From: a virus
Length of the DNA: 64,000 nt
Direction: 5' to 3' (one strand)
IMG/VR virus record: IMGVR_UViG_3300031576_000032
Location: 6,188 to 70,187 of that record
Shown: positions 1 through 64,000 of the stretch, piece after piece
Layout of the letters: every line of letters starts with the position of its first letter
Numbering within the stretch: the stretch's first letter is position 1
Program-made: the position numbers and the translations under genes
Notes under the pieces: generated by a model
What the model saw: the letters and a program-made list of their open reading frames with translations, nothing else
What the model was told of the DNA's origin: nothing
Databases searched by the model: none

Positions 1-1587
1 CGATAACGCCCCGTCGCGGGTCGGAAACGGTCCCCCGAACGCCCGGGACAGGTCCCAATCGGAAGGCTCCCATTCTTCGAACCTCCGACGCCGTCCTAGG
101 ATCGTCTTTACCCATCCGCGCTCGTTAGCTCGGTCCGACGCGACCCGTAGCGTGTTCCGGGCGAATGGGAACGCGGCGTAGTATTTGTCGAGGAACCCTT
201 GGGCCTCATCGACCGGGAGCTTCAGTTGCGCTGCGGTTTTCTTCGTTCCCATCCCGTAGATCACCCCGAAGTTAATCGTCTTCGCTTTCTGCCGGCCTGC
301 TTTTCCGACAAGTCCCGCACGGTCCGCGCACTGCTGATGAAAGTCGATCTTCGGGTTCTTCTGATACTCCGACCGGAACTCGGCCGCGCCTTCTCCCAAA
401 GCATAATGAGAAAAAATCCTAAATTCTGCCTGGTTGTAATCGGCCTTCCCCCAGTCGCATCCCTCTTCTGGGATAAAGATCGATCGGCACAAAGGGCCAA
501 GGACCGCATCGCGTGCCGGGATGAACTGAAGGTTTGGATGGGACGACGAGAACCGTCCCGTAACGGTCCCATACTCGTCGGACTTCATCGGGTTAAACGA
601 CCCGTGGATTCTTCCGTCGACGAGTTGCTCCTGCATCTGCCCGACAAGAAACGTCGAGATGAACTTATCGGTTCCGCGACACTCAAGGATCATCTTCGCA
701 ACGGAATGATTTACCGTCTCGAGCCACGGCTTCGTGAACGACGGGGCATCGGTTTTCGGGGTGCGTGGGTACGGTATACCCAAAGAATCGAACATCCCCC
801 CGAGCTCCCGCGCGTTCCATACGGAGATGTTTTTCCCCGCGATTGCGTCGAGCCCGGCCTTCGTCTCGACGAGTTTCTTCCGAAACGCGACGATCGAGTC
901 GTCAAGTTTCTTCGTATCGATCCGCACCCCGTTCTGCCTCATCCGAAGAACGAGAGGAAGTAGACGCGACTCAAGGTCGAATAGTTCGGTCATCCCCTCC
1001 GCCGCGAGCAACTTCTCCTGAAGAGGAAGAATCTTTAACGGAAGAAGAACGTCCTGGATCGCGTACTTCGCGACGACGGACCCAGGGAGTCGCCAGAGGT
1101 GTTTCTTCGGATCGCCCTTGTATCCCCGCCGCGCGCATTCTTGCGTTATCTCATCCTCGGCCTTCGACTCGCCCTCGAGGTACCGAACCGAGATATCCCC
1201 GAGGTTGTAGAACCCCTGAAGATTTTCGTTCACCAAAGGTTCAGCGATCTGTACATCCGCCCACGGGCCAACGATTTTCACTCCGGCCTTCTCGAGGTAG
1301 TCAAAATCGTAGAGAAGGTTCGCGCCGACTTTCCGCTGCGACTTCCGACCGAGTTCACGGCCGAGCCACTTGAGGACTTTTTTCGGGTCGAGGTTCTCGC
1401 CGTCCTCGTGTCGGATCGGGTAGTAGTTTGAGAACCCGTCGTCGGTCGCTACCGCGACGCCTGCGATATACCCATCGCGATACGTCCCCGGACCTTTCGC
1501 TACGAGGTCGTCGTCTCGCGTCTCGATGTCCACCGCGATTAATTTTGCAGACGATAAATCGGGAAACAGGTTATCGACCTTCTTCAA
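1..1587 (-). CDS. polA: DNA polymerase family A with 3'-5' exonuclease domain (3' end beyond window edge)
   Basis: Hand translation (not in ORF track): TTG at 1587 overlaps the upstream TGA; MKKVDNLFPDLSSAKLIAVDIETRD (Exo I), TVTGRFSSSHPNLQ, motif A DYNQAEFRIFSHY, motif B RQKAKTINFGVIYGMG. Confidence 0.93.
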   Translation of the reverse strand, partial: MKKVDNLFPDLSSAKLIAVDIETRDDDLVAKGPGTYRDGYIAGVAVATDDGFSNYYPIRHEDGENLDPKKVLKWLGRELGRKSQRKVGANLLYDFDYLEKAGVKIVGPWADVQIAEPLVNENLQGFYNLGDISVRYLEGESKAEDEITQECARRGYKGDPKKHLWRLPGSVVAKYAIQDVLLPLKILPLQEKLLAAEGMTELFDLESRLLPLVLRMRQNGVRIDTKKLDDSIVAFRKKLVETKAGLDAIAGKNISVWNARELGGMFDSLGIPYPRTPKTDAPSFTKPWLETVNHSVAKMILECRGTDKFISTFLVGQMQEQLVDGRIHGSFNPMKSDEYGTVTGRFSSSHPNLQFIPARDAVLGPLCRSIFIPEEGCDWGKADYNQAEFRIFSHYALGEGAAEFRSEYQKNPKIDFHQQCADRAGLVGKAGRQKAKTINFGVIYGMGTKKTAAQLKLPVDEAQGFLDKYYAAFPFARNTLRVASDRANERGWVKTILGRRRRFEEWEPSDWDLSRAFGGPFPTRDGALS

Positions 1588-2069
1588 CGATCATCGCCTT
1601 CTTTTGATTCATCCTCGATCGTCCAGGGGATACCAAGCGATGTGAACAACTCCTTCGACCTCTTCGACTTTTGATAGTCGATCTCCGCGTGGACGGCGAC
1701 GATCCCAACGTTAACGAGAAGCTTCGCGCAGTCGTAGCACGGGAACGCGGTGCAGTACACTTCGGCCCCGTCGATTGGCGGACCGTGCCGCGCGGATTGC
1801 GCGACCGCGTTCGCTTCGGCGTGGACGGTCCGGACACAGTGAGCAGTTTCTTTATACACGATCTGATCGGAGATAGTTGCTCGTTGTTCTATTTCGTGTC
1901 CGACGTCGTCGCAATGAGGCGCCTTCGACGGGGACCCCGAGAATCCAGTCGCAAGGACTCGTCCGTCGCGGACGAGTATCGCACCTTTTTTCCCTCGGTT
2001 ACACGTCGACCGATCCATCACCGCCCGGACGATCGAAAAGTAATATTCCTTCCGCGTCGACCGATTCAA
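1584..2069 (-). CDS. dCMP deaminase (cytidine/deoxycytidylate deaminase family)
   Basis: RSTCNR..GAILVRDGRVLATG, HAEANA and PCYDC Zn motifs; probable TTG start at 2069 overlapping the upstream stop (TTGA); ORF-track N-terminal extension is likely spurious. Confidence 0.9.
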   Translation of the reverse strand: MNRSTRKEYYFSIVRAVMDRSTCNRGKKGAILVRDGRVLATGFSGSPSKAPHCDDVGHEIEQRATISDQIVYKETAHCVRTVHAEANAVAQSARHGPPIDGAEVYCTAFPCYDCAKLLVNVGIVAVHAEIDYQKSKRSKELFTSLGIPWTIEDESKEGDDR

Positions 2070-2794
2070 AATATGTTCCTCCCTTCGAGGTCCTTCGCGA
2101 ACGCGTGAAGCGATCCGATGAAATGGACGAACCGCGACGGCGTCGCATTGATTTCCGATGCGACGTGTTGAAGAAGCCGAGTCGTCAGGTAAACATCCGA
2201 TGCGAAGAACTTCATGAAATCGCACGACCTTTGGTTGTAGATCAATGTCAGGTTCCCGTTCCGGAGGACGAATTGGTACGATATCGAGCACGGCACCCGG
2301 TCGCGCCCGCCCCAGTTCATCATGTCTTGGTGGACGTCGTACATCGTCATAATCGCTTGCCGGGTCGTCGGACGACGTTTCAACTCGTCGATGACGTACG
2401 GAAGTTGCGCTTGCCATCTCTCTCCGTACGAGTAAGAGAACTTCCCGTCCCGAATAAACTTTCCCCATTTCCCTGAGTCGAGTTTCCAGGATTCCCCAGG
2501 ATTCAATGGTCCCCGGGGACCAGCGTTTTCCCGAGTTCCAAGGAGCCGTTCGACCTCTTCCCGTTTTGCCCATTCAACGTTCCCGTTCAGATACTTCATC
2601 ATCTGCTCAAGCCGGACGTTATCAAACGAGGCCGTCAAGGAGTAAGCGTAACCTGTCAGTTCGATCGCTCGGTACCCGGGATCGTCCCCAACGAATTTGT
2701 CTTGCACGGTCTCGGTGTGGTACCGGACACCCATTTCAAACAGGTCCCGCTCGACCTCCTTCACCATCTCGACGGGGTTCTGGTAGATCCTCAT
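2066..2794 (-). CDS. Thymidylate-synthase-fold enzyme, probably dCMP-specific (hydroxy)methyltransferase
   Basis: TRQAI, catalytic PCS, YNQRSCDF, GSLHAF; Asp (FASD) at the position of E. coli TS Asn177. Confidence 0.8.
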   Translation of the reverse strand: MRIYQNPVEMVKEVERDLFEMGVRYHTETVQDKFVGDDPGYRAIELTGYAYSLTASFDNVRLEQMMKYLNGNVEWAKREEVERLLGTRENAGPRGPLNPGESWKLDSGKWGKFIRDGKFSYSYGERWQAQLPYVIDELKRRPTTRQAIMTMYDVHQDMMNWGGRDRVPCSISYQFVLRNGNLTLIYNQRSCDFMKFFASDVYLTTRLLQHVASEINATPSRFVHFIGSLHAFAKDLEGRNIF

Positions 2795-3678
2795 CGCGTC
2801 GCCTTGTCCTTCCGGAACACGAGGATCGTCTGGTACAGCGGCGGCTTCTTCCCCGTCTTCTTCTCGTACGTGTTGAGGAACATCGTCGTTGGGTAATGTC
2901 TCAAGATCGCCGTTCCCTCGTGCGTAAGCCCGAGTTCGGTTAGGAGATCCCCGATCTTCACGTGAAGAAGAAACGGCTCGCCCTTACGCATCATATCCTT
3001 GACAGAGACGACGAACCGGCCGTTCTTCTTCATCCGGGCGATGCACTTCTGGTAAATGTCTCGGATCGCGGCCCAGTACGCGTCGTTCTCCCGAAGGAGG
3101 CCGAGGTTCGCATACCGTTTGTCGTACCTCATCTCCTTCGGTTGTTTCTTCATATCTTTTTCGGCATATCCGAAGAAGCTCTCTCGGACGTCCCCTGAGT
3201 ACGGCGGGTTGTTGACGACGAGCGAGAACCGAGGAAGATCCGCGATCACCGACTCGATCTCTCGGGCGTCTCGGTGAACGACCCGGAACTTCGCGCCATT
3301 CGAGACCGCGGCGGCGCGGGCGAGGTTCGCTTCGACGACGTCGAAGAACTCGATCTCACACCCCGCCGCGTTCCGGCCCATCCGGAGCGCCTCGACGGGA
3401 GTCGTTCCCGCCCCGACCATCGGATCGAGGACCCAGTCGTTCTTTTTCGTAAACGTCTGGATCGCCCACCGAGCGACATGGAGCGGCGTCTTCGCCGGAT
3501 GCTTCTTTTCGATCGGATCGTAAAACGATTTCCTCTCGAGCCGGGAGTAGTTCCGTCCGTCAGGACGAATCAGCTCCCCGAGAAACGGCTTCGAGTATTT
3601 GCTAACGCCGACGTAGTCCGTCGGCATATTCGGTCCGGCGTTCAATAACTGGACCGGTTCGATCTCGTTCTTGTCCAT
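2791..3678 (-). CDS. N4-cytosine/N6-adenine type DNA methyltransferase-like protein
   Basis: HPAKTP, SAM-binding VLDPMVGAGTT, catalytic NNPPY. Confidence 0.8.
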   Translation of the reverse strand: MDKNEIEPVQLLNAGPNMPTDYVGVSKYSKPFLGELIRPDGRNYSRLERKSFYDPIEKKHPAKTPLHVARWAIQTFTKKNDWVLDPMVGAGTTPVEALRMGRNAAGCEIEFFDVVEANLARAAAVSNGAKFRVVHRDAREIESVIADLPRFSLVVNNPPYSGDVRESFFGYAEKDMKKQPKEMRYDKRYANLGLLRENDAYWAAIRDIYQKCIARMKKNGRFVVSVKDMMRKGEPFLLHVKIGDLLTELGLTHEGTAILRHYPTTMFLNTYEKKTGKKPPLYQTILVFRKDKATR

Positions 3679-3690
3679 CCGCTCCCTCCC

Positions 3691-5211
3691 TTAAAAGTTC
3701 GACAACACCTTTCCCGACGGGACCGACGGGACCGACGGGACCGACGGAACGATCGGCGCGGGTTTCACATCTCTCGGCTTCGGTTGTGGTTTCTTCGGTT
3801 CAGCCGGAACTGGCGGAGTCTCCAGGGGGACCTTTCTCGGTCGTCCCCGGCCGCGCTTAGGAATCGACTGGAACTCCGCGACGGACACCGCGGCGCGTTC
3901 GACCTTCGGCCTCCGTTCTTTCTTCGGCTTAGGCGGTTTGTACGTCGGATCGATCGCGTTATCCCAACGCGTCAAGTCCTCGGGTTCGACTCTCATCGGC
4001 AGGTGGCACCGAAATAGCATCGTGCACTCTTCGCACGCTTTCGGTTGATTCGAGTACCCGACGTTTTCGCAGTACCACTGTTTCGCGTCGTCGACATATC
4101 GGTCGGGCGGCAAAAATCGATGTCCCGACGACTCGAACTTCACACCGTTGATATGAGCGGCGATCTGTTTTGCGATGTACGCGTTGAACTGGACGGGCAT
4201 CGCTTTCCCCGTCTGCTTTACGATCGTCGCATCTTTCGTGTGGTTCCATTCGCCTTTCTCGTTCAGGATCGTCCCGTAGAAGATGAAGTCGTCGGGGAAC
4301 CCCTGGATTCTCGCGCGCTCGCGGATCGTATACGGAAGGCACCGCTCCCCGTGGATCGCCGGAGCGCCCCCGGTTAGGACCGCCGCGTGCCCGTCCCAGT
4401 GATTCCGGTATGTCCCGATCCGTTTCTTGTAGGACCCGTCTGCCGTCTGGTACGGAAGGACCGTCCCGGGACGGCCGTCCTTAAAGAACTTCTGGACCTC
4501 GCGCCACGTCGCCTTCTCCCCGCGTTTCGAAAAATGCATCGCTCGGTCACATCGTCCATCGAGGACGTGAGGGTCATGATTCGGAATCGAATGGCTCCCC
4601 TTCTTTTGGGGATCGGGGAGATCCCCGATAAGAGTCTGGACCGTTTCCTTGTTGTCATACTCCCCGGGCCGAAACGCGAACTTCTCCTTCTTCAGCGCCC
4701 CGATCAGGAAGAACCGCTTTCGAAACCGTTGGACGTTTCCGTAATGAAAGTTCGACACCCACTCAGGGAACAGATCGTACTCCGGAAGAAGCGACGCATA
4801 CTTCTCCATCGAGAACGCGATGAACGATTTCGGAAGATCGTCCATCACGAAAAACCTCGGCTTCACCCGCGCGACGAGATCGACGAACAAAGGAATGTCC
4901 CCGGGGTCGTCGCCACGGTTCGAATTCATTCCATCGAGTTGCGAAAAGTTCCCGCACTCTGGGTGTCCGAAAGCAACGTCGATCGTCGGTAACGCCGGGG
5001 CCTCCTCGATCGAATGGACAAAGAACGCCCCCGGGAAGTTCTCAAGAAACGTATTCTTCCCGTCCTTGTCTTTCTTGTGGTAGTACTTCCGCCACTCGAT
5101 ATTTCCGAGGACCTCGAAACCCCCCATCCGCGCTCCGACTAACATTGAACCGATCCCGCACGTTAACCCAACCGCCTTCAACTTCTCAATACTCGGCGGT
5201 TTCCTCGGCAT
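3691..5211 (-). CDS. Atypical C5-cytosine DNA methyltransferase-fold enzyme
   Basis: Motif I GLTCGIGS, IV GHPECGNFS, VI MDDLP (normally ENV), VIII QRFRKRFFLIG, IX RERARIQGFPD, X QTGKAMPV (normally GNA/GNS); Cys cluster and AT-hook in C-terminal tail. Confidence 0.8.
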   Translation of the reverse strand: MPRKPPSIEKLKAVGLTCGIGSMLVGARMGGFEVLGNIEWRKYYHKKDKDGKNTFLENFPGAFFVHSIEEAPALPTIDVAFGHPECGNFSQLDGMNSNRGDDPGDIPLFVDLVARVKPRFFVMDDLPKSFIAFSMEKYASLLPEYDLFPEWVSNFHYGNVQRFRKRFFLIGALKKEKFAFRPGEYDNKETVQTLIGDLPDPQKKGSHSIPNHDPHVLDGRCDRAMHFSKRGEKATWREVQKFFKDGRPGTVLPYQTADGSYKKRIGTYRNHWDGHAAVLTGGAPAIHGERCLPYTIRERARIQGFPDDFIFYGTILNEKGEWNHTKDATIVKQTGKAMPVQFNAYIAKQIAAHINGVKFESSGHRFLPPDRYVDDAKQWYCENVGYSNQPKACEECTMLFRCHLPMRVEPEDLTRWDNAIDPTYKPPKPKKERRPKVERAAVSVAEFQSIPKRGRGRPRKVPLETPPVPAEPKKPQPKPRDVKPAPIVPSVPSVPSVPSGKVLSNF

Positions 5212-5855
5212 TAGTACTCGCTCCGTTGCCGGAACCTATTGACTTCGGACTTCTTGAAGTACAACTCGAACACGGCATCCGCAGACATCCCGACGGTCCA
5301 AGACAGAAGACCAAGTCGCCCGACTGACTGGACGACGAGATCCTCAAACTTGTCTACGTCGGTTGAAACGTGCGACTGTTTCCACGGTTTATTCTTCAAG
5401 CAGTTCATCGCGAGGCCGAGGGTTTCGACGACCTTCCACGCAGAAAACATCACGACCGTTTCGCTATCCAACCCGGTATTTTTCCCCGGAATAATGATAT
5501 CGAGACGATCTTTTCCGAGGTTATCGTCGACAACGTCGGCCGGGCCGAGTCCGATCTCGATCACGAGTTCGACGAGAAAATGCCAGGCGTCGGCGACTTC
5601 CTCCTTACAGTGGACGGGATCAGCCATCGACTCAATCGCTTCGGCGAGTTCCTCAGTTACTCGCCAGGCCAGATCTTTCAGGAAGTATTGGCATTTCGGG
5701 TCGTCGATATGAAACGTCGCGGGTAGAATCCCCCGACCGATCCCGGCTTTTCCCTCGATCTCGCTGTACTTCTTCGACAATTCCCGCTGCCGGTCGAAAA
5801 TCATCTCGAGCCGGTCGCCTGTCGGCTCGGGGGCGGTCGCGTCGTTCACGTTCAT
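5211..5855 (-). CDS. Dimeric all-alpha NTP pyrophosphatase (dUTPase/dCTPase/MazG-like)
   Basis: EELAEA..EEVADAWHF acidic motifs, KNKPWK, C-terminal YFKKSEVNRFRQRSEY; ATG at 5855 overlaps upstream stop (ATGA). Confidence 0.8.
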   Translation of the reverse strand: MNVNDATAPEPTGDRLEMIFDRQRELSKKYSEIEGKAGIGRGILPATFHIDDPKCQYFLKDLAWRVTEELAEAIESMADPVHCKEEVADAWHFLVELVIEIGLGPADVVDDNLGKDRLDIIIPGKNTGLDSETVVMFSAWKVVETLGLAMNCLKNKPWKQSHVSTDVDKFEDLVVQSVGRLGLLSWTVGMSADAVFELYFKKSEVNRFRQRSEY

Positions 5856-7219
5856 GTCGCGTAGGCCTTTCTGAAGGCGTCGATACACGCCATTCGCCAC
5901 TCGATCTTCTTCTCCCCCCTGGACCCTTCGATCTTCAGGGGAACCTTCTCACGATGTAGAATAGAAAGTGGAACGATGTCCGCGAACGCTTCCTTCAATA
6001 CTTCTTTGTGTTTCCTGCGTTCCCACGGGAGCGCGAGCGCGTAGTTCACGATCGGAAGGGCGAGGAACGGGCACCGGAGTTCGACCATCGAGAACATCAT
6101 CGTCCGGTCAAGCCGGGGGAGGTGGTAGTGGATCAACTCGTGAAACACGTCGGACTTTTGCGAGTCATACTCGGCCGTGCGACGGTATCCTCCGAACAAC
6201 TCGTCGGCCCCGTCCCCGGAAAGGACGACGTCAACCCCGGATTCTCGAACGGCCTTTCCTAGGTCGATTTGGGCCATCACCGAGCCGAGATCGACGGGGC
6301 ACTGGTGGATTTGAACCGCGACTTCTTTTTCGATCTCGACTGGTCGGTTGATCGCGATCATCTCGATTTCGCTTCCGGGGAACCGAAAGTCCAGATGTTT
6401 TAGGAAGTCGGCTTCGTCGTTCTCAACATGAAAGACTTTGAAGTCGGTCCGGACCTTCTTCATCATCTCGAAAACGATCGTTGAGTCGAGTCCGCCGGAA
6501 AGAAGAACCCCGACCGGAACATCCGACACCATTCGATTTCGGACAGACTCCTCGACGGCCGCACGAAGGTCCGTTCCAGTTGGGTATAACCCAAGTCCAT
6601 ACTGGTACGATTCCTTAAGCCGTCCGAACTCATCGTAGACTAGGATCGATCCAGGCGCAATCGAATGGATCTCGTTCCAGGGAGTCGACCGATCGTAACA
6701 ATATCCGAACCGCGCGACCCCGCCGAGGTACGTTTCGTTCAACGTCGACGGCCCGGCCTCGAGCAAAGGATCGATCTCGGACGATATCGCAAGCGCCGGA
6801 AGCGTTCGGTAGTAAAGCGGCTTCTTCGCGAGCGGATCGGTCACGACCGTAACGGTCTTCTTCGACGTGTCAATGAATACAAACGACCAGAACCCGTCGA
6901 ACCCGGCAAGACATTTCGGTCCAAACTTCTCCCACATCGCGAGGACGACGGCGAGGTCGTTCTTCGCCGCCGGGTCATACTTTCGGAAGTTGAACACTTC
7001 CCCGACCATCAACCCATACAGGTTCTTCGTACCGTGACGCATCGGCTGGTCGAACGTCTCGCTCAGCCCTTGAATCGGGAGCCGGGCGTGCGAGACGTAT
7101 ACGAGACCCGGTTGGAAGAACCTCGCGGTCGTCGTCCGTTTCCCCCGGTGCTCCAACTTTGCGGCCATCCTTTCGATGACGGATTTGTCTTTCCCAAAAT
7201 AGACGTTAATCCCGCACAT
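5852..7219 (-). CDS. Asparagine synthetase B-like glutamine-dependent amidotransferase / amide ligase
   Basis: N-terminal MCGI (Ntn Cys), HARLPIQG, GEVFNF, PP-loop LLSGGLDS, SGDGADELFGGY. Confidence 0.92.
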   Translation of the reverse strand: MCGINVYFGKDKSVIERMAAKLEHRGKRTTTARFFQPGLVYVSHARLPIQGLSETFDQPMRHGTKNLYGLMVGEVFNFRKYDPAAKNDLAVVLAMWEKFGPKCLAGFDGFWSFVFIDTSKKTVTVVTDPLAKKPLYYRTLPALAISSEIDPLLEAGPSTLNETYLGGVARFGYCYDRSTPWNEIHSIAPGSILVYDEFGRLKESYQYGLGLYPTGTDLRAAVEESVRNRMVSDVPVGVLLSGGLDSTIVFEMMKKVRTDFKVFHVENDEADFLKHLDFRFPGSEIEMIAINRPVEIEKEVAVQIHQCPVDLGSVMAQIDLGKAVRESGVDVVLSGDGADELFGGYRRTAEYDSQKSDVFHELIHYHLPRLDRTMMFSMVELRCPFLALPIVNYALALPWERRKHKEVLKEAFADIVPLSILHREKVPLKIEGSRGEKKIEWRMACIDAFRKAYAT

Positions 7220-7694
7220 AACCCAGAACCGTCATCCCTCTCCTCTTCAGGTTCTCGATCACGACGTCATATCTCATCGCGATTCGGACGATCTTATCCG
7301 ACACGACTTGAACGTGATTGTCTGGTTTGTAGCCTTTTTCGGACGACAGCCGCGCAAGCTTCTCACGAGCGTGAGCAATTAACGTATCGACCGACGGCCG
7401 GCAGTACACGACGAAGAACCCTTTCTCAACGAACCGCCGGGCCGTGTCGTCGATCTCTGATTGCTCGACAAGAAGTCCGTTCCGGACGACCGATCCGTAC
7501 ACTTGTTCGGAGATGAACGACGCCCGGTCAAGGACTTTCCCGTACCCCCGGAACTGCGTCGCGAACCGACCACGAAGGTCCTCCGCGTCCTTAGGCGGAC
7601 CTCCGGCGTGGATAATCTCGAGCCCGTGCTTACCGGCGAGGATCTTCGCGATAGTTGATTTCCCGGCCCCGTCGGGGCCTTCGATTATGATCAA
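7206..7694 (-). CDS. Deoxynucleoside monophosphate kinase (thymidylate-kinase-like)
   Basis: MIIIEGPDGAGKST P-loop, LDR motif. Confidence 0.82.
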   Translation of the reverse strand: MIIIEGPDGAGKSTIAKILAGKHGLEIIHAGGPPKDAEDLRGRFATQFRGYGKVLDRASFISEQVYGSVVRNGLLVEQSEIDDTARRFVEKGFFVVYCRPSVDTLIAHAREKLARLSSEKGYKPDNHVQVVSDKIVRIAMRYDVVIENLKRRGMTVLGYVRD

Positions 7695-7764
7695 TAGTTT
7701 CTCCTTCCTTCAGTATCCGGGGGGCCGGCCCTTCGCAACTCGACCGGCCCCCGATCCGGACGCG

Positions 7765-8589
7765 TTAGTCGACGCGGGTGTACTTCCCGGACTCCTTGTC
7801 CCACGTCGTGTTGAGGTACTTGTCGCCCTTCGAACGCTTCTTCGTCCGAAGAATCGACATCGCCGTGTGGACGTTCGCCTCGTCCCAACCCGTCAACTTG
7901 CAAAGTTCCTCCCGCGTCCCGGTCTTCCGCGTCTTGAAGAAGTCACGGATCATCTGATACCGCGACGGCCCGCCCTCTTTCACCGCGGTTTTCTTCGCGG
8001 CCGGAACCGACTTCGTCGCAGCTTCCTTAGACTTCTTTCTGTTCGCCTTCTTCTCGTCTCCCATTTCATCTCCTTCGCCGGATTTCTCCAACGTGTGTGG
8101 GCCGCGGGTCCCTGCAACCGCGATCCGTGCGCCAAGGCTATCCGACTTTCCAGGGAAAATCTTTTTGCAATCAAAGCAGTAACACTGAATCAACGGAAAC
8201 GTCGATGTCGGAACCCGAGCGGCGGTGTTTTTCCCATCGCAGTCGGGACACGGAACCTTTCCCTTGTGATGAACGAACTTCTCGACTCGATTCGACGTCA
8301 CCTTTTCCGACGGGGGAGCCGCGACGCGCGACTCGTTTCCTTTCTCGGTCAACGAGTACATGAACCGTTTCCCGTCGACGTTCTTCTCCTCCGCCTTAAG
8401 AAACCCGAGCGCGACGAGAATCCGGACCTCGTCCCAGACCTTGTCCGAGTTCGTCGAGATTTCTTCCATCACGGTCGCGACGACTTCGTCAATCCGGACC
8501 TCGCCTTTTCTTGGGAGCACCCTAAGGATCGCGTCGCGAAGCGTCCGACGTTCGGGGCCGATGTCTACTGGCTTAACGGGTTCATCCAT
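7765..8589 (-). CDS. Putative DNA-binding protein: N-terminal winged-helix-like region, CxxC/CxxC Zn ribbon, C-terminal domain paralogous to 28935-29321 and 31901-32263
   Basis: GFLKAEE..MYSLTEKG wing-like segment; CPDC..CFDC; GWDEANVHTAMSILR..RSKG matches GFDEANVRVAFGIMR..RSKG; GGAGG upstream. Confidence 0.6.
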   Translation of the reverse strand: MDEPVKPVDIGPERRTLRDAILRVLPRKGEVRIDEVVATVMEEISTNSDKVWDEVRILVALGFLKAEEKNVDGKRFMYSLTEKGNESRVAAPPSEKVTSNRVEKFVHHKGKVPCPDCDGKNTAARVPTSTFPLIQCYCFDCKKIFPGKSDSLGARIAVAGTRGPHTLEKSGEGDEMGDEKKANRKKSKEAATKSVPAAKKTAVKEGGPSRYQMIRDFFKTRKTGTREELCKLTGWDEANVHTAMSILRTKKRSKGDKYLNTTWDKESGKYTRVD

Positions 8590-8654
8590 CGCATCCTCCT
8601 CGATTCCGGAATCCGCCGAAGAAATCCCCGGCCGGTTCCCGATCGCGCCGACGT

Positions 8655-8684
8655 ATCGTAACGGCTATAGTCGCCAAGTGTAAA
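8655..8684 (-). promoter_or_regulatory. Sigma70-like promoter for the DNA-modification/polymerase operon
   Basis: TTTACA-N18-TACGAT on minus strand in intergenic space; same motif recurs at other intergenic sites. Confidence 0.65.
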
Positions 8685-8710
8685 CATCTTTTTCGGATCT
8701 CGACGAATCT

Positions 8711-10171
8711 TTATATTCCATAGTATCTATCCGATTGCGCAGACATCAGGAAAAGGTTTTCCCGCGCCCGCGTCGCCCCGACGTAGAATACACGGGCCTC
8801 GGCGTCGGGGTTTCGGATACATCCCTCTTCCGTCCTAGCCGTTTGATCGACCGTTAAAAGTACGTTATCTGCTTCTCCTCCCTTAACGCCATGGATCGTA
8901 TCGACATGAATCCTCGGCCTCGTCGTGATCCGCTCCCCGCGCCTAAGGATCGCGACGTAGTACGCGCGCTTTCGCGCCGACATCCCATCGAACGCCTCGT
9001 GCCAGATCCTCGGAGCACGCTCCTGAGTAAAGTCTTCGATCCGGTACATCTTCGCATCGTCGACAGACTTGATCGGCCGTCCGAGGGCCTTCGCGACCTT
9101 GTCCGCGTCCGCGCCCCCGACGTGCTCGCCTTTACGGAGTCCTTCGTAAGACCGGATCGTTCGGATATCCTCGACCGACACCGAAGACCCGTCCCGTGTA
9201 GAGTATGGTACCCCCTGGTATTCGCATTCTTCTTCCAGGGGGGATAAGAAGCACCGGTTCCGCGCGAGAAGGTACCACGATCCAGTTGTTAGGTCGACTT
9301 GGCTCGGCGACGCGACGCGCTCAACTCGGCCGTCGGCGTCGCGTTCTTTCCACTTCTTGTCGTACCGTTTCCCGATCCGAGATGCGATTTCGTTCGCTAT
9401 TTTCGCGACGGATCGAGGGACGCGGCGGGACTCAGGAAGAACTTGTAGATCGTCGACGCCGATTGAAAGAAACTGTGCGACGTCCGCGCCCGACCATTCA
9501 TAGATCGCCTGGTCGTCGTCGCCTGCGAAGTAAATCCGTTTCGCGTTTCGGAACGCAACGAATACGACTTTCCATTGCGCGGCGGTAAGGTCCTGCGCTT
9601 CGTCGACGATCGCGACGTCGACGTCTAAGGGATCGTCCTTCCCCGAGAATATCGAAAGCATATCAGCGAAGTCGACGAGCGAATGTGCCTCTTTGTATTT
9701 GTCTAGTGTTTCTTTGAACTGGAGAAGTTCGTACCACGGGACGGGGTCGACGGTCGCCTCCCACGTCTCACGGAGCGATCGGCCCGTCGATCGGGCAAGG
9801 TTCTCGAGAAACAACATCCGGTCCCCGGCGAGCGCAATATCCCCAGCTTCGGACTCAAGATTCCCCGAAATCCGAATCCCGAGAAGCCGACCGATCGCCC
9901 AGATATGGGGCCTACCTAGTACTCTATTTCGAGACAGACCGAGCGCCTGGAAACATGTCGAATGAATCGTCCGGAAGTACGGGAGATCGTTATCGACAAG
10001 GGACAAGTCCTTCTTCGCCCGGTCCCGGGCCTCGGTTACTGCTTTCTTCGTGAACGAAACGAACGCAATCCGGTCCGGGTCCGTCCCGTCTCGGATCTCG
10101 CGCCGGGCGACGTCGATCAATGCGTGCGTCTTTCCCGCGCCGGGACCTCCGAGAATCAACGTCCGCTTCAT
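8711..10171 (-). CDS. UvrD/Rep-like SF1 helicase
   Basis: GGPGAGKT Walker A, SFTKKA, IVDEAQD, GDDDQAIYEWSGA, TIHGVKGGEADNV, YVGATRAR; ATG at 10171. Confidence 0.92.
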   Translation of the reverse strand: MKRTLILGGPGAGKTHALIDVARREIRDGTDPDRIAFVSFTKKAVTEARDRAKKDLSLVDNDLPYFRTIHSTCFQALGLSRNRVLGRPHIWAIGRLLGIRISGNLESEAGDIALAGDRMLFLENLARSTGRSLRETWEATVDPVPWYELLQFKETLDKYKEAHSLVDFADMLSIFSGKDDPLDVDVAIVDEAQDLTAAQWKVVFVAFRNAKRIYFAGDDDQAIYEWSGADVAQFLSIGVDDLQVLPESRRVPRSVAKIANEIASRIGKRYDKKWKERDADGRVERVASPSQVDLTTGSWYLLARNRCFLSPLEEECEYQGVPYSTRDGSSVSVEDIRTIRSYEGLRKGEHVGGADADKVAKALGRPIKSVDDAKMYRIEDFTQERAPRIWHEAFDGMSARKRAYYVAILRRGERITTRPRIHVDTIHGVKGGEADNVLLTVDQTARTEEGCIRNPDAEARVFYVGATRARENLFLMSAQSDRYYGI

Positions 10172-10530
10172 TTTCTCGACTGCCTCGCCCCACAACCACA
10201 CGATCGACGAACAAGTATTTGTGGCCGGGTGTAACGCTTCGACTTTCCGCAGTCGCACGACACGATCCAGAGGGGAGGATATTTGTCCCCGTCCCGGCCG
10301 ACGACGACAAGTTTCCCGAACCGTTTCCCTACGATATCCTTCATTTTCCTTCGGCCCTTATGCGTTTCGGAGTCGCGCCGATCGACCCCCATAATCGACA
10401 GGATCTTGTTGACCGTCGAGTGGGAGATCTTGAATTCGATCGCGATCTTTCGGAGGCTAAGGCCGTTCTCGTACATCTTTCGCATCCTCGGCCCGACCTT
10501 CGAGTAATCGAGAATCCGGTTCCTCCCCAT
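10168..10530 (-). CDS. HTH protein with the N-terminal module of an HNH/AP2-type homing endonuclease; no nuclease domain
   Basis: MYENGLSLRKIAIEFKISHSTV helix-turn-helix; DIVGKRFGKLVV..WIVSCDCG..SCGC then stop. Confidence 0.6.
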   Translation of the reverse strand: MGRNRILDYSKVGPRMRKMYENGLSLRKIAIEFKISHSTVNKILSIMGVDRRDSETHKGRRKMKDIVGKRFGKLVVVGRDGDKYPPLWIVSCDCGKSKRYTRPQILVRRSCGCGARQSRK

Positions 10531-10531
10531 T

Positions 10532-12043
10532 TTAGAAGTCCTCCTTCTTTTCGATCGGGGGCACCCCGAACGGTTCATCTTGCTTCGCCGGGGCCGGTAT
10601 CCCCCAACACCGGACAAATCGACCGTTCACTTTGAACGCCGACGTTTTCGCTTTCGCTTTAACGAGATAGTTCCACGCGTCTCGTGGATGCACCCGAAGT
10701 TTTCGTTTTTCCATGAATGATAATAGGTCGCTCGACCGGAAGTACACGAATCCGTCTTCCTGGAACGGCATCCCCCTGAGAAGATCGGACTTTTCCTTCG
10801 CCGGGGCGCGGTCGACGCAGAACTGTTCCATCATAAATAGAAACTGCCCCGCCGTACTCGCGTCGTCTGGGGCGTGGACTTCCTCGACTTTTTCGAGAAG
10901 CCCCCCGATGATATCGTCCCACGATTCTCGCTTTATTCGTCGTTGCATCTGGTTCGTCTGTTCGACAACGACGTTCACGAACTTGGTCTGGCTCATAAGG
11001 ATTTCGACCTCCCCGAGCCGGACCCGTTTCCCATTGACGTTGATGATCCAAGTCGGCGGGTCTGTAAGGATCTTCGTTAGCCCGTCGAGCGACACGCCGG
11101 GGTCGGTCGACGATCCTGAAATCCCGAACTTCCGCCGGACACACATCGCCCGGTTGCACACCTCAACGATCGGTGAGTCCTTGCACGTGTAAAGGTATTC
11201 CTTCCGACTTAGCGATTTTATCGTCGCTTCAACTTCGGTCCCGGGGAGCGGGGGCTTCATATACTTCCGGTTCAATTCTCCGAGTTTCTCTTGCCATGCG
11301 TCCCCATACCTCTTTTTGCAATATACGCCGAGGTTGAATAACGCTTTGTTTCTTGACCCCTCCGGAAACCCGACTTTTGCGAGATGCTGTAAGCATGGGG
11401 GGCCGCTTTCAAGGTCCGGGTCTTCCGGAACCTTTATCCTCGCGAATGCCTCGACTGTCGTCGCCTTCTCGTCGGCGTAGTCGAGGAACGCGTCCGGCGG
11501 TAGCGGTTCCCCGCCCCGAATCGCATACCGAGTCGTCTCAGCCCCGCCGAAGTACGGCATATTGATCCACGATCCGCAATCATCGTCGCCCGCGAGTTCG
11601 GCCTGTTTCGGGAATATCTCGCTCGACATATACCCGAGGACGACGGCGAACTCCGCAAGCCGGTCCCGGACAAACCCCGCCGGGGCCGGTTCGGAGAAGA
11701 ATAGGTAAAGGTGCGCCCCCTTTGATTTCGTTTGGCAAGGTACCAGGGGGAACCTGGCTTCGACGATTTTCTTCTCTAAGGCCGAAAGGTCTAAGTCGTA
11801 CACGTCAATGTCGATCGCGCCGAATATGCACGTTCCGTCGTCTCGAATAGGAACGATCCCGATTCCTTTCTTTCCCTCAAGATGCGATTCCCAGTGTTTC
11901 GCCGTTGCCTTCTCTTTAATCGTTTGCGCTCGTCCCCCGAGCTTTCCCCGTTTTCCTTCTTTTTTCGTCCCGACGAGATAAGTCCCGTGAGCCCTTTCGA
12001 GCCCACGGAACCTCTCGTAGAAACGATCCGCGATCCCCGCCAC
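10532..12043 (-). CDS. Primase (AEP/prim-pol type with C-terminal PriCT-like domain)
   Basis: GAIDIDVYD, TKSKGAHLYLF, PPCLQ, GSRNKALFNLG; replication-module context. Confidence 0.8.
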   Translation of the reverse strand: MAGIADRFYERFRGLERAHGTYLVGTKKEGKRGKLGGRAQTIKEKATAKHWESHLEGKKGIGIVPIRDDGTCIFGAIDIDVYDLDLSALEKKIVEARFPLVPCQTKSKGAHLYLFFSEPAPAGFVRDRLAEFAVVLGYMSSEIFPKQAELAGDDDCGSWINMPYFGGAETTRYAIRGGEPLPPDAFLDYADEKATTVEAFARIKVPEDPDLESGPPCLQHLAKVGFPEGSRNKALFNLGVYCKKRYGDAWQEKLGELNRKYMKPPLPGTEVEATIKSLSRKEYLYTCKDSPIVEVCNRAMCVRRKFGISGSSTDPGVSLDGLTKILTDPPTWIINVNGKRVRLGEVEILMSQTKFVNVVVEQTNQMQRRIKRESWDDIIGGLLEKVEEVHAPDDASTAGQFLFMMEQFCVDRAPAKEKSDLLRGMPFQEDGFVYFRSSDLLSFMEKRKLRVHPRDAWNYLVKAKAKTSAFKVNGRFVRCWGIPAPAKQDEPFGVPPIEKKEDF

Positions 12044-12055
12044 GGGCCGCAGAAC

Positions 12056-12874
12056 CTAGAACTTATCGGCGTGAACCACTTCTTGCGTATCCGTGGCCTC
12101 GTCGACCCGAATCCGCCCGCCCCGCGCAAGAGCCTGAAGCGCCCGGGCTTCCGCCACGACCGCCTCGTCGCCCTTCCCGAGGACCCGTTCCTTTTCGATC
12201 TTGACGCCGTGCCAGGACCCCTTATCGTTCGACTCGGCGACCGTCGTGATCCGCCACGCGTGCGCGAACGTCGGCGGGCAGAACGGCTTCCCATTCTTCC
12301 CTTCGAACCGAATCATTGACATCGCCGTCACCCAGTTCCGGGACTTCTTGATCTGGGTCGATGTAAGCGAAAGAACGATATTCCGCCGCCCGTCAGGGGT
12401 CAACTGAATGCAGTAGTGGTACCTCGTATCCGCGAGGTAGTTGTCCCCCTTCTGAAACCGCCCCGAATCGTCCCGCTCCAAATCGGCGAGGTTGATCTCA
12501 TCGGGCCGGTACGATCCCTTGAATCCCCCGCCGTCGTCGCGCTGACCCCATTCGACGTATTTCCTCTCGAAGTGTACCGGAACGAGAACGACGCCTTTCT
12601 TTCCGTCGTACACTTCCCCCGTCGCCCCGTTCAGGAAGTCCCCGGCCGACGCGCCCTTGATGTACTTGTCCGAGTCGCGGTCGACCTGGGGCGACATCTT
12701 CTGGAGAAGCGTCAAAAACGGCTGGGCGTAACAATCCTGATCCGCCCCTTCGAGCCCCGCGCCCGCGTCGCGCTCGAACGACAACACGTCCGTCGACGGG
12801 ACGCCCTTATCTGCTGCCTTCGAAACCGCCCTCGAGTCGTTTTTCGGAGACGGCTTCTTCGCTGCCTGGGCCAT
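12056..12874 (-). CDS. Conserved phage replication protein, probable ssDNA-binding protein
   Basis: PFLTLLQKMSPQV..YVEW..GGGFKG..STQIKKSRNW..NDKGSW pattern; position next to primase; function inferred. Confidence 0.5.
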   Translation of the reverse strand: MAQAAKKPSPKNDSRAVSKAADKGVPSTDVLSFERDAGAGLEGADQDCYAQPFLTLLQKMSPQVDRDSDKYIKGASAGDFLNGATGEVYDGKKGVVLVPVHFERKYVEWGQRDDGGGFKGSYRPDEINLADLERDDSGRFQKGDNYLADTRYHYCIQLTPDGRRNIVLSLTSTQIKKSRNWVTAMSMIRFEGKNGKPFCPPTFAHAWRITTVAESNDKGSWHGVKIEKERVLGKGDEAVVAEARALQALARGGRIRVDEATDTQEVVHADKF

Positions 12875-12897
12875 GTTTCTTTCTCCTTTTGTTTGGG

Positions 12898-13461
12898 TTA
12901 CTTCTTCGGCTGCGTGATGATCGATTCGTCGTACTGAAACACCCCGAGGAGTTCCATCGGGAGGACCGTCCCGTCCGCAAGTTGCTCACGAACGAACGCC
13001 GATAGCGTCTGCCCGTGGACGGACTCTTTCCGGTCGTGAACGATCCCTTTCTTCTCGAGTTCCTTGTCAAGGATCTTCGCGGCGGACTCTTCCCCGCGAC
13101 CGAACTTCGCGACGACCTCCATCTTGATTAGCGACCCGTGGCCGTTCTTCCGGAGCCAGGCGAACGCTTTTTCCTTCCGGTCCTCGGAAATTGACGCCTT
13201 AACCGTTTTCTTGATGTCGATCTTCGCCCCGTTCTTCAGGGTAAACGAGTCGACCCCGGCCTCGAACATCAACGACGGAAGGACCTCCGTCCGGATAATC
13301 CGGAGCACCGCGTTTGCCTCGTCGAGCTTCTCCGACAGCGTCGAGACTTCGTCCTCGGCCGCGAGCTGCGCAACGGCGATCGTCGCAAGTCGCCCGAGGA
13401 GTTCTTCTGTCACCCCGACCGACCGATCTTCTTCGAAGTCGAGTGCGGACTTCTTCGCCAT
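12898..13461 (-). CDS. Conserved phage hypothetical protein (replication module)
   Basis: AFAWLRKNGHGSLIK and VHGQTLSAFVREQ; GGGGA RBS before ATG 13461. Confidence 0.6.
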   Translation of the reverse strand: MAKKSALDFEEDRSVGVTEELLGRLATIAVAQLAAEDEVSTLSEKLDEANAVLRIIRTEVLPSLMFEAGVDSFTLKNGAKIDIKKTVKASISEDRKEKAFAWLRKNGHGSLIKMEVVAKFGRGEESAAKILDKELEKKGIVHDRKESVHGQTLSAFVREQLADGTVLPMELLGVFQYDESIITQPKK

Positions 13462-13463
13462 AG

Positions 13464-14276
13464 TTATTTCCCCTTTCCAATCGCTTCTCGAGCGATCCGT
13501 TTCGTGTCCGGCGCGAAGTCGGTCTTCGGCCCGGCGACCCATTCAAGCCACCCCTGGTCCTCCTTAACGACGACCGAAAGAAGTTTCCCGTTGTGTTTTC
13601 CGAACCCAACGACGGTTTCCCCTGCGCCGTTTTTCTTAAACTTCCCGTCGACGTCAACCCGGTCCGACGGAAACATCTCGGCAATCGACCGAGGGATCAG
13701 GGGGATATCGGGGTAAGCTTTCAGTTGTCCCCGAAGAACCTCAAGTGTCGCCCGCGCGTCATCAATCGCCGAGTGGGTCTTCCCTGGATATTCGGGGCCG
13801 ACGTACCGCGCGTGAGCGGCTTCGAGAGTCCTCGGCTCGCGCGTCCGGAAAATCGTGAATGCGTCGATAAACCGAGTCGCCGCAGCCCAGTCGTGGAACC
13901 ACTCGGAGTGCCCGATCCGCCGGTATTCGGCCGATAGCACCGGGATATCGAATGAAATCAGGTTGTACCCGACGACGTCGGCTCCAGACACGAGGTCGGT
14001 TAAGTCCGCGGCGACGTCGACGAACCTCGGAAGGTCCCGAATATCGTCGTCGGAAATCCCATGAGCTTTCGTCGCGCCCGGTTCAATCGGCACCATTGGA
14101 TCGATGCGTTGGCAGAATTCGATCGGGTCGCCGTTAGGAAAGATCCCATAGATTCCAATTTCGACGATCCGCGCGTCCCAAGGCCGCGCCGACGTCGTCT
14201 CGAGATCAAGCGATAAAAGCGGCCGATCGAGGACGAACGGCCACGGATTCTCGGGTTTCGGTTTCCGGGGGGTCAC
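13464..14276 (-). CDS. DEDDh 3'-5' exonuclease (DnaQ/exonuclease X-like)
   Basis: SLDLETT, GYNLISFDIPVL, HSAIDDA, C-terminal FGKHNGK; GTG start. Confidence 0.88.
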   Translation of the reverse strand: MTPRKPKPENPWPFVLDRPLLSLDLETTSARPWDARIVEIGIYGIFPNGDPIEFCQRIDPMVPIEPGATKAHGISDDDIRDLPRFVDVAADLTDLVSGADVVGYNLISFDIPVLSAEYRRIGHSEWFHDWAAATRFIDAFTIFRTREPRTLEAAHARYVGPEYPGKTHSAIDDARATLEVLRGQLKAYPDIPLIPRSIAEMFPSDRVDVDGKFKKNGAGETVVGFGKHNGKLLSVVVKEDQGWLEWVAGPKTDFAPDTKRIAREAIGKGK

Positions 14277-14383
14277 ATGTTCCTCGCGGCGAGCGCGACG
14301 ACGATCGCGGCGGCAACGGTGAACACGACCCACCACTTATCTTCATCGACGCGACGAACGAGAAGCCGGAACTTCTTTTTCAC
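14273..14383 (-). CDS. 36-aa single-TM peptide (below ORF-track cutoff)
   Basis: MKKKFRLLVRRVDEDKWWVVFTVAAAIVVALAARNM; GTGA overlaps at both ends. Confidence 0.5.
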   Translation of the reverse strand: MKKKFRLLVRRVDEDKWWVVFTVAAAIVVALAARNM

Positions 14384-14538
14384 TGGTGGCTCCCACTCGA
14401 GACGATAAGAACGAGGTTCTCTCTTCCCGAGAAATTCTGGATTACGACGTCGATGACCTTTCCGTTTGACGTAGTTACTTCCAGGTCGTCGTTGAGTTCT
14501 TCCTTCTCGAGAAGCTTCTTGAAATCTCGGAGCCTCAT
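14380..14538 (-). CDS. Small hypothetical protein
   Basis: GGAGG RBS and ATG just downstream of a promoter. Confidence 0.55.
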   Translation of the reverse strand: MRLRDFKKLLEKEELNDDLEVTTSNGKVIDVVIQNFSGRENLVLIVSSGSHQ

Positions 14539-14572
14539 CGTTTTCCTCCTTATCCCGTTATCTCCGAATCGG

Positions 14573-14602
14573 ATCGTACGATCTTTCGACCGCACCTGTA
14601 AA
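14573..14602 (-). promoter_or_regulatory. Sigma70-like promoter for replication genes
   Basis: TTTACA-N18-TACGAT. Confidence 0.65.
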
Positions 14603-14640
14603 CATCTATTTTACATAACGGCTTTTCCTACTATAATTGG

Positions 14641-14931
14641 TCACTTCTCTCCCGCCCTGATCTTGTCGGCTATGGCGCGGATTTCCGCAGCTAACCCTGG
14701 AACCGTCTCCCACCAATAGGTAGGCACTGCATCAATGTCAGTCGGATCGTATTGGTCTACCACCTTCGCCGCCATTTCCAGCCCTTCGATCCGCGCGGCA
14801 TCGATGGCGGCGATTGCAACAGCGACGCAGATGTCGCACTCGGCTGCGACTGGTCGATTGTGTTCGTGCGCAGCGATAGAGGCGATTATCAAGCGCGCTT
14901 TCTCCTTCGCCCACTTGCTCGGCTCGCTCAT
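14641..14931 (-). CDS. Hypothetical protein
   Basis: ATGA-coupled ORF in small-gene array. Confidence 0.55.
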   Translation of the reverse strand: MSEPSKWAKEKARLIIASIAAHEHNRPVAAECDICVAVAIAAIDAARIEGLEMAAKVVDQYDPTDIDAVPTYWWETVPGLAAEIRAIADKIRAGEK

Positions 14932-15206
14932 CTCTCGACCTCGATTCCGTGGCGGGAGAGGATTTTAAGCATCGATTCGAGCGTGTTCTTGTAGATCGCC
15001 TCACGCAATTCGACGGCGGCGCTCGCTGGTAGCGCGCGAGGCGCGCGGATGTTCCAGATATAGACAGGCCAGCGTGCGTTTTTTGCAAGGCCAAGGCAGC
15101 CGCACCACGGGCGCACGAAACCGTTGTTCAGGTACGGCATCCCGCCGCAAAACGGACAGCCCAAAACTTGCGGCGCATCCGCCTTCAGATCGCTCGGCTC
15201 GGTCAT
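14928..15206 (-). CDS. Lar-like (restriction alleviation) Zn-ribbon protein
   Basis: GCPFCGG..WCGC..WNIRA pattern typical of Lar-family proteins. Confidence 0.5.
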   Translation of the reverse strand: MTEPSDLKADAPQVLGCPFCGGMPYLNNGFVRPWCGCLGLAKNARWPVYIWNIRAPRALPASAAVELREAIYKNTLESMLKILSRHGIEVER

Positions 15207-15451
15207 GTTTGGAGGCTCTTGAGTATGTCCATGCGCTCCTTCTCGACCTTTTTTAGATCGATACCGAAGAATCGCGCTAGTATCGATTCGCGCGAATCTA
15301 AGATCGGATCGGGCCAGGTCCGATTCTTCCCGTACGCGGCGAGTACGATACCCTGCTCGTCTAGCCATTCCAAAAACTCGCCGATTAGTTGTGAGCGCGG
15401 CGCCGCCTCACTAAGCCGCTCACACTCTGGGTACTTGCTCGGCTTGGTCAT
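15203..15451 (-). CDS. Hypothetical protein
   Basis: GGAG RBS, ATGA coupling; SQLIGEFLEWL..LARFFGIDLKKVEKE. Confidence 0.6.
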   Translation of the reverse strand: MTKPSKYPECERLSEAAPRSQLIGEFLEWLDEQGIVLAAYGKNRTWPDPILDSRESILARFFGIDLKKVEKERMDILKSLQT

Positions 15452-15720
15452 GTTGTCTCCTTTCTGGCGGCCAACCAGTCGCGCGCCTCGTTGATGTAGC
15501 ATCCTGGTCCATGCTCAGCGTGCGATTCCTCGGCTGTCTCGACGACGCCAGAGAGAATACGGATCGCTTCGTTCAAGTCCTCCATCGCCTCCCGGTCCAC
15601 GGTGAGGATGGTGTCGGCGATAATGGAGCGCCTCCTGTCTGCGGCCGTCTCCTCCGGCCACTCAAACTTGCTGACAACGCTCGCGGCAATCTCCATCGCC
15701 CGCTCTCTACTCAGCGGCAT
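15448..15720 (-). CDS. Hypothetical protein
   Basis: Coupled ORF in array. Confidence 0.5.
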   Translation of the reverse strand: MPLSRERAMEIAASVVSKFEWPEETAADRRRSIIADTILTVDREAMEDLNEAIRILSGVVETAEESHAEHGPGCYINEARDWLAARKETT

Positions 15721-15931
15721 TTCTGGCCTTTCGCACAAACTCTAGCAGGCCTTCCTCGTTGTTCCGCCATGAGTCCCACCATTCGATCACACACATCGCC
15801 CCGGCCTCAGTCTTGGCGCGGCACACGGCCTTCATTTCGGCGATGATCGCCGCACGGCGCGGGTCGAGCCGGTCGCTCGCGACCGGATCGTCTGGACACA
15901 AACGCGAGTAGAGTTTCAGGTACTTGCTCAC
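15707..15931 (-). CDS. Hypothetical protein
   Basis: GAGG RBS, GTG start. Confidence 0.5.
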   Translation of the reverse strand: MSKYLKLYSRLCPDDPVASDRLDPRRAAIIAEMKAVCRAKTEAGAMCVIEWWDSWRNNEEGLLEFVRKARNAAE

Positions 15932-16240
15932 TTACCTCTTTCCTTATTCTTACAGATGGACACCACTTCGACCGTCTCCATGCGCATCGTGCGTCGTCGA
16001 ATCTTCCGGCGAGGGCGGCTCACTTGGGTTTGGCCTCGGCTGCGACGCGCTCTTGCTCCCGCGCCGCCGCGACGAATCCGAAACCGCCAGCCCGTAGAGC
16101 CTTCTTCTGCTTGAACGGAACCCATCGCTCCCACTCGACGACGCCGTTGACAAGAACGCGGTACTGAACGCCAGCTTCGCGAACGTCCGTTGTCATCGTG
16201 ACGCCATGATCCGTGCGTTCTACGATCCGCCTCGCCCGGC

Positions 16241-16618
16241 TCACTTGTGGTCGCTCGGCGGTTGGGGGCCAAGTAACACGCGCATCCGTTCCAGCAACTC
16301 GACAATGCGCTCGCACTTGTCCTCCGACAGGCGTCCCGACTTCACGAGCGCCGATAGCCACTGACCGCACTCGTCTAGCATCTTCTCGGCCTCCATCCCT
16401 CTCTCCGCCGACTCGATCAGCGCAGCGGCGGAGTTGTGGAGCGAGACGGCGCAATCAGCGTCCTCGATCCGATCGAACATGTCGATAAGCCTTTCATTCG
16501 AGTAGATCGTGCGCCCAACCTTACGACCAATGCGACGCTCGCCGTCAGTCCCAGCCTTCAGCTTCGCCTTGAGATCGGCGAGGAGGGTTAGGAAGGATTG
16601 GTTTGTGGTGCTAGTCAT
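16241..16618 (-). CDS. Hypothetical protein
   Basis: ATGA coupling; RIGRKVGRTIY motif. Confidence 0.55.
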   Translation of the reverse strand: MTSTTNQSFLTLLADLKAKLKAGTDGERRIGRKVGRTIYSNERLIDMFDRIEDADCAVSLHNSAAALIESAERGMEAEKMLDECGQWLSALVKSGRLSEDKCERIVELLERMRVLLGPQPPSDHK

Positions 16619-16860
16619 CGTGTCACATCCTTCCCATCTCGCCCAGTTATCTCGACCCATCCTCTTCTCCCTTCCAGGAAGTCTTTGTCGTTCGCGTTAA
16701 CAACAAGAACACTCCCGATCTCAAGACTAGTCTCAATGTGGAAATGGTCTTTCCCGTGTAATTCCGAAGGACTCCACACTTCGACGTTCTCAGAGATATG
16801 CCCAACCGATTCATCACCGACAAACTGAAAGGATCGAAATACCAGGGAAACCGCTTTCAT
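16615..16860 (-). CDS. Hypothetical protein
   Basis: ATGA coupling at both ends. Confidence 0.5.
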   Translation of the reverse strand: MKAVSLVFRSFQFVGDESVGHISENVEVWSPSELHGKDHFHIETSLEIGSVLVVNANDKDFLEGRRGWVEITGRDGKDVTR

Positions 16861-17021
16861 CTTCCGCTTCCAACTTCCATCGCAATATAGGAGAGAAAGA
16901 ATAGAACTGAAGCTTTCCAAGCACGGTCTTCCTGAAAAATTAACCAAACACCAAAACAAAAGGAACCTGCTAACCCATGAATGACGAACGATAAATCGAG
17001 AATAAATCGGGGAGAAATCAT
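16857..17021 (-). CDS. Small two-TM membrane protein
   Basis: Two hydrophobic stretches; ATGA overlap with helicase stop. Confidence 0.5.
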   Translation of the reverse strand: MISPRFILDLSFVIHGLAGSFCFGVWLIFQEDRAWKASVLFFLSYIAMEVGSGR

Positions 17022-18508
17022 GGCTTCATCACCGCGTCCGCTAGCGACTTCGCCCCGAGAAGAACGTCTCGGATTCTTTCGTCGACCGTCCCGGCGCACT
17101 CGAGATCGACGTACGTCACGGAATGCTTCGTCCCGATCCGGTGCGCGCGGTCCTCGGACTGATACCGCTGCTCGTAGCTGAACGTGTTCGAGTAATAGAA
17201 CACCGTCTCCGCCGCGGTTAGGGTGACGCCGATTCCGGATTGTTGTTGCCCGACGAGGAACCGGACGCGGACGTCTTCCTGGAACGCCTGAACGTTGAAG
17301 TCTCGTTTATCCCCTACAATCCCTCCATGAAGTTCGACAACGGCCTCGCTTCCAAACTTCTCTTTAAGCCCGACCGTTATCGCTTCAATCTCCGTCCGGA
17401 ACCGAGCCCAGATAATCGCTTTCCCGGGATAGTCCTCAGATACAAGATCGATCAGCGCGTCAAGTTTCGGGTTTCCCCCTGGAACGGGCTTAACTTCGAT
17501 CTTTCCAGGGGTATACGCGACTTCGATCGCGTCGAGATCGACTTCGCCTTCTTGGATCGTGACGGTCGCCGGGACGAACCCTCCGAGAATTTGCTGGCAC
17601 CGAAGGAGCCGGACGATTTGAAGGTTAGCAAGAACTTCGAACGAGTCGAAGACGATTTCCCCGTCCTTCATAAGGTCGGCGTACATCTTCTTCTGTTCCG
17701 GCGTCATCTCAACGGCGACCCGTTGGTAGATCTTGTCGGGGATATCGAGACATTCGGCTTTCGTTTTCCGGTAAGAGTGATTCTGAATCTTCGACTTCAG
17801 TTCGTCGAGGCGGACGTACTTAACGAGTTCCTCGTAGGCTCTCGAAGCGCCCGCGGCCCGCGTGTACTGTTTCTCGAACACTCCGTACTGGTGTTTGAAC
17901 CCGTAGAACGACGTAAAACCGAGCACCGACGGGTCTAGGAATCGAAACTGAGCGAACAAGTCAAACGGCGTCTGCGTAACCGGGGTCCCGGTCATCGCGC
18001 GCCGGAACTTCGCGCGCTTCCCTAATAGGATCACCCGGCGCGTACGCTGCGACGTCGGGTTTTTGATTCGGCTCGACTCGTCGACGACCATCAGCGACTT
18101 TCGCTCGAGGAGGAACTTCTCGGCGGCGTCGAACGCTTGGCCCCGGTTTGAAAACGCTTCGACATTAATACAGAATATCGCGAGGTCCTTCGACTTTAGG
18201 AGTTCTTTCCAAGCCTTCCGCCAACGGTCCGTTTTCGCTTTCCCGGGGTCCCACTCGAGAACTTTGTAATCGCACCCAAGATGAATAGGGATCTCGACCC
18301 GGGGCCAGTTCCGATACACGACTTTCGGCGCGACGACGAGGACCCCATCGATACGGCCGGCAGCGAATAGAAGCCCGGCGGTGTCTAGAGCGATCTTCGT
18401 TTTACCGAGACCTTGTTCGAGAAAAATCCCGAACGCCTTTCGATCCCACGAAAGGTTTAAGCACTCGGTTTGATGGTCGTAGGATTTCGTTTTCTGTTTG
18501 TATTTCAC
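17018..18508 (-). CDS. SNF2-family (SF2) helicase
   Basis: EQGLGKT, VVDESSRIKN, MTGTPV, GIGVTLTAA, QSEDRAHRIG. Confidence 0.93.
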   Translation of the reverse strand: MKYKQKTKSYDHQTECLNLSWDRKAFGIFLEQGLGKTKIALDTAGLLFAAGRIDGVLVVAPKVVYRNWPRVEIPIHLGCDYKVLEWDPGKAKTDRWRKAWKELLKSKDLAIFCINVEAFSNRGQAFDAAEKFLLERKSLMVVDESSRIKNPTSQRTRRVILLGKRAKFRRAMTGTPVTQTPFDLFAQFRFLDPSVLGFTSFYGFKHQYGVFEKQYTRAAGASRAYEELVKYVRLDELKSKIQNHSYRKTKAECLDIPDKIYQRVAVEMTPEQKKMYADLMKDGEIVFDSFEVLANLQIVRLLRCQQILGGFVPATVTIQEGEVDLDAIEVAYTPGKIEVKPVPGGNPKLDALIDLVSEDYPGKAIIWARFRTEIEAITVGLKEKFGSEAVVELHGGIVGDKRDFNVQAFQEDVRVRFLVGQQQSGIGVTLTAAETVFYYSNTFSYEQRYQSEDRAHRIGTKHSVTYVDLECAGTVDERIRDVLLGAKSLADAVMKP

Positions 18509-19866
18509 GTCGCCCCTTTCGCGGACGAACGGAAGTTTACACCACCGCCGCGTCTTTGTAAACTCTTTTTTACGAATCGGAGGACGGAAGCGACCGCGCG
18601 CCCGGCGTTCCGACCGAACCGCGCCGCGGCTTCGTCCGCGCCCCGCGTTTCTGCGGGCCTCGTGCGGCCGAAGCCGGGGGGTCGCGGGTCCGAACGCGGC
18701 CGGAACCGGGAGGCCAGGGGGGAATTACGGACTACCCCCTGGCGACTCCGGTCGTCGACCGCGCCGACTCGAAACTCGGGGGGATCGACTCTTACCTTTA
18801 TCGTCGGCGTCGGGCTTCCCTGTTCATCAAGAAACGAAACAAGCGCGTGGCCGATTCGAAGGACGGAGATTTCGGTCGCTGGGTCTAGGCTCTTCCCGCG
18901 CGGCATCGTATCGGCCGCAGCCTTAATCGCGCGCCAATCTTTAGGCGTCGCGGCCCGCATCGCATGTTGTACCCGCGAACCAAGCTGCCCGAGAACGACG
19001 GACGGTAAGTCGCTTGGCGACTGAGTACAGAACCAGACGCCGACAGACTTCGACCGGATGATTCTTACGATTCGTCCTATCCGATCGACGAGCGGTCTCG
19101 GCGCGTCTTCAAATAGGAGATATGCTTCATCAATAAACATCGCGAGTTTAGGAATCGCGAGGTCCCCGACTTCAGGGAGATTCTCGTACAAGTCCGAAAG
19201 AATCCACGTCATCACCGTCGCGTATACCCGAGCGTTCTTTACGAGGTTGTCCGCGACGAGGACCGTAACGAACCCTTGCTCGTCATCGGTCTGTAGAAAT
19301 AGGTCGTCCCGCGCGATCGACTTCGGTCCGAAAATCAATCCGCCGCCATCGGCTTCAAACGTAGCGATTGACCTTCGGATCGCAGCAACCGTCGCGCTCG
19401 ATACGAGACCGTGATCGATCGAGACAGACTTCCGTTCCTCGTCGACAGACCGAAGGACTTCTTGTACGTCCTTCAACGTATCGAAAGGGAGGTTTTCGTC
19501 GGCGGCGTACCGAAACGCGACGCCGAGAACGTCGGCTTGAACGCCCGTGACGCCGATCGTGCGGGCGAACAACCCCGCCCCGAACCGGCGGACCGGCACC
19601 CGGAACGGATGGCCGCGCTTACCTTCGGGGTCCCAAAACACAGTCGGTAACGGTCGCGCACCGGAGCAAACTCCGGCAACGTCGCCCTTTACATCGGGAA
19701 CAAACGTCGGGACTCCGGCCCGCGACAATCCTTCGACGAGACGCATCATCGAAACGGTCTTCCCCGCGCCCGTAGCGCCAGCGATTAACCCGTGCCGGTT
19801 CGCGCGGGCCAGGGGGAGCGACGCTTCGGTTCCCTTATCGTCGCGGCCGAGGACGATATACGTCAT
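18505..19866 (-). CDS. HerA/FtsK-superfamily ATPase, DUF853 (YjgR-like)
   Basis: NRHGLIAGATGAGKT, DVKGDVAG, FIDEAYLLF, RSKSVGVWFCTQSPSDLP..LGQLGSRVQHAMRA. Confidence 0.88.
   Translation of the reverse strand: MTYIVLGRDDKGTEASLPLARANRHGLIAGATGAGKTVSMMRLVEGLSRAGVPTFVPDVKGDVAGVCSGARPLPTVFWDPEGKRGHPFRVPVRRFGAGLFARTIGVTGVQADVLGVAFRYAADENLPFDTLKDVQEVLRSVDEERKSVSIDHGLVSSATVAAIRRSIATFEADGGGLIFGPKSIARDDLFLQTDDEQGFVTVLVADNLVKNARVYATVMTWILSDLYENLPEVGDLAIPKLAMFIDEAYLLFEDAPRPLVDRIGRIVRIIRSKSVGVWFCTQSPSDLPSVVLGQLGSRVQHAMRAATPKDWRAIKAAADTMPRGKSLDPATEISVLRIGHALVSFLDEQGSPTPTIKVRVDPPEFRVGAVDDRSRQGVVRNSPLASRFRPRSDPRPPGFGRTRPAETRGADEAAARFGRNAGRAVASVLRFVKKSLQRRGGGVNFRSSAKGAT
18534..18562 (-). promoter_or_regulatory. 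Sigma70-like promoter upstream of SNF2 helicase
   Basis: TTTACA-N17-TAAACT. Confidence 0.55.
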
Positions 19867-20015
19867 TCTCCGTCCTTGAGGGAAGTCCCAATTATCCCCA
19901 TTCCGGTGAAGATCGCGATGACCCCGACCGCGCCCCGACGGCCCGGAGCGGCAAGAAAAACGCCCGATAACAGGAACCCGACTCCGATTATAAACAAGAC
20001 GGTCGACTTTCTCAT
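19863..20015 (-). CDS. Small two-TM membrane protein
   Basis: MRKSTVLFIIGVGFLLSGVFLA..VGVIAIFTGMGII. Confidence 0.55.
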   Translation of the reverse strand: MRKSTVLFIIGVGFLLSGVFLAAPGRRGAVGVIAIFTGMGIIGTSLKDGE

Positions 20016-20019
20016 CGGA

Positions 20020-20226
20020 TCACCTCGCGTACGGAATCGGGTTGAACTCCGGAAACATAATTCGAGCGATCGGTTCGGAGAGTTTTTCCCCTTCTTGAAG
20101 GACCGGAAGAAATTCAGCATCATGATTGTATCCTGGAACCGCATCGATGTACGCGGACCATTTTCCTTCGATTCGAGTCGTCGCGACGGCGAGGACGCGC
20201 ATCGCAAACGCCCGCTTCAGGATCAT
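20020..20226 (-). CDS. Hypothetical protein
   Basis: WSAYIDAVPG..GEKLSE..ARIMFP; fits gene array. Confidence 0.55.
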   Translation of the reverse strand: MILKRAFAMRVLAVATTRIEGKWSAYIDAVPGYNHDAEFLPVLQEGEKLSEPIARIMFPEFNPIPYAR

Positions 20227-20309
20227 CGGGGACTAAGGAACGTCGAACGGCTTTCCGTGTTCCGGAAAATGTTCCGTCGCCCAATCCGGCCACTCGTTTC
20301 TCGGAAGAG

Positions 20310-20582
20310 TCATTCGGGGTCCGGTCCTGGATCGCCTACGGCATCGATCGCTTTGTCTCGGCATTGGTCGACGAACCGCGTGACCCATTTCTCCCACTCG
20401 GAGGACGTTGTCGGATCGACGTCGGTCTTTCCGAACAAGCCCTCCTGGAACGTGTTGATCGCTTCGACTGCGGCTTCTTCGGCTTCGTCCGCGGCTTCTT
20501 CTTGACGCTTCGACAGTTCCGGGGGAGGTTGATTGTCGTAGGCCTTCTGAGCTCGGGCGAAACTCGAGTCATAGTCGCTCAT
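20310..20582 (-). CDS. Acidic hypothetical protein
   Basis: GGAGG RBS; FARAQKAYDNQPPPE. Confidence 0.6.
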   Translation of the reverse strand: MSDYDSSFARAQKAYDNQPPPELSKRQEEAADEAEEAAVEAINTFQEGLFGKTDVDPTTSSEWEKWVTRFVDQCRDKAIDAVGDPGPDPE

Positions 20583-20625
20583 CTCTCCTCCTTTGTTAAC
20601 TTCGCCGCATCGAATCCGAGCTCGC

Positions 20626-21348
20626 TCACGCTCGACTCGGACTCGATGCCTCAATCCCCCGACGGATTGGAATCTGCCGGCCTTCGACGACGCCCGCTTC
20701 GAACGCGGGAGAATGTCGGGGGGTTCCGGCTGACCTTCCGGTTCTCGTTGCGCCGAACAACTCTCTTACAGCGACGTCGAGCTCTTTCCCGGTCGTAACG
20801 ACTAACGCTCGAGAGTTTGCGGTCGCGGTCGGCTCCGTCTTGGCATCGAACTCGTCAGTGAGGCGCTTCGCGACAGCGAACATCGCGCCCATTAGGAACG
20901 CCGACGACTCTTTCCCCGACGCCCCGAATCCTTTGTCTTTACAGTATTCCCTCATCAACCTCTCGATTTCCCTCGAGAGATACGCATACAGATACTTAAC
21001 GGCCTCGACGTTCGATGGCTTCCCGATCAGGTAGACGTCGGCGGTCGATTCGACGTACACGCACCTCGCGAAGTTCGTCCGCACGACGACGTTCATCAAC
21101 TTCCGCCGCCACGAGATGTTTCCCTGATACTTCCCGAGGGAGAACTTATCTTTCTCGTATGCCTCAGGGTCCAGGGAAGAAACCTGAGACATTTCGAGGT
21201 TATGGGCGAAGAGGAGTTCTTGAGCCTTCGCGGCGGCAGACGCAGCTTCCTCGGCGGTCGCGCCGTTTCCCTCGGCTGCTAAGTTCAACAGCTTACGGAT
21301 TTTGTTGATCACCTTCTCAGAATCAGAATGCACGCGGGGAGGAGTCAT
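20626..21348 (-). CDS. DUF2786-family protein
   Basis: KVINKIRKLLNLA..ATAEEAASAAAKAQELL N-terminal signature. Confidence 0.75.
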   Translation of the reverse strand: MTPPRVHSDSEKVINKIRKLLNLAAEGNGATAEEAASAAAKAQELLFAHNLEMSQVSSLDPEAYEKDKFSLGKYQGNISWRRKLMNVVVRTNFARCVYVESTADVYLIGKPSNVEAVKYLYAYLSREIERLMREYCKDKGFGASGKESSAFLMGAMFAVAKRLTDEFDAKTEPTATANSRALVVTTGKELDVAVRELFGATRTGRSAGTPRHSPAFEAGVVEGRQIPIRRGIEASSPSRA

Positions 21349-21542
21349 TTCTTCTTAGCCTTAGCTTCCTTCCGGTTGAGCCGATCGACGGCGCGATCGA
21401 CACGCTCGACGAGATCGTCAAGCCCCCGCGCGGGGAACGACGTCCTCTCCTGGACCGTCGCGAGGACCTCCCGGAGGTACCGGAGTTCCGACGGCTTAAG
21501 GACGAGGAAACCCTGGAATTCTTCGGCGGGTTCCCTAGACAT
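21345..21542 (-). CDS. Hypothetical protein
   Basis: Coupled ORF. Confidence 0.5.
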   Translation of the reverse strand: MSREPAEEFQGFLVLKPSELRYLREVLATVQERTSFPARGLDDLVERVDRAVDRLNRKEAKAKKK

Positions 21543-22098
21543 GGTAGTCGACCGTAACGAGCCAGCCGTCCGTGATCCCCCGGTCGGAGAGGAACTTCTT
21601 CACCGGGACCGACTTTAACTTCCCCGTTTCCTCATGCTCAGCGAACCCGGGACCTATAATTGTATAGCATTCGAGGTCGTCGGGTACGGTTTCCAGGGGG
21701 GCGACGTCCCCCTCGAACCTACGCCACTGGCTCGGCCACTTCGTCCTTCGGCCGGGGCCTAAAGGGCCATGGACCCAGGACTTCTTCTCTTGATCGTACG
21801 TCCCGCATCCGTTGCACGTGTATGTTGGAGTCGACTTCAGACTATTGATTCCGACATCGTCTCGACGGAAACCGGTCCCGGCGCACAAATCACACGTCTC
21901 GATATTCTCGGGATCGGTTTGTGGATTATAGGACGGGTCGTGCTTTCCTGTCCAGCGTCCGCCGATCTGCCACCAGTCGAAGAACCCTCGGGGATTTTCC
22001 TCTTCCTCCCCCTCCTTGTACGGAGCCATCGCCTCGGAGACAGCCTTGTCGAGATGGGCCGGTTTTTCGTGAAACCACACCTCCGCGTGGAAATGCAC
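21535..22098 (-). CDS. Hypothetical protein with CxxCxGxG Zn motifs
   Basis: FDWWQIGGRW, CDLCAGTG, CNGCG, LVTVDYH. Confidence 0.65.
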   Translation of the reverse strand: MHFHAEVWFHEKPAHLDKAVSEAMAPYKEGEEEENPRGFFDWWQIGGRWTGKHDPSYNPQTDPENIETCDLCAGTGFRRDDVGINSLKSTPTYTCNGCGTYDQEKKSWVHGPLGPGRRTKWPSQWRRFEGDVAPLETVPDDLECYTIIGPGFAEHEETGKLKSVPVKKFLSDRGITDGWLVTVDYHV

Positions 22099-22101
22099 GG
22101 C

Positions 22102-22281
22102 CTAGGCTTTCCGATAGACGTTCATTCCGAGGACCGATCCGGCCGGGTCTTCGAGCCGGACGTTTCCTTCAGTCGATGCGACGATAATCGACTTCCCGCT
22201 CGACGACGCGCCGAACGTCTTCGAAAGGTCGACCGTGATCGTGAGGATATTTCCGGAGACTTTCGTTTCGATGTTCTTCAT
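22102..22281 (-). CDS. 59-aa small beta-rich protein (below ORF-track cutoff)
   Basis: MKNIETKVSGNILTITVDLSKTFGASSSGKSIIVASTEGN..; GGAGG RBS. Confidence 0.7.
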   Translation of the reverse strand: MKNIETKVSGNILTITVDLSKTFGASSSGKSIIVASTEGNVRLEDPAGSVLGMNVYRKA

Positions 22282-22466
22282 GGAGAATCCTCCCTTTTCG
22301 ATGGACGGAAAAATAGAAGCCGCTTCACTTTATCCTTTCCCGAAGGTTTTATCCGACCCCAAGGAAAACTCTGGACCTAATCTCCTACCAGTACCGGAGT
22401 TAGGCGCGGCCTCGTTATTTTGCGGTTCCACCAGCGTTTCCGGCACCGCGCTTGACCGACCCGTTT

Positions 22467-22496
22467 ATCGTACGATCTCCTGTTCCGCATTGTAAA
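22467..22496 (-). promoter_or_regulatory. Sigma70-like promoter
   Basis: TTTACA-N18-TACGAT. Confidence 0.65.
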
Positions 22497-22519
22497 TATC
22501 TTTATTCGGCTCGCGGCGA

Positions 22520-22945
22520 CTAATTATCGCCGTCGTCTTCTTCGTCTTCTTCGTCTTCTTCCCCCGGATCGGGGCTAGGGTTCTCGATTAGCCAGTCGAT
22601 CGCCGCGCACGCGGCTTCGGCCCGTTCTTCAGGGGAATCGGCGTTCTTGTACGCTTGTTCGATGTGCATCGGCCAAGAAGCCGTGAAGAACAACCGATTG
22701 GACTGTCCCTCGGTCAGGTCGAGGATATCACGAGCAAGGCTCGGGGTTTCCCCTCCGAAGTCCCTCGTGAATTCCCCTTCGTCAAGGATACACGCGAGAC
22801 CCGCGATACAAGCGGCTGTTCCGCATGGAGGGCGATCGGTGAGGACGGAGATTTTGCTGGCGTCGATGAACCATTCCTCCATCTGAAGTTTTCTTGGCTC
22901 TTCCCGGATTGCTTTTTGGATCGCGCGGAGCTTCGTGACGTTCAT
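22520..22945 (-). CDS. Hypothetical protein with acidic tail
   Basis: CGTAACIAG motif; C-terminal EEDEEDEEDD. Confidence 0.65.
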   Translation of the reverse strand: MNVTKLRAIQKAIREEPRKLQMEEWFIDASKISVLTDRPPCGTAACIAGLACILDEGEFTRDFGGETPSLARDILDLTEGQSNRLFFTASWPMHIEQAYKNADSPEERAEAACAAIDWLIENPSPDPGEEDEEDEEDDGDN

Positions 22946-23151
22946 TGATTCCCCCCTTCTGGGCGGCGGACCCGAGACCAGTGAACGAGAAACTCAAAAC
23001 CGAGGGCCTTGTCGAGGACCTCGATTGAGTTCGATTCTTTCGGTTGGAGCAAGACAACCGTCCCGGCGAGCCAAGACCGGCCGTCAAACGCTTCGACTTC
23101 ATCGCCGACGTTGAACTTCGGCGTCGGATGTTTGATGACCTTTGTTCTCAT
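22942..23151 (-). CDS. Small SH3/Tudor-like protein
   Basis: FNVGDEVEA..WLAGTV..VHWSRVR. Confidence 0.55.
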   Translation of the reverse strand: MRTKVIKHPTPKFNVGDEVEAFDGRSWLAGTVVLLQPKESNSIEVLDKALGFEFLVHWSRVRRPEGGNQ

Positions 23152-23333
23152 CCTTCGTTTCCTCCTCGTTTATGAAGTTTTCGGTTTAGCTTCTTGGATA
23201 GCGCGCGAGCGGTCGACGCGTAGGGAAAGACATTTTCGACTTCTTTCTTGTCGCTAGTGAGTTCGGAGTAACAAGCGACTTCCCAACACCGGGGGCCGAG
23301 CCGAGTAACGCGGTATACGAACCACGGCTTCAC
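23148..23333 (-). CDS. Hypothetical protein
   Basis: GTGA/ATGA coupled, GGAGG RBS. Confidence 0.5.
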   Translation of the reverse strand: MKPWFVYRVTRLGPRCWEVACYSELTSDKKEVENVFPYASTARALSKKLNRKLHKRGGNEG

Positions 23334-23593
23334 CCGGTCCTCCTTCCTAGGTCGCTTCGGCCGGTCGATTCAGCTATCGTGACGTCGAATTGTTGATCGT
23401 CGATTCGGACGCGGAACCAAGCGACTTCGTCTCGCGTTCCGAAAATGATTGCTATTTCTGAAGCATCGATCTCGATACCTAACGATATCGTGCTCGATGC
23501 CGATTCGGGAACTCCGCTTCGGCAAAGTTCGGCGACAACGAAAGATGACACTGGACCTTTCGGAGGGGGACCGGCGAAGTCCATTTTCTTCAT
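23330..23593 (-). CDS. Hypothetical protein
   Basis: Coupled ORF; start uncertain (23593 or 23659). Confidence 0.45.
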   Translation of the reverse strand: MKKMDFAGPPPKGPVSSFVVAELCRSGVPESASSTISLGIEIDASEIAIIFGTRDEVAWFRVRIDDQQFDVTIAESTGRSDLGRRTG

Positions 23594-23655
23594 TGTTTTG
23601 CCCCTTTGCTTCCTTCCTCGCTTCGCGAGGACGGGCGAGGACGATTTCGCATCGC

Positions 23656-23886
23656 TCAATCGTCCTCGCCCGAGTCCGGAGCGCCGAGGTCACGCGGTTC
23701 GGTGTGGTCGAGAAGAGTTGAAAGGAGGTGATCGTAGTCGGAGGACCGACAGGCTTCCATCACCACGTCGATTTCTTCCTCCGTCCAGCCTTCTCGACGG
23801 GCCTGCTTCGTGAACGCGCCCATAAGAAAGAACGCGTTCCCGTCGAGGCCGACTAGGTCGAGGTTTACCTTCTTGTTGACGATCAT
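23656..23886 (-). CDS. Conserved small hypothetical protein
   Basis: LVGLDGNAFFLMG..ARREGW..SSDYDHLL; GGAGG RBS. Confidence 0.7.
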   Translation of the reverse strand: MIVNKKVNLDLVGLDGNAFFLMGAFTKQARREGWTEEEIDVVMEACRSSDYDHLLSTLLDHTEPRDLGAPDSGEDD

Positions 23887-24077
23887 TGATCCTCCTGTCC
23901 GTGCCCCTCGTTCACAATCGCGTCGGCGTCTGCCGGCTCGATCTCTTCTTCATCATCACCAACGACCCTCCAACCTTCGTCGCCGAAGAAGGATCTCGCG
24001 GCGTACTCAGCTAGGAGCGGCGTCGAGAACGTCCCCGCTATGATTGGTGCTCCGTTCTCGTCGATGACGTAGTACAT
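23883..24077 (-). CDS. Acidic hypothetical protein
   Basis: GGAG RBS, coupled. Confidence 0.55.
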   Translation of the reverse strand: MYYVIDENGAPIIAGTFSTPLLAEYAARSFFGDEGWRVVGDDEEEIEPADADAIVNEGHGQEDQ

Positions 24078-24340
24078 CAGTCTCTCCTTTCTCGGTCAAC
24101 AACGAAGAGAAAATCTTCCTCTTCGTTGTCGACCGAGTCGCGGGGGCCGTCGCCCGCGTTCCTAGCGCGTTCCGACGGGGCCACACGCCGATTCTCGGCC
24201 GGGTCAATGGGTCGCGCGGGGCGACGGACGCCCGCCGACGATAGCGCGTGCGATGGGCATTCGAGTAACAACTCCGCGTGCGGGTACCAGCGGCAACCAC
24301 AACGATGGATCTTGAACAACGACGAATCCAGGGGTTTCAT
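24077..24340 (-). CDS. Hypothetical protein
   Basis: TAATG/TGATG coupling; HRCGC. Confidence 0.45.
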   Translation of the reverse strand: MKPLDSSLFKIHRCGCRWYPHAELLLECPSHALSSAGVRRPARPIDPAENRRVAPSERARNAGDGPRDSVDNEEEDFLFVVDRERRD

Positions 24341-24555
24341 TAGTTCACGACCCTTTCGATTAGGTACCTTTTTCCTCCTCGGACGAGCCACCGAGACCCG
24401 CGCCAGAGGTTGATCGCCTCGGCCCAATCGTATCTTGCGAACGAGATCTTCTTGAACCTTCGGCCGTTTCGGAGAACCCCTGTCACTTCATACTTGTCTC
24501 CTTTTTCTTGGGTCCAGGCGGTTCTGGATCTTGAGCGAGAGATAGGAGACGTCAC
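24340..24555 (-). CDS. Basic hypothetical protein
   Basis: YEVTGVLRNGRRFK..AINLWRGSRW; start uncertain. Confidence 0.5.
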   Translation of the reverse strand: MTSPISRSRSRTAWTQEKGDKYEVTGVLRNGRRFKKISFARYDWAEAINLWRGSRWLVRGGKRYLIERVVN

Positions 24556-24752
24556 TACTTCGACCTCGACCCCGACCCCGACCCCGACTTCGACCCCGAC
24601 CCCGACCACGACTTCGACCCCGACCACGACTTCGACCCCGACCACGACTTCGACCCCGACCACGACTCCGACCACGACTTCGACTCCGACTTCGACTCCG
24701 ACCACGACTTCGACTCCGACTTCGACCCTATCAGAGCGACCGCGGGGGTCAT
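24555..24752 (-). CDS. 65-aa Ser-X repeat peptide (SKSWSG)n
   Basis: ATGA overlap with upstream gene; encoded by a hexamer tandem repeat. Confidence 0.55.
   Translation of the reverse strand: MTPAVALIGSKSESKSWSESKSESKSWSESWSGSKSWSGSKSWSGSKSWSGSGSKSGSGSGSRSK
24556..24728. repeat. Tandem array of CGACNN hexamers with 18-bp higher-order unit (CGACCACGACTTCGACCC)
   Basis: Directly visible; about 28 hexamers. Confidence 0.9.
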
Positions 24753-25078
24753 TTCTGGGCTTTCGGAAGCGTTCCCTTCCACTCGAACGAGTCCGTGGCG
24801 CACGAGACGTTCAGGAACGCGCGACCGATCGGCTCGACTTCGGACACGGTACCATTCTCGACGGTTTGCGCATACCGGCCGCTATCGGCGATCCATGCGG
24901 CATCGTCGAGGGTCAACCAGTCCCCATCGATCGCTACAACTCGGCCGGTCAGGTGATATGTGACCGTCCGCCAGAAGTAAGCCTTCCCGATCTCGAACGG
25001 ATGGCGCCTGGATCCAGGAATCGGAACCGAGGAACCTTCGAGGATTTCGAGAAGGGCGCGGAGTTGTTTTGTATCCAT
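24749..25078 (-). CDS. Small beta-barrel (Sm/SH3-like) hypothetical protein
   Basis: FEIGKAYFWRTVTYHLTGRV..LDDAAWIADSGR..EVEP. Confidence 0.65.
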   Translation of the reverse strand: MDTKQLRALLEILEGSSVPIPGSRRHPFEIGKAYFWRTVTYHLTGRVVAIDGDWLTLDDAAWIADSGRYAQTVENGTVSEVEPIGRAFLNVSCATDSFEWKGTLPKAQK

Positions 25079-25101
25079 TTAGCTTTTCCTTTCGTTAAGG
25101 T

Positions 25102-25428
25102 TTAGTAGTCCTCGCCCGGGAAAGAATCTGACATGCAATCGTTATATGCGAGCTCGATGAGTTCGATGATCCAGGGGAAATCGAGGGTATTCTCGCCGTC
25201 CTCAATCGAGGCGGCGAACCCTAGGATCGAGGAGAAATCGCCGGAGTTCACCGACACCCAGTCCTCGACGTCTTCTCTTGTGATCTTGCTGTCTCCGCGG
25301 CCTTCGCGGTCGCGGATGTTCTCGATATCGCATTTGTCGAGGACCTTTTCCATTGCGGCCCTCGCGCCGTACGGCATCCAGATACCGCCGACGATCCAAA
25401 CGCACGATTTTCCGACAACGTATTTCAC
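25102..25428 (-). CDS. Acidic hypothetical protein
   Basis: GAGG RBS, GTGA coupling. Confidence 0.55.
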   Translation of the reverse strand: MKYVVGKSCVWIVGGIWMPYGARAAMEKVLDKCDIENIRDREGRGDSKITREDVEDWVSVNSGDFSSILGFAASIEDGENTLDFPWIIELIELAYNDCMSDSFPGEDY

Positions 25429-25760
25429 GTTTGTCCTCTTTCCTGTGTCGCTTCGAGCCGAGCGACGACGGAGTCATCGGACTCGGTCGAGTTTTCGGCC
25501 CCTCCCCCCAACGGACGATTCCGGGTTCCTTTCAAGAACGCGGACTCGTCCGGCACCCAGACCCAGGCGCGGACGTATGCGCCGCCGTCGGAACGGGAGA
25601 CGACCTCTGTGTCATCGAACGCGTAGTCTTCAACTTCGACTTCTCCGTTGCGATGGTACTCGTCGGCGGCGGCGGAAATGTATTGTTCGTTGGTTGGATT
25701 CGGAAAGACCGATTTTGCTACGGACATTGGGTCTTCGCTTGGGTCAATTGTCGTTGTCAT
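25425..25760 (-). CDS. Acidic hypothetical protein
   Basis: GEVEVED..VVS..GAYVRAWVWV. Confidence 0.6.
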   Translation of the reverse strand: MTTTIDPSEDPMSVAKSVFPNPTNEQYISAAADEYHRNGEVEVEDYAFDDTEVVSRSDGGAYVRAWVWVPDESAFLKGTRNRPLGGGAENSTESDDSVVARLEATQERGQT

Positions 25761-26122
25761 CGTTCTCCCTTCCAAAGATTAAGAGCGTTTTTTGCTAAGC
25801 CTACCGCTTCTCGTTCTTTATTATTACAAGGAAGAGATATTACACGGAGGAGTTTTTCCAATACTTTTGCCATAACTCCGGCCGCGTTGACTGAACGGAG
25901 GATTAAGTCAGCGTTTTTCTCCCCTCTGCCCCTGTCGATCGGAAGAACGGCGACACGCCCAGAATTTACCGACTCCCCATGCGCTACGTCGGCAGGAGTT
26001 AAGACGTTCTTTGCCCCGCAATTCGGGCACGGGGGGTTTCTTGGGTTACGCTTCGTCGCCGCGCGGAGGGCCGAACGGCCTCCGGGGTCGGCGAAGTCAG
26101 ATCGGTCGTCGTCATCGAACAT
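25757..26122 (-). CDS. Hypothetical protein with CPNC motif
   Basis: GGAG RBS; RNPPCPNCGAKNVLTPAD. Confidence 0.55.
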   Translation of the reverse strand: MFDDDDRSDFADPGGRSALRAATKRNPRNPPCPNCGAKNVLTPADVAHGESVNSGRVAVLPIDRGRGEKNADLILRSVNAAGVMAKVLEKLLRVISLPCNNKEREAVGLAKNALNLWKGER

Positions 26123-26180
26123 CAAATATCTCCTTCTAGATCCGGGGGCCAGGGAGAATCGGGTTCGCAAGGAGGGTCAA

Positions 26181-26357
26181 TCATCGAAGTTCCTCGGGTT
26201 TAGAAATAGATTTTGTTTTGACCAGGATATCGTCATACTCGGAGTTTGTCTGGCCCTCGGCGACGTATTGATTCGCCAGGCGCCCGGCCTCTTTAGCGGA
26301 CGCCGCCTCGACGATAATCGTGATATCGACCGCCCAGGTTTTCTTTTTCTCGGTCAT
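26181..26357 (-). CDS. 58-aa hypothetical protein
   Basis: Hand translation MTEKKKTWAVDITIIVEAASAKEAG..; ATGA coupling. Confidence 0.5.
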   Translation of the reverse strand: MTEKKKTWAVDITIIVEAASAKEAGRLANQYVAEGQTNSEYDDILVKTKSISKPEELR

Positions 26358-26581
26358 TGTGGCTCGATCTCGACGGAGGTGTCAGGACCGAACGCTTCGA
26401 TCCAGCCATCTGGGGTAGGAATCATATAACCCCCTTCCTCTTGCCTGCAGATGATTTCGATCGCGTCGGCGTTCAAGACAACTTTTCTTCCTATGGCGTC
26501 GCGGACTTTCGCGATTCGACGAAGGATTTCTTCGAGCCCATATTTTTCGATCAAGAGATCGATTTTTTGGGCGGAGGTCAT
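26354..26581 (-). CDS. Hypothetical protein flanked by direct repeats
   Basis: ATGA coupling. Confidence 0.55.
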   Translation of the reverse strand: MTSAQKIDLLIEKYGLEEILRRIAKVRDAIGRKVVLNADAIEIICRQEEGGYMIPTPDGWIEAFGPDTSVEIEPQ

Positions 26582-26973
26582 TGTGGCTCGATCCTGACGG
26601 AACGGTAGTCGGCGAAGACGGCGGGGCCGTCGAGGACCTCGGTCCGGAGCCGATCGACTAGCAAATGGATGTCGTCATCGTCGTCTGGTTCCAGGGGAGC
26701 ATACTCGGGATCGTCCGAGACGCAGTCCCCCCGGTCGCATTCGATGATTTCGGCGTAGGGGTTCTCGTCGCAGCCGAGGTTCAAATCAAGGTACCCGGCG
26801 CGGGCGAGCTTCGCTTTCCTCGTGTGGCCGAGTTCGTGGAGGTTTGCGAGGTCGTCGACAGCCTCGCGGTACGAACCCAATTTCTCGGAGTAGTTCGGTA
26901 TGCATCCTCGAAGCCCGGCGATTGCATGATAGTGCCGGGTCCGCGGAGCGGCCGTGATCGAAGCGTGCATCAT
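26578..26973 (-). CDS. Hypothetical early protein
   Basis: GGAGG RBS; first gene after promoter 27041-27070. Confidence 0.6.
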   Translation of the reverse strand: MMHASITAAPRTRHYHAIAGLRGCIPNYSEKLGSYREAVDDLANLHELGHTRKAKLARAGYLDLNLGCDENPYAEIIECDRGDCVSDDPEYAPLEPDDDDDIHLLVDRLRTEVLDGPAVFADYRSVRIEPQ

Positions 26974-27040
26974 ATCCTCCGTTGGTTTCGATCCGGGGGA
27001 CGCGCGAGGTTTTCTCGAGCCGTTCCCGATCGACCCCCGG

Positions 27041-27070
27041 ATCGTAACACCTATATATCGCTCTTGTAAA
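27041..27070 (-). promoter_or_regulatory. Sigma70-like early promoter
   Basis: TTTACA-N18-TACGAT. Confidence 0.7.
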
Positions 27071-27296
27071 TCCTTATTATCGGCCGATTCGATGAGTTTC
27101 GAAAATAAGTTTTGATGTTTTTGGGAGGGCAAAAGGGGCTAGTGGTAAGGAAGTTACCAGGGAAGCAAGCGAAAACGGCTGTGAAGAATGAGATTCTGGG
27201 GGAAGAGTTGGCACGGGAACGGATTTGGGTTAAGGAAGAAGGTGTCCTTATAAAGGGACGCAGATTCGGGAGGTTTTTGGGTTATCTACAAAGTCG

Positions 27297-27619
27297 GCAT
27301 CACATGCATCGGACGTTCTCATTAAAGTCGTTCTTCCGATGCCGCGGTAAGGTATTGCCAGGGTGGACGTTACGGATTTTGGCATCACATGGCATCGGGT
27401 CGGTTGGTTCGTCCGATGCTTACCAAAGCCGTAAAAACAAACGACTTAGAGGTCGAAAACTTACCACTGCCCCTTATATACAGTTTTTTTCAAGATTGAT
27501 TTTGAAACCAATTTCTGCACCTCTAGGACCGATGCATGTGATGCTTTCGTTTACCTGTAACGACTTAGATGGCATCACATCGGCTTCATATGGTACGTCT
27601 CATGTGATGCATGTGATGC
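27297..27619. repeat. Six copies of GCATCACAT in mixed orientation; candidate origin or packaging-protein binding sites
   Basis: Plus copies at 27297, 27382, 27572; minus copies at 27536, 27602, 27611; non-coding region between divergent units. Confidence 0.75.
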
Positions 27620-27828
27620 CTTACCCCTCCTGCGATATAGACCAAAAGAAAGAATGAAACGAAGTTGGCTCCAGCCTCCTTATAAGGAAGTGGTAAGAAA
27701 TTGGGCGGTTCTCCCTGTAGAGGAGTATATGGCTAGAAGGGCGTTCTTTCCCCTGGTTTATGGGAGGGCTATCATTTGGTTGTAAGAGCATGGATCGAGA
27801 AGCCAGAACCTGTATAATGAATTTTGAT

Positions 27829-28455
27829 ATGCGAAAGCCTACTGGAAAGCCGGTTGGGGGGGCCAACAATGTAGCTACGTTGGATAGGCCTGATGTGAGA
27901 ACCAGGAAGCCAGGAGCGGTGCGCGATCGCGTGAACGCGGGGTTCAAGTTCCCTGGAGGTTGGCGTCCCGGCATCGACGAACCTGCCGTGACATTGAAGA
28001 AAGCGATTTCCTTCCTGTCCTCCCTTCATGATAACGGGGGAATCGTTGATCGGGCTTGTAGAGAAGCTGGAATAACGAGGACCGCGGCTTATAGGTATCG
28101 AGACGAGGACCCAGAGTTCACTGCTGCTTGGGACAAGTGCGTTGATCGAGGGATCGACGTCCTCGAGGATGAATGCAAGAACCGTGCGCTGAACGGTGTC
28201 GCGGAGCCCGTGTTTTATCAGGGAGTTATCTGCGGTCACGTCCAGAGATACTCGGATGGGATGTTGATGAAGCTCCTGGCTGCTCATCGCGCAAAATATC
28301 GTGACCGCTCCGAGATCTCCGGCCCAAACGGTGGCCCGATTGCGATGGCTATCCAGATGTATATTCCCGAGAACAAGCGCGACCCGCTTCTCGAGGTTGA
28401 AATCGAGGAACAAAATCGCGTAATCTCGGACCGCGAACAAAATTCGCAAGAATAA
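27829..28455 (+). CDS. terS: Terminase small subunit
   Basis: HTH ACREAGITRTAAYRYR..DPEFTAAWD; EPVFYQG..RYSDGMLMKLL; EISGPNGGPI; start uncertain. Confidence 0.8.
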   Translation: MRKPTGKPVGGANNVATLDRPDVRTRKPGAVRDRVNAGFKFPGGWRPGIDEPAVTLKKAISFLSSLHDNGGIVDRACREAGITRTAAYRYRDEDPEFTAAWDKCVDRGIDVLEDECKNRALNGVAEPVFYQGVICGHVQRYSDGMLMKLLAAHRAKYRDRSEISGPNGGPIAMAIQMYIPENKRDPLLEVEIEEQNRVISDREQNSQE

Positions 28456-28577
28456 TCCCCTAGAAATCCTGCGCATATCTCCGCTGGCAGATGGCTTTTC
28501 TCTAGGTTCTAGGCTAGATCTCTGGGGTCCTACGAGGTTTTCGAGTACTGTTAGCGCTCGGTCCAAGGCCTAAGAAA

Positions 28578-28609
28578 AAGCCCGTTGGGTATATATACCC
28601 AACGGGCTT
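28578..28609. terminator. Intrinsic terminator between convergent terS and early genes
   Basis: Perfect palindrome AAGCCCGTTGGGTATATATACCCAACGGGCTT with A-tract on the left. Confidence 0.75.
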
Positions 28610-28614
28610 CGTGG

Positions 28615-28869
28615 TTATCGGCCGTTCCTACCGTGGTCGTAGGCCGCGTGGTCGATGAATCGGGCGAGGTTGTTAAGCGCGACGATCGCGGCTTCGACGT
28701 CCCACTCCGCGGTGTTCCGAGCGAGGATGTTGTAGATGAACTCGAGGTTGTCCCGAGCGATCTTGGGGTTAGAGAGGTTCTTGATCTCAACATTTTCGGC
28801 GTTTTGGATCATCGTGTCGATCTCGGCGATCGTTTCGTAGTATTCGGTTTCGGTTTTCCTGGACTTCAT
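28615..28869 (-). CDS. Hypothetical early protein
   Basis: AAGGAG RBS, ATG. Confidence 0.65.
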   Translation of the reverse strand: MKSRKTETEYYETIAEIDTMIQNAENVEIKNLSNPKIARDNLEFIYNILARNTAEWDVEAAIVALNNLARFIDHAAYDHGRNGR

Positions 28870-28934
28870 CTTTTCTCCTTAGGAAAGAAGGAACGCGGAC
28901 CGAGAATCCTCGGCCCGCGTTTTGGTTTGCTTTG

Positions 28935-29321
28935 CTACGCGTTTACCGTCGCGAGATCCTTGACGTCGGCGACGACGACTCCGTCTTCGACGAGTGTCCA
29001 CGTCTTCGTCGACCGGTCGTAGGTCGTCGCGACGAACGCTTCGCCCTTCGACCTCATCTTGTTGCGCATGATTCCAAATGCGACCCGGACGTTTGCTTCG
29101 TCGAACCCTGAAGCCTTGACCGCGTCGGCGAGGGTGAGGGACTTCCGCTCCCGGATCGCGGCGCGGAGGCGTCCGTACTTCGTGACGCGGGGCGGCTTTG
29201 GAACCTTTGGGGCCTTCGCCTTAGACTCCGTCGTCGGCGCGTTGGCCGTGATGTTGGCGCTCGCGTCGCGTCCGGAGACGCCGCGGGCGATCTTCCTTAC
29301 TTTGGCCTTGTGCTTCGACAT
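28935..29321 (-). CDS. Basic winged-helix-like early protein, paralogue of 31901-32263
   Basis: 48/67 identical residues to 31901-32263 in the core (hand alignment); own promoter. Confidence 0.75.
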   Translation of the reverse strand: MSKHKAKVRKIARGVSGRDASANITANAPTTESKAKAPKVPKPPRVTKYGRLRAAIRERKSLTLADAVKASGFDEANVRVAFGIMRNKMRSKGEAFVATTYDRSTKTWTLVEDGVVVADVKDLATVNA

Positions 29322-29394
29322 TTTTGAATCCTTCGTTCTCGGCCTCGGTCCGCGTCGGGGAGTTTCCTCGACCGCGTCCGATCCGAACAAAAGA

Positions 29395-29452
29395 ATAATA
29401 CCATCTCCGATACCGCTTTGTAAATACCTATTTTACGACTAATGAAAATAAG
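29395..29452 (-). promoter_or_regulatory. Early promoter with conserved upstream box
   Basis: TTTACA-N18-TATTAT plus CTAATGAAAATAAG box (also at 30455 and 31070). Confidence 0.7.
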
Positions 29453-29617
29453 AATTGCGGGGCAGCGCTCCGAGGAGGCCTAGGGAAAGGCTTAGGAATC
29501 CTGCGCATGTTGCGCTAGGCCGGAGGCGCTCGGACCGAGTACTGTTAGCGCTCAGACCGAGCGACGTGGGAGATGCAACAAAGAACTCCCGGCCGGTTAG
29601 GGCTGAGGGTTCGTTGG

Positions 29618-29938
29618 TTAAAGGTATTTTTCGAAGTCGACGGGTTCGTTGATCGTTGTGAAGATTGATTGGATCAACCAATTTGTTCGCGATTCGACTT
29701 CGATGATGTGGACCGTGCTGTTGTGGTCGTCGTTAGGGAACGGTGCGTCGAGGTTCTCGTGAGTGTTGATGAACTCCGCGATTTTTTCGAGCGCCGCGTT
29801 AGAGTACTCGAGGAGCCCGGTGATGACTTCGTTGCCTTTGTCGATTCGGTCGTCGTAGATATCGACGATTCCTTCGGCGGTGCCGAATGCGTAGTTCATG
29901 ATTTTGTTTTGGAGTTCCCGACGTTGTTCGTTAGTCAT
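29618..29938 (-). CDS. Acidic hypothetical early protein
   Basis: AACGGAGGAAACAACGATG leader identical to that of the next gene. Confidence 0.7.
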   Translation of the reverse strand: MTNEQRRELQNKIMNYAFGTAEGIVDIYDDRIDKGNEVITGLLEYSNAALEKIAEFINTHENLDAPFPNDDHNSTVHIIEVESRTNWLIQSIFTTINEPVDFEKYL

Positions 29939-30007
29939 CGTTGTTTCCTCCGTTCGGCCCTAACCGGCCGATTCATTACTCGGCCGGTTAGGGCCGAGGG
30001 TTTTGGG

Positions 30008-30343
30008 TTAAGCTGAAAGCGCGAGCGCGACGATTGTCGTTAGGATCGCGCGGTATCGGATTTTCCAAATCTCCATTCTAAGCCCGTCGTGCGCGTGGTC
30101 GAAGTCGATATCGGCCGCGCCGACGAACTCGTAGAAAGTTCTCCCGTTGATTGAGTGTTCGACGATCCGAGGAAATTGATCCAAGAACGAAGCGACCCGT
30201 TCGAGATCCGGAATCGAAAGATGTTTTGTAACTTCGTTGATCGGGTGATCGTCGTCGGCTTCGCAAAACTCAGGATTTAGCGACGATCCGATTTTCCAAA
30301 TTGCGTTCCACCGAAGCCGTTTGGTTTCGTCGTTAGGTTCCAT
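30008..30343 (-). CDS. Hypothetical early protein
   Basis: AACGGAGGAAACAACGATG leader. Confidence 0.7.
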   Translation of the reverse strand: MEPNDETKRLRWNAIWKIGSSLNPEFCEADDDHPINEVTKHLSIPDLERVASFLDQFPRIVEHSINGRTFYEFVGAADIDFDHAHDGLRMEIWKIRYRAILTTIVALALSA

Positions 30344-30411
30344 CGTTGTTTCCTCCGTTGACCCGTTCCCGTCGTCCGGTATATCCCGGAGCGGACGGAC
30401 CGATCGGTAAA

Positions 30412-30468
30412 ATCGTACGATCTTTTGCGATCTTTGTAAATACTAAAGACGGCACTAATGAAAATAAG
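30412..30468 (-). promoter_or_regulatory. Early promoter with conserved upstream box
   Basis: TTTACA-N17-TACGAT plus CTAATGAAAATAAG. Confidence 0.7.
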
Positions 30469-30673
30469 AATTGCGAGGCTATTTTCCGAGGTAGATGAGG
30501 CCTCAAAAAAGGTCTGGGAAAACTGCGCAATGGAGGTAGAAGAGATCGCTTGTGGCGTAGCCTGTTAGCGCTAATCGGCGTGGGGCGGGAGAGACCACAA
30601 AAAGACCCCGTCCGTTTTCGGGCGGGGTCCGTAGTTTCTATCGGGGCGGCGCGTTCGTTTCGAAGTCCCAAAT

Positions 30674-30958
30674 CTACCGTTCCGGTTCGAGACCAAACGC
30701 GGTTCGGATTAGGTCGCTTCGCCGTTGGAGTTCTTCGAGCGCCTCGGAATCGTTATCGTCGGCGCGTTCCGCAAGAAGATCGTTCGTCGTTTCCGGAACC
30801 GAGGCGGCTACGGAGATTACCCGGTCCCGTTCGAGGGTCTCGGGGAAATCGTCGTGACCTAATCCGAGATTCCCGAACCCGATCCGAGCACCGCAAATAA
30901 AATCGGCGATCCGATCGAGGGCCCTATTGAGTTCTTCGTCGTTTTCGTCGTAGATCAT
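30674..30958 (-). CDS. Acidic hypothetical early protein
   Basis: AAGGGGG RBS; own promoter and downstream hairpin. Confidence 0.7.
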   Translation of the reverse strand: MIYDENDEELNRALDRIADFICGARIGFGNLGLGHDDFPETLERDRVISVAASVPETTNDLLAERADDNDSEALEELQRRSDLIRTAFGLEPER

Positions 30959-31026
30959 CGTTGCCCCCTTCGTAGATCCGGTTTCGGTTCGTCGGTCGTT
31001 CCGAAGACACCGTACCGATCGGAATA

Positions 31027-31083
31027 ACGATACGACGTTTAGTCATCTTTGTAAATACTAAAGATCGCGCTAATGAAAATAAG
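31027..31083 (-). promoter_or_regulatory. Early promoter with conserved upstream box
   Basis: TTTACA-N17-TATCGT plus CTAATGAAAATAAG. Confidence 0.6.
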
Positions 31084-31094
31084 TATTGGGGGGC

Positions 31095-31314
31095 TGCGCA
31101 AGGTCTTCTAGGAATGAACGGAGGAATCTCCGTAGGTAGGAAAGCGTACTAAATTGCGCTGAATGAACTGCGCAATCTCCGTAGGTAGGGAGCGGAGAGA
31201 ACTGCGCAATTAGGCCTAAAATAGATCGCAAAAAACTGCGCAAAAGATTGCGCAAATAGGTAGCGAAGGGAGAAGAGAAAGTTGCGCAGGAAGGAGAGCG
31301 AAAGAAATTGCGCA
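31095..31314. repeat. Cluster of seven TGCGCA palindromes plus AATCTCCGTAGGTAGG direct repeat
   Basis: TGCGCA at 31095, 31169, 31203, 31237, 31249, 31283, 31309. Confidence 0.85.
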
Positions 31315-31549
31315 ATGAGCGCTAGAATGAGCGAAGGCGAGCCGGGGGGAGCGGAGCGCGCGCCGAGGCCGACGGAGCGAAGCGTTGCGGGAGGACGTGC
31401 CGAGGCGAGGCGAGGCGAGGCGAGCGGATGCGTGGAATGGGCGATGGAGCGCGGTAGGCCGAGGTTTAGGGGGTGCGGATCGGCCCCCGATATTCCGGGG
31501 GCCGATACCGCCCGACGGGGGCCGATCGGCCCCCGTCGTTCCGTCCCGT

Positions 31550-31768
31550 TTACCGGTCGCCGGGCGTTCGGATCGTCCGGGCGAACCGATCGTATTCCCG
31601 CCCCGTCCGAACGTCGAAAAACCGTCCGTCGCGGATCGCGATCGTCGCGTCCGAATCGTCGTCGTCGTTCGCGTCCACCGTCGGAATCGCGAACGTCGTT
31701 CCGGCGAATAAATCGCCGAACGCGATTCCGTCGTCGTCGTACCGCGCACCCCCGTTATTTCGTTCCAC
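31550..31768 (-). CDS. 72-aa acidic early protein in the AG/CT-free island
   Basis: GGGGG RBS, GTG start, TAA stop, followed by hairpin ACGGGGGCCGATCGGCCCCCGT. Confidence 0.6.
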   Translation of the reverse strand: MERNNGGARYDDDGIAFGDLFAGTTFAIPTVDANDDDDSDATIAIRDGRFFDVRTGREYDRFARTIRTPGDR

Positions 31769-31900
31769 CGTATAACCCCCGGATCGGCGGATCGGCGCGG
31801 GGGGAATCCCCGCCGTCGTCCCCGGTCCCCCGATCGTCCGACGCGCGGGCGATCGGGGGACCGTCCCGCCCCGTACGGGGCGGGATCGGTCGCGTTCGGG

Positions 31901-32263
31901 TTATCGGACGATCGCGTCCGCCGGTTCGGTCGAATCGACCGATTCGATACCGTCCGCGTCGCGGACGATCGTATACGTTTTCGTCGCGCGGTCGTACGTC
32001 GTCGCGACGTAATTCGCGCCGCGCGACCGAACCGGATTCCGTAAAATCGCGAACGCGACGCGGACGTTATTCGCGTCGAACCCGGACGCGACGATCGCGT
32101 CCGCGATCGTAATCGAACCCCGTTCCCGGATCGCCGCGCGTAACCGTCCGTATTTCGTCGCCCGGATCGGTCGTTCCGCCGCGTTCGCGTTTTCGTTCGC
32201 GACGACCGAATCCGCCGCGTTTCCCGTCGTCCCCGCCCCGTCGTTCCGTTTCGTTTTCGACAC
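31901..32263 (-). CDS. Winged-helix-like early protein, recoded paralogue of 28935-29321
   Basis: Clear paralogy; GGGGGA RBS, GTG start, TAA stop, downstream hairpin TCCCGCCCCGTACGGGGCGGGA. Confidence 0.8.
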   Translation of the reverse strand: MSKTKRNDGAGTTGNAADSVVANENANAAERPIRATKYGRLRAAIRERGSITIADAIVASGFDANNVRVAFAILRNPVRSRGANYVATTYDRATKTYTIVRDADGIESVDSTEPADAIVR

Positions 32264-32331
32264 CGGATTATCCCCCGTCCGATCCCGTCGCGTCGGGGTG
32301 GATTCCCCGCCCGCGCGTTCCGAACGACCGA

Positions 32332-32394
32332 ATTATACGATATTCCGCGTCGGGTGTAAACGTAAATCGTATCGGTTTCGGCCCCCGGTGTAAA
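32332..32394 (-). promoter_or_regulatory. Two tandem near-consensus sigma70 promoters
   Basis: TTTACA-N17-TATAAT (32360-32332) and TTTACA-N17-TACGAT (32394-32366). Confidence 0.8.
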
Positions 32395-32617
32395 ATAATC
32401 GGAACGTCCGTATACCGTTTCGATCCGGGGACACCCCCGGCGATCCCGTCGCGTCGTTTCGGCGGGCCGGTGCCCGTCCGACGGTTTCCGACGCGCGCGG
32501 AACGGCGGCAAGCGCCTCGGAAGAATTTCTAGGTTCCTGGATCCAGAGTCTCTATAGCTATTCCCATCTTCCTCGTTTACATTTTTCCCCAATCCGTGGT
32601 ACACGTTTAATCCACAC

Positions 32618-34051
32618 ATGCCTCTCACAACCGCAACAAAACTCCCCCCACGCCAATCCCAACATCCAACTCAGTTAGAAATCCGCCCCCAACCCGGCCC
32701 ACAAGAAGCTTTCCTGGCTACGTCCGCCGACATCGCTATATATGGCGGCGCGGCCGGGGCGGGCAAAACGTGGGCCTTGCTGATGGAACCGTTAAGACAT
32801 TTCCATCGAAAAGGCTTCGGCGCAGTCTTCTTCCGCCGCACGTCCCCCCAAATCACGGTCGAGGGCGGAATCTGGGACACCTCGGAAAAATTGTATCCCC
32901 TGGTCGGCGGTGTCCCGAAGTCAACCCTCGAATGGAACTTCCCAAGCGGCGTCACCTTCAGCATGTATCACATGGAACACGAGAAAGACCGTTTCAACTT
33001 CGACTCTAGCCAAATCCCGTTCATAGGATTCGACCAGCTCGAATCGTTCACGAAGAAACAGTTCTTCTACATGCTGTCTCGAAATCGTAGCACCTGTGGC
33101 GTCCGGCCTTACATACGCGGAACGTGTAACCCGGACCCCGATTCATTCCTTCGTCCTCTCCTGGAATGGTGGCTCGATAACGACACGGGCCTTCCGATTC
33201 TTTCCCGGTCCGGCATCCTTCGATGGATGGTCGTTCGTGACGACGTCGCTCATTGGGGTTTTTCGAAGGATGAGATGATGTCTCGTTTCGAAAATTCCCG
33301 GCCGTTGTCGTTCACGTTTATTCCAGGGAAACTTCAAGACAATCCGATCCTTATGGAAGAGGACCCGGATTACCTTGCGAAATTGGAAGCTCTTCTCCCT
33401 GTAGAAAAGCAGAGACTGTTGTATGGAAACTGGAACGCCCGCGAAACGGCCGGGACATTCTTCCGGAGAGAGTGGCTTGACGGAAAGTTCGTCGAGCCGC
33501 GCGACGTCCCAAAACAGTTCGATGCCGTCGCCCGGTACTGGGACCGCGCCGCGACAGCCGAGGAACGAGGAAAACGGAAGAAGGGTTCGGCGACCGCTAG
33601 CGTAAAAATCGGGCGGACCGGGAAAATAGGTTCGGCGGACGTCAAATTCTATGTCCTCGACGTTACGAACTTCTGGAAAGACCCGCAGGGTGTCCGCGCC
33701 GCGATTAAGGTAACGGCCGAAACCGACGGGCACGCCGTTACGCAATGGGCGGAGCAGGACCCGGGGCAAGCCGGAAAGTTCGAAGCGGAGGATCTCGTCC
33801 GAATCCTTATCGGACTCGGATTCTCTGCGAGAGCAAATAATGTTCGCGAATCGAAGGGGACGAGGTATAAGGTATTCGCCGACGCGGCCCAAGCGGGGAT
33901 GGTGTACGTAGTCAAAGCCCCATGGAACGAGCCGTGGATACGGCAACAAGAGAACTTCGACGGGACCGACGCGTGTAAGTCGGACATGGCCGACTCGACG
34001 TCCGGGGCGATTTTCGCAGTCGGAAAAACTAAGCGGTCGGGAACGTGGTAG
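32618..34051 (+). CDS. terL: Terminase large subunit
   Basis: PQPGPQEAF..YGGAAGAGKT, IGFDQLE Walker B variant, GTCNP, RYWDRAA, EQDPGQAGK, DMADS nuclease motif. Confidence 0.95.
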   Translation: MPLTTATKLPPRQSQHPTQLEIRPQPGPQEAFLATSADIAIYGGAAGAGKTWALLMEPLRHFHRKGFGAVFFRRTSPQITVEGGIWDTSEKLYPLVGGVPKSTLEWNFPSGVTFSMYHMEHEKDRFNFDSSQIPFIGFDQLESFTKKQFFYMLSRNRSTCGVRPYIRGTCNPDPDSFLRPLLEWWLDNDTGLPILSRSGILRWMVVRDDVAHWGFSKDEMMSRFENSRPLSFTFIPGKLQDNPILMEEDPDYLAKLEALLPVEKQRLLYGNWNARETAGTFFRREWLDGKFVEPRDVPKQFDAVARYWDRAATAEERGKRKKGSATASVKIGRTGKIGSADVKFYVLDVTNFWKDPQGVRAAIKVTAETDGHAVTQWAEQDPGQAGKFEAEDLVRILIGLGFSARANNVRESKGTRYKVFADAAQAGMVYVVKAPWNEPWIRQQENFDGTDACKSDMADSTSGAIFAVGKTKRSGTW

Positions 34052-34121
34052 CCGAAGGCTACTTCGTTACCGACCGGGCATGACGAGCGAAGCGAGTCAG
34101 GCAGGCGGCCGGAGGTAGGAA

Positions 34122-35636
34122 ATGCCTCGAGGAAAAACGAAGGAAGTCGTAAACGCCGTATCGACGAAGGACGGCGTCCGTGTCGAGTCCGGCGGACGGC
34201 TTACGAAACGCGAAGCGAAAGCGATGATCGTCGCGATGGACGCGTTTGGCCGGATGGAAGTCGCGCGGCGGATCGGGAAGTCGTACGACGGAGCGCGCGA
34301 CGAGTACGAGGCTCTTGGTTATCCTCCAGCTCTAGAATTCCGTGACTTTCGCGAGCGGTATAAGCGCGGCGATATCTCAAAAGCAATCATTGATGCGCCC
34401 GCGCGAGCGTCGTGGGAGAAGCCGCCGGGAATCGTTGAACGCGACCTTCCGCCGGGGCACAAGAAGACGATTTTCGAGAAGCAAGTCGAACTCTTGTCCC
34501 AACGGTTGAAGCTCCCGTCGTACTTTTCGCGGGCAGATCGGATGGCGTCACTCGGACGGTTCTCCGGGATCTTCCTTGGTTTCGACAAAAAGGGCGGTCC
34601 CCCTGGAATGCCGGTCGCGACGAAAACGAATCGCGACCTTCTGTATGTGATGCCGTACACCGAAGGCGATCTCAAAATCTCGACTTACGTTGAGAACACC
34701 GGAGACGCGCGGTACGCGCTCCCTTTAATGTACCGGATCGCGAAACGGAATCCGAACGGCGCACCTTCGCCATTTACAGTTCATTGGTCTCGGATTATCC
34801 ACATCGTCGAAGACCGATTCGAGGACGAGTCCGAAGGGACGCCGAAACTTGAGGCCCCCTGGAATCGGTTGATGGACATTGATAAGGTCCTTGGGGCGTC
34901 GGCGGAAGGATTTTGGCGGGCGGGTTTTCCGGGTTACGCGTTCAAAGCTGACGCCGACAGCGAATTTGGGGCGCAGGATAAGGCGGACCTCGAGGACCAA
35001 ATCCTACGATACATGCACGGTTTCCAGCGGTATCTCAGAACAAAAGGGATCACGGTCGAGGGGATGCAACAGCAGATCGCCGACCCGACGAATATCGTCT
35101 CGACAGAGATGAATATGGTCGCGGGGTCGGTTCGGATTCCGAAACGAATCATGATGGGGTCCGAGCGGGGCGAGATGTCGTCGAAGCAGGATGATGAACA
35201 CTGGAACGATATCATCGGCGAACGGCAACTCGAGTTTTGTGAACCGGAAATCGTCCGCCAGTTCTGGGATCGGATGATCGACTACCGGGTAGTAAGGAAG
35301 CCGTCGACGGGGGAATACGATGTCGTCTGGCCCGATCGTTCGGTTGTTTCGGAATCCGATGCCGCAAACGTCGGCGTTCGTAGGTCTGTCGCGCTCCGGA
35401 ACTATATCGAAGGTGGGATCTCGCGCGTGATGCCGGCGAAGACGTTCATGGCGATCGTGATGGGTCTTGCGAAAGGACAGATCGATTCGGTCGAGATCGA
35501 AGCCGAGAAGATTCTTGCGGACCACAACGCCGCGGCCGACGAACCGAAGGCCCCGGCCGTCGGGGGATCGGTTCCCCCTGGAGGACGTCCGGAGAACCAG
35601 GGAAACAAAGAAGTCAAAAAGCTAGAAGGGAGCTAG
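34122..35636 (+). CDS. Portal protein (DUF1073-like)
   Basis: Follows terL; RYKRGDISKAIIDAP, VHWSRIIH, IPKRIMMGSERGEMSS..D. Confidence 0.85.
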   Translation: MPRGKTKEVVNAVSTKDGVRVESGGRLTKREAKAMIVAMDAFGRMEVARRIGKSYDGARDEYEALGYPPALEFRDFRERYKRGDISKAIIDAPARASWEKPPGIVERDLPPGHKKTIFEKQVELLSQRLKLPSYFSRADRMASLGRFSGIFLGFDKKGGPPGMPVATKTNRDLLYVMPYTEGDLKISTYVENTGDARYALPLMYRIAKRNPNGAPSPFTVHWSRIIHIVEDRFEDESEGTPKLEAPWNRLMDIDKVLGASAEGFWRAGFPGYAFKADADSEFGAQDKADLEDQILRYMHGFQRYLRTKGITVEGMQQQIADPTNIVSTEMNMVAGSVRIPKRIMMGSERGEMSSKQDDEHWNDIIGERQLEFCEPEIVRQFWDRMIDYRVVRKPSTGEYDVVWPDRSVVSESDAANVGVRRSVALRNYIEGGISRVMPAKTFMAIVMGLAKGQIDSVEIEAEKILADHNAAADEPKAPAVGGSVPPGGRPENQGNKEVKKLEGS

Positions 35637-35639
35637 AAA

Positions 35640-36047
35640 ATGGCAACAGCGCTTTACGGAAAGGGCCGCGAGGGATTCCTCGACGGCTCGATCGACTGGG
35701 ACACGAACACGATCAAGGCGGTCCTGATCGATGCGGCGGATTACACGGTGTCGATCGACGTCCACGACAACCTCGACGACATCCCAGGCGCGGCCCGCGT
35801 CGCCACGTCGTCGGCGCTCTCTGGAAAGACCGTGACGCTCGGCGTCGCGGACGCGGACGACGTCACGTTCTCTGCGGTCTCGGGCGATCAGTGCGAGGCA
35901 CTCGTGCTCTACAAGGACACTGGCACGGAGTCGACATCGCGATTGATCGCGTACATCGACAACGCGACGGGGCTCCCCGTTACTCCGAGCGGCGGAGACA
36001 TCATCGTCGCGTGGGACAACGGCGCGAACAAGATTTTCAAGCTGTAG
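35640..36047 (+). CDS. Virion structural protein
   Basis: IDWDTNTIKAVL..DADDVTF..LIAYID..PSGGDIIVAW pattern. Confidence 0.65.
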   Translation: MATALYGKGREGFLDGSIDWDTNTIKAVLIDAADYTVSIDVHDNLDDIPGAARVATSSALSGKTVTLGVADADDVTFSAVSGDQCEALVLYKDTGTESTSRLIAYIDNATGLPVTPSGGDIIVAWDNGANKIFKL

Positions 36048-36060
36048 GACCGAGGCGATA

Positions 36061-36219
36061 ATGGCTTCCACACCGTTCATTGCGAACCTCCTGAGAGAAG
36101 ATTTGCTCTGGGGTACGGTTGTATCGATCCTCGGTGTCGGATTGTTTTACTTAGTCCTTCGGTACGTTGATCCGTGGATCGATTCAAAATGGCGCAAGAA
36201 GAATGGGCTGAGGCCGTAG
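36061..36219 (+). CDS. 52-aa single-TM peptide
   Basis: GAGG RBS; LLWGTVVSILGVGLFYLVL. Confidence 0.45.
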   Translation: MASTPFIANLLREDLLWGTVVSILGVGLFYLVLRYVDPWIDSKWRKKNGLRP

Positions 36220-38289
36220 TTGTCTTGGGGTAGCGCCGGATCAATCGGTGTCGGGAATAGCAAGGCGTCGGGGACGACCCTTGTCCTGACGACGACCGCG
36301 ACGGCCGAGGCCGGGAACGTCGTGTTCCTGGTCATCGCTTCGGACAACGTCGCGACGGCCGACGGGAATACATCCGAAGTTTCCTCGATCGCCGATTCCG
36401 CAGGCGGGAACACGTGGACGAAGGCGCGCGAGTTCTGTAACGCGCAGGGTGCCGCGAACGCCGGGACGACTCTCTCGTTCTGGTACTCGAAACTTGTCAA
36501 CCAGATCGCCAGCGGCGGGACGATCACTGTCACGTTCGCGAACACGATCACGGCGAAGGCGATTTCGGCTCAAGAGTTCACCATGGCCTCGGGGTCGCTG
36601 ATCAGTATTGTTGACGCGGCGGATCTACCGAACGACGTTCTAGACGTTGGGTCGATGACGACTGCGACGCTCCCGTCAAACGAGTATCTGTTCTTCCGGG
36701 CGATTGCTGGCGAGACGACGACGGCGATCGCATTCACGCCGACGACGAACTTCACGGAAGTCACGCGTGGCCAGATGACGGGCGGGCTCCCGGCATCGAA
36801 TCAGTCAGCGTTCGGCGAGTTCCGGATCGTCACCTCGACGGCGCAGACGAGCAATCCGACGACGATCATTGGGGACTACGCGTCGTCGTTTGTTGTGTTC
36901 AAGGAACTCGTCGTCCAGAATCTTTCCGGCGCGAGTGGGATCGCGACTGGCGAGGCAGTCGGCGCGGAGAAGGTCAACCATTCGCTCCCGTCTGGCGGCG
37001 GGATCGCATCGGCGTTTGCGGTTGGCATTGCTACAATTTCGCTTGGGGTCTCGTTGGTTGGTGGTCTCGCGAGCGCGGAGGCATTCGGATCGGCGTCGGT
37101 CAAACGCTTGCTTTCTGTGGCTGGCGGAATCGTTTCGGCTGAATTGTTCGGGGCCGGGTCGCTCGGCGGATTCCTTGTTAGCGCTGGCGGGATCGCGTCG
37201 GGCGAGGCGTTCAGTGTCGTGGCCGTTGGAAAGGTGCCGACGTTCGTTGCGGCTGGGTCGGTCGCCTCGTCGAGCAGCGGCGGGAACGTCTTCCCGAGCC
37301 TTCCGGCTGGGTTTGCGGCTGGGCACTATCACGTTTGCGTCGTCGGGAAAAACGCAACGACGAACGCGCCGACTATGTTTTCGCCGGATTGGGATGTTCT
37401 CCTACCCCATACGATCGTATCAGGAGCCGGAGGCACGATCGCGCTCTCGATCTTCGGGCGCAGGGCGCAGGCCGGGGACGTCGTGCCGACGGTGTTCTAC
37501 GCTGGGACAAATGCAATCATCGCGAGGATCGCCGGGTACCATGGCGTTGCCCTCGCGGCTACGATCGCAGCCGAGGTCGTCGGCACTCCGCAGGGGAACG
37601 CGAGTGTTGATACGACTCTGACGTGTCCGCCGATCGTGACTTTGACGGACTTCGATCGCGTCCTGCTTGTCGGAGCGGCAGCGAACGGCGGGAACTTCAC
37701 TGGATACTCCGGAGTACCGCCGCCGGTAGAGAGAATTGATTCTGGGATCGGTGCCCAGGCGGCAATCGTAGTCGCCGATTTTTTTAAGACGCCTGCTGGT
37801 AGCACGAGCGCGCAAGACTCCACGATAACGATTCCGCCCCTCGGGAACGCGCGGATCGGCGTACAGATCGCGCTTCGTCCGCCGACGAACGTGGCGACTT
37901 CGGGCGCTGGTGGAATTGGGTCATCGGAGGCGTTCGGCGTCGCGTCGATCGGTATCAGGGCGCCCGGTGCCGGTGCAATCGCGACCGGAGAGGCGCTCGG
38001 AGTTGCATCGGTCAAGACGAGACTCAACGACGCCGGTGGAATCGTATCGGCCGAAGCGTTCGGGTCGGCTAGCGTGAATGGGACGCTCGGCCCATCATCG
38101 ATTCTATCCGCCGAGGTGTTTGGTGTTGCAAGTATTTCGCAACGGGGGTTTAATGTTGGTGGAATTGAATCGGCTGAAGTGTTCGGAAAACCACTAATCT
38201 ATGTTGGACCACTAGTTGCACCGGTTGAGCGAAGTGAAATTGTTCGTGGGGAAAATCGGTTTATCCCAGTTATTGACGGGTCTATCTAA
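36220..38289 (+). CDS. Large virion protein (head fibre/decoration-like) with GGIxSxEAFG repeats
   Basis: Ala/Gly/Ser/Thr-rich beta domains separated by ten ~22-aa repeats; late operon. Confidence 0.6.
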   Translation: MSWGSAGSIGVGNSKASGTTLVLTTTATAEAGNVVFLVIASDNVATADGNTSEVSSIADSAGGNTWTKAREFCNAQGAANAGTTLSFWYSKLVNQIASGGTITVTFANTITAKAISAQEFTMASGSLISIVDAADLPNDVLDVGSMTTATLPSNEYLFFRAIAGETTTAIAFTPTTNFTEVTRGQMTGGLPASNQSAFGEFRIVTSTAQTSNPTTIIGDYASSFVVFKELVVQNLSGASGIATGEAVGAEKVNHSLPSGGGIASAFAVGIATISLGVSLVGGLASAEAFGSASVKRLLSVAGGIVSAELFGAGSLGGFLVSAGGIASGEAFSVVAVGKVPTFVAAGSVASSSSGGNVFPSLPAGFAAGHYHVCVVGKNATTNAPTMFSPDWDVLLPHTIVSGAGGTIALSIFGRRAQAGDVVPTVFYAGTNAIIARIAGYHGVALAATIAAEVVGTPQGNASVDTTLTCPPIVTLTDFDRVLLVGAAANGGNFTGYSGVPPPVERIDSGIGAQAAIVVADFFKTPAGSTSAQDSTITIPPLGNARIGVQIALRPPTNVATSGAGGIGSSEAFGVASIGIRAPGAGAIATGEALGVASVKTRLNDAGGIVSAEAFGSASVNGTLGPSSILSAEVFGVASISQRGFNVGGIESAEVFGKPLIYVGPLVAPVERSEIVRGENRFIPVIDGSI

Positions 38290-39347
38290 TGGCGATCACG
38301 ACGGTTGTCTTTGGACCGAACGATCTGGATGGGGCCAACACGATCGTCTCAGGCGCAGCACCGCGAGTCGCGAGGACCGGCGGCGTCGGGAAGTTCTTCC
38401 CGACAGAGACAAAAGAGTACCGCTCGAACATCGCGGTCCCGGAGGACATTCTTGAGGCGTACCCGGCGTGGCATAATGAGGGTCCATCGATCGCGTACGT
38501 TGGCGTCGCATACAAAGTGGGCGCAGTCGAGAAGCGTTGGCGGACAATGCTCCGGTTTATCCTTCGAGCCGTCACGATTGACCGATCGTCTATTGTTTCT
38601 GGCGTCGCGCCGGCGGTTTCGTCTTGGCAGTGGGTCGTTGGCGCGAGGTTAATATGGTACGCGGGCGATCCGGCGGCGAACGATCTCGATGCGGTCCCGA
38701 TCACGATCAACGAGTCTGACCTAGAGATTCGTGTCGGGCGCGGACTGTACGATCTGGCTACGGTTCCGACGAAGGAGGGTCCGTTCGGATACCCAGCGCC
38801 AACCGGGACTGAACACAAGGACGATCAACTTGCGGAGACATACGATGGTGCGCCAGTATTCGGCTCGGTTGAGGGAACTCTTGGATGGGGCTTGTGGGCG
38901 CTTCCAACGCGGACCGAGAAAACGCTTGTCTTGTCCCAGTCCGCGATCGACGCGCTCCTTAAAACGATTTCGGGGGACGCCGATTCGTATATTGATTTCG
39001 GGTTCATCGCGCTTTCCGGAGAGGAAGCGGCCGTTGGGTCGACGAACGTTGTCAACTTTAAGCGGGAGATCGCTGCATGGGATCCACATCCACCGCGATT
39101 TGAAATCGACTTCAACCTTCCGGTAACGTTAAGTAGCGCTGGGACGATCGCGTCTACTGAAAGTATTGGGTCGGCAGTTGTAAATCATGGACTATCAGAA
39201 TCGGGGGCGATCGGGTCCTTTGAGAATTTTGGTTCGGGGGTTGTCTTATCGGATAATTCGCACGTCGACCCCCGTCCGTCGAGAAAAGCTCGAGTAGCAA
39301 AAGACCTTAGGATTACTCGGGTCAGAAGGAGGCGGACAATTGGCTGA
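38289..39347 (+). CDS. Virion-associated protein
   Basis: TAATG coupling; two copies of the same repeat near the C-terminus. Confidence 0.55.
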   Translation: MAITTVVFGPNDLDGANTIVSGAAPRVARTGGVGKFFPTETKEYRSNIAVPEDILEAYPAWHNEGPSIAYVGVAYKVGAVEKRWRTMLRFILRAVTIDRSSIVSGVAPAVSSWQWVVGARLIWYAGDPAANDLDAVPITINESDLEIRVGRGLYDLATVPTKEGPFGYPAPTGTEHKDDQLAETYDGAPVFGSVEGTLGWGLWALPTRTEKTLVLSQSAIDALLKTISGDADSYIDFGFIALSGEEAAVGSTNVVNFKREIAAWDPHPPRFEIDFNLPVTLSSAGTIASTESIGSAVVNHGLSESGAIGSFENFGSGVVLSDNSHVDPRPSRKARVAKDLRITRVRRRRTIG

Positions 39348-39651
39348 CGTAAATCGGACTTTCGATAAGGACCCGGATGCGGTCCTCGACTACGGGTTTG
39401 ACTGGAACCCGAGCGATCTTCCTGATGATGACCTTCCGTACCTTGTTGCCGGGGAGATAATCATTTCGAGTTCGTGGGAAGCAAACGACGCCGGAGTCGT
39501 GATCGATATTGATACGTTCTCGGACACGGTTACGACTGTGTGGCTTAGTGGTGGAACTGTCGGGGAAACGTACACACTGACGAATCACATTGAAACGTCC
39601 GCCGGACGGGAAGACGACCGGTCATTTGACGTTATCGTAAAAGAGAGATAA
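39340..39651 (+). CDS. Fibre-adaptor-like small structural protein
   Basis: KDPDAVLDYGFDW..VWLSGGTVGETY..T.AGREDDRS. Confidence 0.7.
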   Translation: MADVNRTFDKDPDAVLDYGFDWNPSDLPDDDLPYLVAGEIIISSSWEANDAGVVIDIDTFSDTVTTVWLSGGTVGETYTLTNHIETSAGREDDRSFDVIVKER

Positions 39652-39708
39652 AAAGTGGTATCTCCCCTATCATCGGAAGGGGTAAGGTCTTCGAAAGAAG
39701 GAGAATAG

Positions 39709-41496
39709 ATGCCTTTCGGTAACGAGCACTCGTGCCAGTTGAACGATCCGAAAAAGTATGCAAAGATCCGCCGGAAGAAGGGTATCGGCGGCGGGCCGGA
39801 CGTGTTGATTGGGATTACGAACGACGGAAAGCCCGAAGCGCAGTCACTCCGATTTCCGAAGTCTCGGTTTACGGAAGCCGAGGCCCGGAAGAAGTCCCTC
39901 GGGGCCGGGGTGTTCGAAGCTGCGACCGCGAACGCGGTCGTCACGATGGAGTCTGCCGGGGCGGTCCGGAGGGAGAAGAAGGCCGGGAAGGATTATATTG
40001 TCGCGCCCGTCGTGATGATCGTCGAAGGCGTCCACAAGGGAAACGGCGGGGCGCTTTTCTACTCAGCGGCGGAGTTGAAGAAGTCCGTCTCGAACGCCGA
40101 TGGGATTCCCTTGTTCGTTCAACATCCTCGGGACCAATGGGGAAACTACACGTCGGCGAAAGACTCGACTGTAAATGGTGAGAAGCTCGTCGGATTTGTC
40201 TCGGCTCCGTCGTTCAATGATGATGGAGCGAAGATGCCGGCTGAGATCTGGGCGGAGGAAGAGAAACTCAAGGCTGTGTCCCCCGAGTCATTCGAGGCGA
40301 TCCTCGAGGGGATGCCGCTGAATGTGTCGACGGGGGTATACCCGTATGACGCCGATATGGTCCCGGGTGTCTGGCAAGGAGAGCAGTACCTTTCCTCCCT
40401 CTCCAATATCCAGTGGGACCATCTTGCTCTTCTCCCGGGAAAACAGGGTGCTTGTTCGTGGGACGATGGGTGTGGGGTCCGGGCGAACGAAGAACTCCTC
40501 GGGAACGATGAGCCGAGAGCGTGGGCCAAGATCGAGTCGGTCCTGAAGGAGAACAGGGTCGGGATTCTTCGAATCGGGGAGGTTCTTACCCCCCTGGAGA
40601 ACGAGGACTCGATCGAGGATAAGCTCGACGGGGTCCGGACGGCGGTGTATGCGCTTGATTCCGTGTCGTGGATTCATTATGTTCGGGAGACATACAAGGG
40701 ATTTGTCGTGTACGGGGCGTGTCCAAAACCCGAGGCGTATGGTTCGAAGGGGCAGAAATCAAAGACGTTCAAACGGAGGTACTCGATCGACGCCGATGGG
40801 AACGTGACGCTTGCGGCTGAGGTCGTAGAAGTTGAGATGAAGGTCACGTACGTCCCGGTCGGGACGGCCAACGAAGAAAAACAGGAGGAAAAGAAAATGG
40901 ACAAGGACAAGCTGGTCCAGGCCCTGATCGATTGCGCGAAGACGCCGTTCGTCGAAACGCATCGTGCGGGGTTGATGGCAATGGATGTTCCGGCGCTTCA
41001 AGCACTTGAGGTGAAGGAACCTTGCGAAGCGGACAAGAAGGCTGAGGCCGACAAGATCGCGAACGAGAAGATCGAGGCCGACAAGAAGGCCGCGCTCGTG
41101 AACGAGAAGAAGGATGATGAAGGAAAGCCTCGGAAGCCGAAGCGTCGGTCGATCGAGGAGTATCTCGAAGATGCGCCGCCTGAAGTCGTACGGATCGTGA
41201 ACGAATCGTTGTCTCGTGAGAAGGCCGAAAAGGAGTCCCTCGTTGAAAAGATCCTTGCGAACCAGGGAGACCTTGACGAGGACGATCTTGGCGACAACGA
41301 TTTCTTGGAGAAAGAACTCGTCGCGATGGACGTTCGGACACTTCGGAAGATCGCGAACGTCCGATCGACCGACGATGATTTTGGTGGGCGATCGGGTCCG
41401 GTCGGAAACGCTCGAGAGAAATTGAAGGCTCCGAACGCCCCGATTCCGTTTCCAAGAAAGAAGGCCGCGTCGTCTGGTGGGGACGACGAGGACTAG
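39709..41496 (+). CDS. Prohead protease (DUF2213-like) with C-terminal scaffold
   Basis: APVVMIVEGV, VSTG, DHLALLPGKQGACSWDDGCG; charged coiled-coil C-terminus. Confidence 0.8.
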   Translation: MPFGNEHSCQLNDPKKYAKIRRKKGIGGGPDVLIGITNDGKPEAQSLRFPKSRFTEAEARKKSLGAGVFEAATANAVVTMESAGAVRREKKAGKDYIVAPVVMIVEGVHKGNGGALFYSAAELKKSVSNADGIPLFVQHPRDQWGNYTSAKDSTVNGEKLVGFVSAPSFNDDGAKMPAEIWAEEEKLKAVSPESFEAILEGMPLNVSTGVYPYDADMVPGVWQGEQYLSSLSNIQWDHLALLPGKQGACSWDDGCGVRANEELLGNDEPRAWAKIESVLKENRVGILRIGEVLTPLENEDSIEDKLDGVRTAVYALDSVSWIHYVRETYKGFVVYGACPKPEAYGSKGQKSKTFKRRYSIDADGNVTLAAEVVEVEMKVTYVPVGTANEEKQEEKKMDKDKLVQALIDCAKTPFVETHRAGLMAMDVPALQALEVKEPCEADKKAEADKIANEKIEADKKAALVNEKKDDEGKPRKPKRRSIEEYLEDAPPEVVRIVNESLSREKAEKESLVEKILANQGDLDEDDLGDNDFLEKELVAMDVRTLRKIANVRSTDDDFGGRSGPVGNAREKLKAPNAPIPFPRKKAASSGGDDED

Positions 41497-41571
41497 GACC
41501 GGGATCTATCCCGGAACGATTCAAACCGAGAACTATAACGGTCCTTACGGGCCTTTGAAGGAGGATAGGAA

Positions 41572-42024
41572 ATGACGTCCATTGCATCGGTTCGCCCGCA
41601 TAAGGTGGCTCTCCAAGTGTATGGGGAGCACATCATCGGGACAACGAAGTCGACGGCGGTTGCGATTACCCCTGGGCATCTTCTGGAATTGACTTCGTCG
41701 GGGACGGTCCAGAAGCATTCGTCGAATGGCGCGGCGGCAATCGTTCGGCTTGCGATCCAGAAGCCGGGTGAGGGCGCGCTCGAAACGGCGTATTCGGCGA
41801 GCGATATGGTCGATCACCAGGTGTTTCGGTCGGGGGACGAGGTGTATGTCCTCCTGAAGGACGGAGCAAACGCAGTGATCGGGGATAAGCTCGTGTCGAA
41901 CGCTGATGGGACGTTTGATGTTCTCGCGTCGACTGAAGTTGGACTTCTCGAAGCGATCGAAGCGAAGAACCTGACGGCTTCGGCGAATACGACGGCAGAC
42001 CGGATCATGGCGAGGGTTCTCTAA
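41572..42024 (+). CDS. Head decoration/cement protein
   Basis: AITPGHLLE..GDKLVSNADG; immediately before major capsid gene. Confidence 0.7.
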   Translation: MTSIASVRPHKVALQVYGEHIIGTTKSTAVAITPGHLLELTSSGTVQKHSSNGAAAIVRLAIQKPGEGALETAYSASDMVDHQVFRSGDEVYVLLKDGANAVIGDKLVSNADGTFDVLASTEVGLLEAIEAKNLTASANTTADRIMARVL

Positions 42025-42094
42025 GACCCCCGAAGGGCAGATGGCGTAGATACGGCCCTTCGGCGGCACGCCGGGGCGAAAAAGGAGATTTAAG

Positions 42095-43105
42095 ATGGCT
42101 CGAAAGGGTGGTGGCGGTAAGGCGGTTCTCGCAGACGCGAAGGGACTGTTTAACGGTCCTGGCGGCGGGACGATGGTCAAGCAACTTCTTGCGAATGACA
42201 TGGATTTCGACAAGATCCGTGTTAACACATCGACTCTCCGGTATGACGAGCAAAAGGAGCTTGACGAAAAGCTTCTTGAGATCTCTAGGTTTGAACTCGG
42301 CGCGGTCCCGGCGATTCTTGCGGCGGGGCTTCGGTACGATTTCGATGGGATGTCGGCGACGATCCTTCAGTATGAGGATATGTCCGACATCACGGACGCC
42401 GAACTCGGGATGTCTCCGCTTGGTCGGGGGAAGACGGACAACCCCGAATTCACGCAGAAGATCCTGCCCCTCCCGTTCATGTTCAAGAACTTCTTCATCG
42501 ATGCCCGGAAGCTTCGGATGTCGAGGAAGCTCGGCCAGCCTCTTGACACGACGGGCGTGGCGCTTGCGACTCGGAAGGTGATGGAACTCGCTGAAGACAT
42601 CCTCGTCAACGGGTCGAGTGGATATCCGTTTGGTGGGGGGAATATCTACGGAATCATCGATCACCCGAACGTCAACGCGGTGTCGCTTGGGACGTCGTGG
42701 GCGACGGATACCGGAGAAAACGTCATTGCGGATGTTCTGTCGGCGATTCAGGCGTCGGTTAACGTGAAGCACGGGGGTCCGTTCGAGCTTTGGATTCCCA
42801 GGAACTTCCGATCGGCGATGTCGAAGGACTATTCGACTGCGAAGGGCGACAACACGATCCGGCAGAGGATCCTTGATATCGACGAGATCAAGGCGGTTCG
42901 TACAATCAACGCGATGCCGTCGAGCAAGGTCGCGCTCGTCGAGATGCGCGAAGAGACGATCCGGATGGTGATGGGTCTTCAGCCGCGAGTCGTCGAATGG
43001 GACACCGAGGGCGGGCTCGGCCTTAACTTCAAGGTTCTCGGGATTATGGTTCCGCAAATTCGCGCGGACCAGGATGGGAACTGCGGGATCACGATCATCT
43101 CGTAA
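42095..43105 (+). CDS. Major capsid protein (HK97 fold, linocin/encapsulin-like family)
   Basis: LPLPFMFKNFFIDARKL..LDTTG..A.RKVME..E; YGIIDHPN; position and size. Confidence 0.85.
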   Translation: MARKGGGGKAVLADAKGLFNGPGGGTMVKQLLANDMDFDKIRVNTSTLRYDEQKELDEKLLEISRFELGAVPAILAAGLRYDFDGMSATILQYEDMSDITDAELGMSPLGRGKTDNPEFTQKILPLPFMFKNFFIDARKLRMSRKLGQPLDTTGVALATRKVMELAEDILVNGSSGYPFGGGNIYGIIDHPNVNAVSLGTSWATDTGENVIADVLSAIQASVNVKHGGPFELWIPRNFRSAMSKDYSTAKGDNTIRQRILDIDEIKAVRTINAMPSSKVALVEMREETIRMVMGLQPRVVEWDTEGGLGLNFKVLGIMVPQIRADQDGNCGITIIS

Positions 43106-43127
43106 CGATCAACGAACGGCGGGAATC

Positions 43128-43162
43128 GGGACCCGGGGGAGTTTCCTCCGGGTCCTATCTTA
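43128..43162 (+). terminator. Putative terminator after capsid gene
   Basis: GGACCCGGGGG-AGTTT-CCTCCGGGTCC hairpin; weak T-tract. Confidence 0.45.
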
Positions 43163-43207
43163 GGTTCCGTTAACGGAAGGCAAAAAACCTTCGACTGGAG
43201 GCGAGAG

Positions 43208-43534
43208 ATGAGGCGAAAGGTCGATCCGATCCGGACGTGGAGGAAGAAGCCGGGGTTCGGTCCATACTTGTACAAGAAGGACGGCGAGCTCGTCGAGGTT
43301 AAGACTGGAGAGACTCTTGAGTGTTCGAAGATGGCCCTCGGGACGTACGTTGAACGATTCGACCTCGCTGACGAGGACGAAACGGTCGAGGAGCCGTCGC
43401 GGTACGTGTCCGTTCCCCGGAAGGACGAGTCCGGGTTCGATGTCGTCGATCGCGAGACGGGTCGGCCAGTGAATGAAGCTCCGATGACCGAGGACGAAGC
43501 GAAGGAGTTTCTGGAGAAGTACGAGGAAGATTAG
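43208..43534 (+). CDS. Hypothetical late protein
   Basis: GGAGG RBS. Confidence 0.6.
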   Translation: MRRKVDPIRTWRKKPGFGPYLYKKDGELVEVKTGETLECSKMALGTYVERFDLADEDETVEEPSRYVSVPRKDESGFDVVDRETGRPVNEAPMTEDEAKEFLEKYEED

Positions 43535-43536
43535 TT

Positions 43537-44217
43537 GTGCCAGCGACGCGTCTCGAGAGAGTCCTTGGTCCGGGAGGGAAGCGAGCGACCCTCGTTTCGT
43601 CTCACAAGGCGTGGATCGTTCCGCGAATCTGGCCCGAGTCGACTGTCGCGATCCTCGGCGGGGGGCCGTCGCTTCCGTCGGCTGAGGATCTCAAGAAGAT
43701 TCCGCTTTCATGGAAGACGATCGCGGTCAACATGGCGTTTCGGTCCGCGCCATTCTCTGACGTTTTGTTCTACGGAGATCCCCATTTCCCGTCGATCACT
43801 CGTGCGACGGACGGCCCGACGATCGACGATTTCGCGGGGCTCGTTGTCACGCGCGTCGCTCCGGGAGATGGGAGCGCGATGTTCGTCGCGTGGGAGTCGG
43901 GGATCGATGGGATATCGAAAGATCCGACGCGACTTCGATGGAACCGATCGAGCGGCGCGTGCGCGATCGGACTCGCGCGGCATTTCGGCGCGAAGAGGAT
44001 TGTCCTTTTTGGGTTCGACATGCGAATCGTCGACGGGAGGAAGAACTTCCATTCGTGGTATGGACGCGATTTGAAGAATCCATTCGAACAAATGCTCGAA
44101 CCGTTCGGCGCGATTGAACGAGACCTTCACGAGGAACAGATCGAGTGCATTAACGCGACGCCGGGTTCTGCGATTCGATCACTCCCGATTGTTGACCCGG
44201 TGAGCCTCTTCGTATGA
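43537..44217 (+). CDS. DUF115/MptE-like Rossmannoid protein (glycosyltransferase-associated)
   Basis: VAILGGGPSL, IAVN, SSGACAI, GAKRIVLFGFDM, INATP. Confidence 0.7.
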   Translation: MPATRLERVLGPGGKRATLVSSHKAWIVPRIWPESTVAILGGGPSLPSAEDLKKIPLSWKTIAVNMAFRSAPFSDVLFYGDPHFPSITRATDGPTIDDFAGLVVTRVAPGDGSAMFVAWESGIDGISKDPTRLRWNRSSGACAIGLARHFGAKRIVLFGFDMRIVDGRKNFHSWYGRDLKNPFEQMLEPFGAIERDLHEEQIECINATPGSAIRSLPIVDPVSLFV

Positions 44218-44870
44218 ACGTCGTCTGCGTCCTGAAATCGGGCGGGGACTATGACGTCGGCGACGTCGAGAACTTGTCCCGGCAGATCCGGAAGAACTTG
44301 GACGTCGGCGCGATCTTCTGTTTGACCGACGTCCCGTTCGACATCTCAAGGTTCGAGAAGACGGGGATCGTTGTCGTGCGACTCAAATCAACGTGGCCCG
44401 GATGGTGGGCGAAGATGGAACTGTTTTCGATCCCCGGGCCGGTCCTTTACTTCGACCTCGACACGGTGATCGTTAGCGACCTTGCCCCCCTGGTGACGGC
44501 GATCGATGCGATTGGTCGCGACCGGATTTTAATGCTCCGGAACTTCTACGACCCGTCTCCGGGTTCCGGAATCATGGGATGGAACGGAGATTTCTCGTCG
44601 ATGTTCCGGCAATTTCAGGCTGCGGTCGAGACCGGGGACTTTTTGAAGCGGGGCGATCGGTGGACGTTTACTCACGACGGGAAAACGTACCCGGGGGATC
44701 AAAACTGGATCGCGGCGCGGCTTTCCGAGTCGAAGAGGGTCCCAGTGTTTGCCCAAGACGTAGTCGACGGGATCGTTAGCTACAAAGTCGGGTCTGTCGA
44801 AAAGAACGGGCTTCCTCCTGGAGCGCGGATCGTTGTGTTTCATGGGAAACCCCCCGGCCGTGGGAATTGA
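44214..44870 (+). CDS. Glycosyltransferase (GT-A, GT8-like)
   Basis: VCVLKSGGDY, GWWAKMELF, LYFDLDTVI (DxD), GDQNWI, IVVFHGKP. Confidence 0.8.
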   Translation: MNVVCVLKSGGDYDVGDVENLSRQIRKNLDVGAIFCLTDVPFDISRFEKTGIVVVRLKSTWPGWWAKMELFSIPGPVLYFDLDTVIVSDLAPLVTAIDAIGRDRILMLRNFYDPSPGSGIMGWNGDFSSMFRQFQAAVETGDFLKRGDRWTFTHDGKTYPGDQNWIAARLSESKRVPVFAQDVVDGIVSYKVGSVEKNGLPPGARIVVFHGKPPGRGN

Positions 44871-44892
44871 ATCCGGTTCCAGTGTGGATAAC

Positions 44893-45687
44893 ATGACGCC
44901 GCTTTGGTTTTTCTGGGGTCAGAAGCGAATGTCGTTCTTGCGGTACATGACGCTCCGTAGCGCGTGCGATGTTCACGCCGATGTGCGGATTATTGTTCGC
45001 GATGAGGAGCTTCGGCCAGCCGTGAAGTGGGTAGAGTCTCAGGACTTCATGAACAATGACGATGGTGCCGACTGGATGGCGGAGGCGATGAAACTGCCAA
45101 TCAGGGTCCACGATCTCCGTGAGATCGCGCCCGTGCTATCCGACCTTCGGGCGCCAGACGTCCAGACGAGCGACCTGCTCGCTTGGTGGATCCTCGCGAC
45201 GATCGGCGGAACGGTCTGCGATATGGACATCGTGTTCCTGAAGCCGCTCCCGGAGATTATCGAGAACGTTGAGGTCGCGCGTTGGGAGCGCGATGTCCAC
45301 CGATATGATTACCTTCCGATCGGATACATTCAGGGTCGACCACACGACAAGTGGCGTGACGCGTATGCGAAGGCGCTTGCGGCATATGATCCGAACGTGT
45401 ACCAGTCGTGCGGTGGCGAAAACCTCAAGCCGTGGCCGGAGGCCCGACTAAGCCCGTTCGTCGTGTACCCTTGGGCCGGGGCGGTCTACCGGCAGATCCT
45501 GGACTATTGCTTCAAGACGACTCACTGGCCGCCACTACCCGTCGCGTGCGTTGGGGTCCACTGGTACGGCGGTGCGTGGCAATCTGAGAACGCGCGGATC
45601 AACGGGCCGGACGACCTTGAAGCGGGTGCCGTCTCGTGGGCGATCAAGACCGTCCTCGCCGGTTCAGAAGTGGTGGTGCCGCGATGA
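44893..45687 (+). CDS. Glycosyltransferase (DxD, GT32-like)
   Basis: WFFWG..YMTLRS, SDLLAWWILATIGGTVCDMDIVFLKP, GVHWYGG. Confidence 0.75.
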   Translation: MTPLWFFWGQKRMSFLRYMTLRSACDVHADVRIIVRDEELRPAVKWVESQDFMNNDDGADWMAEAMKLPIRVHDLREIAPVLSDLRAPDVQTSDLLAWWILATIGGTVCDMDIVFLKPLPEIIENVEVARWERDVHRYDYLPIGYIQGRPHDKWRDAYAKALAAYDPNVYQSCGGENLKPWPEARLSPFVVYPWAGAVYRQILDYCFKTTHWPPLPVACVGVHWYGGAWQSENARINGPDDLEAGAVSWAIKTVLAGSEVVVPR

Positions 45688-46466
45688 GAGTCTCCGTCGT
45701 TAACTTCTGCTCGACGGCACTTGAGATGCTCAAGTTTTCCACCGAGTCGCTTCTTGAGAACGCGGGGACTGGCGATTTTGATTATCTCGTCGTGACGTGG
45801 AATCCCAGCCCAGAGGTCGAGGCTTGGCTCGATGCGCAGCCATCGATTTATCGCGCTCGGTACCAGACGGACAACTCGTTTGACTATGTTCCGAATCTCC
45901 GGAAGATGATGAGCTATGGGTTCAGCGAGGGCTATCAACTCAACGACTACGTCGTCATCGTGAACACGGACATGGCATTCGGCGAGTGTTGGCTTGAGAA
46001 TCTCGCCCGCCGCGCCGATGAGGACGTGATTCCCAATTCGGTCCACGTTACTCCAGTCGAGTCACCGTTCGTCGTCGTCGCAAATTTCGGCATCCCGACG
46101 CGCGAGACGTTCGATATGGCGCGCTGGGAAAAACTTCACGACAAGCTCCTCACTTCGGCAAAGAATGATGCCATCGCGCGTGGTTTGGACATGGTCCAGA
46201 CACCCGAGGATCGTGGCGGCGACTGGCGGTCGTGTGCGACGATGCCGTATGTCCTTCATAGGAAATGGTGGGAGCGGTTCGGCCCCTGGGAACCGAACCT
46301 CGATGGGCAGAAGGAAGCACCAGATCGGAGGTTCTTTGGTCGATGCCACGACGGTGGGGCGAAGTTCGTTCTCTGCTTGGATTCGATCTGTTATCATCAT
46401 GAAGCAGTAGAGCGACGCGGGTCGTGTCGGCCGATCGGGGTCGAGTCGATGAAAGCGGGGTTGTAG
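45684..46466 (+). CDS. Glycosyltransferase-like protein (GT2-like)
   Basis: YVVIVNTDMAF..WLENL, WERFGPW, PDRRFF, ICYH. Confidence 0.65.
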   Translation: MRVSVVNFCSTALEMLKFSTESLLENAGTGDFDYLVVTWNPSPEVEAWLDAQPSIYRARYQTDNSFDYVPNLRKMMSYGFSEGYQLNDYVVIVNTDMAFGECWLENLARRADEDVIPNSVHVTPVESPFVVVANFGIPTRETFDMARWEKLHDKLLTSAKNDAIARGLDMVQTPEDRGGDWRSCATMPYVLHRKWWERFGPWEPNLDGQKEAPDRRFFGRCHDGGAKFVLCLDSICYHHEAVERRGSCRPIGVESMKAGL

Positions 46467-47128
46467 TGGACTGGGGAACGGCGGAGATGGAATCGTTTTG
46501 GTCGAAGATGCATTCTCGGAACGACGGACCCGCGCTTACGGGATCTTCACTCGTGAGCGTTCGTGATACCCCCGGGCTTGGTACTGTTCCAATTCCGGGA
46601 ATCCATATGTTGGAGATCGGGGTCGGGCTCGGTCGGGCCACGAAGGAGATTCATGACCTTGGAGTCGTCGTCGATACGCTTGATATCTGCAATGAAGCGC
46701 TCGACCGAGTCGTCGACTTTACGCGGGCTCGATATCTTCATCGGGACATCGAGAATCTTTCCGTCGATGAATATGATCTCGCGGTGTCGCTCCTCGTCAC
46801 GCAGCATATGAGCGATCGTGATATCCTTTGGCAGTTCCCCCGCGTGTTCCGGTCCTTGAACCAAAAGGGCCGATTCGTCGTTCAGTGGGCGGGGTCGCGA
46901 ATTGACGGGGAAAACGACAATCACGGGACGGTCCTCGGGGAATACGGTCCGGTTGATGGGATCACTCCGGTCGGGATGATCTCGGGCCGTATGGTTAGGA
47001 GCGAATCGCATGCGACTTCCCTGATCGAGCGGTCAGGGGGAAAGGTGCTCGAGATCCGGGGCCGCCGCGAGTTTCCAGAGTTTAAGTCGTGCTGGTTCGT
47101 AACCGAATGTAGGAAAGTTGATGGCTAG
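46466..47128 (+). CDS. Class I SAM-dependent methyltransferase
   Basis: LEIGVGLGR, LDIC, YDLAVSLLVTQH, LNQKGRF. Confidence 0.82.
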   Translation: MDWGTAEMESFWSKMHSRNDGPALTGSSLVSVRDTPGLGTVPIPGIHMLEIGVGLGRATKEIHDLGVVVDTLDICNEALDRVVDFTRARYLHRDIENLSVDEYDLAVSLLVTQHMSDRDILWQFPRVFRSLNQKGRFVVQWAGSRIDGENDNHGTVLGEYGPVDGITPVGMISGRMVRSESHATSLIERSGGKVLEIRGRREFPEFKSCWFVTECRKVDG

Positions 47129-47846
47129 GGCGACTCTCTTGATCGTGGCGCGGAATCGCGCCCAGCAGTTCGCAGTCGCTATGTTGACGATCTGGAATCG
47201 GAAGTATAAGGACATCGACATCCTCGTCGTTGATGATGGATCTTTTGACGACACGCCGAGGATCACTAGGGATTTTAGCGACGTGATCACCAGGTACCAT
47301 CGGATCGATCGACCAGGGGGGTATCGTCGGAATCCAGCGGAGGTCCTTAATATCGGGCACGCGCTTTCTGAGACGGACGTTGTGATCGAGCAGGGAGCCG
47401 AAGTCTGTCATCTTACGGACTGCGTTACTCCTTTACTTGAGGGGTGTTCGTCTGGGACCGTCGTCCTAGCAAGAGTCTACAATGGACGAACGGAAGACCT
47501 CGACCGAGTGGAGTCGGCGCTACGGGCCGGAAAACTTCTTCCGTCGGTCCGGGATCATGTTCCTTCAAGTGTTCGAACGGATGGCGACCGGTGGCCCGTT
47601 CCTCGAGTCGACGTGCACGCGACCAGCGGGATCGGGGTCGATCTTTATTGTGGGGAGGAAAGAGCCGTTCCGTTCCTGTTTCTTGGGGCGAGCCATGGGG
47701 ACGATTTCTCCGCGGTCGGCGGGTATGACGAGAAGCTTTCTGGCCGGAACGATGAGGACCTTGCGAACCGGCTTCTCGGCCGTGGCGTCCGGTTCGTCTT
47801 CTCGAACCAAGCGATCGCGTTTCATCTTCTTCATGGAAAGTCTTAG
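47121..47846 (+). CDS. Glycosyltransferase family 2
   Basis: ILVVDDGSFDDT, VGGYDE, EDLANRL, AFHLLH. Confidence 0.85.
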   Translation: MARATLLIVARNRAQQFAVAMLTIWNRKYKDIDILVVDDGSFDDTPRITRDFSDVITRYHRIDRPGGYRRNPAEVLNIGHALSETDVVIEQGAEVCHLTDCVTPLLEGCSSGTVVLARVYNGRTEDLDRVESALRAGKLLPSVRDHVPSSVRTDGDRWPVPRVDVHATSGIGVDLYCGEERAVPFLFLGASHGDDFSAVGGYDEKLSGRNDEDLANRLLGRGVRFVFSNQAIAFHLLHGKS

Positions 47847-47848
47847 CG

Positions 47849-48133
47849 ATGGTTGAACCGGTATACGACTTCATTTGCTCGATCGGGGAGCTGATCGACA
47901 AGCTTTCGATTGAGAACATCAAGTGTTATGATGCGAACACAAGAGCGATTGCTGAAAGGAAGAAGACTGACCCGAGTGCGACGGTGATCGCCGATTGTGA
48001 AGGACAGGCCCGATCGTCGGGGGAACAGCGGGTCCGGCTTAAGAACGAAATAAATAGGCGACTCGCCGAAGCTATTGAGCGTGGTAAGATAAGGCACGCG
48101 GCGGAGACGCGGACATATCGGAGGGAATCGTAA
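47849..48133 (+). CDS. Small helical protein
   Basis: SIGELIDKLSIENIK..RVRLKNEIN. Confidence 0.65.
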   Translation: MVEPVYDFICSIGELIDKLSIENIKCYDANTRAIAERKKTDPSATVIADCEGQARSSGEQRVRLKNEINRRLAEAIERGKIRHAAETRTYRRES

Positions 48134-48141
48134 GGAGACCG

Positions 48142-49122
48142 ATGGTTGAGATTGTTAAAGATGCGGTTCATCGAATCGAGTCTTACTCGGTCGCTGGCTT
48201 GTTCCCCGCGAAACTCCTTCAGGGGGAGACTCTCCGTAAAGGCCGGATCGTCCCTCGGCACGTCCAGATTTATCTTACGAACGCGTGCAATCTCGATTGC
48301 TCGTTCTGCTCGTGTGCGGACCGGAAACTTACGGAGCGGATTCCCCCCGACGAGATCGAGAAAATCCTTCCGATGCTCGCGAGCTTGGGGACGGAGGCGA
48401 TTACGCTGTCGGGCGGCGGAGAACCGTCGCTTCATCCGGCGTTCAATCGCGTAATCGACCTCGCGCATGCGCACGGGATACGGGTTGGACTCGTCAGCCA
48501 CGGGGGGCTTCTTTGGAAGCGGCTCGAGTCAAAGAACTTGACGTGGGCACGAATCTCACGATCCGATGTGATGGACCAGTCTGGGGATTACTTCTCGAAC
48601 CTGTCCGGCGTTGTTCGGAAGTTCTCGAATACGGACTGGGCGTTTAGCTATGTTCTGATGTCCGAACCGATCTGGGATAAGATGCGTGAAGCCGTTCGGT
48701 TCGCTGGGGAGCATGGATTCAAACACGTTCGGATCGTGTCGGATCTCCTCGACCTTCCTAACGTTCCGTCTATGGACGAGGTGAAGTTCCAACTCGCGGG
48801 CGTCCCCGGAGAAGAGATCGTCATCTACCAGGGAAGGAAAGGATACACGGTCGGGCGGGAGAAGTGTCTGATCAGTCTCTTGAAGCCGGTGATCGCGGCA
48901 GACGGTCGGTTGTTCCCTTGCTGCGGGGCGCAGTACGCGCTCCCTGAGTCGAAACGAGACACCGTCGATGAAATGTGTATGGGCCGATGGGAAGACATGC
49001 CGCGGATTTGGGGAGATCAGGCAAACTTCAACGGATCGGCGTGCGTCCGTTGTTACTATGATGGCTACAATCAGGCGCTTGACTATATGACGATGCCTCT
49101 TGCGCATAAGGAGTTCGTCTAG
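48142..49122 (+). CDS. Radical SAM enzyme with SPASM/twitch-like C-terminal Cys cluster
   Basis: CNLDCSFC (CxxxCxxC), SGGGEPSLHP, C..IAADGRLFPCC..CVRC. Confidence 0.9.
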   Translation: MVEIVKDAVHRIESYSVAGLFPAKLLQGETLRKGRIVPRHVQIYLTNACNLDCSFCSCADRKLTERIPPDEIEKILPMLASLGTEAITLSGGGEPSLHPAFNRVIDLAHAHGIRVGLVSHGGLLWKRLESKNLTWARISRSDVMDQSGDYFSNLSGVVRKFSNTDWAFSYVLMSEPIWDKMREAVRFAGEHGFKHVRIVSDLLDLPNVPSMDEVKFQLAGVPGEEIVIYQGRKGYTVGREKCLISLLKPVIAADGRLFPCCGAQYALPESKRDTVDEMCMGRWEDMPRIWGDQANFNGSACVRCYYDGYNQALDYMTMPLAHKEFV

Positions 49123-49493
49123 TGGCTCGTGTTAGTAACGATTTCGTCAAATCCTTGATCGATACGGGACTTACAGAAGATCAAGTAACTCCTTTTCTTC
49201 TGACAGCAAGTATCGTCGTGACCGAGAATATGATTACGCTTCCGGATGGGACTTCGACAGGGTACTCGGAAGACCGACTTGCGATGATTGAAGCGTGGCT
49301 CGCGGCGCATTACATCTCCGTTCGTGATTCTCGGGTAAGGGAAGAAACGACGGGGGCGATTGGGGGCGGCGCAACAAGCGCGACGTATGACGTCCTTCGG
49401 TACTTCGACCAGGCGAAGATGCTCGATCCCCTTGGTATCCTTTCGGCGATCGCGAAAACGAAAGGGTCGGCCGAGGTGTGGACGATCGCGTGA
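49122..49493 (+). CDS. Head-tail adaptor
   Basis: IEAWLAAHY..AKMLDPLG; neck position. Confidence 0.65.
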   Translation: MARVSNDFVKSLIDTGLTEDQVTPFLLTASIVVTENMITLPDGTSTGYSEDRLAMIEAWLAAHYISVRDSRVREETTGAIGGGATSATYDVLRYFDQAKMLDPLGILSAIAKTKGSAEVWTIA

Positions 49494-49870
49494 GTCACGG
49501 CCGGTCAACGCGATTCATAGCGACACTCCGGGAGAAAGCGGTATACTGGGGGTCGCCGGTCATGACGGGGTCGGGCGGGACGACATACGCGGACCCGGTC
49601 GAGGTGAAGTGTCTTTGGGAGGACGCGATGCAACTCGTCGACGATATGAAGGGTCGGGAGGTCCAGTCGTCTTCGACCGTGTACGTCGACCGGGCGCTTG
49701 TCCCTGAGGGGCAGATCGTCAAGGGCCGTCTTCGCGACTTCACGGACGAGCAAAAGGCCGATCCTCTTGGGGCTGCCTGGCCGGTTGCGCTTAGGCCGAA
49801 GAAGGTCATCAAGGCGGGGTCGTACCCCTGGCTTCATGGGCCGGGGACGGTGAACCAAGTATGGCTCTAA
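49490..49870 (+). CDS. Head closure protein
   Basis: AVYW..YADPVEVKCLWED..GREVQSSSTVY. Confidence 0.65.
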   Translation: MSHGRSTRFIATLREKAVYWGSPVMTGSGGTTYADPVEVKCLWEDAMQLVDDMKGREVQSSSTVYVDRALVPEGQIVKGRLRDFTDEQKADPLGAAWPVALRPKKVIKAGSYPWLHGPGTVNQVWL

Positions 49871-50292
49871 AGGGCGGGTCACGCGGGCCGGTCAATCCGG
49901 TCAGCATTGAGGAGATGCTTCAGAACCTTCGTCGGGAAGTTCATTGGATCAAGGAGGCGTCCGAAAATGCCCTTGACGTTGTTGTTCATAAGATCGGGGT
50001 CCGAAGCCAGGAACTCGTTCCTGTTGCGACGGGACATCTTAAGTCGACGTTCGGGACTCGGACGTTCCGAAACCGGCAGAATGAAGTCACGGTTATTTTG
50101 TATTACACCGCTGACTACGCTTTGTGGGTCCATGAGATCAACGCCCATCACGCTTCGCCGACGCAGTGGAAGTATCTTCAGACTGCGATCGACGAGTACC
50201 GTGGGGAGATAATGCAAGACCTTGCCGCGTCGGTCAGGGCGAACCGTTCGGGGGCGGGGATCGCAGGGGCGGTCGTCGGAGCCGGAGTTTGA
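49861..50292 (+). CDS. HK97 gp10-like neck protein
   Basis: SQELVPVATGHLKS, YALWVHE, WKYLQ. Confidence 0.75.
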   Translation: MALKGGSRGPVNPVSIEEMLQNLRREVHWIKEASENALDVVVHKIGVRSQELVPVATGHLKSTFGTRTFRNRQNEVTVILYYTADYALWVHEINAHHASPTQWKYLQTAIDEYRGEIMQDLAASVRANRSGAGIAGAVVGAGV

Positions 50293-50675
50293 ACGCGGTC
50301 AGCGAGGACGTTACGACGATCCTCGATGCCGTGTCGCCGCTCGTGTTCGGCGAGGACCTTTTCTTCGGCCGGCAGCCGACGTCTCCGGACAAATGCCTTT
50401 TCGTTAGTTCGTCGGGGGGCGTTTCTCCAGAGACGCAGTTCAATTGGCAGCGACCGACGTTTCAGATTCTTGCTCGTGGGGACCGGGGGGACTACAAATC
50501 GGCTGTCGACATTTTGAACGTTGCCCGGGCCGCGCTTCATGCGATCACTAACATGGCCGTCGGGTCGACGCGGTATATTGGGATCTATGTTCGCGGGGAC
50601 ATGATCGATCTCGCCCACGACGAGGAAGATCGCCCGCTCGTTGCTTTGAATTTTCAGGCCCACAGGACAGGATAG
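50289..50675 (+). CDS. Tail terminator
   Basis: PTFQILARG..Y, DEEDRP..NF; directly before tail tube. Confidence 0.7.
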   Translation: MNAVSEDVTTILDAVSPLVFGEDLFFGRQPTSPDKCLFVSSSGGVSPETQFNWQRPTFQILARGDRGDYKSAVDILNVARAALHAITNMAVGSTRYIGIYVRGDMIDLAHDEEDRPLVALNFQAHRTG

Positions 50676-50693
50676 GGAAAGGGGGAACAATCG

Positions 50694-51116
50694 ATGGCTG
50701 AATCCATTGGGATTGTTGGGATTGGATTTCTTCTCCAGATGGAGACCGGAACGCCGGGGACTTATGCGAATATCGGCGAGGTCCGATCGGTCAAGGGTCC
50801 CGACGAGACGTTCGACCTCGTCGACTTTACTCATTCGCTTTCTCCGAACGGGAGGAAGGAATGGAAGCCCGGTCTTCTTGACGGGGGCTCGCTCGTCGCG
50901 GACTTCAACTACACGCTCGATGCATACAACACGCTTCGGGACGTCGCGCGGAACCGGACGAAGAAGAACTTCCAGCTCGTCCTTCCGGACACGGGCCTGA
51001 CGACGCTTACGATGCCCGGATACATCACGGGGCTTCCCCTAAACACGCCGACGCCAGATCGTGTCAGCATGGAACTGACAATCAAAATCGTTGGGGACAT
51101 TACGCTCACGTCGTAA
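50694..51116 (+). CDS. Tail tube (major tail) protein
   Basis: IGEVRSVKGP..VDFTH..KEWKPGLLDGG. Confidence 0.8.
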   Translation: MAESIGIVGIGFLLQMETGTPGTYANIGEVRSVKGPDETFDLVDFTHSLSPNGRKEWKPGLLDGGSLVADFNYTLDAYNTLRDVARNRTKKNFQLVLPDTGLTTLTMPGYITGLPLNTPTPDRVSMELTIKIVGDITLTS

Positions 51117-51136
51117 ACGCGCGGCGAAAGCCGTAG

Positions 51137-51571
51137 ATGGAGGGGCCGTTGGAGATTCTTTCTGGGGAAAGGTTGAAACTGTCGGGTCGTGGAGAACCGT
51201 TTGAGTCGAATACTCTTGGTGGAACGGTTCTCCTTCGAGCAGTCTCTGGAAGAGCACGGCAGTCGATCGAGGATGTGTTCGTTGGGGTTTCGAAGGAGAA
51301 GTTCAAGGCGACCGAGTTCTACGCGATGGGGACGTTCTACGGTCTCGTCGACGAGGCCGGGAGCCGGGTGTTTTCGTCGATCGACGAAGTTCTTGACACG
51401 GTCGACGGGCACGTGATTCATGAACTCGGGGCCGAGGTGATGAAGCGGAGTAAAATGTCCGTCGAAGAATCGGAGAAGACGGAAAAAAACTCCGACAGCG
51501 CCCCGACCGGCGATTCTACTTCCGGCTCTGCCTTGCTCTCGGGGGAAGGTTCGCACATCCCGACGAGTTAG
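51137..51571 (+). CDS. Tail assembly chaperone (G-like)
   Basis: Between tube and tape measure; contains EKNS at slippery site. Confidence 0.75.
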   Translation: MEGPLEILSGERLKLSGRGEPFESNTLGGTVLLRAVSGRARQSIEDVFVGVSKEKFKATEFYAMGTFYGLVDEAGSRVFSSIDEVLDTVDGHVIHELGAEVMKRSKMSVEESEKTEKNSDSAPTGDSTSGSALLSGEGSHIPTS

Positions 51572-51921
51572 TCGAGGCGCTTGACGCAGGACAGATTGAA
51601 GACTGGTTCCGGTTCGATGCGGTCGAGGGGCCGATTGGGATAACCGGGGACAGTTGGCGGACGGCCCAGGTTCTCGCGATGTTGTTCAATGCAAACCGGG
51701 GCGAGAATCAGGACCCGATGAAGGCTGTTGACTTTATGCCCGAAGTCTACCGGAATGTGGGTCGGGGTCAACAGCAGACGCCCGAAGAAGCGAAGACGAT
51801 GGTCCTCGCGATAGCGGCGGCGGGCGGGTTTAATGTAATCGAGAAGAAGCGTACCGAGGAGGAGACACGATGCCTGGTGCAAGCGTTAGCCTCGGCACCC
51901 TCGTCGCAGACCTCACCCTAA
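51484..51921 (+). CDS. -1 programmed frameshift extension of tail chaperone (GT-like)
   Basis: Slippery heptamer A AAA AAC at 51484-51490; -1 frame open to 51921 (LRQRPDRRFYFRLCLALG..DFMP). Confidence 0.85.
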   Translation, partial: KKLRQRPDRRFYFRLCLALGGRFAHPDELVEALDAGQIEDWFRFDAVEGPIGITGDSWRTAQVLAMLFNANRGENQDPMKAVDFMPEVYRNVGRGQQQTPEEAKTMVLAIAAAGGFNVIEKKRTEEETRCLVQALASAPSSQTSP

Positions 51922-54548
51922 ACACAGAGCGCCTCGAGTCGGGCGTCGCGAAAGCGACCCAACTCCTCGGTGGGCTGAACGCAACCCTCGAGAGAGTCGT
52001 CCAGCAACTGGCCGGACTCCAAGCAAGTCTAAATCAGGTAACTGCTCAACTCGGGACTCTCAATACAAACCTTGCGGGTGCGGGCCGTCAGCTCGTGAAC
52101 CTTGGGACCGGGGCGCAACAAGCATCCGCGCAGATGAACGTCCTGAACCAGGGGAACATTGTCGCGTCGAGTGGCGTCGTAAACCTCGGAAATGTCACGA
52201 ATAACGCGACGACAGTCGTCCGGAACTTCGGGACCGCGGCACAGCAAGCGGCGCACGGAATGAATTTGTTCGGGATCCAACTCGGACAAATGGCGACTCG
52301 TCTTGTTCGATCACTCGTCGTTGCCGGGACGATCTTCGCCGTGTTTAAGTTGATCACGACTTTGACCAATGCGATAAAAAGTTCCATCCAGGCCGGGGCT
52401 GAGTTCGAGAAAATGATGGCTTCGGCTTCTGTAATCCTTCGGGCGACGGCCGACGAATCTCGGCAGATGGCCGACGCTGCGAAGAAGATGGGCGAGACTA
52501 CAGTGTTTTCGGCTATTAAGGCCGCCGAGGGTTTCCGGATTCTTGCTCAGGCCGGACTCACCGCTCGGGAGTCGATTATCGCCTTACCCCAGGTCGTTGA
52601 TTTTGCGGTCGCAGCGAACTATGACCTTGCCGAGGCGACCCAAATCGCGATCACCGCGCTCCGAGCGATGGAACTTCCTGTCGAGCAGGTGTCTCGGGTG
52701 ACGGATGCGCTAACTGCTGCGGCAACTCTCTCAACAATTTCGATCAAAGATATCTCCGAGGCGTTTACTCACTCGGTTGCGATCGCTCATGCATTCGGTT
52801 ACTCGGTCGAGGAGCTTTCAGCGTTGATCGCGATCCTCGGCGAGTCGGGAATCCGCGGGTCGCTCGCGGGGACCCAGCTCGCGCGAGCGATCCAAAAGGC
52901 GAATGAGGCCGCGGTCCAGTTTAAGCTTCCGAGCGCGGATCTTATTGACGTCCTTATCGAGCTCCAGGCTCGTGGGGCGACGTCGGCCGATATTATGAAG
53001 TTGTTCGGGGAACGTGGTGGTAAAGCCGCGATCGAGATTGCTAAGGCGACTACTGCGACCCGGGAACTTCAGGAAAAAGTTGGATCGATGTCCGGGGAGA
53101 CAAAACGTCAAGCGGATGTGATCAACAACACTCTTTCGGCAGCGTGGGTTCGGTTGGGGAACATTATCCAGGTTGCAGGGATCGAGGCGTTCGAGAAATA
53201 CAAAGACAAGGTTCGGTCAACGATTGATGATGCTGCGACCTGGTTCCAAAAGCATCAGAAGGATATCGTTGGTCTGATCGATGTTACGGTTCGGTTCTTG
53301 GATACCCTCGTTAGAGTTCTTGGACTGTTAGGGAGTGTGTTCACTGCCGTTGTTGGTCCGATCGCCCGGGTAATAGAGAAGATCACCGAAGCGACGGATA
53401 AGCTTGACAAGTTCCTGGTTAGCGATAGCAAGTGGGATAAGATCTTTGGGCCAATCGTCGGAACCCCTGGTGAGTTCGGCCGGAACACAAAGGTGACGGT
53501 TCCGGGGTCGACCGTCCATCAGCCGAAACCAGTTATCCCTCGATTCTTGACCAGCGACGAGGACGACGGCGTTAAGAAAGCGATCGACACTGCAAAGCGG
53601 CTTCTCGACGCCCAAGTCCGCGCAAACGAGGAGGTTTTGAAATCGGATGTCGCGACGGCTCGCGAGCGCGAAGCTGCGTGGGAGGGATACGCGAAGTTCC
53701 GGGCGCAGCAGATCGAAGCGATCCGGAAGGCCGACGTCGATGCGGGCGTCGATATGGAAACCGCGTCGCGCCGAGCGCGAGTCGCGCTCGGTGAAATGGC
53801 GCAGATGCATGACAAGATCTTTAATGAGGACCCAGCGAAGGCCGCGAAGAAAATCCTCGACGCAAACATAAAAGCGTATGAGGAAATCCTTAAGTCCGGG
53901 ACTCTTACGATCGATCAACTGACGAATGTCTGGGACACGTTCTCGAAGATGCGAGTCGAGCAAATCGAGGCCGAGGCCGAGGCATACATTGAAGCGAACG
54001 GAGCAACTTTTGCGGCGACCGAAGCCGCCGCATTACAACTTCAGATGCGGTTTGACGAACTTCATAAGATGCACCAGAAAGTGTTCGCCGACGCCGATCC
54101 CGTGAACCAGTGGATCGAACGAACGAACAAGGAGTTCGGGACGATGATCGACGGGATCGAAAAGGGATTCTCGTCGGTGTTCGAACAGATGATGACAGAG
54201 GGAATCGCGAAGATTCAACCGTTTAAGCAAGCCTGGCTCGCCGTGATTCGTGAGATCGCGAACGAAGTCTCCCGTATGTTTGTCCAGGGCGCGATTCGCC
54301 GGATCGCGGGGGCCGTTCTTCCTGGATCGGACCTTCCGCTTCCCGGCGGCGGTCGCGCTCCGGGGGACGGATTCACAACGGGGTCAGACTTCGGTGTTGG
54401 GAAACAGGGGGGAACATTGACCGGCGGGGGGATTGGAAAGGTCGAGATGCATATTCACACTCCCGACGTCGTGTCGTTCCGCGCGTCCCAGTCTCAAATC
54501 ATGGCCGAGGCGGCAACGCGAATGTCGATGGCTCGGAGGAACATGTAA
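51870..54548 (+). CDS. Tape measure protein (TP901-like core)
   Basis: 892 aa Ala-rich helical; TVFSAIKAAEGFRILAQAG, GIRGSLAGTQL. Confidence 0.92.
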   Translation: MPGASVSLGTLVADLTLNTERLESGVAKATQLLGGLNATLERVVQQLAGLQASLNQVTAQLGTLNTNLAGAGRQLVNLGTGAQQASAQMNVLNQGNIVASSGVVNLGNVTNNATTVVRNFGTAAQQAAHGMNLFGIQLGQMATRLVRSLVVAGTIFAVFKLITTLTNAIKSSIQAGAEFEKMMASASVILRATADESRQMADAAKKMGETTVFSAIKAAEGFRILAQAGLTARESIIALPQVVDFAVAANYDLAEATQIAITALRAMELPVEQVSRVTDALTAAATLSTISIKDISEAFTHSVAIAHAFGYSVEELSALIAILGESGIRGSLAGTQLARAIQKANEAAVQFKLPSADLIDVLIELQARGATSADIMKLFGERGGKAAIEIAKATTATRELQEKVGSMSGETKRQADVINNTLSAAWVRLGNIIQVAGIEAFEKYKDKVRSTIDDAATWFQKHQKDIVGLIDVTVRFLDTLVRVLGLLGSVFTAVVGPIARVIEKITEATDKLDKFLVSDSKWDKIFGPIVGTPGEFGRNTKVTVPGSTVHQPKPVIPRFLTSDEDDGVKKAIDTAKRLLDAQVRANEEVLKSDVATAREREAAWEGYAKFRAQQIEAIRKADVDAGVDMETASRRARVALGEMAQMHDKIFNEDPAKAAKKILDANIKAYEEILKSGTLTIDQLTNVWDTFSKMRVEQIEAEAEAYIEANGATFAATEAAALQLQMRFDELHKMHQKVFADADPVNQWIERTNKEFGTMIDGIEKGFSSVFEQMMTEGIAKIQPFKQAWLAVIREIANEVSRMFVQGAIRRIAGAVLPGSDLPLPGGGRAPGDGFTTGSDFGVGKQGGTLTGGGIGKVEMHIHTPDVVSFRASQSQIMAEAATRMSMARRNM

Positions 54549-55166
54549 ATGGCAGACGATTTCGACGACGTCCGGTTTCCGGAAGAGATCAGCTTCGGTT
54601 CGTCCGGCGGTCCGATGTTTAGCACCGACGTCGTTAGGATGTCGTCCGGATTCGAGCAGCGGAACGTCAATTGGTCGTACCCCCTGGAGAGGTGGAACGT
54701 CGCGTGGGGCGTTAAGTCCCCCGAAGATCTCGCGCTTCTCGTCGCGTTCTTCTACGCTCGGCAGGGCCGGGCGCGTGGGTTCCGGTTCAAGAACCAGGAC
54801 GACTACTTCGCGACGCTGTCCGAAATCGGAATTGGAGACTCGGTTGAAGTCTTGTTTCAACTCGTCAAGAACTACACGTCCGGACCGCGGACGTTCGCGA
54901 GGAAGATTTCGAGGCCGGTCGCGACGACAGTTGACATATTCGTTGACGCAGTCCTCCAGACGGAGAACGTCGACTACACGGTCGACTATGACACAGGGAT
55001 TGTCTTGTTCGCGTCGGCGTCGATCCCTCCGAACAACGATGTAATTACAGCATCCTTCGAGTTCGATATCCCGATGAGGTTCGATACGGACGAACTTCCG
55101 GCAAATCTCGTGACGTACGAAGCCCGGGCTGCGAACGTCACGTTAGTCGAGATGAGAGTCCCGTAA
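54549..55166 (+). CDS. Distal tail protein, DUF2460 (GTA-like)
   Basis: FDDVRFP..GGPMFSTDV..SGFEQRNVNW..FFYARQGRARGFRFK..FDIPMRFDTD. Confidence 0.88.
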   Translation: MADDFDDVRFPEEISFGSSGGPMFSTDVVRMSSGFEQRNVNWSYPLERWNVAWGVKSPEDLALLVAFFYARQGRARGFRFKNQDDYFATLSEIGIGDSVEVLFQLVKNYTSGPRTFARKISRPVATTVDIFVDAVLQTENVDYTVDYDTGIVLFASASIPPNNDVITASFEFDIPMRFDTDELPANLVTYEARAANVTLVEMRVP

Positions 55167-56035
55167 TGAAAACCGTTTCCGCCGCACTGTCGACCCATCT
55201 CGCCCAGACGTTAACGACGATCGCGACGTGCTGGAGGATCCTTCGGCTCGACGGAGAGATCTTCCGGTTCACTGATCACGACGTAAACGTCGTGATCGAG
55301 GACGAAACGTATGAGGCGTCGTCGGGATTTCTCCCTTCGGCGATGTCCCAAAACCGGTCGCTCGCCCCTGCGAATATGGAAGCAGTCGCGTTTCTGTCTT
55401 CGACAAAGATAGTCGAGGCCGACCTCGTCGCTGGGTTGTTCGACTACGCACTCGTAGACGTGTTCCAGGTGAACTACGAAGACGTTTCGATGGGCGTCCT
55501 TTGGCTTGCCAGAGGGTTCCGGCTCGGGGAAGTTGAAATCCGGGATAACTCGGCGAAGGTTGAGATTCGTGGGAAAGCCCAGAATCTCGCTCAGAACTTC
55601 ATTGAAGTGTATACCCCTGGATGCCGGGCGGTGTTCGGTGATGCTCGTTGCACGGTCGACATCGAGGGGTTGAACTACTTTCACGACGGGGCCGTAACGA
55701 CCGCGACGAGTCGACGCGAGTTCATTGATACGTCGATCGCTCAATCGAACGATGTGTTTCGGTTCGGAAAACTGACGTGGCTAACAGGACTGAATACCGG
55801 GTTCTCGATGGAAGTCAAAAAGTATGATCCGGGAACGGACACCGTTTTTCTTTTCCTTTCGATGCCGTACGTGATTCAGGTCGGCGACACGTACCACATG
55901 CAGTTCGGGTGTACGCACGATTTATCGCCGACGACTGGATGCAAGTTCTACGACAACGTCGTTAACTTTCGCGGAGAACCGTATGTCCCAGGTCCCGATC
56001 GGGTCCTCAACGTCGCAATCCCTCCCGAAGCGTAA
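55166..56035 (+). CDS. Baseplate hub protein, DUF2163 (GTA-like)
   Basis: CWRI.RLDG..FTDHD, CRAVFGDARC, GC..C..NVVNFRGEPYVPG. Confidence 0.88.
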   Translation: MKTVSAALSTHLAQTLTTIATCWRILRLDGEIFRFTDHDVNVVIEDETYEASSGFLPSAMSQNRSLAPANMEAVAFLSSTKIVEADLVAGLFDYALVDVFQVNYEDVSMGVLWLARGFRLGEVEIRDNSAKVEIRGKAQNLAQNFIEVYTPGCRAVFGDARCTVDIEGLNYFHDGAVTTATSRREFIDTSIAQSNDVFRFGKLTWLTGLNTGFSMEVKKYDPGTDTVFLFLSMPYVIQVGDTYHMQFGCTHDLSPTTGCKFYDNVVNFRGEPYVPGPDRVLNVAIPPEA

Positions 56036-56441
56036 CTTAGATCCGATCCGATCTGCGATCGTCGCTGAAGTTCGGTCGTTAATCGGTGTTCCATTTCTCC
56101 ATAAGGGGCGGACCCGTAATGGGATCGACTGCGTCGGGGTAATCAAGGCCGCGATAGAGGCCGGCCTAGGCCCGCAACCGGACTTCGACGATTATCCGCT
56201 CGTTCCGGCGTCGGTGGCCGTATTCGCGGCCTTGTCGGACCGCGCTGACCGGGTCCTTAAGGAGAACGCCCTCCCTGGAGACATCGTCGTCATGACGGTC
56301 GACGGGAAGTCGGCGCACGTCGGGATTCAGACAGACCGGGGCGTTGTTCACGCGACGCGGATTACGAAGCGCGTGACTGAAGATCGGTATGGGTTCCCCG
56401 TCGCGTTCTACCGGTTCCGGGGGGTTCCGGCATGTCCCTAA
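55983..56441 (+). CDS. NlpC/P60 peptidase (tail-associated)
   Basis: GVPFLHKGR..GIDCVGV, PGDIV, HVGI, VHA; start uncertain. Confidence 0.85.
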   Translation: MSQVPIGSSTSQSLPKRNLDPIRSAIVAEVRSLIGVPFLHKGRTRNGIDCVGVIKAAIEAGLGPQPDFDDYPLVPASVAVFAALSDRADRVLKENALPGDIVVMTVDGKSAHVGIQTDRGVVHATRITKRVTEDRYGFPVAFYRFRGVPACP

Positions 56442-58831
56442 GTACGACTCTAACGATCGTCGGGGGCGTCGCTGGATACTATCTGTCAGGTGGGCTTTGG
56501 TCGTTCGCGATGTATGGCGCTTGGATCGGCGGGACGGCCGGGCAGATTATTTCCGGGATGACGACCGACGCAACAAAAACGTACGGCCCTCAACTCGAGA
56601 ACCTTCATATCCAGACATCGACGTACGGAACAGCGGTCCCCGAAGTGTTTGGCGTGATGAGGATCGCCGGGAACGTAGTCTGGGCTCCTGACTTAATCGA
56701 GACGACGGTTCAGGAAACAGCGACTACGATCGGATATCGGTACTACGCGCATTTCGCGGTTGGTCTCTGCCGCGGGCCGATGGAGACGATTCTCCGGATC
56801 TGGGCCGACACAAAACTTATCTACAGTGTTCGACAAGCGAACGATGAAATCGTCGCGATTCCCGGCCTTAGTTTCCGGTTCTACTCGGGGACCGAAACTC
56901 AGGAACCGGACTCATTGATCGAGATGTTCGAGGACGCGGGATCGGTCCCCGCGCACCGCGGAATGGCATACATTGTGTTCGAGTCGTTCCCCTTGGAGGC
57001 GTTCGGAAACCGGATACCAAACATTAACGTCGAGATCGCACAAGCGTCGACCGATGACAACGCGTTCGTCGAGATTACTGGGGTCGACGCATCGAATACC
57101 GTCACCGAGAACGTCGGGCAGTACCCGAGCGGGGCGTTTCTTGCGATTGTTGGGACGGATCAAATCTGGCAAAAGATCGACATCGCGGCGTCGGCCGTCG
57201 TCACGACCCGCGATAACTCATATCAGGGAATCCCCGACGCAAGCGACTTCGACATCGGATTGAACGACAGGATTTACACAACGGAAGAGTTCGACGGGAC
57301 TCAATCAACGCTCGCGATCTTAAGGTCGGACTTGTTTCAGTTTGAGGAAGCAAGTTGGCAGATCCTTAAGCCAGCGAAGGTCCGCGTCGCCCGGGAGATG
57401 TCAGAACCGTTCCTCGCGACAATCGACACGGCCGGGACGAAGCTTTCGGTTACGAGGTACCGTCCGTCTGAACCGGCCGGGTCGGAGATTTATCTGTACG
57501 ACGTCGAATACACCGACGCAACGCTTCCGTCGGGGACCGAATGGAAGGATGTAACGTGGGTCGATGAGGGAACGACGTTCTCGCTTGCGTTTGCCGTATC
57601 GAGCGACGACAGCGCTCCGGGGACGACGTACCTCAAGGTAATCCAGCCTTCTGTCACGATCTCGGACCTTACCGAGACCGACTACAATATCACGTCGCGG
57701 ATCAAGCACGGGGTCCGGGTCCTGTATGACTCGTACACGAACCAGATCGCCGTCGGGTCGGACGACTACGATGGTCTTGGTGGGTCTGCGATCGCGCTAT
57801 TCGATGGAACGACTCGGGCGTGGATCGCAACGATTACCGGAGAGTCGACTCGGTCCCCGTCCCCGAAGGCCGCATGGCAGCGTGGATCGGTCGGTGGGGT
57901 CCTCTGGCTCATCCGGGCGGCGGACTCGACTATCGTCGCGATCGACCTCGTCGACCGAACCGCAACGGAGTATGCGACGGCGACCGGGTTCGGGGGTTGG
58001 AGCGGCGGGAACCTTTACTCTCCTGAAACGAAGTCAATCGTCGCGGCCGTCGACGGGGCCGGGGAACCGTGGATCAAAACTCTTCTCGGGAGGAAAACCC
58101 CGCTTTCGGTTTCTCTGGATGAAGTCGTGTCGACGCTTTGCGAACGGGTCGGGCTCGTTCCGATCGATGACTTCGACGTATTCCCGTTGGAGTATGACGT
58201 CGTCCGAGGATATATCATCAACGACCGGATGCCGGCTCGGGATGCGATCCGGCCTTTGATGGACGCGTTTTTCTTCGACGGGGTTGACTCGGACGGGGTG
58301 ATTAAGTTCGTTAAGCGGGGGACGGGGTCGGTTGTCGATATCCCTGAACAAGACCTTGACGCACAACCTGAGGGGTCGACTTCCGGACAACGGCTTGTAT
58401 CAACCCGTGCCGAAGAGTCGTCTCTTCCAAGGGTCGTCAATATTCAATACTCGGACCGCGACACCGACTACAATGTTGGAACACAAACCGAGCAACGGGC
58501 CGTCGGAAACTCGGGGGGAATTCTCACGGTGAACCTCCCGATGTGTCTCACCGCCGATGAAGCGAAACAGATCGCGGTCAAAACACTTGGTCTCGTTTGG
58601 GAAAGCCGGGTTCGGCAAGAGTTCGCCGTTCCCCGAAAGTATGTTATTCTCGATCCGTCGGATGTCGTGACGATCGTTGAATCAAACGCAAGTCACGTTA
58701 TTCGGATCGATGAAGTTAAGAATTCGGGGGGAGTCCTGAGAATAACTGGAGTAAACGAAGATGCGGACCTTTACCTTTCCGATGCAAACGGGGTCCCGCT
58801 TCCGCCTACGGGATCGGGGGTCGGGGTGTAA
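56432..58831 (+). CDS. Tail tip/central fibre protein 1 (GTA megatron-like, phage-tail_3 domain)
   Basis: STYGTAVPEVFGVMRIAGNVVW, PAHRGMAYIVF..FGNRIP, ARDAIRPLMDAFFFD. Confidence 0.85.
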   Translation: MSLSTTLTIVGGVAGYYLSGGLWSFAMYGAWIGGTAGQIISGMTTDATKTYGPQLENLHIQTSTYGTAVPEVFGVMRIAGNVVWAPDLIETTVQETATTIGYRYYAHFAVGLCRGPMETILRIWADTKLIYSVRQANDEIVAIPGLSFRFYSGTETQEPDSLIEMFEDAGSVPAHRGMAYIVFESFPLEAFGNRIPNINVEIAQASTDDNAFVEITGVDASNTVTENVGQYPSGAFLAIVGTDQIWQKIDIAASAVVTTRDNSYQGIPDASDFDIGLNDRIYTTEEFDGTQSTLAILRSDLFQFEEASWQILKPAKVRVAREMSEPFLATIDTAGTKLSVTRYRPSEPAGSEIYLYDVEYTDATLPSGTEWKDVTWVDEGTTFSLAFAVSSDDSAPGTTYLKVIQPSVTISDLTETDYNITSRIKHGVRVLYDSYTNQIAVGSDDYDGLGGSAIALFDGTTRAWIATITGESTRSPSPKAAWQRGSVGGVLWLIRAADSTIVAIDLVDRTATEYATATGFGGWSGGNLYSPETKSIVAAVDGAGEPWIKTLLGRKTPLSVSLDEVVSTLCERVGLVPIDDFDVFPLEYDVVRGYIINDRMPARDAIRPLMDAFFFDGVDSDGVIKFVKRGTGSVVDIPEQDLDAQPEGSTSGQRLVSTRAEESSLPRVVNIQYSDRDTDYNVGTQTEQRAVGNSGGILTVNLPMCLTADEAKQIAVKTLGLVWESRVRQEFAVPRKYVILDPSDVVTIVESNASHVIRIDEVKNSGGVLRITGVNEDADLYLSDANGVPLPPTGSGVGV

Positions 58832-58857
58832 ATGCGGAAGGTGAGAGAGGCGTAGGG

Positions 58858-61800
58858 ATGTCGCTGACGACTGCGCTAACTGTCGTTGGGTTCGGCGTCG
58901 GGCTCCCGTTCGCATCGGCCTGGTCTTATGCTCCTTGGGTCGGCGCGTGGGCGGGCGGGACAATCGGCGCGACGATTGAGGCTGCAACAAGAAGCAAGGA
59001 CCGCGCCCGTGGCCCGTTGATCGAAACGATCCGGACACAGGTGTCGACTTACGGTGTTCCGATAAACCGGGCCTATGGGTCCGTCCGCGTTGCGGGAAAC
59101 GTAATTTGGGCCGGGGAACCGAAGCTCGTTGTCGTTCAAGACCCGGTCCTAGGCGCATTCGGTGTTGACGCGGAAGCGGACCCCCCGACGATCGAACAAC
59201 GGTTTATCCAAGATTTCGCGATCGGATTTTGCAAAGGCCCGATCGACGGCGTCCCGCGCGTTTGGATTGCTGACAAACTCGTGTCGGATTGGCGAATCCC
59301 CGCGACGATAACTGAGACGACTACAATTCCGAGGATCGTGAATCAGTTGTTCACGATGCACCTTTACCTCGGTGATGAGACTCAGGTTCCGAACGCGTTC
59401 ATGGACTTCTTCGAGTCGGGCGGGGATCAACCGGCATATCGGGGCCTTGTTTATGCTCTATTCACTGGGTTCGATTTGTCGAAGTACGGGAACCGAATCC
59501 CGAAAATCGAGATCGAAACCGCTCAACATCTCGCGACGATAACTGATGCATTCGGGACGGTGTTCCCCGCGAGCGCGCCGACGGTTCTTCTTGAGGACGG
59601 AACCCCCCAACAGGTCGAACCAACGATACGTCCGTGGAACGGGGAGATGTACTACTCGGACCTGATCTCGATCCATCCAAATGGAAAAGATATAATCATT
59701 GCGCTTCCAGATGTCTCCGGAGTAATCGATGGGTCGATGTTTGGCGGAGGATGGCTTCGGTACGATATTGAGACTTTAGAGCGGAGAGCAACTGCATATT
59801 ACCCGTTCTACACAATCGGGGAGGCCTCCTATGGGAGTCTTACTCAGTGGTGTGACTTCGACATCGATGAAGACGGGAATATCTACACGGGACAGGCCGT
59901 CAACTCGATTCATAGTGAAGACCTAACCGATCCACGAACGGGATATACTGTTAAACTCGATGGACTTGATTTCTCAATTCTTGAGACCGGAGGGACATTC
60001 GCGCTCGTTCGAAACTACCGTGTCTGTAAGAACAAAGCAATTCCGTTTCTCGCGGGAATCGCAGGGATCAGCTGGGGATTCGACACAACGCCCCCTTATT
60101 CGGTGAACGGAAACGGAATCGTCGGAACACAATGGAACATCGGACCCGGAGGGGACGACGACCCAATCCGAGACCAAATATTGATCTACACACGATCGGA
60201 CGTAGCTCACATAAACACGATCTATAACACAGCGAGTGAAATCGTTGCGATGATTCCGTCGGGGACCGACGCACTTCGGTTCTATTCGATCGCATGGGAC
60301 CATGGAACGGGCGTTCTTTGGGCGGTGATGGGAGCCGGGTGCTACGACGTCTTCGGGTCGGGTCCAAACACCGGCCCCGGAGACACGATCCTTCTTCGAA
60401 TACGAAATCCCCAATCGAGCAGTGATATTGAAATCACTGCTTGGAATCTTGTGGGGATCGAGTCCGGCCGGTTCCTCGCATACGATTCGCCGAACCGTCA
60501 AATCGTCGTCGGAACCGAGTTCGGCGGCGCGGGGCTTAACGAATACGAAATCTGGGCGTATGATGAAGACACACTCGAACTCCGAGGAAACCTTCTGAAT
60601 CTCGGCCCGCAGTTCTTTGGTTACACCTATGCTCAGGGTAATGCCCCGGGGTCCCCCTGGAAAAGCGGGGTTCATGGCGGGTTTATGTATTTCATTCATC
60701 TTAACGGGACGACTTCTCGGGTTGACCTAACGAGTTTTGAGGTTCGAGAGTACTACCACTTTACCGACCAGGATCCTCCTTTAACCCTCGGAAACGGAGT
60801 GTTTCCATATGTCTATCTTCCGTCTCGAAACGCGATCTTCACTGGAGGACCGTTCGGAGTTTGGAGGATCGCTCGGCTCGATTTGCAGACAGGAGTTCCG
60901 CCAACGATCGAGTCGATTGTCTCGGATATCGCGACGTCGTGCAATATCCCAGACACCCGGTTCTCGTTCTCGGTGACAGTTCTTGTTCGGAATACCGCCC
61001 AGCCAGCTCCATATAGTACGATCAATGATCCGGACTTCCCGGGGGCGACGGATCACTGTAGAAGTCTGTTTGCAGGATCAACCACGTCATTCACATGGGC
61101 CATCGCCGCGAACTCCTATGAACAAGGGTGGCGCGTCGGGGGGGACTTTCCGACGGCGTTTGGGATACCAGCCACTTCATATTGGCCGGGGGGAATTTAC
61201 AAGATCAAATTGTTTCCGAACTTCTCGTTCCAGACAGTTGACGTCCGGATTCGTCGGGTTGTGTTCTATCGGGTCGACAGGGCGACGGCAGAAATTAAGG
61301 CAAAGTTTTCCTCGGAACTTTTAGACCTTCCTCATATTCAACCGCCTCCTGGAGACGGAAATGTTCCGTATATCATAACCGTCGCTTGGGTCGACGGGAC
61401 GCAGAATCCGGTTAATGCTGAGGCAGATGATTTTATTGGAATGATGATCCTTGTCGAGAATGTGTCTGGAACATCTAAGAATATTCGATTCACGATCAGC
61501 CCTGGAATCGAGATTCAGTTCGTCGGGCTCGGAATCGAGGCAACGAATTTAACCGAGCCGGTCCGCGGATACCTCGTCAATTCGATCATGACCGGCCGCG
61601 ACGCGATCCAGCCGTTGATGGACGCATTCTTTTTCGATGGGGTTGAGACCGAGGGAAAACTAAAGTTTCCGTACCGGGGAGGAGCACCGGTCACGATTCC
61701 GGGCGTTCCAGCGACAATTCTTATTGGACCTGCTGCCTTCTATCTTGAGTCTACTCCTGAATCTGGGTTTGGGTCTTTAACCCCCCCTATCGGCGGAGAC

Positions 61801-62796
61801 ATAATCGACGGGAAGTTCCGGTTGTCAAACGGTCCATCCGGAAGTGGGTCATCGTCTTGGACGGTCAGTTCTTTTTACACTAACGGGAATAAAACTGAGA
61901 CGCGTGTTCATATCTATCCAATTCCACTTGGGGTTGTCGATTGGCCCGCTGGAACGTACACAATCCGAATCAACATTCTAGTTCCGTCTATATCTAATCC
62001 GGACGAAGTCTATTTTCAAGAGATCAAACTTCTTCGGCTTAGAGCAAATGGACAGATTCGTGCGAGTAGTTCGAGCGGATTTTTCGATAACTATGATATA
62101 TCTAATCCTGGAATGAAATCTCTAGAAATGGTTTTTGGTGGGGTAAACCCCTCCGGCCGGCTTGCTACTGATGTTTTTGCAATTGCTTTCAACGTCATAA
62201 ATCTGGGAGCCGGTTCTGTTTCCTTCTCGTACGAAACTGGGGCCATTGTTGGTTCCCGTCAGGACACCCCGCTCAAAAGAGATACGGGGATTCCCCTAGC
62301 ATCTTTAACCCCTGCTCCCAAAGCAAATCTTGGAGCTTCTCTCGACGGCGCGACTCTCCTCGAGCGATACGTCTCGACGATACAGGGGTATCAAGAAGTC
62401 CCCCGAGCCGTTGAAGTAATCTGTCCCGATCCGGACGCCGAGTACCGAATCCAGACGCAACGGGAAGAACGAGCGGATTTCGTCGTCGGTAGCGAAATCG
62501 CAACCGCACGGATTCCGGTCGTTCTTTCCGTCGACGAAGCGAAACAAGTCGCGGTCAAATCCCTCGGGATACTATGGGAAGAACGAACGAAGTCCGCGAT
62601 CGATATCCCCAGGCCGTACGGGGTAGTCGACCCGTGTGACGTCCTAGAAATCGTCGAGGACGGCGTCACGCACCGGGTCCGGGTCGATCGGATCGAACGG
62701 AAAGGCGGAATCGTTTCAGCTCAGGTAACAGACGAAGATGTCGGTCTTTACACGTCTGATGCTTTAGGGGTTCCCCTACCCCCGGGACCGGGGTAG
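58858..62796 (+). CDS. Tail tip/central fibre protein 2, paralogue of the preceding gene with large insertions
   Basis: STYGVPINRAYGSVRVAGNVIW, PAYRGLVY..YGNRIP, GRDAIQPLMDAFFFD; similar C-terminus. Confidence 0.85.
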   Translation: MSLTTALTVVGFGVGLPFASAWSYAPWVGAWAGGTIGATIEAATRSKDRARGPLIETIRTQVSTYGVPINRAYGSVRVAGNVIWAGEPKLVVVQDPVLGAFGVDAEADPPTIEQRFIQDFAIGFCKGPIDGVPRVWIADKLVSDWRIPATITETTTIPRIVNQLFTMHLYLGDETQVPNAFMDFFESGGDQPAYRGLVYALFTGFDLSKYGNRIPKIEIETAQHLATITDAFGTVFPASAPTVLLEDGTPQQVEPTIRPWNGEMYYSDLISIHPNGKDIIIALPDVSGVIDGSMFGGGWLRYDIETLERRATAYYPFYTIGEASYGSLTQWCDFDIDEDGNIYTGQAVNSIHSEDLTDPRTGYTVKLDGLDFSILETGGTFALVRNYRVCKNKAIPFLAGIAGISWGFDTTPPYSVNGNGIVGTQWNIGPGGDDDPIRDQILIYTRSDVAHINTIYNTASEIVAMIPSGTDALRFYSIAWDHGTGVLWAVMGAGCYDVFGSGPNTGPGDTILLRIRNPQSSSDIEITAWNLVGIESGRFLAYDSPNRQIVVGTEFGGAGLNEYEIWAYDEDTLELRGNLLNLGPQFFGYTYAQGNAPGSPWKSGVHGGFMYFIHLNGTTSRVDLTSFEVREYYHFTDQDPPLTLGNGVFPYVYLPSRNAIFTGGPFGVWRIARLDLQTGVPPTIESIVSDIATSCNIPDTRFSFSVTVLVRNTAQPAPYSTINDPDFPGATDHCRSLFAGSTTSFTWAIAANSYEQGWRVGGDFPTAFGIPATSYWPGGIYKIKLFPNFSFQTVDVRIRRVVFYRVDRATAEIKAKFSSELLDLPHIQPPPGDGNVPYIITVAWVDGTQNPVNAEADDFIGMMILVENVSGTSKNIRFTISPGIEIQFVGLGIEATNLTEPVRGYLVNSIMTGRDAIQPLMDAFFFDGVETEGKLKFPYRGGAPVTIPGVPATILIGPAAFYLESTPESGFGSLTPPIGGDIIDGKFRLSNGPSGSGSSSWTVSSFYTNGNKTETRVHIYPIPLGVVDWPAGTYTIRINILVPSISNPDEVYFQEIKLLRLRANGQIRASSSSGFFDNYDISNPGMKSLEMVFGGVNPSGRLATDVFAIAFNVINLGAGSVSFSYETGAIVGSRQDTPLKRDTGIPLASLTPAPKANLGASLDGATLLERYVSTIQGYQEVPRAVEVICPDPDAEYRIQTQREERADFVVGSEIATARIPVVLSVDEAKQVAVKSLGILWEERTKSAIDIPRPYGVVDPCDVLEIVEDGVTHRVRVDRIERKGGIVSAQVTDEDVGLYTSDALGVPLPPGPG

Positions 62797-62959
62797 AATT
62801 TCGTCATGGGCTTCCTAACGATCGTCCAGCGCGCGATGCTCCTTCAATGGCTCGTGCGATGAGCGGCACACTCTCCAATGGCGGTCTAAAGCGCGCGGTC
62901 CAATCTGTGCTGGTTATGGTCGTCTTGGTGACGATGAAGACCTACTTCGTGGAGGCCGT

Positions 62960-63410
62960 ATGAGCGAGCGGATCGTCTCGCGTGGATCGCTCGGGTGGAT
63001 CATCTGGTGTGCGTCGCTCGACATGCTCGTGAAGGCGTTCTGCCTGGCGACCGGCGGGGAGCAGCGGACCGTGGCGCTGGCACCCGATCGTGGACTTCCA
63101 CGGCGGCGCATACGAAGCGGCCGTCGGTCTTACCCTAGCCGCAGGACTGGCGATCATCGCGCTGACGCACGGGGGCCTCAAGTCTCCGATCGGAGTCGCC
63201 ATGTCACTCTACCAGCAAGCGTTGCTACTGATGTCTGGTTGGTCCGCCTGGTCGTGCATCGTCTCGTCATCCTACGCGGACATGGTGATCCGGCCGTGGC
63301 GGTTCATCCTCGCGGACCAGGCGCTCATGGTAATCTTCGCGCTGTTCCACGGAATCGCGGTCTTCGAGTCGTTCATCTTCCGCCCCCGAAAGAAGGTGCA
63401 GGTTGCATGA
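62960..63410 (+). CDS. Multi-TM membrane protein, apparently frameshifted near 63083
   Basis: Hydrophobic N-terminus in the 62960 frame continues sensibly only in the 63090-63410 frame. Confidence 0.45.
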
Positions 63411-63771
63411 AGCATTCGCGCCGCACGGCATGTGCCTACTCTGGCGCGCGGACATCATCGCGCTACGGGTCGCAGCCGACGCAGCGATATCGCTTTCGTA
63501 CAAATTTATCCCGATCGCCCTCGTCATCCTCTACCGGCAGGGCATCCTCGGGCAATTCTTCCGGCCCTATTTCCCGCTGTTCGCGGCGTTTATCACACTC
63601 TGCGGCATGACGCACGACTTCGACATCGTGACAACGTGGAATCCGGTCTACTGGGCGGATGTGGCCGTCAGGATGGCGTGCGGCGCTGTGTCGCTCGCGA
63701 CCACGGCTGTGCTATGGCGCGGAGTCTTGAGGCAACTTGGGAGGGCGCATGGCGAACAACGGGAACGGTGA
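63403..63771 (+). CDS. Stand-alone ethylene-receptor-type three-TM sensor domain
   Basis: PHGMCLLW..ADAAISLSYKFIP..LFAAFITLCGMTH..W.PVYW..VSLAT matches the ETR1-type pattern (D, Y, IP, CxxxH). Confidence 0.75.
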   Translation: MHEAFAPHGMCLLWRADIIALRVAADAAISLSYKFIPIALVILYRQGILGQFFRPYFPLFAAFITLCGMTHDFDIVTTWNPVYWADVAVRMACGAVSLATTAVLWRGVLRQLGRAHGEQRER

Positions 63772-64000
63772 TGGGCAGGCGAACAAGATCCTGTGGTGGA
63801 TGCTCGCCGCCGCGTTCGTCGGCGTGCAGTTCTTCGGTGGCCTCGTCCTAAAAAACATCATGGACCAGGTCGCGGTCGTGCGGACCGCGCAGGAGAGTGT
63901 GCAGCAGGTGAAGATCGACCTGGCGAAGATTCAGGCCGCCCAAGATGGGATCAAGGAAGACCTGGCGGACACGCGGGCCGACATCCGCGAGATCAACGGC
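63749..64000 (+). CDS. Single-TM plus coiled-coil protein, possible holin/lysis accessory (partial)
   Basis: GGAGG RBS; KILWWMLAAAFVGVQFFGGLVL then heptad pattern; runs off window. Confidence 0.5.
   Translation, partial: MANNGNGDGQANKILWWMLAAAFVGVQFFGGLVLKNIMDQVAVVRTAQESVQQVKIDLAKIQAAQDGIKEDLADTRADIREING

Follow-up and report, generated by a model that had tools for sequence, protein, structure and literature searches.

A sharply bounded, dinucleotide-free island in a tailed phage genome carries a recoded paralogue of a predicted winged-helix gene

Introduction

What could purge a set of dinucleotides from both strands of a stretch of phage DNA so completely that genes, promoters and spacers alike are written without them? 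The locus analysed here raises this question. It lies in the window (the whole stretch of DNA that was analysed, 64,000 bases from a virus record that consists of one 70,187-bp contig with a terminal overlap of about 150 bp), which belongs to a tailed phage. The original prediction concerned one gene, at 31901-32263 on the minus strand, and held that its amino-acid differences from a paralogue are dictated by a ban on the dinucleotides AG, CT and TG.

Motif avoidance in phages is already known as a weak genome-wide trend or as one site missing from the DNA that enters first. Parts of two reports describe short defence motifs, PAMs and restriction sites, as under-represented across phage genomes by selection (PMC4246573, PMC12174588). 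This known depletion is statistical and genome-wide, whereas that of the island described here is total, local (1 kb) and sharply bounded.

Genome setting

Structural genes (tape-measure, portal, head-decoration, tail), followed by lysis genes, occupy the plus strand from 32.6 kb onward, while replication and nucleotide genes, among them a family A polymerase, a primase, helicases and a dCMP deaminase, lie to the left of about 27 kb on the minus strand. This minus-strand set also includes C5 and N6/N4 DNA methyltransferases, a dUTPase_2/MazG-like enzyme and an asparagine-synthase-like amidotransferase. These last four kinds of enzyme and the dCMP deaminase, which has a 150-aa N-terminal extension, form a minus-strand cluster at 1587-7219, which suggests DNA modification more elaborate than simple methylation. 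Within the structural region, a plus-strand block at 43537-49119 contains sialyltransferase-like, glycosyltransferase, class I methyltransferase and radical SAM genes and could serve virion glycosylation or another modification. An ECF sigma-factor-like ORF located after the lysis genes (2995-3519 of locus L081, genome C1) gave a weak match, just under the family cut-off (Pfam E 4.6e-4), and could direct middle or late transcription. No tRNA gene was found in the window, an Rfam scan of 27000-33000 returned nothing near threshold and a DNA search of 28500-34100 against GenBank phages returned no match.

The gene of the terminase small subunit (terS, 27760-28455, plus strand) is separated from that of the large subunit (terL, 32618-34051, plus strand, T4-like Pfam type) by a 4-kb module of small, mostly acidic genes on the opposite (minus) strand. 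Each gene of this module is preceded by a sigma-70-type promoter of the form TTTACA-N17/18-TAxxxT, and the pattern TTTACA-N17-TAYNNT occurs at four sites in the window, every one of them in this early module, when 0.05 are expected. The island forms the upstream tip of the module and carries the two most upstream of its six promoters. The remainder (27041-31055, minus strand) has more TTTACA promoters at 31055, 30440 and 27070 and includes small acidic genes at 30674-30958, 30008-30343, 29618-29938 and 28615-28869, all on the minus strand. Between terS and the last gene of the module, a perfect 32-bp palindrome (AAGCCCGTTGGGTATA and its complement) at 28578-28609 probably terminates transcription from both sides; Logan contigs break at this palindrome. 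On the other side of the module, the start of terL is 107 bp from the island border and has no recognisable Shine-Dalgarno sequence.

A non-coding, repeat-rich region of 413 bp (31056-31468), the richest in AG nearby, adjoins the island. It contains eight TTGCGCAR sites (31094-31315), a 29-nt direct repeat and 4.8 copies of (CGAGG). TTGCGCAR palindromes number 12 in the window when 1.86 are expected, eight of them being packed in about 220 bp and another being located at 30523. This cluster separates the island from the next early promoter and may be an operator array bound by the two winged-helix paralogues described below.

Composition and borders of the island

The island extends from 31469 to 32510 (1,043 bp) and contains neither AG nor CT on either strand. 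Elsewhere in the 70,187-bp genome no AG/CT-free run exceeds 82 bp, and the chance of a 1,043-bp run, given the genome AG+CT rate of 0.096 per base, is about exp(-100). The ban on AG, CT and TG that had been predicted for the gene was confirmed and proved to be wider, CA being banned too and the whole island being covered. Internal TG/CA occurs ten times, each time inside GGTG/CACC, a context that accounts for 5.6% of TG in the rest of the genome, while CGTG/CACG is absent when 7.2 occurrences are expected. The GGTG/CACC exceptions include the two GTG start codons of the island ORFs and two -35 hexamers (TTTACAcc). The rule of the island is that C never precedes A or T, on both strands, outside the tolerated CACC/GGTG; the banned set is closed under reverse complement and the other twelve dinucleotides are near the prediction of a first-order model.

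The density of banned dinucleotides is 0-5 per 300 bp in the island versus 52.8 ± 10.2 in the genome, and the borders are sharp on both sides. No clear gradient of depletion over the early module was seen in the flanking early genes; only the adjacent gene (30674-30958) is low in banned steps, with 27 per 300 bp, the genome's next-lowest window. The GC content of the island is 66% versus 57% for the window, and 22% of its dinucleotides are CpG. The ban extends to about 460 bp of non-coding DNA, spanning promoters, leader, spacer, hairpins and the DNA upstream of the promoters. Since 57% of all possible single substitutions in the island would produce a banned step, the pattern must be actively maintained.

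Anatomy of the cassette

On the transcript (minus) strand, the island consists of about 115 bp of compliant DNA, two promoters, a leader, a gene of 120 aa, a hairpin, an ORF of 72 aa and two further hairpins. The upstream sigma-70-type promoter (32366-32394, TTTACA-N17-TACGAT) has its CA within a CACC because CC follows its -35 hexamer. The main promoter (32332-32360, TTTACA-N17-TATAAT) matches the consensus at 11 of 12 positions and is the best match in 27000-33000. The -35 hexamers of the island are in the context TTTACAcc, versus TTTACAaag at the three other TTTACA promoters whose sequence was read. The 5' leader (32264-32326), which has a stem-loop and is homologous to the leader of the normal-composition copy, contains the ribosome-binding site, GGGGG-N8-GTG; it is GGGGG because GGAGG cannot be written under the ban. 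The stability of the leader stem-loop was not above that of shuffled sequences (z -0.39), so the evidence for it is homology and not energy. Its inverted repeat is a further candidate binding site for the winged-helix protein.

The island gene (31901-32263, GTG start, TAA stop) encodes a disordered N-terminal tail and a predicted winged-helix domain. A GC hairpin without a U run (31860-31890) directly follows its stop codon and is more stable than shuffled sequences (z -3.56, with none of 200 shuffles equally stable). The second ORF (31550-31768), which would encode an acidic orphan (net charge -6), has a GTG start after GGGGG-N7, and this matching ribosome-binding-site layout, the sole basis for the assignment, suggests that it is coding. 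Protein searches found no homologue of it, an atlas look-up gave no usable match and no paralogue was present in the genome. Two very stable GC hairpins (31470-31550; -62.4 kcal/mol, z -5.21) close the island. The cassette is taken to be early only from its promoters and the order of its genes.

Comparison of the island gene with its normal-composition paralogue

The paralogue of normal composition (28935-29321, minus strand, 128 aa) has its own promoter at 29395-29424 on the same strand (TTTACA-N18-TATTAT). Comparison of the two proteins by BLASTP gave 56 identical residues out of 97 (E 9e-37), and the predicted core of both copies, TKYGRL..VRD, was found as described, with 48 of 67 residues identical and 19 differences in an ungapped alignment. 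Ten positions of the normal copy had been named as impossible to encode in the island; all ten are unencodable without AG, CT, TG or CA and all ten are changed in the island copy. The changes are M85 to L, M89 to V, W108 to Y, L64 (before A) to I, L110 (before V) to I, K69 (before A) to V, K92 (before G) to R, E75 and E94 (each before A) to A and E112 (before D) to R. Leucine, lysine and glutamate are kept where the next codon begins with C, T or A (L52, K48, K106, E58), and the island protein lacks glutamine, histidine, cysteine, tryptophan and internal methionine, again as had been noted. The gene is written in 29 distinct codons, with GTG and TAA as its start and stop codons versus ATG and TAG in the normal copy.

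The promoters and leaders of the two copies are also homologous, as the original prediction stated, with TTTACA-N17/18-TATAAT/TATTAT followed by TTCGGA..CGCGG..GGAA..CCCCGACGCG, which indicates that the whole unit was duplicated. Judged by its sequence, the island promoter would be the stronger copy of the same promoter. As a repeated operator, CCCCGACGCG was not enriched (28 sites versus 20.4 expected). When viral contigs were searched for the promoter unit common to both copies, nine single matches came up, none of them alignable to the module, and these were dismissed as chance.

Among the 50 core positions where both copies have the same amino acid, 22 use different codons, the differences being 9 transitions and 14 transversions in 9 of the 12 possible directions. 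Synonymous differences in nine directions argue for selection and against any single mutational process. The signals were rewritten and not lost: ATG became GTG, TAG became TAA, a GGAGG-type ribosome-binding site became GGGGG and TTTACAaag became TTTACAcc. The proposal that a DNA-level, strand-symmetric constraint is at work is borne out for the coding sequence, start and stop codons, ribosome-binding site, promoters and spacers of the island.

Polarity of the changes and predicted fold

A HMMER scan with both copies identified 74 representatives that share the C-terminal domain of about 70 aa, which corresponds to no Pfam or PHROG family. Of these homologues, 28 served as the outgroup set for the polarity of the changes. 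The residue of the island copy is that of the family consensus at M85 to L (L in 24/28), W108 to Y (Y in 22/28, W in 0/28) and K88 to P (P in 23/28), so at these positions the change arose in the normal copy. The residue of the island copy is derived at K69V, K92R, E94A and L110I, which are junctions forbidden by the ban, and also at K60G, which the ban permits. Two of the three "impossible" residues were therefore gained by the normal copy and not lost by the island copy. The claim that the ban dictated the amino-acid changes is only partly right: it agrees with K69V, K92R, E94A and L110I and fails for M85 to L and W108 to Y, where the island copy has the family consensus.

The further claim that selection on DNA overrides the protein sequence was contradicted by a profile made from 50 homologues with neither copy included, which both copies fit equally (86.0 bits for the normal copy and 84.3 bits for the island copy). 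The near-invariant residues of the family (K, R, G, D, N, I, N, R, D) are all retained. The ban steers the island copy among acceptable residues, with no degradation of the protein.

An AlphaFold2 model made with 52 sequences predicted helices at residues 37-48, 53-60 and 64-74 and strands at 50-52, 86-91 and 96-102, with a pLDDT of 94-97 over residues 41-100 and a disordered N-terminal tail. The predicted topology, H1-S1-H2-H3-S2-wing-S3, is that of a winged helix and agrees with the proposal of a DNA-binding type of protein. A Foldseek search of the PDB had MarR-family, PCI and F-112 winged-helix domains in its top rows, all as weak matches (E 0.03-0.2, TM 0.36-0.43). The helix-strand-helix-helix-strand-strand order resembles that of MarR-type and F-112 proteins, whereas the dimerisation helices of MarR are absent from the island protein. 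The product of the island gene is thus predicted to be a winged-helix domain of an unnamed family. One of its homologues is encoded beside an integrase. No close relative was found in viral contigs, and word-indexed protein searches recovered nothing beyond the proteins of the window itself; searches of the island proteins against Pfam and PHROGs with E up to 0.1 gave no match and no known anti-defence family.

Palindromes, restriction sites and codon use

Of the 34 palindromic hexamers that can still be written under the ban, the island contains 7, versus 19.4 ± 2.3 in simulated sequences, and none of 5,000 simulations preserving its dinucleotide make-up gave seven or fewer. The observed/expected ratio for hexamer palindromes, 0.36, is the lowest of 130 genome windows (mean 0.84, sd 0.18, minimum 0.40), a depletion only about 2.7 sd off the other windows. 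Palindromes of four bases are common and not depleted (GATC 20, CGCG 41, CCGG 17), so the island is not proof against all restriction enzymes.

Site avoidance is also visible genome-wide. GGATCC occurs 8 times versus about 31-42 expected and GGGCCC once versus about 18-21 expected, and GGCGCC, CCGCGG, AACGTT and GCCGGC are strongly avoided as well. The genome favours codons without banned steps (NCG, GTC, ATC, GAC, CGG), NCG codons making up about 50% of those for serine, threonine, proline and alanine and CTG just 10% of those for leucine. The odds ratios of the genome are 1.49 for CpG and 0.67 for CA/TG.

Possible causes of the ban

Strand symmetry, context independence and the coverage of non-coding DNA all suggest that a 2-3-bp motif is being recognised on double-stranded DNA. 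We infer from this, tentatively and with a little less than even confidence, that the island is a target-free cassette which evades defences that read short motifs (CRISPR PAMs, restriction sites) while it is exposed early. Selection would have purged CA and CT (hence TG and AG) from both strands, with the loss of most 6-bp palindromes also, and CACC/GGTG would be tolerated and exploited wherever start codons or -35 hexamers call for it. Agents that recognise a very short motif on double-stranded DNA would then find nothing to target in the stretch; candidate agents are type I-E-like PAM-dependent CRISPR adaptation or interference (AAG/ATG/NAG/AGG) and restriction enzymes. A self-contained early cassette, in which two host-type promoters and a leader precede the genes of a winged-helix protein and a small acidic protein and hairpins close the unit, would act first, and would be exposed in the cell during its expression, ahead of the phage's protective functions. 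The island gene is a duplicate of the normal gene, recoded in an alphabet of 12 dinucleotides and still a good member of its family. Evasion of defence is favoured by the shortage of hexamer palindromes in the island, by the avoidance of classical 6-bp sites and the choice of codons without banned steps in the genome at large, and by the T5 and T7-like precedents described below. It is weakened by the persistence of four-base palindromes, the lack of a clear gradient in the flanking early genes, the AG-rich neighbouring stretch, the lack of any anti-defence match in Pfam or PHROGs and the absence of such an island from the first-step-transfer DNA of T5. With terS 4 kb leftward of the island and a TerL of the T4-like type, a pac site elsewhere with permuted ends is also possible.

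Avoidance of a short motif whatever its context is what a PAM-reading system would select for. AAG, ATG, AGG and GAG (CTT, CAT, CCT and CTC) are absent from both strands of the island because AG/CT is zero and TG occurs only as GTG. The interference PAMs of E. coli type I-E given in part of one report (CTT, CAT, CCT, CTC) each contain CT or CA (PMC3764190), and the top trinucleotides for spacer acquisition given in part of another (AAG, then CAG, GAG, TAG, AGG and ATG) all contain AG or TG (PMC6568314), so that the island can hold none of them. That part of the latter source also gives 17 interference-proficient trinucleotides for E. coli and describes GTG plasmids as supporting primed adaptation (PMC6568314). 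The match between the island and these PAMs is post hoc and incomplete, and the PAM lists are those of E. coli and may not be those of the host. The relatives of TerL are mostly in alphaproteobacterial prophages, with some in MAGs labelled Planctomycetaceae, Chlamydiota or Verrucomicrobia. Some A-rich PAMs that are still present in the island may belong to the interference-proficient E. coli list.

A more specific form of this proposal seems to us possible but doubtful. It describes a "stealth" cassette, immune to acquisition or targeting by a defence that reads the C-A/T (A/T-G) step and alone exposed during a staged entry, in a lineage unrelated to T5. The defence would be either PAM-dependent CRISPR or an enzyme, of host or phage, with dinucleotide-level specificity. 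If the cassette were of this kind, the banned set would be a direct read-out of the specificity of the host defence, and other phages should carry islands with other banned sets.

Agents other than host defence could favour a site-free stretch. An early or virion-borne nuclease or DNA-damaging enzyme of the phage, with low specificity at C-A/T steps, could destroy host DNA, and the phage DNA then present would have to be free of its sites. An absolute, context-free ban suits one enzyme with a 2-bp preference more than many restriction enzymes, the borders of the island are sharp and part of a T5 report puts forward the same argument for T5 A1 and first-step-transfer DNA (10.1101/866236). However, the island encodes no nuclease, no candidate enzyme was identified elsewhere in the genome and the scheme requires a hypothetical staged entry of DNA; it is unlikely in our view. 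We would give slightly less credit to the idea that the phage modifies motifs containing the banned steps and spares the island from modification, as a protection against type IV restriction or for the sake of host RNA polymerase or regulators. The phage has the C5 and N6/N4 methyltransferases, dCMP deaminase, dUTPase_2/MazG-like pyrophosphohydrolase and asparagine-synthase-like amidotransferase that such a scheme could use, and CACC/GGTG could be a motif that escapes or receives the modification. The specificities of the methyltransferases are not inferable, though, solved relatives giving only generic matches; four other early promoters work in DNA of normal composition, and no thymidylate-synthase-like base-replacement enzyme was found in the genome.

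The remaining explanations place the cause in the nucleic acid itself or in the data. A physical role, as an end segment for packaging or ejection or as a CpG-dense segment coated by a phage protein, would fit the position of the island beside terL and the repeat-rich non-coding region, its CpG content and its DNA-binding type of fold. An absolute ban rarely results from structural selection, however, and the tolerance of GGTG would be left unexplained. The banned steps are not known to differ in nearest-neighbour stacking stability from the allowed mirror steps GA/TC and AC/GT, which also counts against such a role, and we consider it very improbable. A constraint on RNA or translation, such as pressure to keep a motif cleaved by an RNase or toxin out of the early transcript or codon optimisation of an extreme degree, would agree with the preferred codons of the genome, which are already free of banned steps, and with the strongest promoter driving the cassette. 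Yet the banned set is closed under reverse complement, as are 52 of the 1,820 possible sets of four dinucleotides, although mRNA reads one strand only, and the ban holds in the non-coding DNA, upstream of the promoters and at codon junctions, at a cost of five amino acids. Codon optimisation alone was rejected on the strand symmetry of the ban and its extension to non-coding DNA, and an RNA-level cause in general appears far-fetched. The composition of the island is extreme and local, as mutational bias, hypermutation or an artefact of sequencing or assembly might produce. Nevertheless, the changes relative to the paralogue run in nine of 12 directions, the protein stays in its family, the signals are functionally rewritten and contigs from two runs of one sample, one of which may be the source of the record, carry the island. 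We regard this last explanation as hardly credible.

Whatever its cause, the island is a natural example of deep recoding, in which a gene and its start and stop codons, ribosome-binding site, promoters and spacers were rewritten to drop one quarter of the dinucleotides. Five amino acids were forgone and the protein is still within its family, which shows the reach of selection on DNA itself. If evasion of defence is the driver, dinucleotide-free runs would be a signature of the first-exposed DNA of uncultured phages and a way of inferring what the defences of their hosts recognise. The winged-helix protein and the orphan acidic protein would then be indicated as candidate early or anti-defence proteins.

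Comparison with known systems

The island has a likeness to the first-step-transfer DNA of T5. In the part of the T5 report that concerns this DNA, it is described as the only DNA open to attack by EcoRI and by CRISPR targeting, and its end is marked by a non-coding stop region full of repeats (10.1101/866236). As the only vulnerable part of the genome, this region must therefore lack targets. Strong host-type promoters drive a cluster of small early genes in the module described here as in the T5 region, and the 413-bp repeat-rich non-coding region that abuts the island may be a counterpart of the repeat- and palindrome-rich stop region of T5. The T5 region, however, is about 9.6 kb long and lies inside a 10-kb terminal repeat, whereas the island is 1 kb, and the first 11 kb of T5 contain no dinucleotide-free island, their longest AG/CT-free run being 74 bp. 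T5 enters in two steps, while this phage is known from assembled contigs alone. Comparison of the island family with T5 A2, the only T5 transfer protein compared, showed no homology (hhalign probability 0.5%).

In Autographiviridae, according to part of another report, escape hinges on the leading region being free of a Type I motif, even if the motif is present elsewhere, and this T7-like leading region varies and harbours anti-defence genes (PMC12455610). There, one Type I motif is missing, whereas in the island four dinucleotides are banned and a gene is recoded. The leading regions of conjugative plasmids, the DNA that goes in first, are described in part of a further report as GC-rich and enriched in anti-defence genes, and palindromic motifs, in the data given there, are not consistently depleted from them (PMC13478746). 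The island is likewise GC-rich, while plasmid leading DNA enters single-stranded. A likeness to the genome-wide depletion known in phages also exists, this genome too avoiding several 6-bp palindromes.

No counterpart of the island was found in about 2.3 Mb of other loci. The longest AG/CT-free run was 102 bp in 80 viral loci around TerL relatives (1.12 Mb), the minimum was 36 banned steps per 300 bp in 71 bacterial or MAG loci (1.06 Mb), and no comparable run was present in three metagenome loci encoding homologues or in nine chance-match loci. A search of open-access papers and bioRxiv found no description of such an island. It is best filed as an extreme new form of target avoidance in phage DNA that would be exposed early.

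Support from the sample

Contigs from two runs of one cave-metagenome sample carry the island, one run without any differing letter and the other with one. A 63,266-bp contig that begins at 31401, spans the island and reaches the structural genes shows no differences, and its run may be the source of the record. The single difference in the second run, G to T at 31859, produces no banned step. Three of 30 bins had no cover in the low-depth run X2. These two holders were the only ones listed for the stretch, with no RNA run among them.

Short alternative pieces were present at the (CGAGG) repeat (31395-31430). The mean word depth in run X1 was 77 for the contig of the early module (28580-31424), 21.7 for the 63-kb contig with the island (31401-34100) and 36.9 for the contig to the left (28500-28607); contig depth is not copy number, and run X2 had no such difference in depth. 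The early module of normal composition may be common to more abundant relatives in the sample that differ elsewhere.
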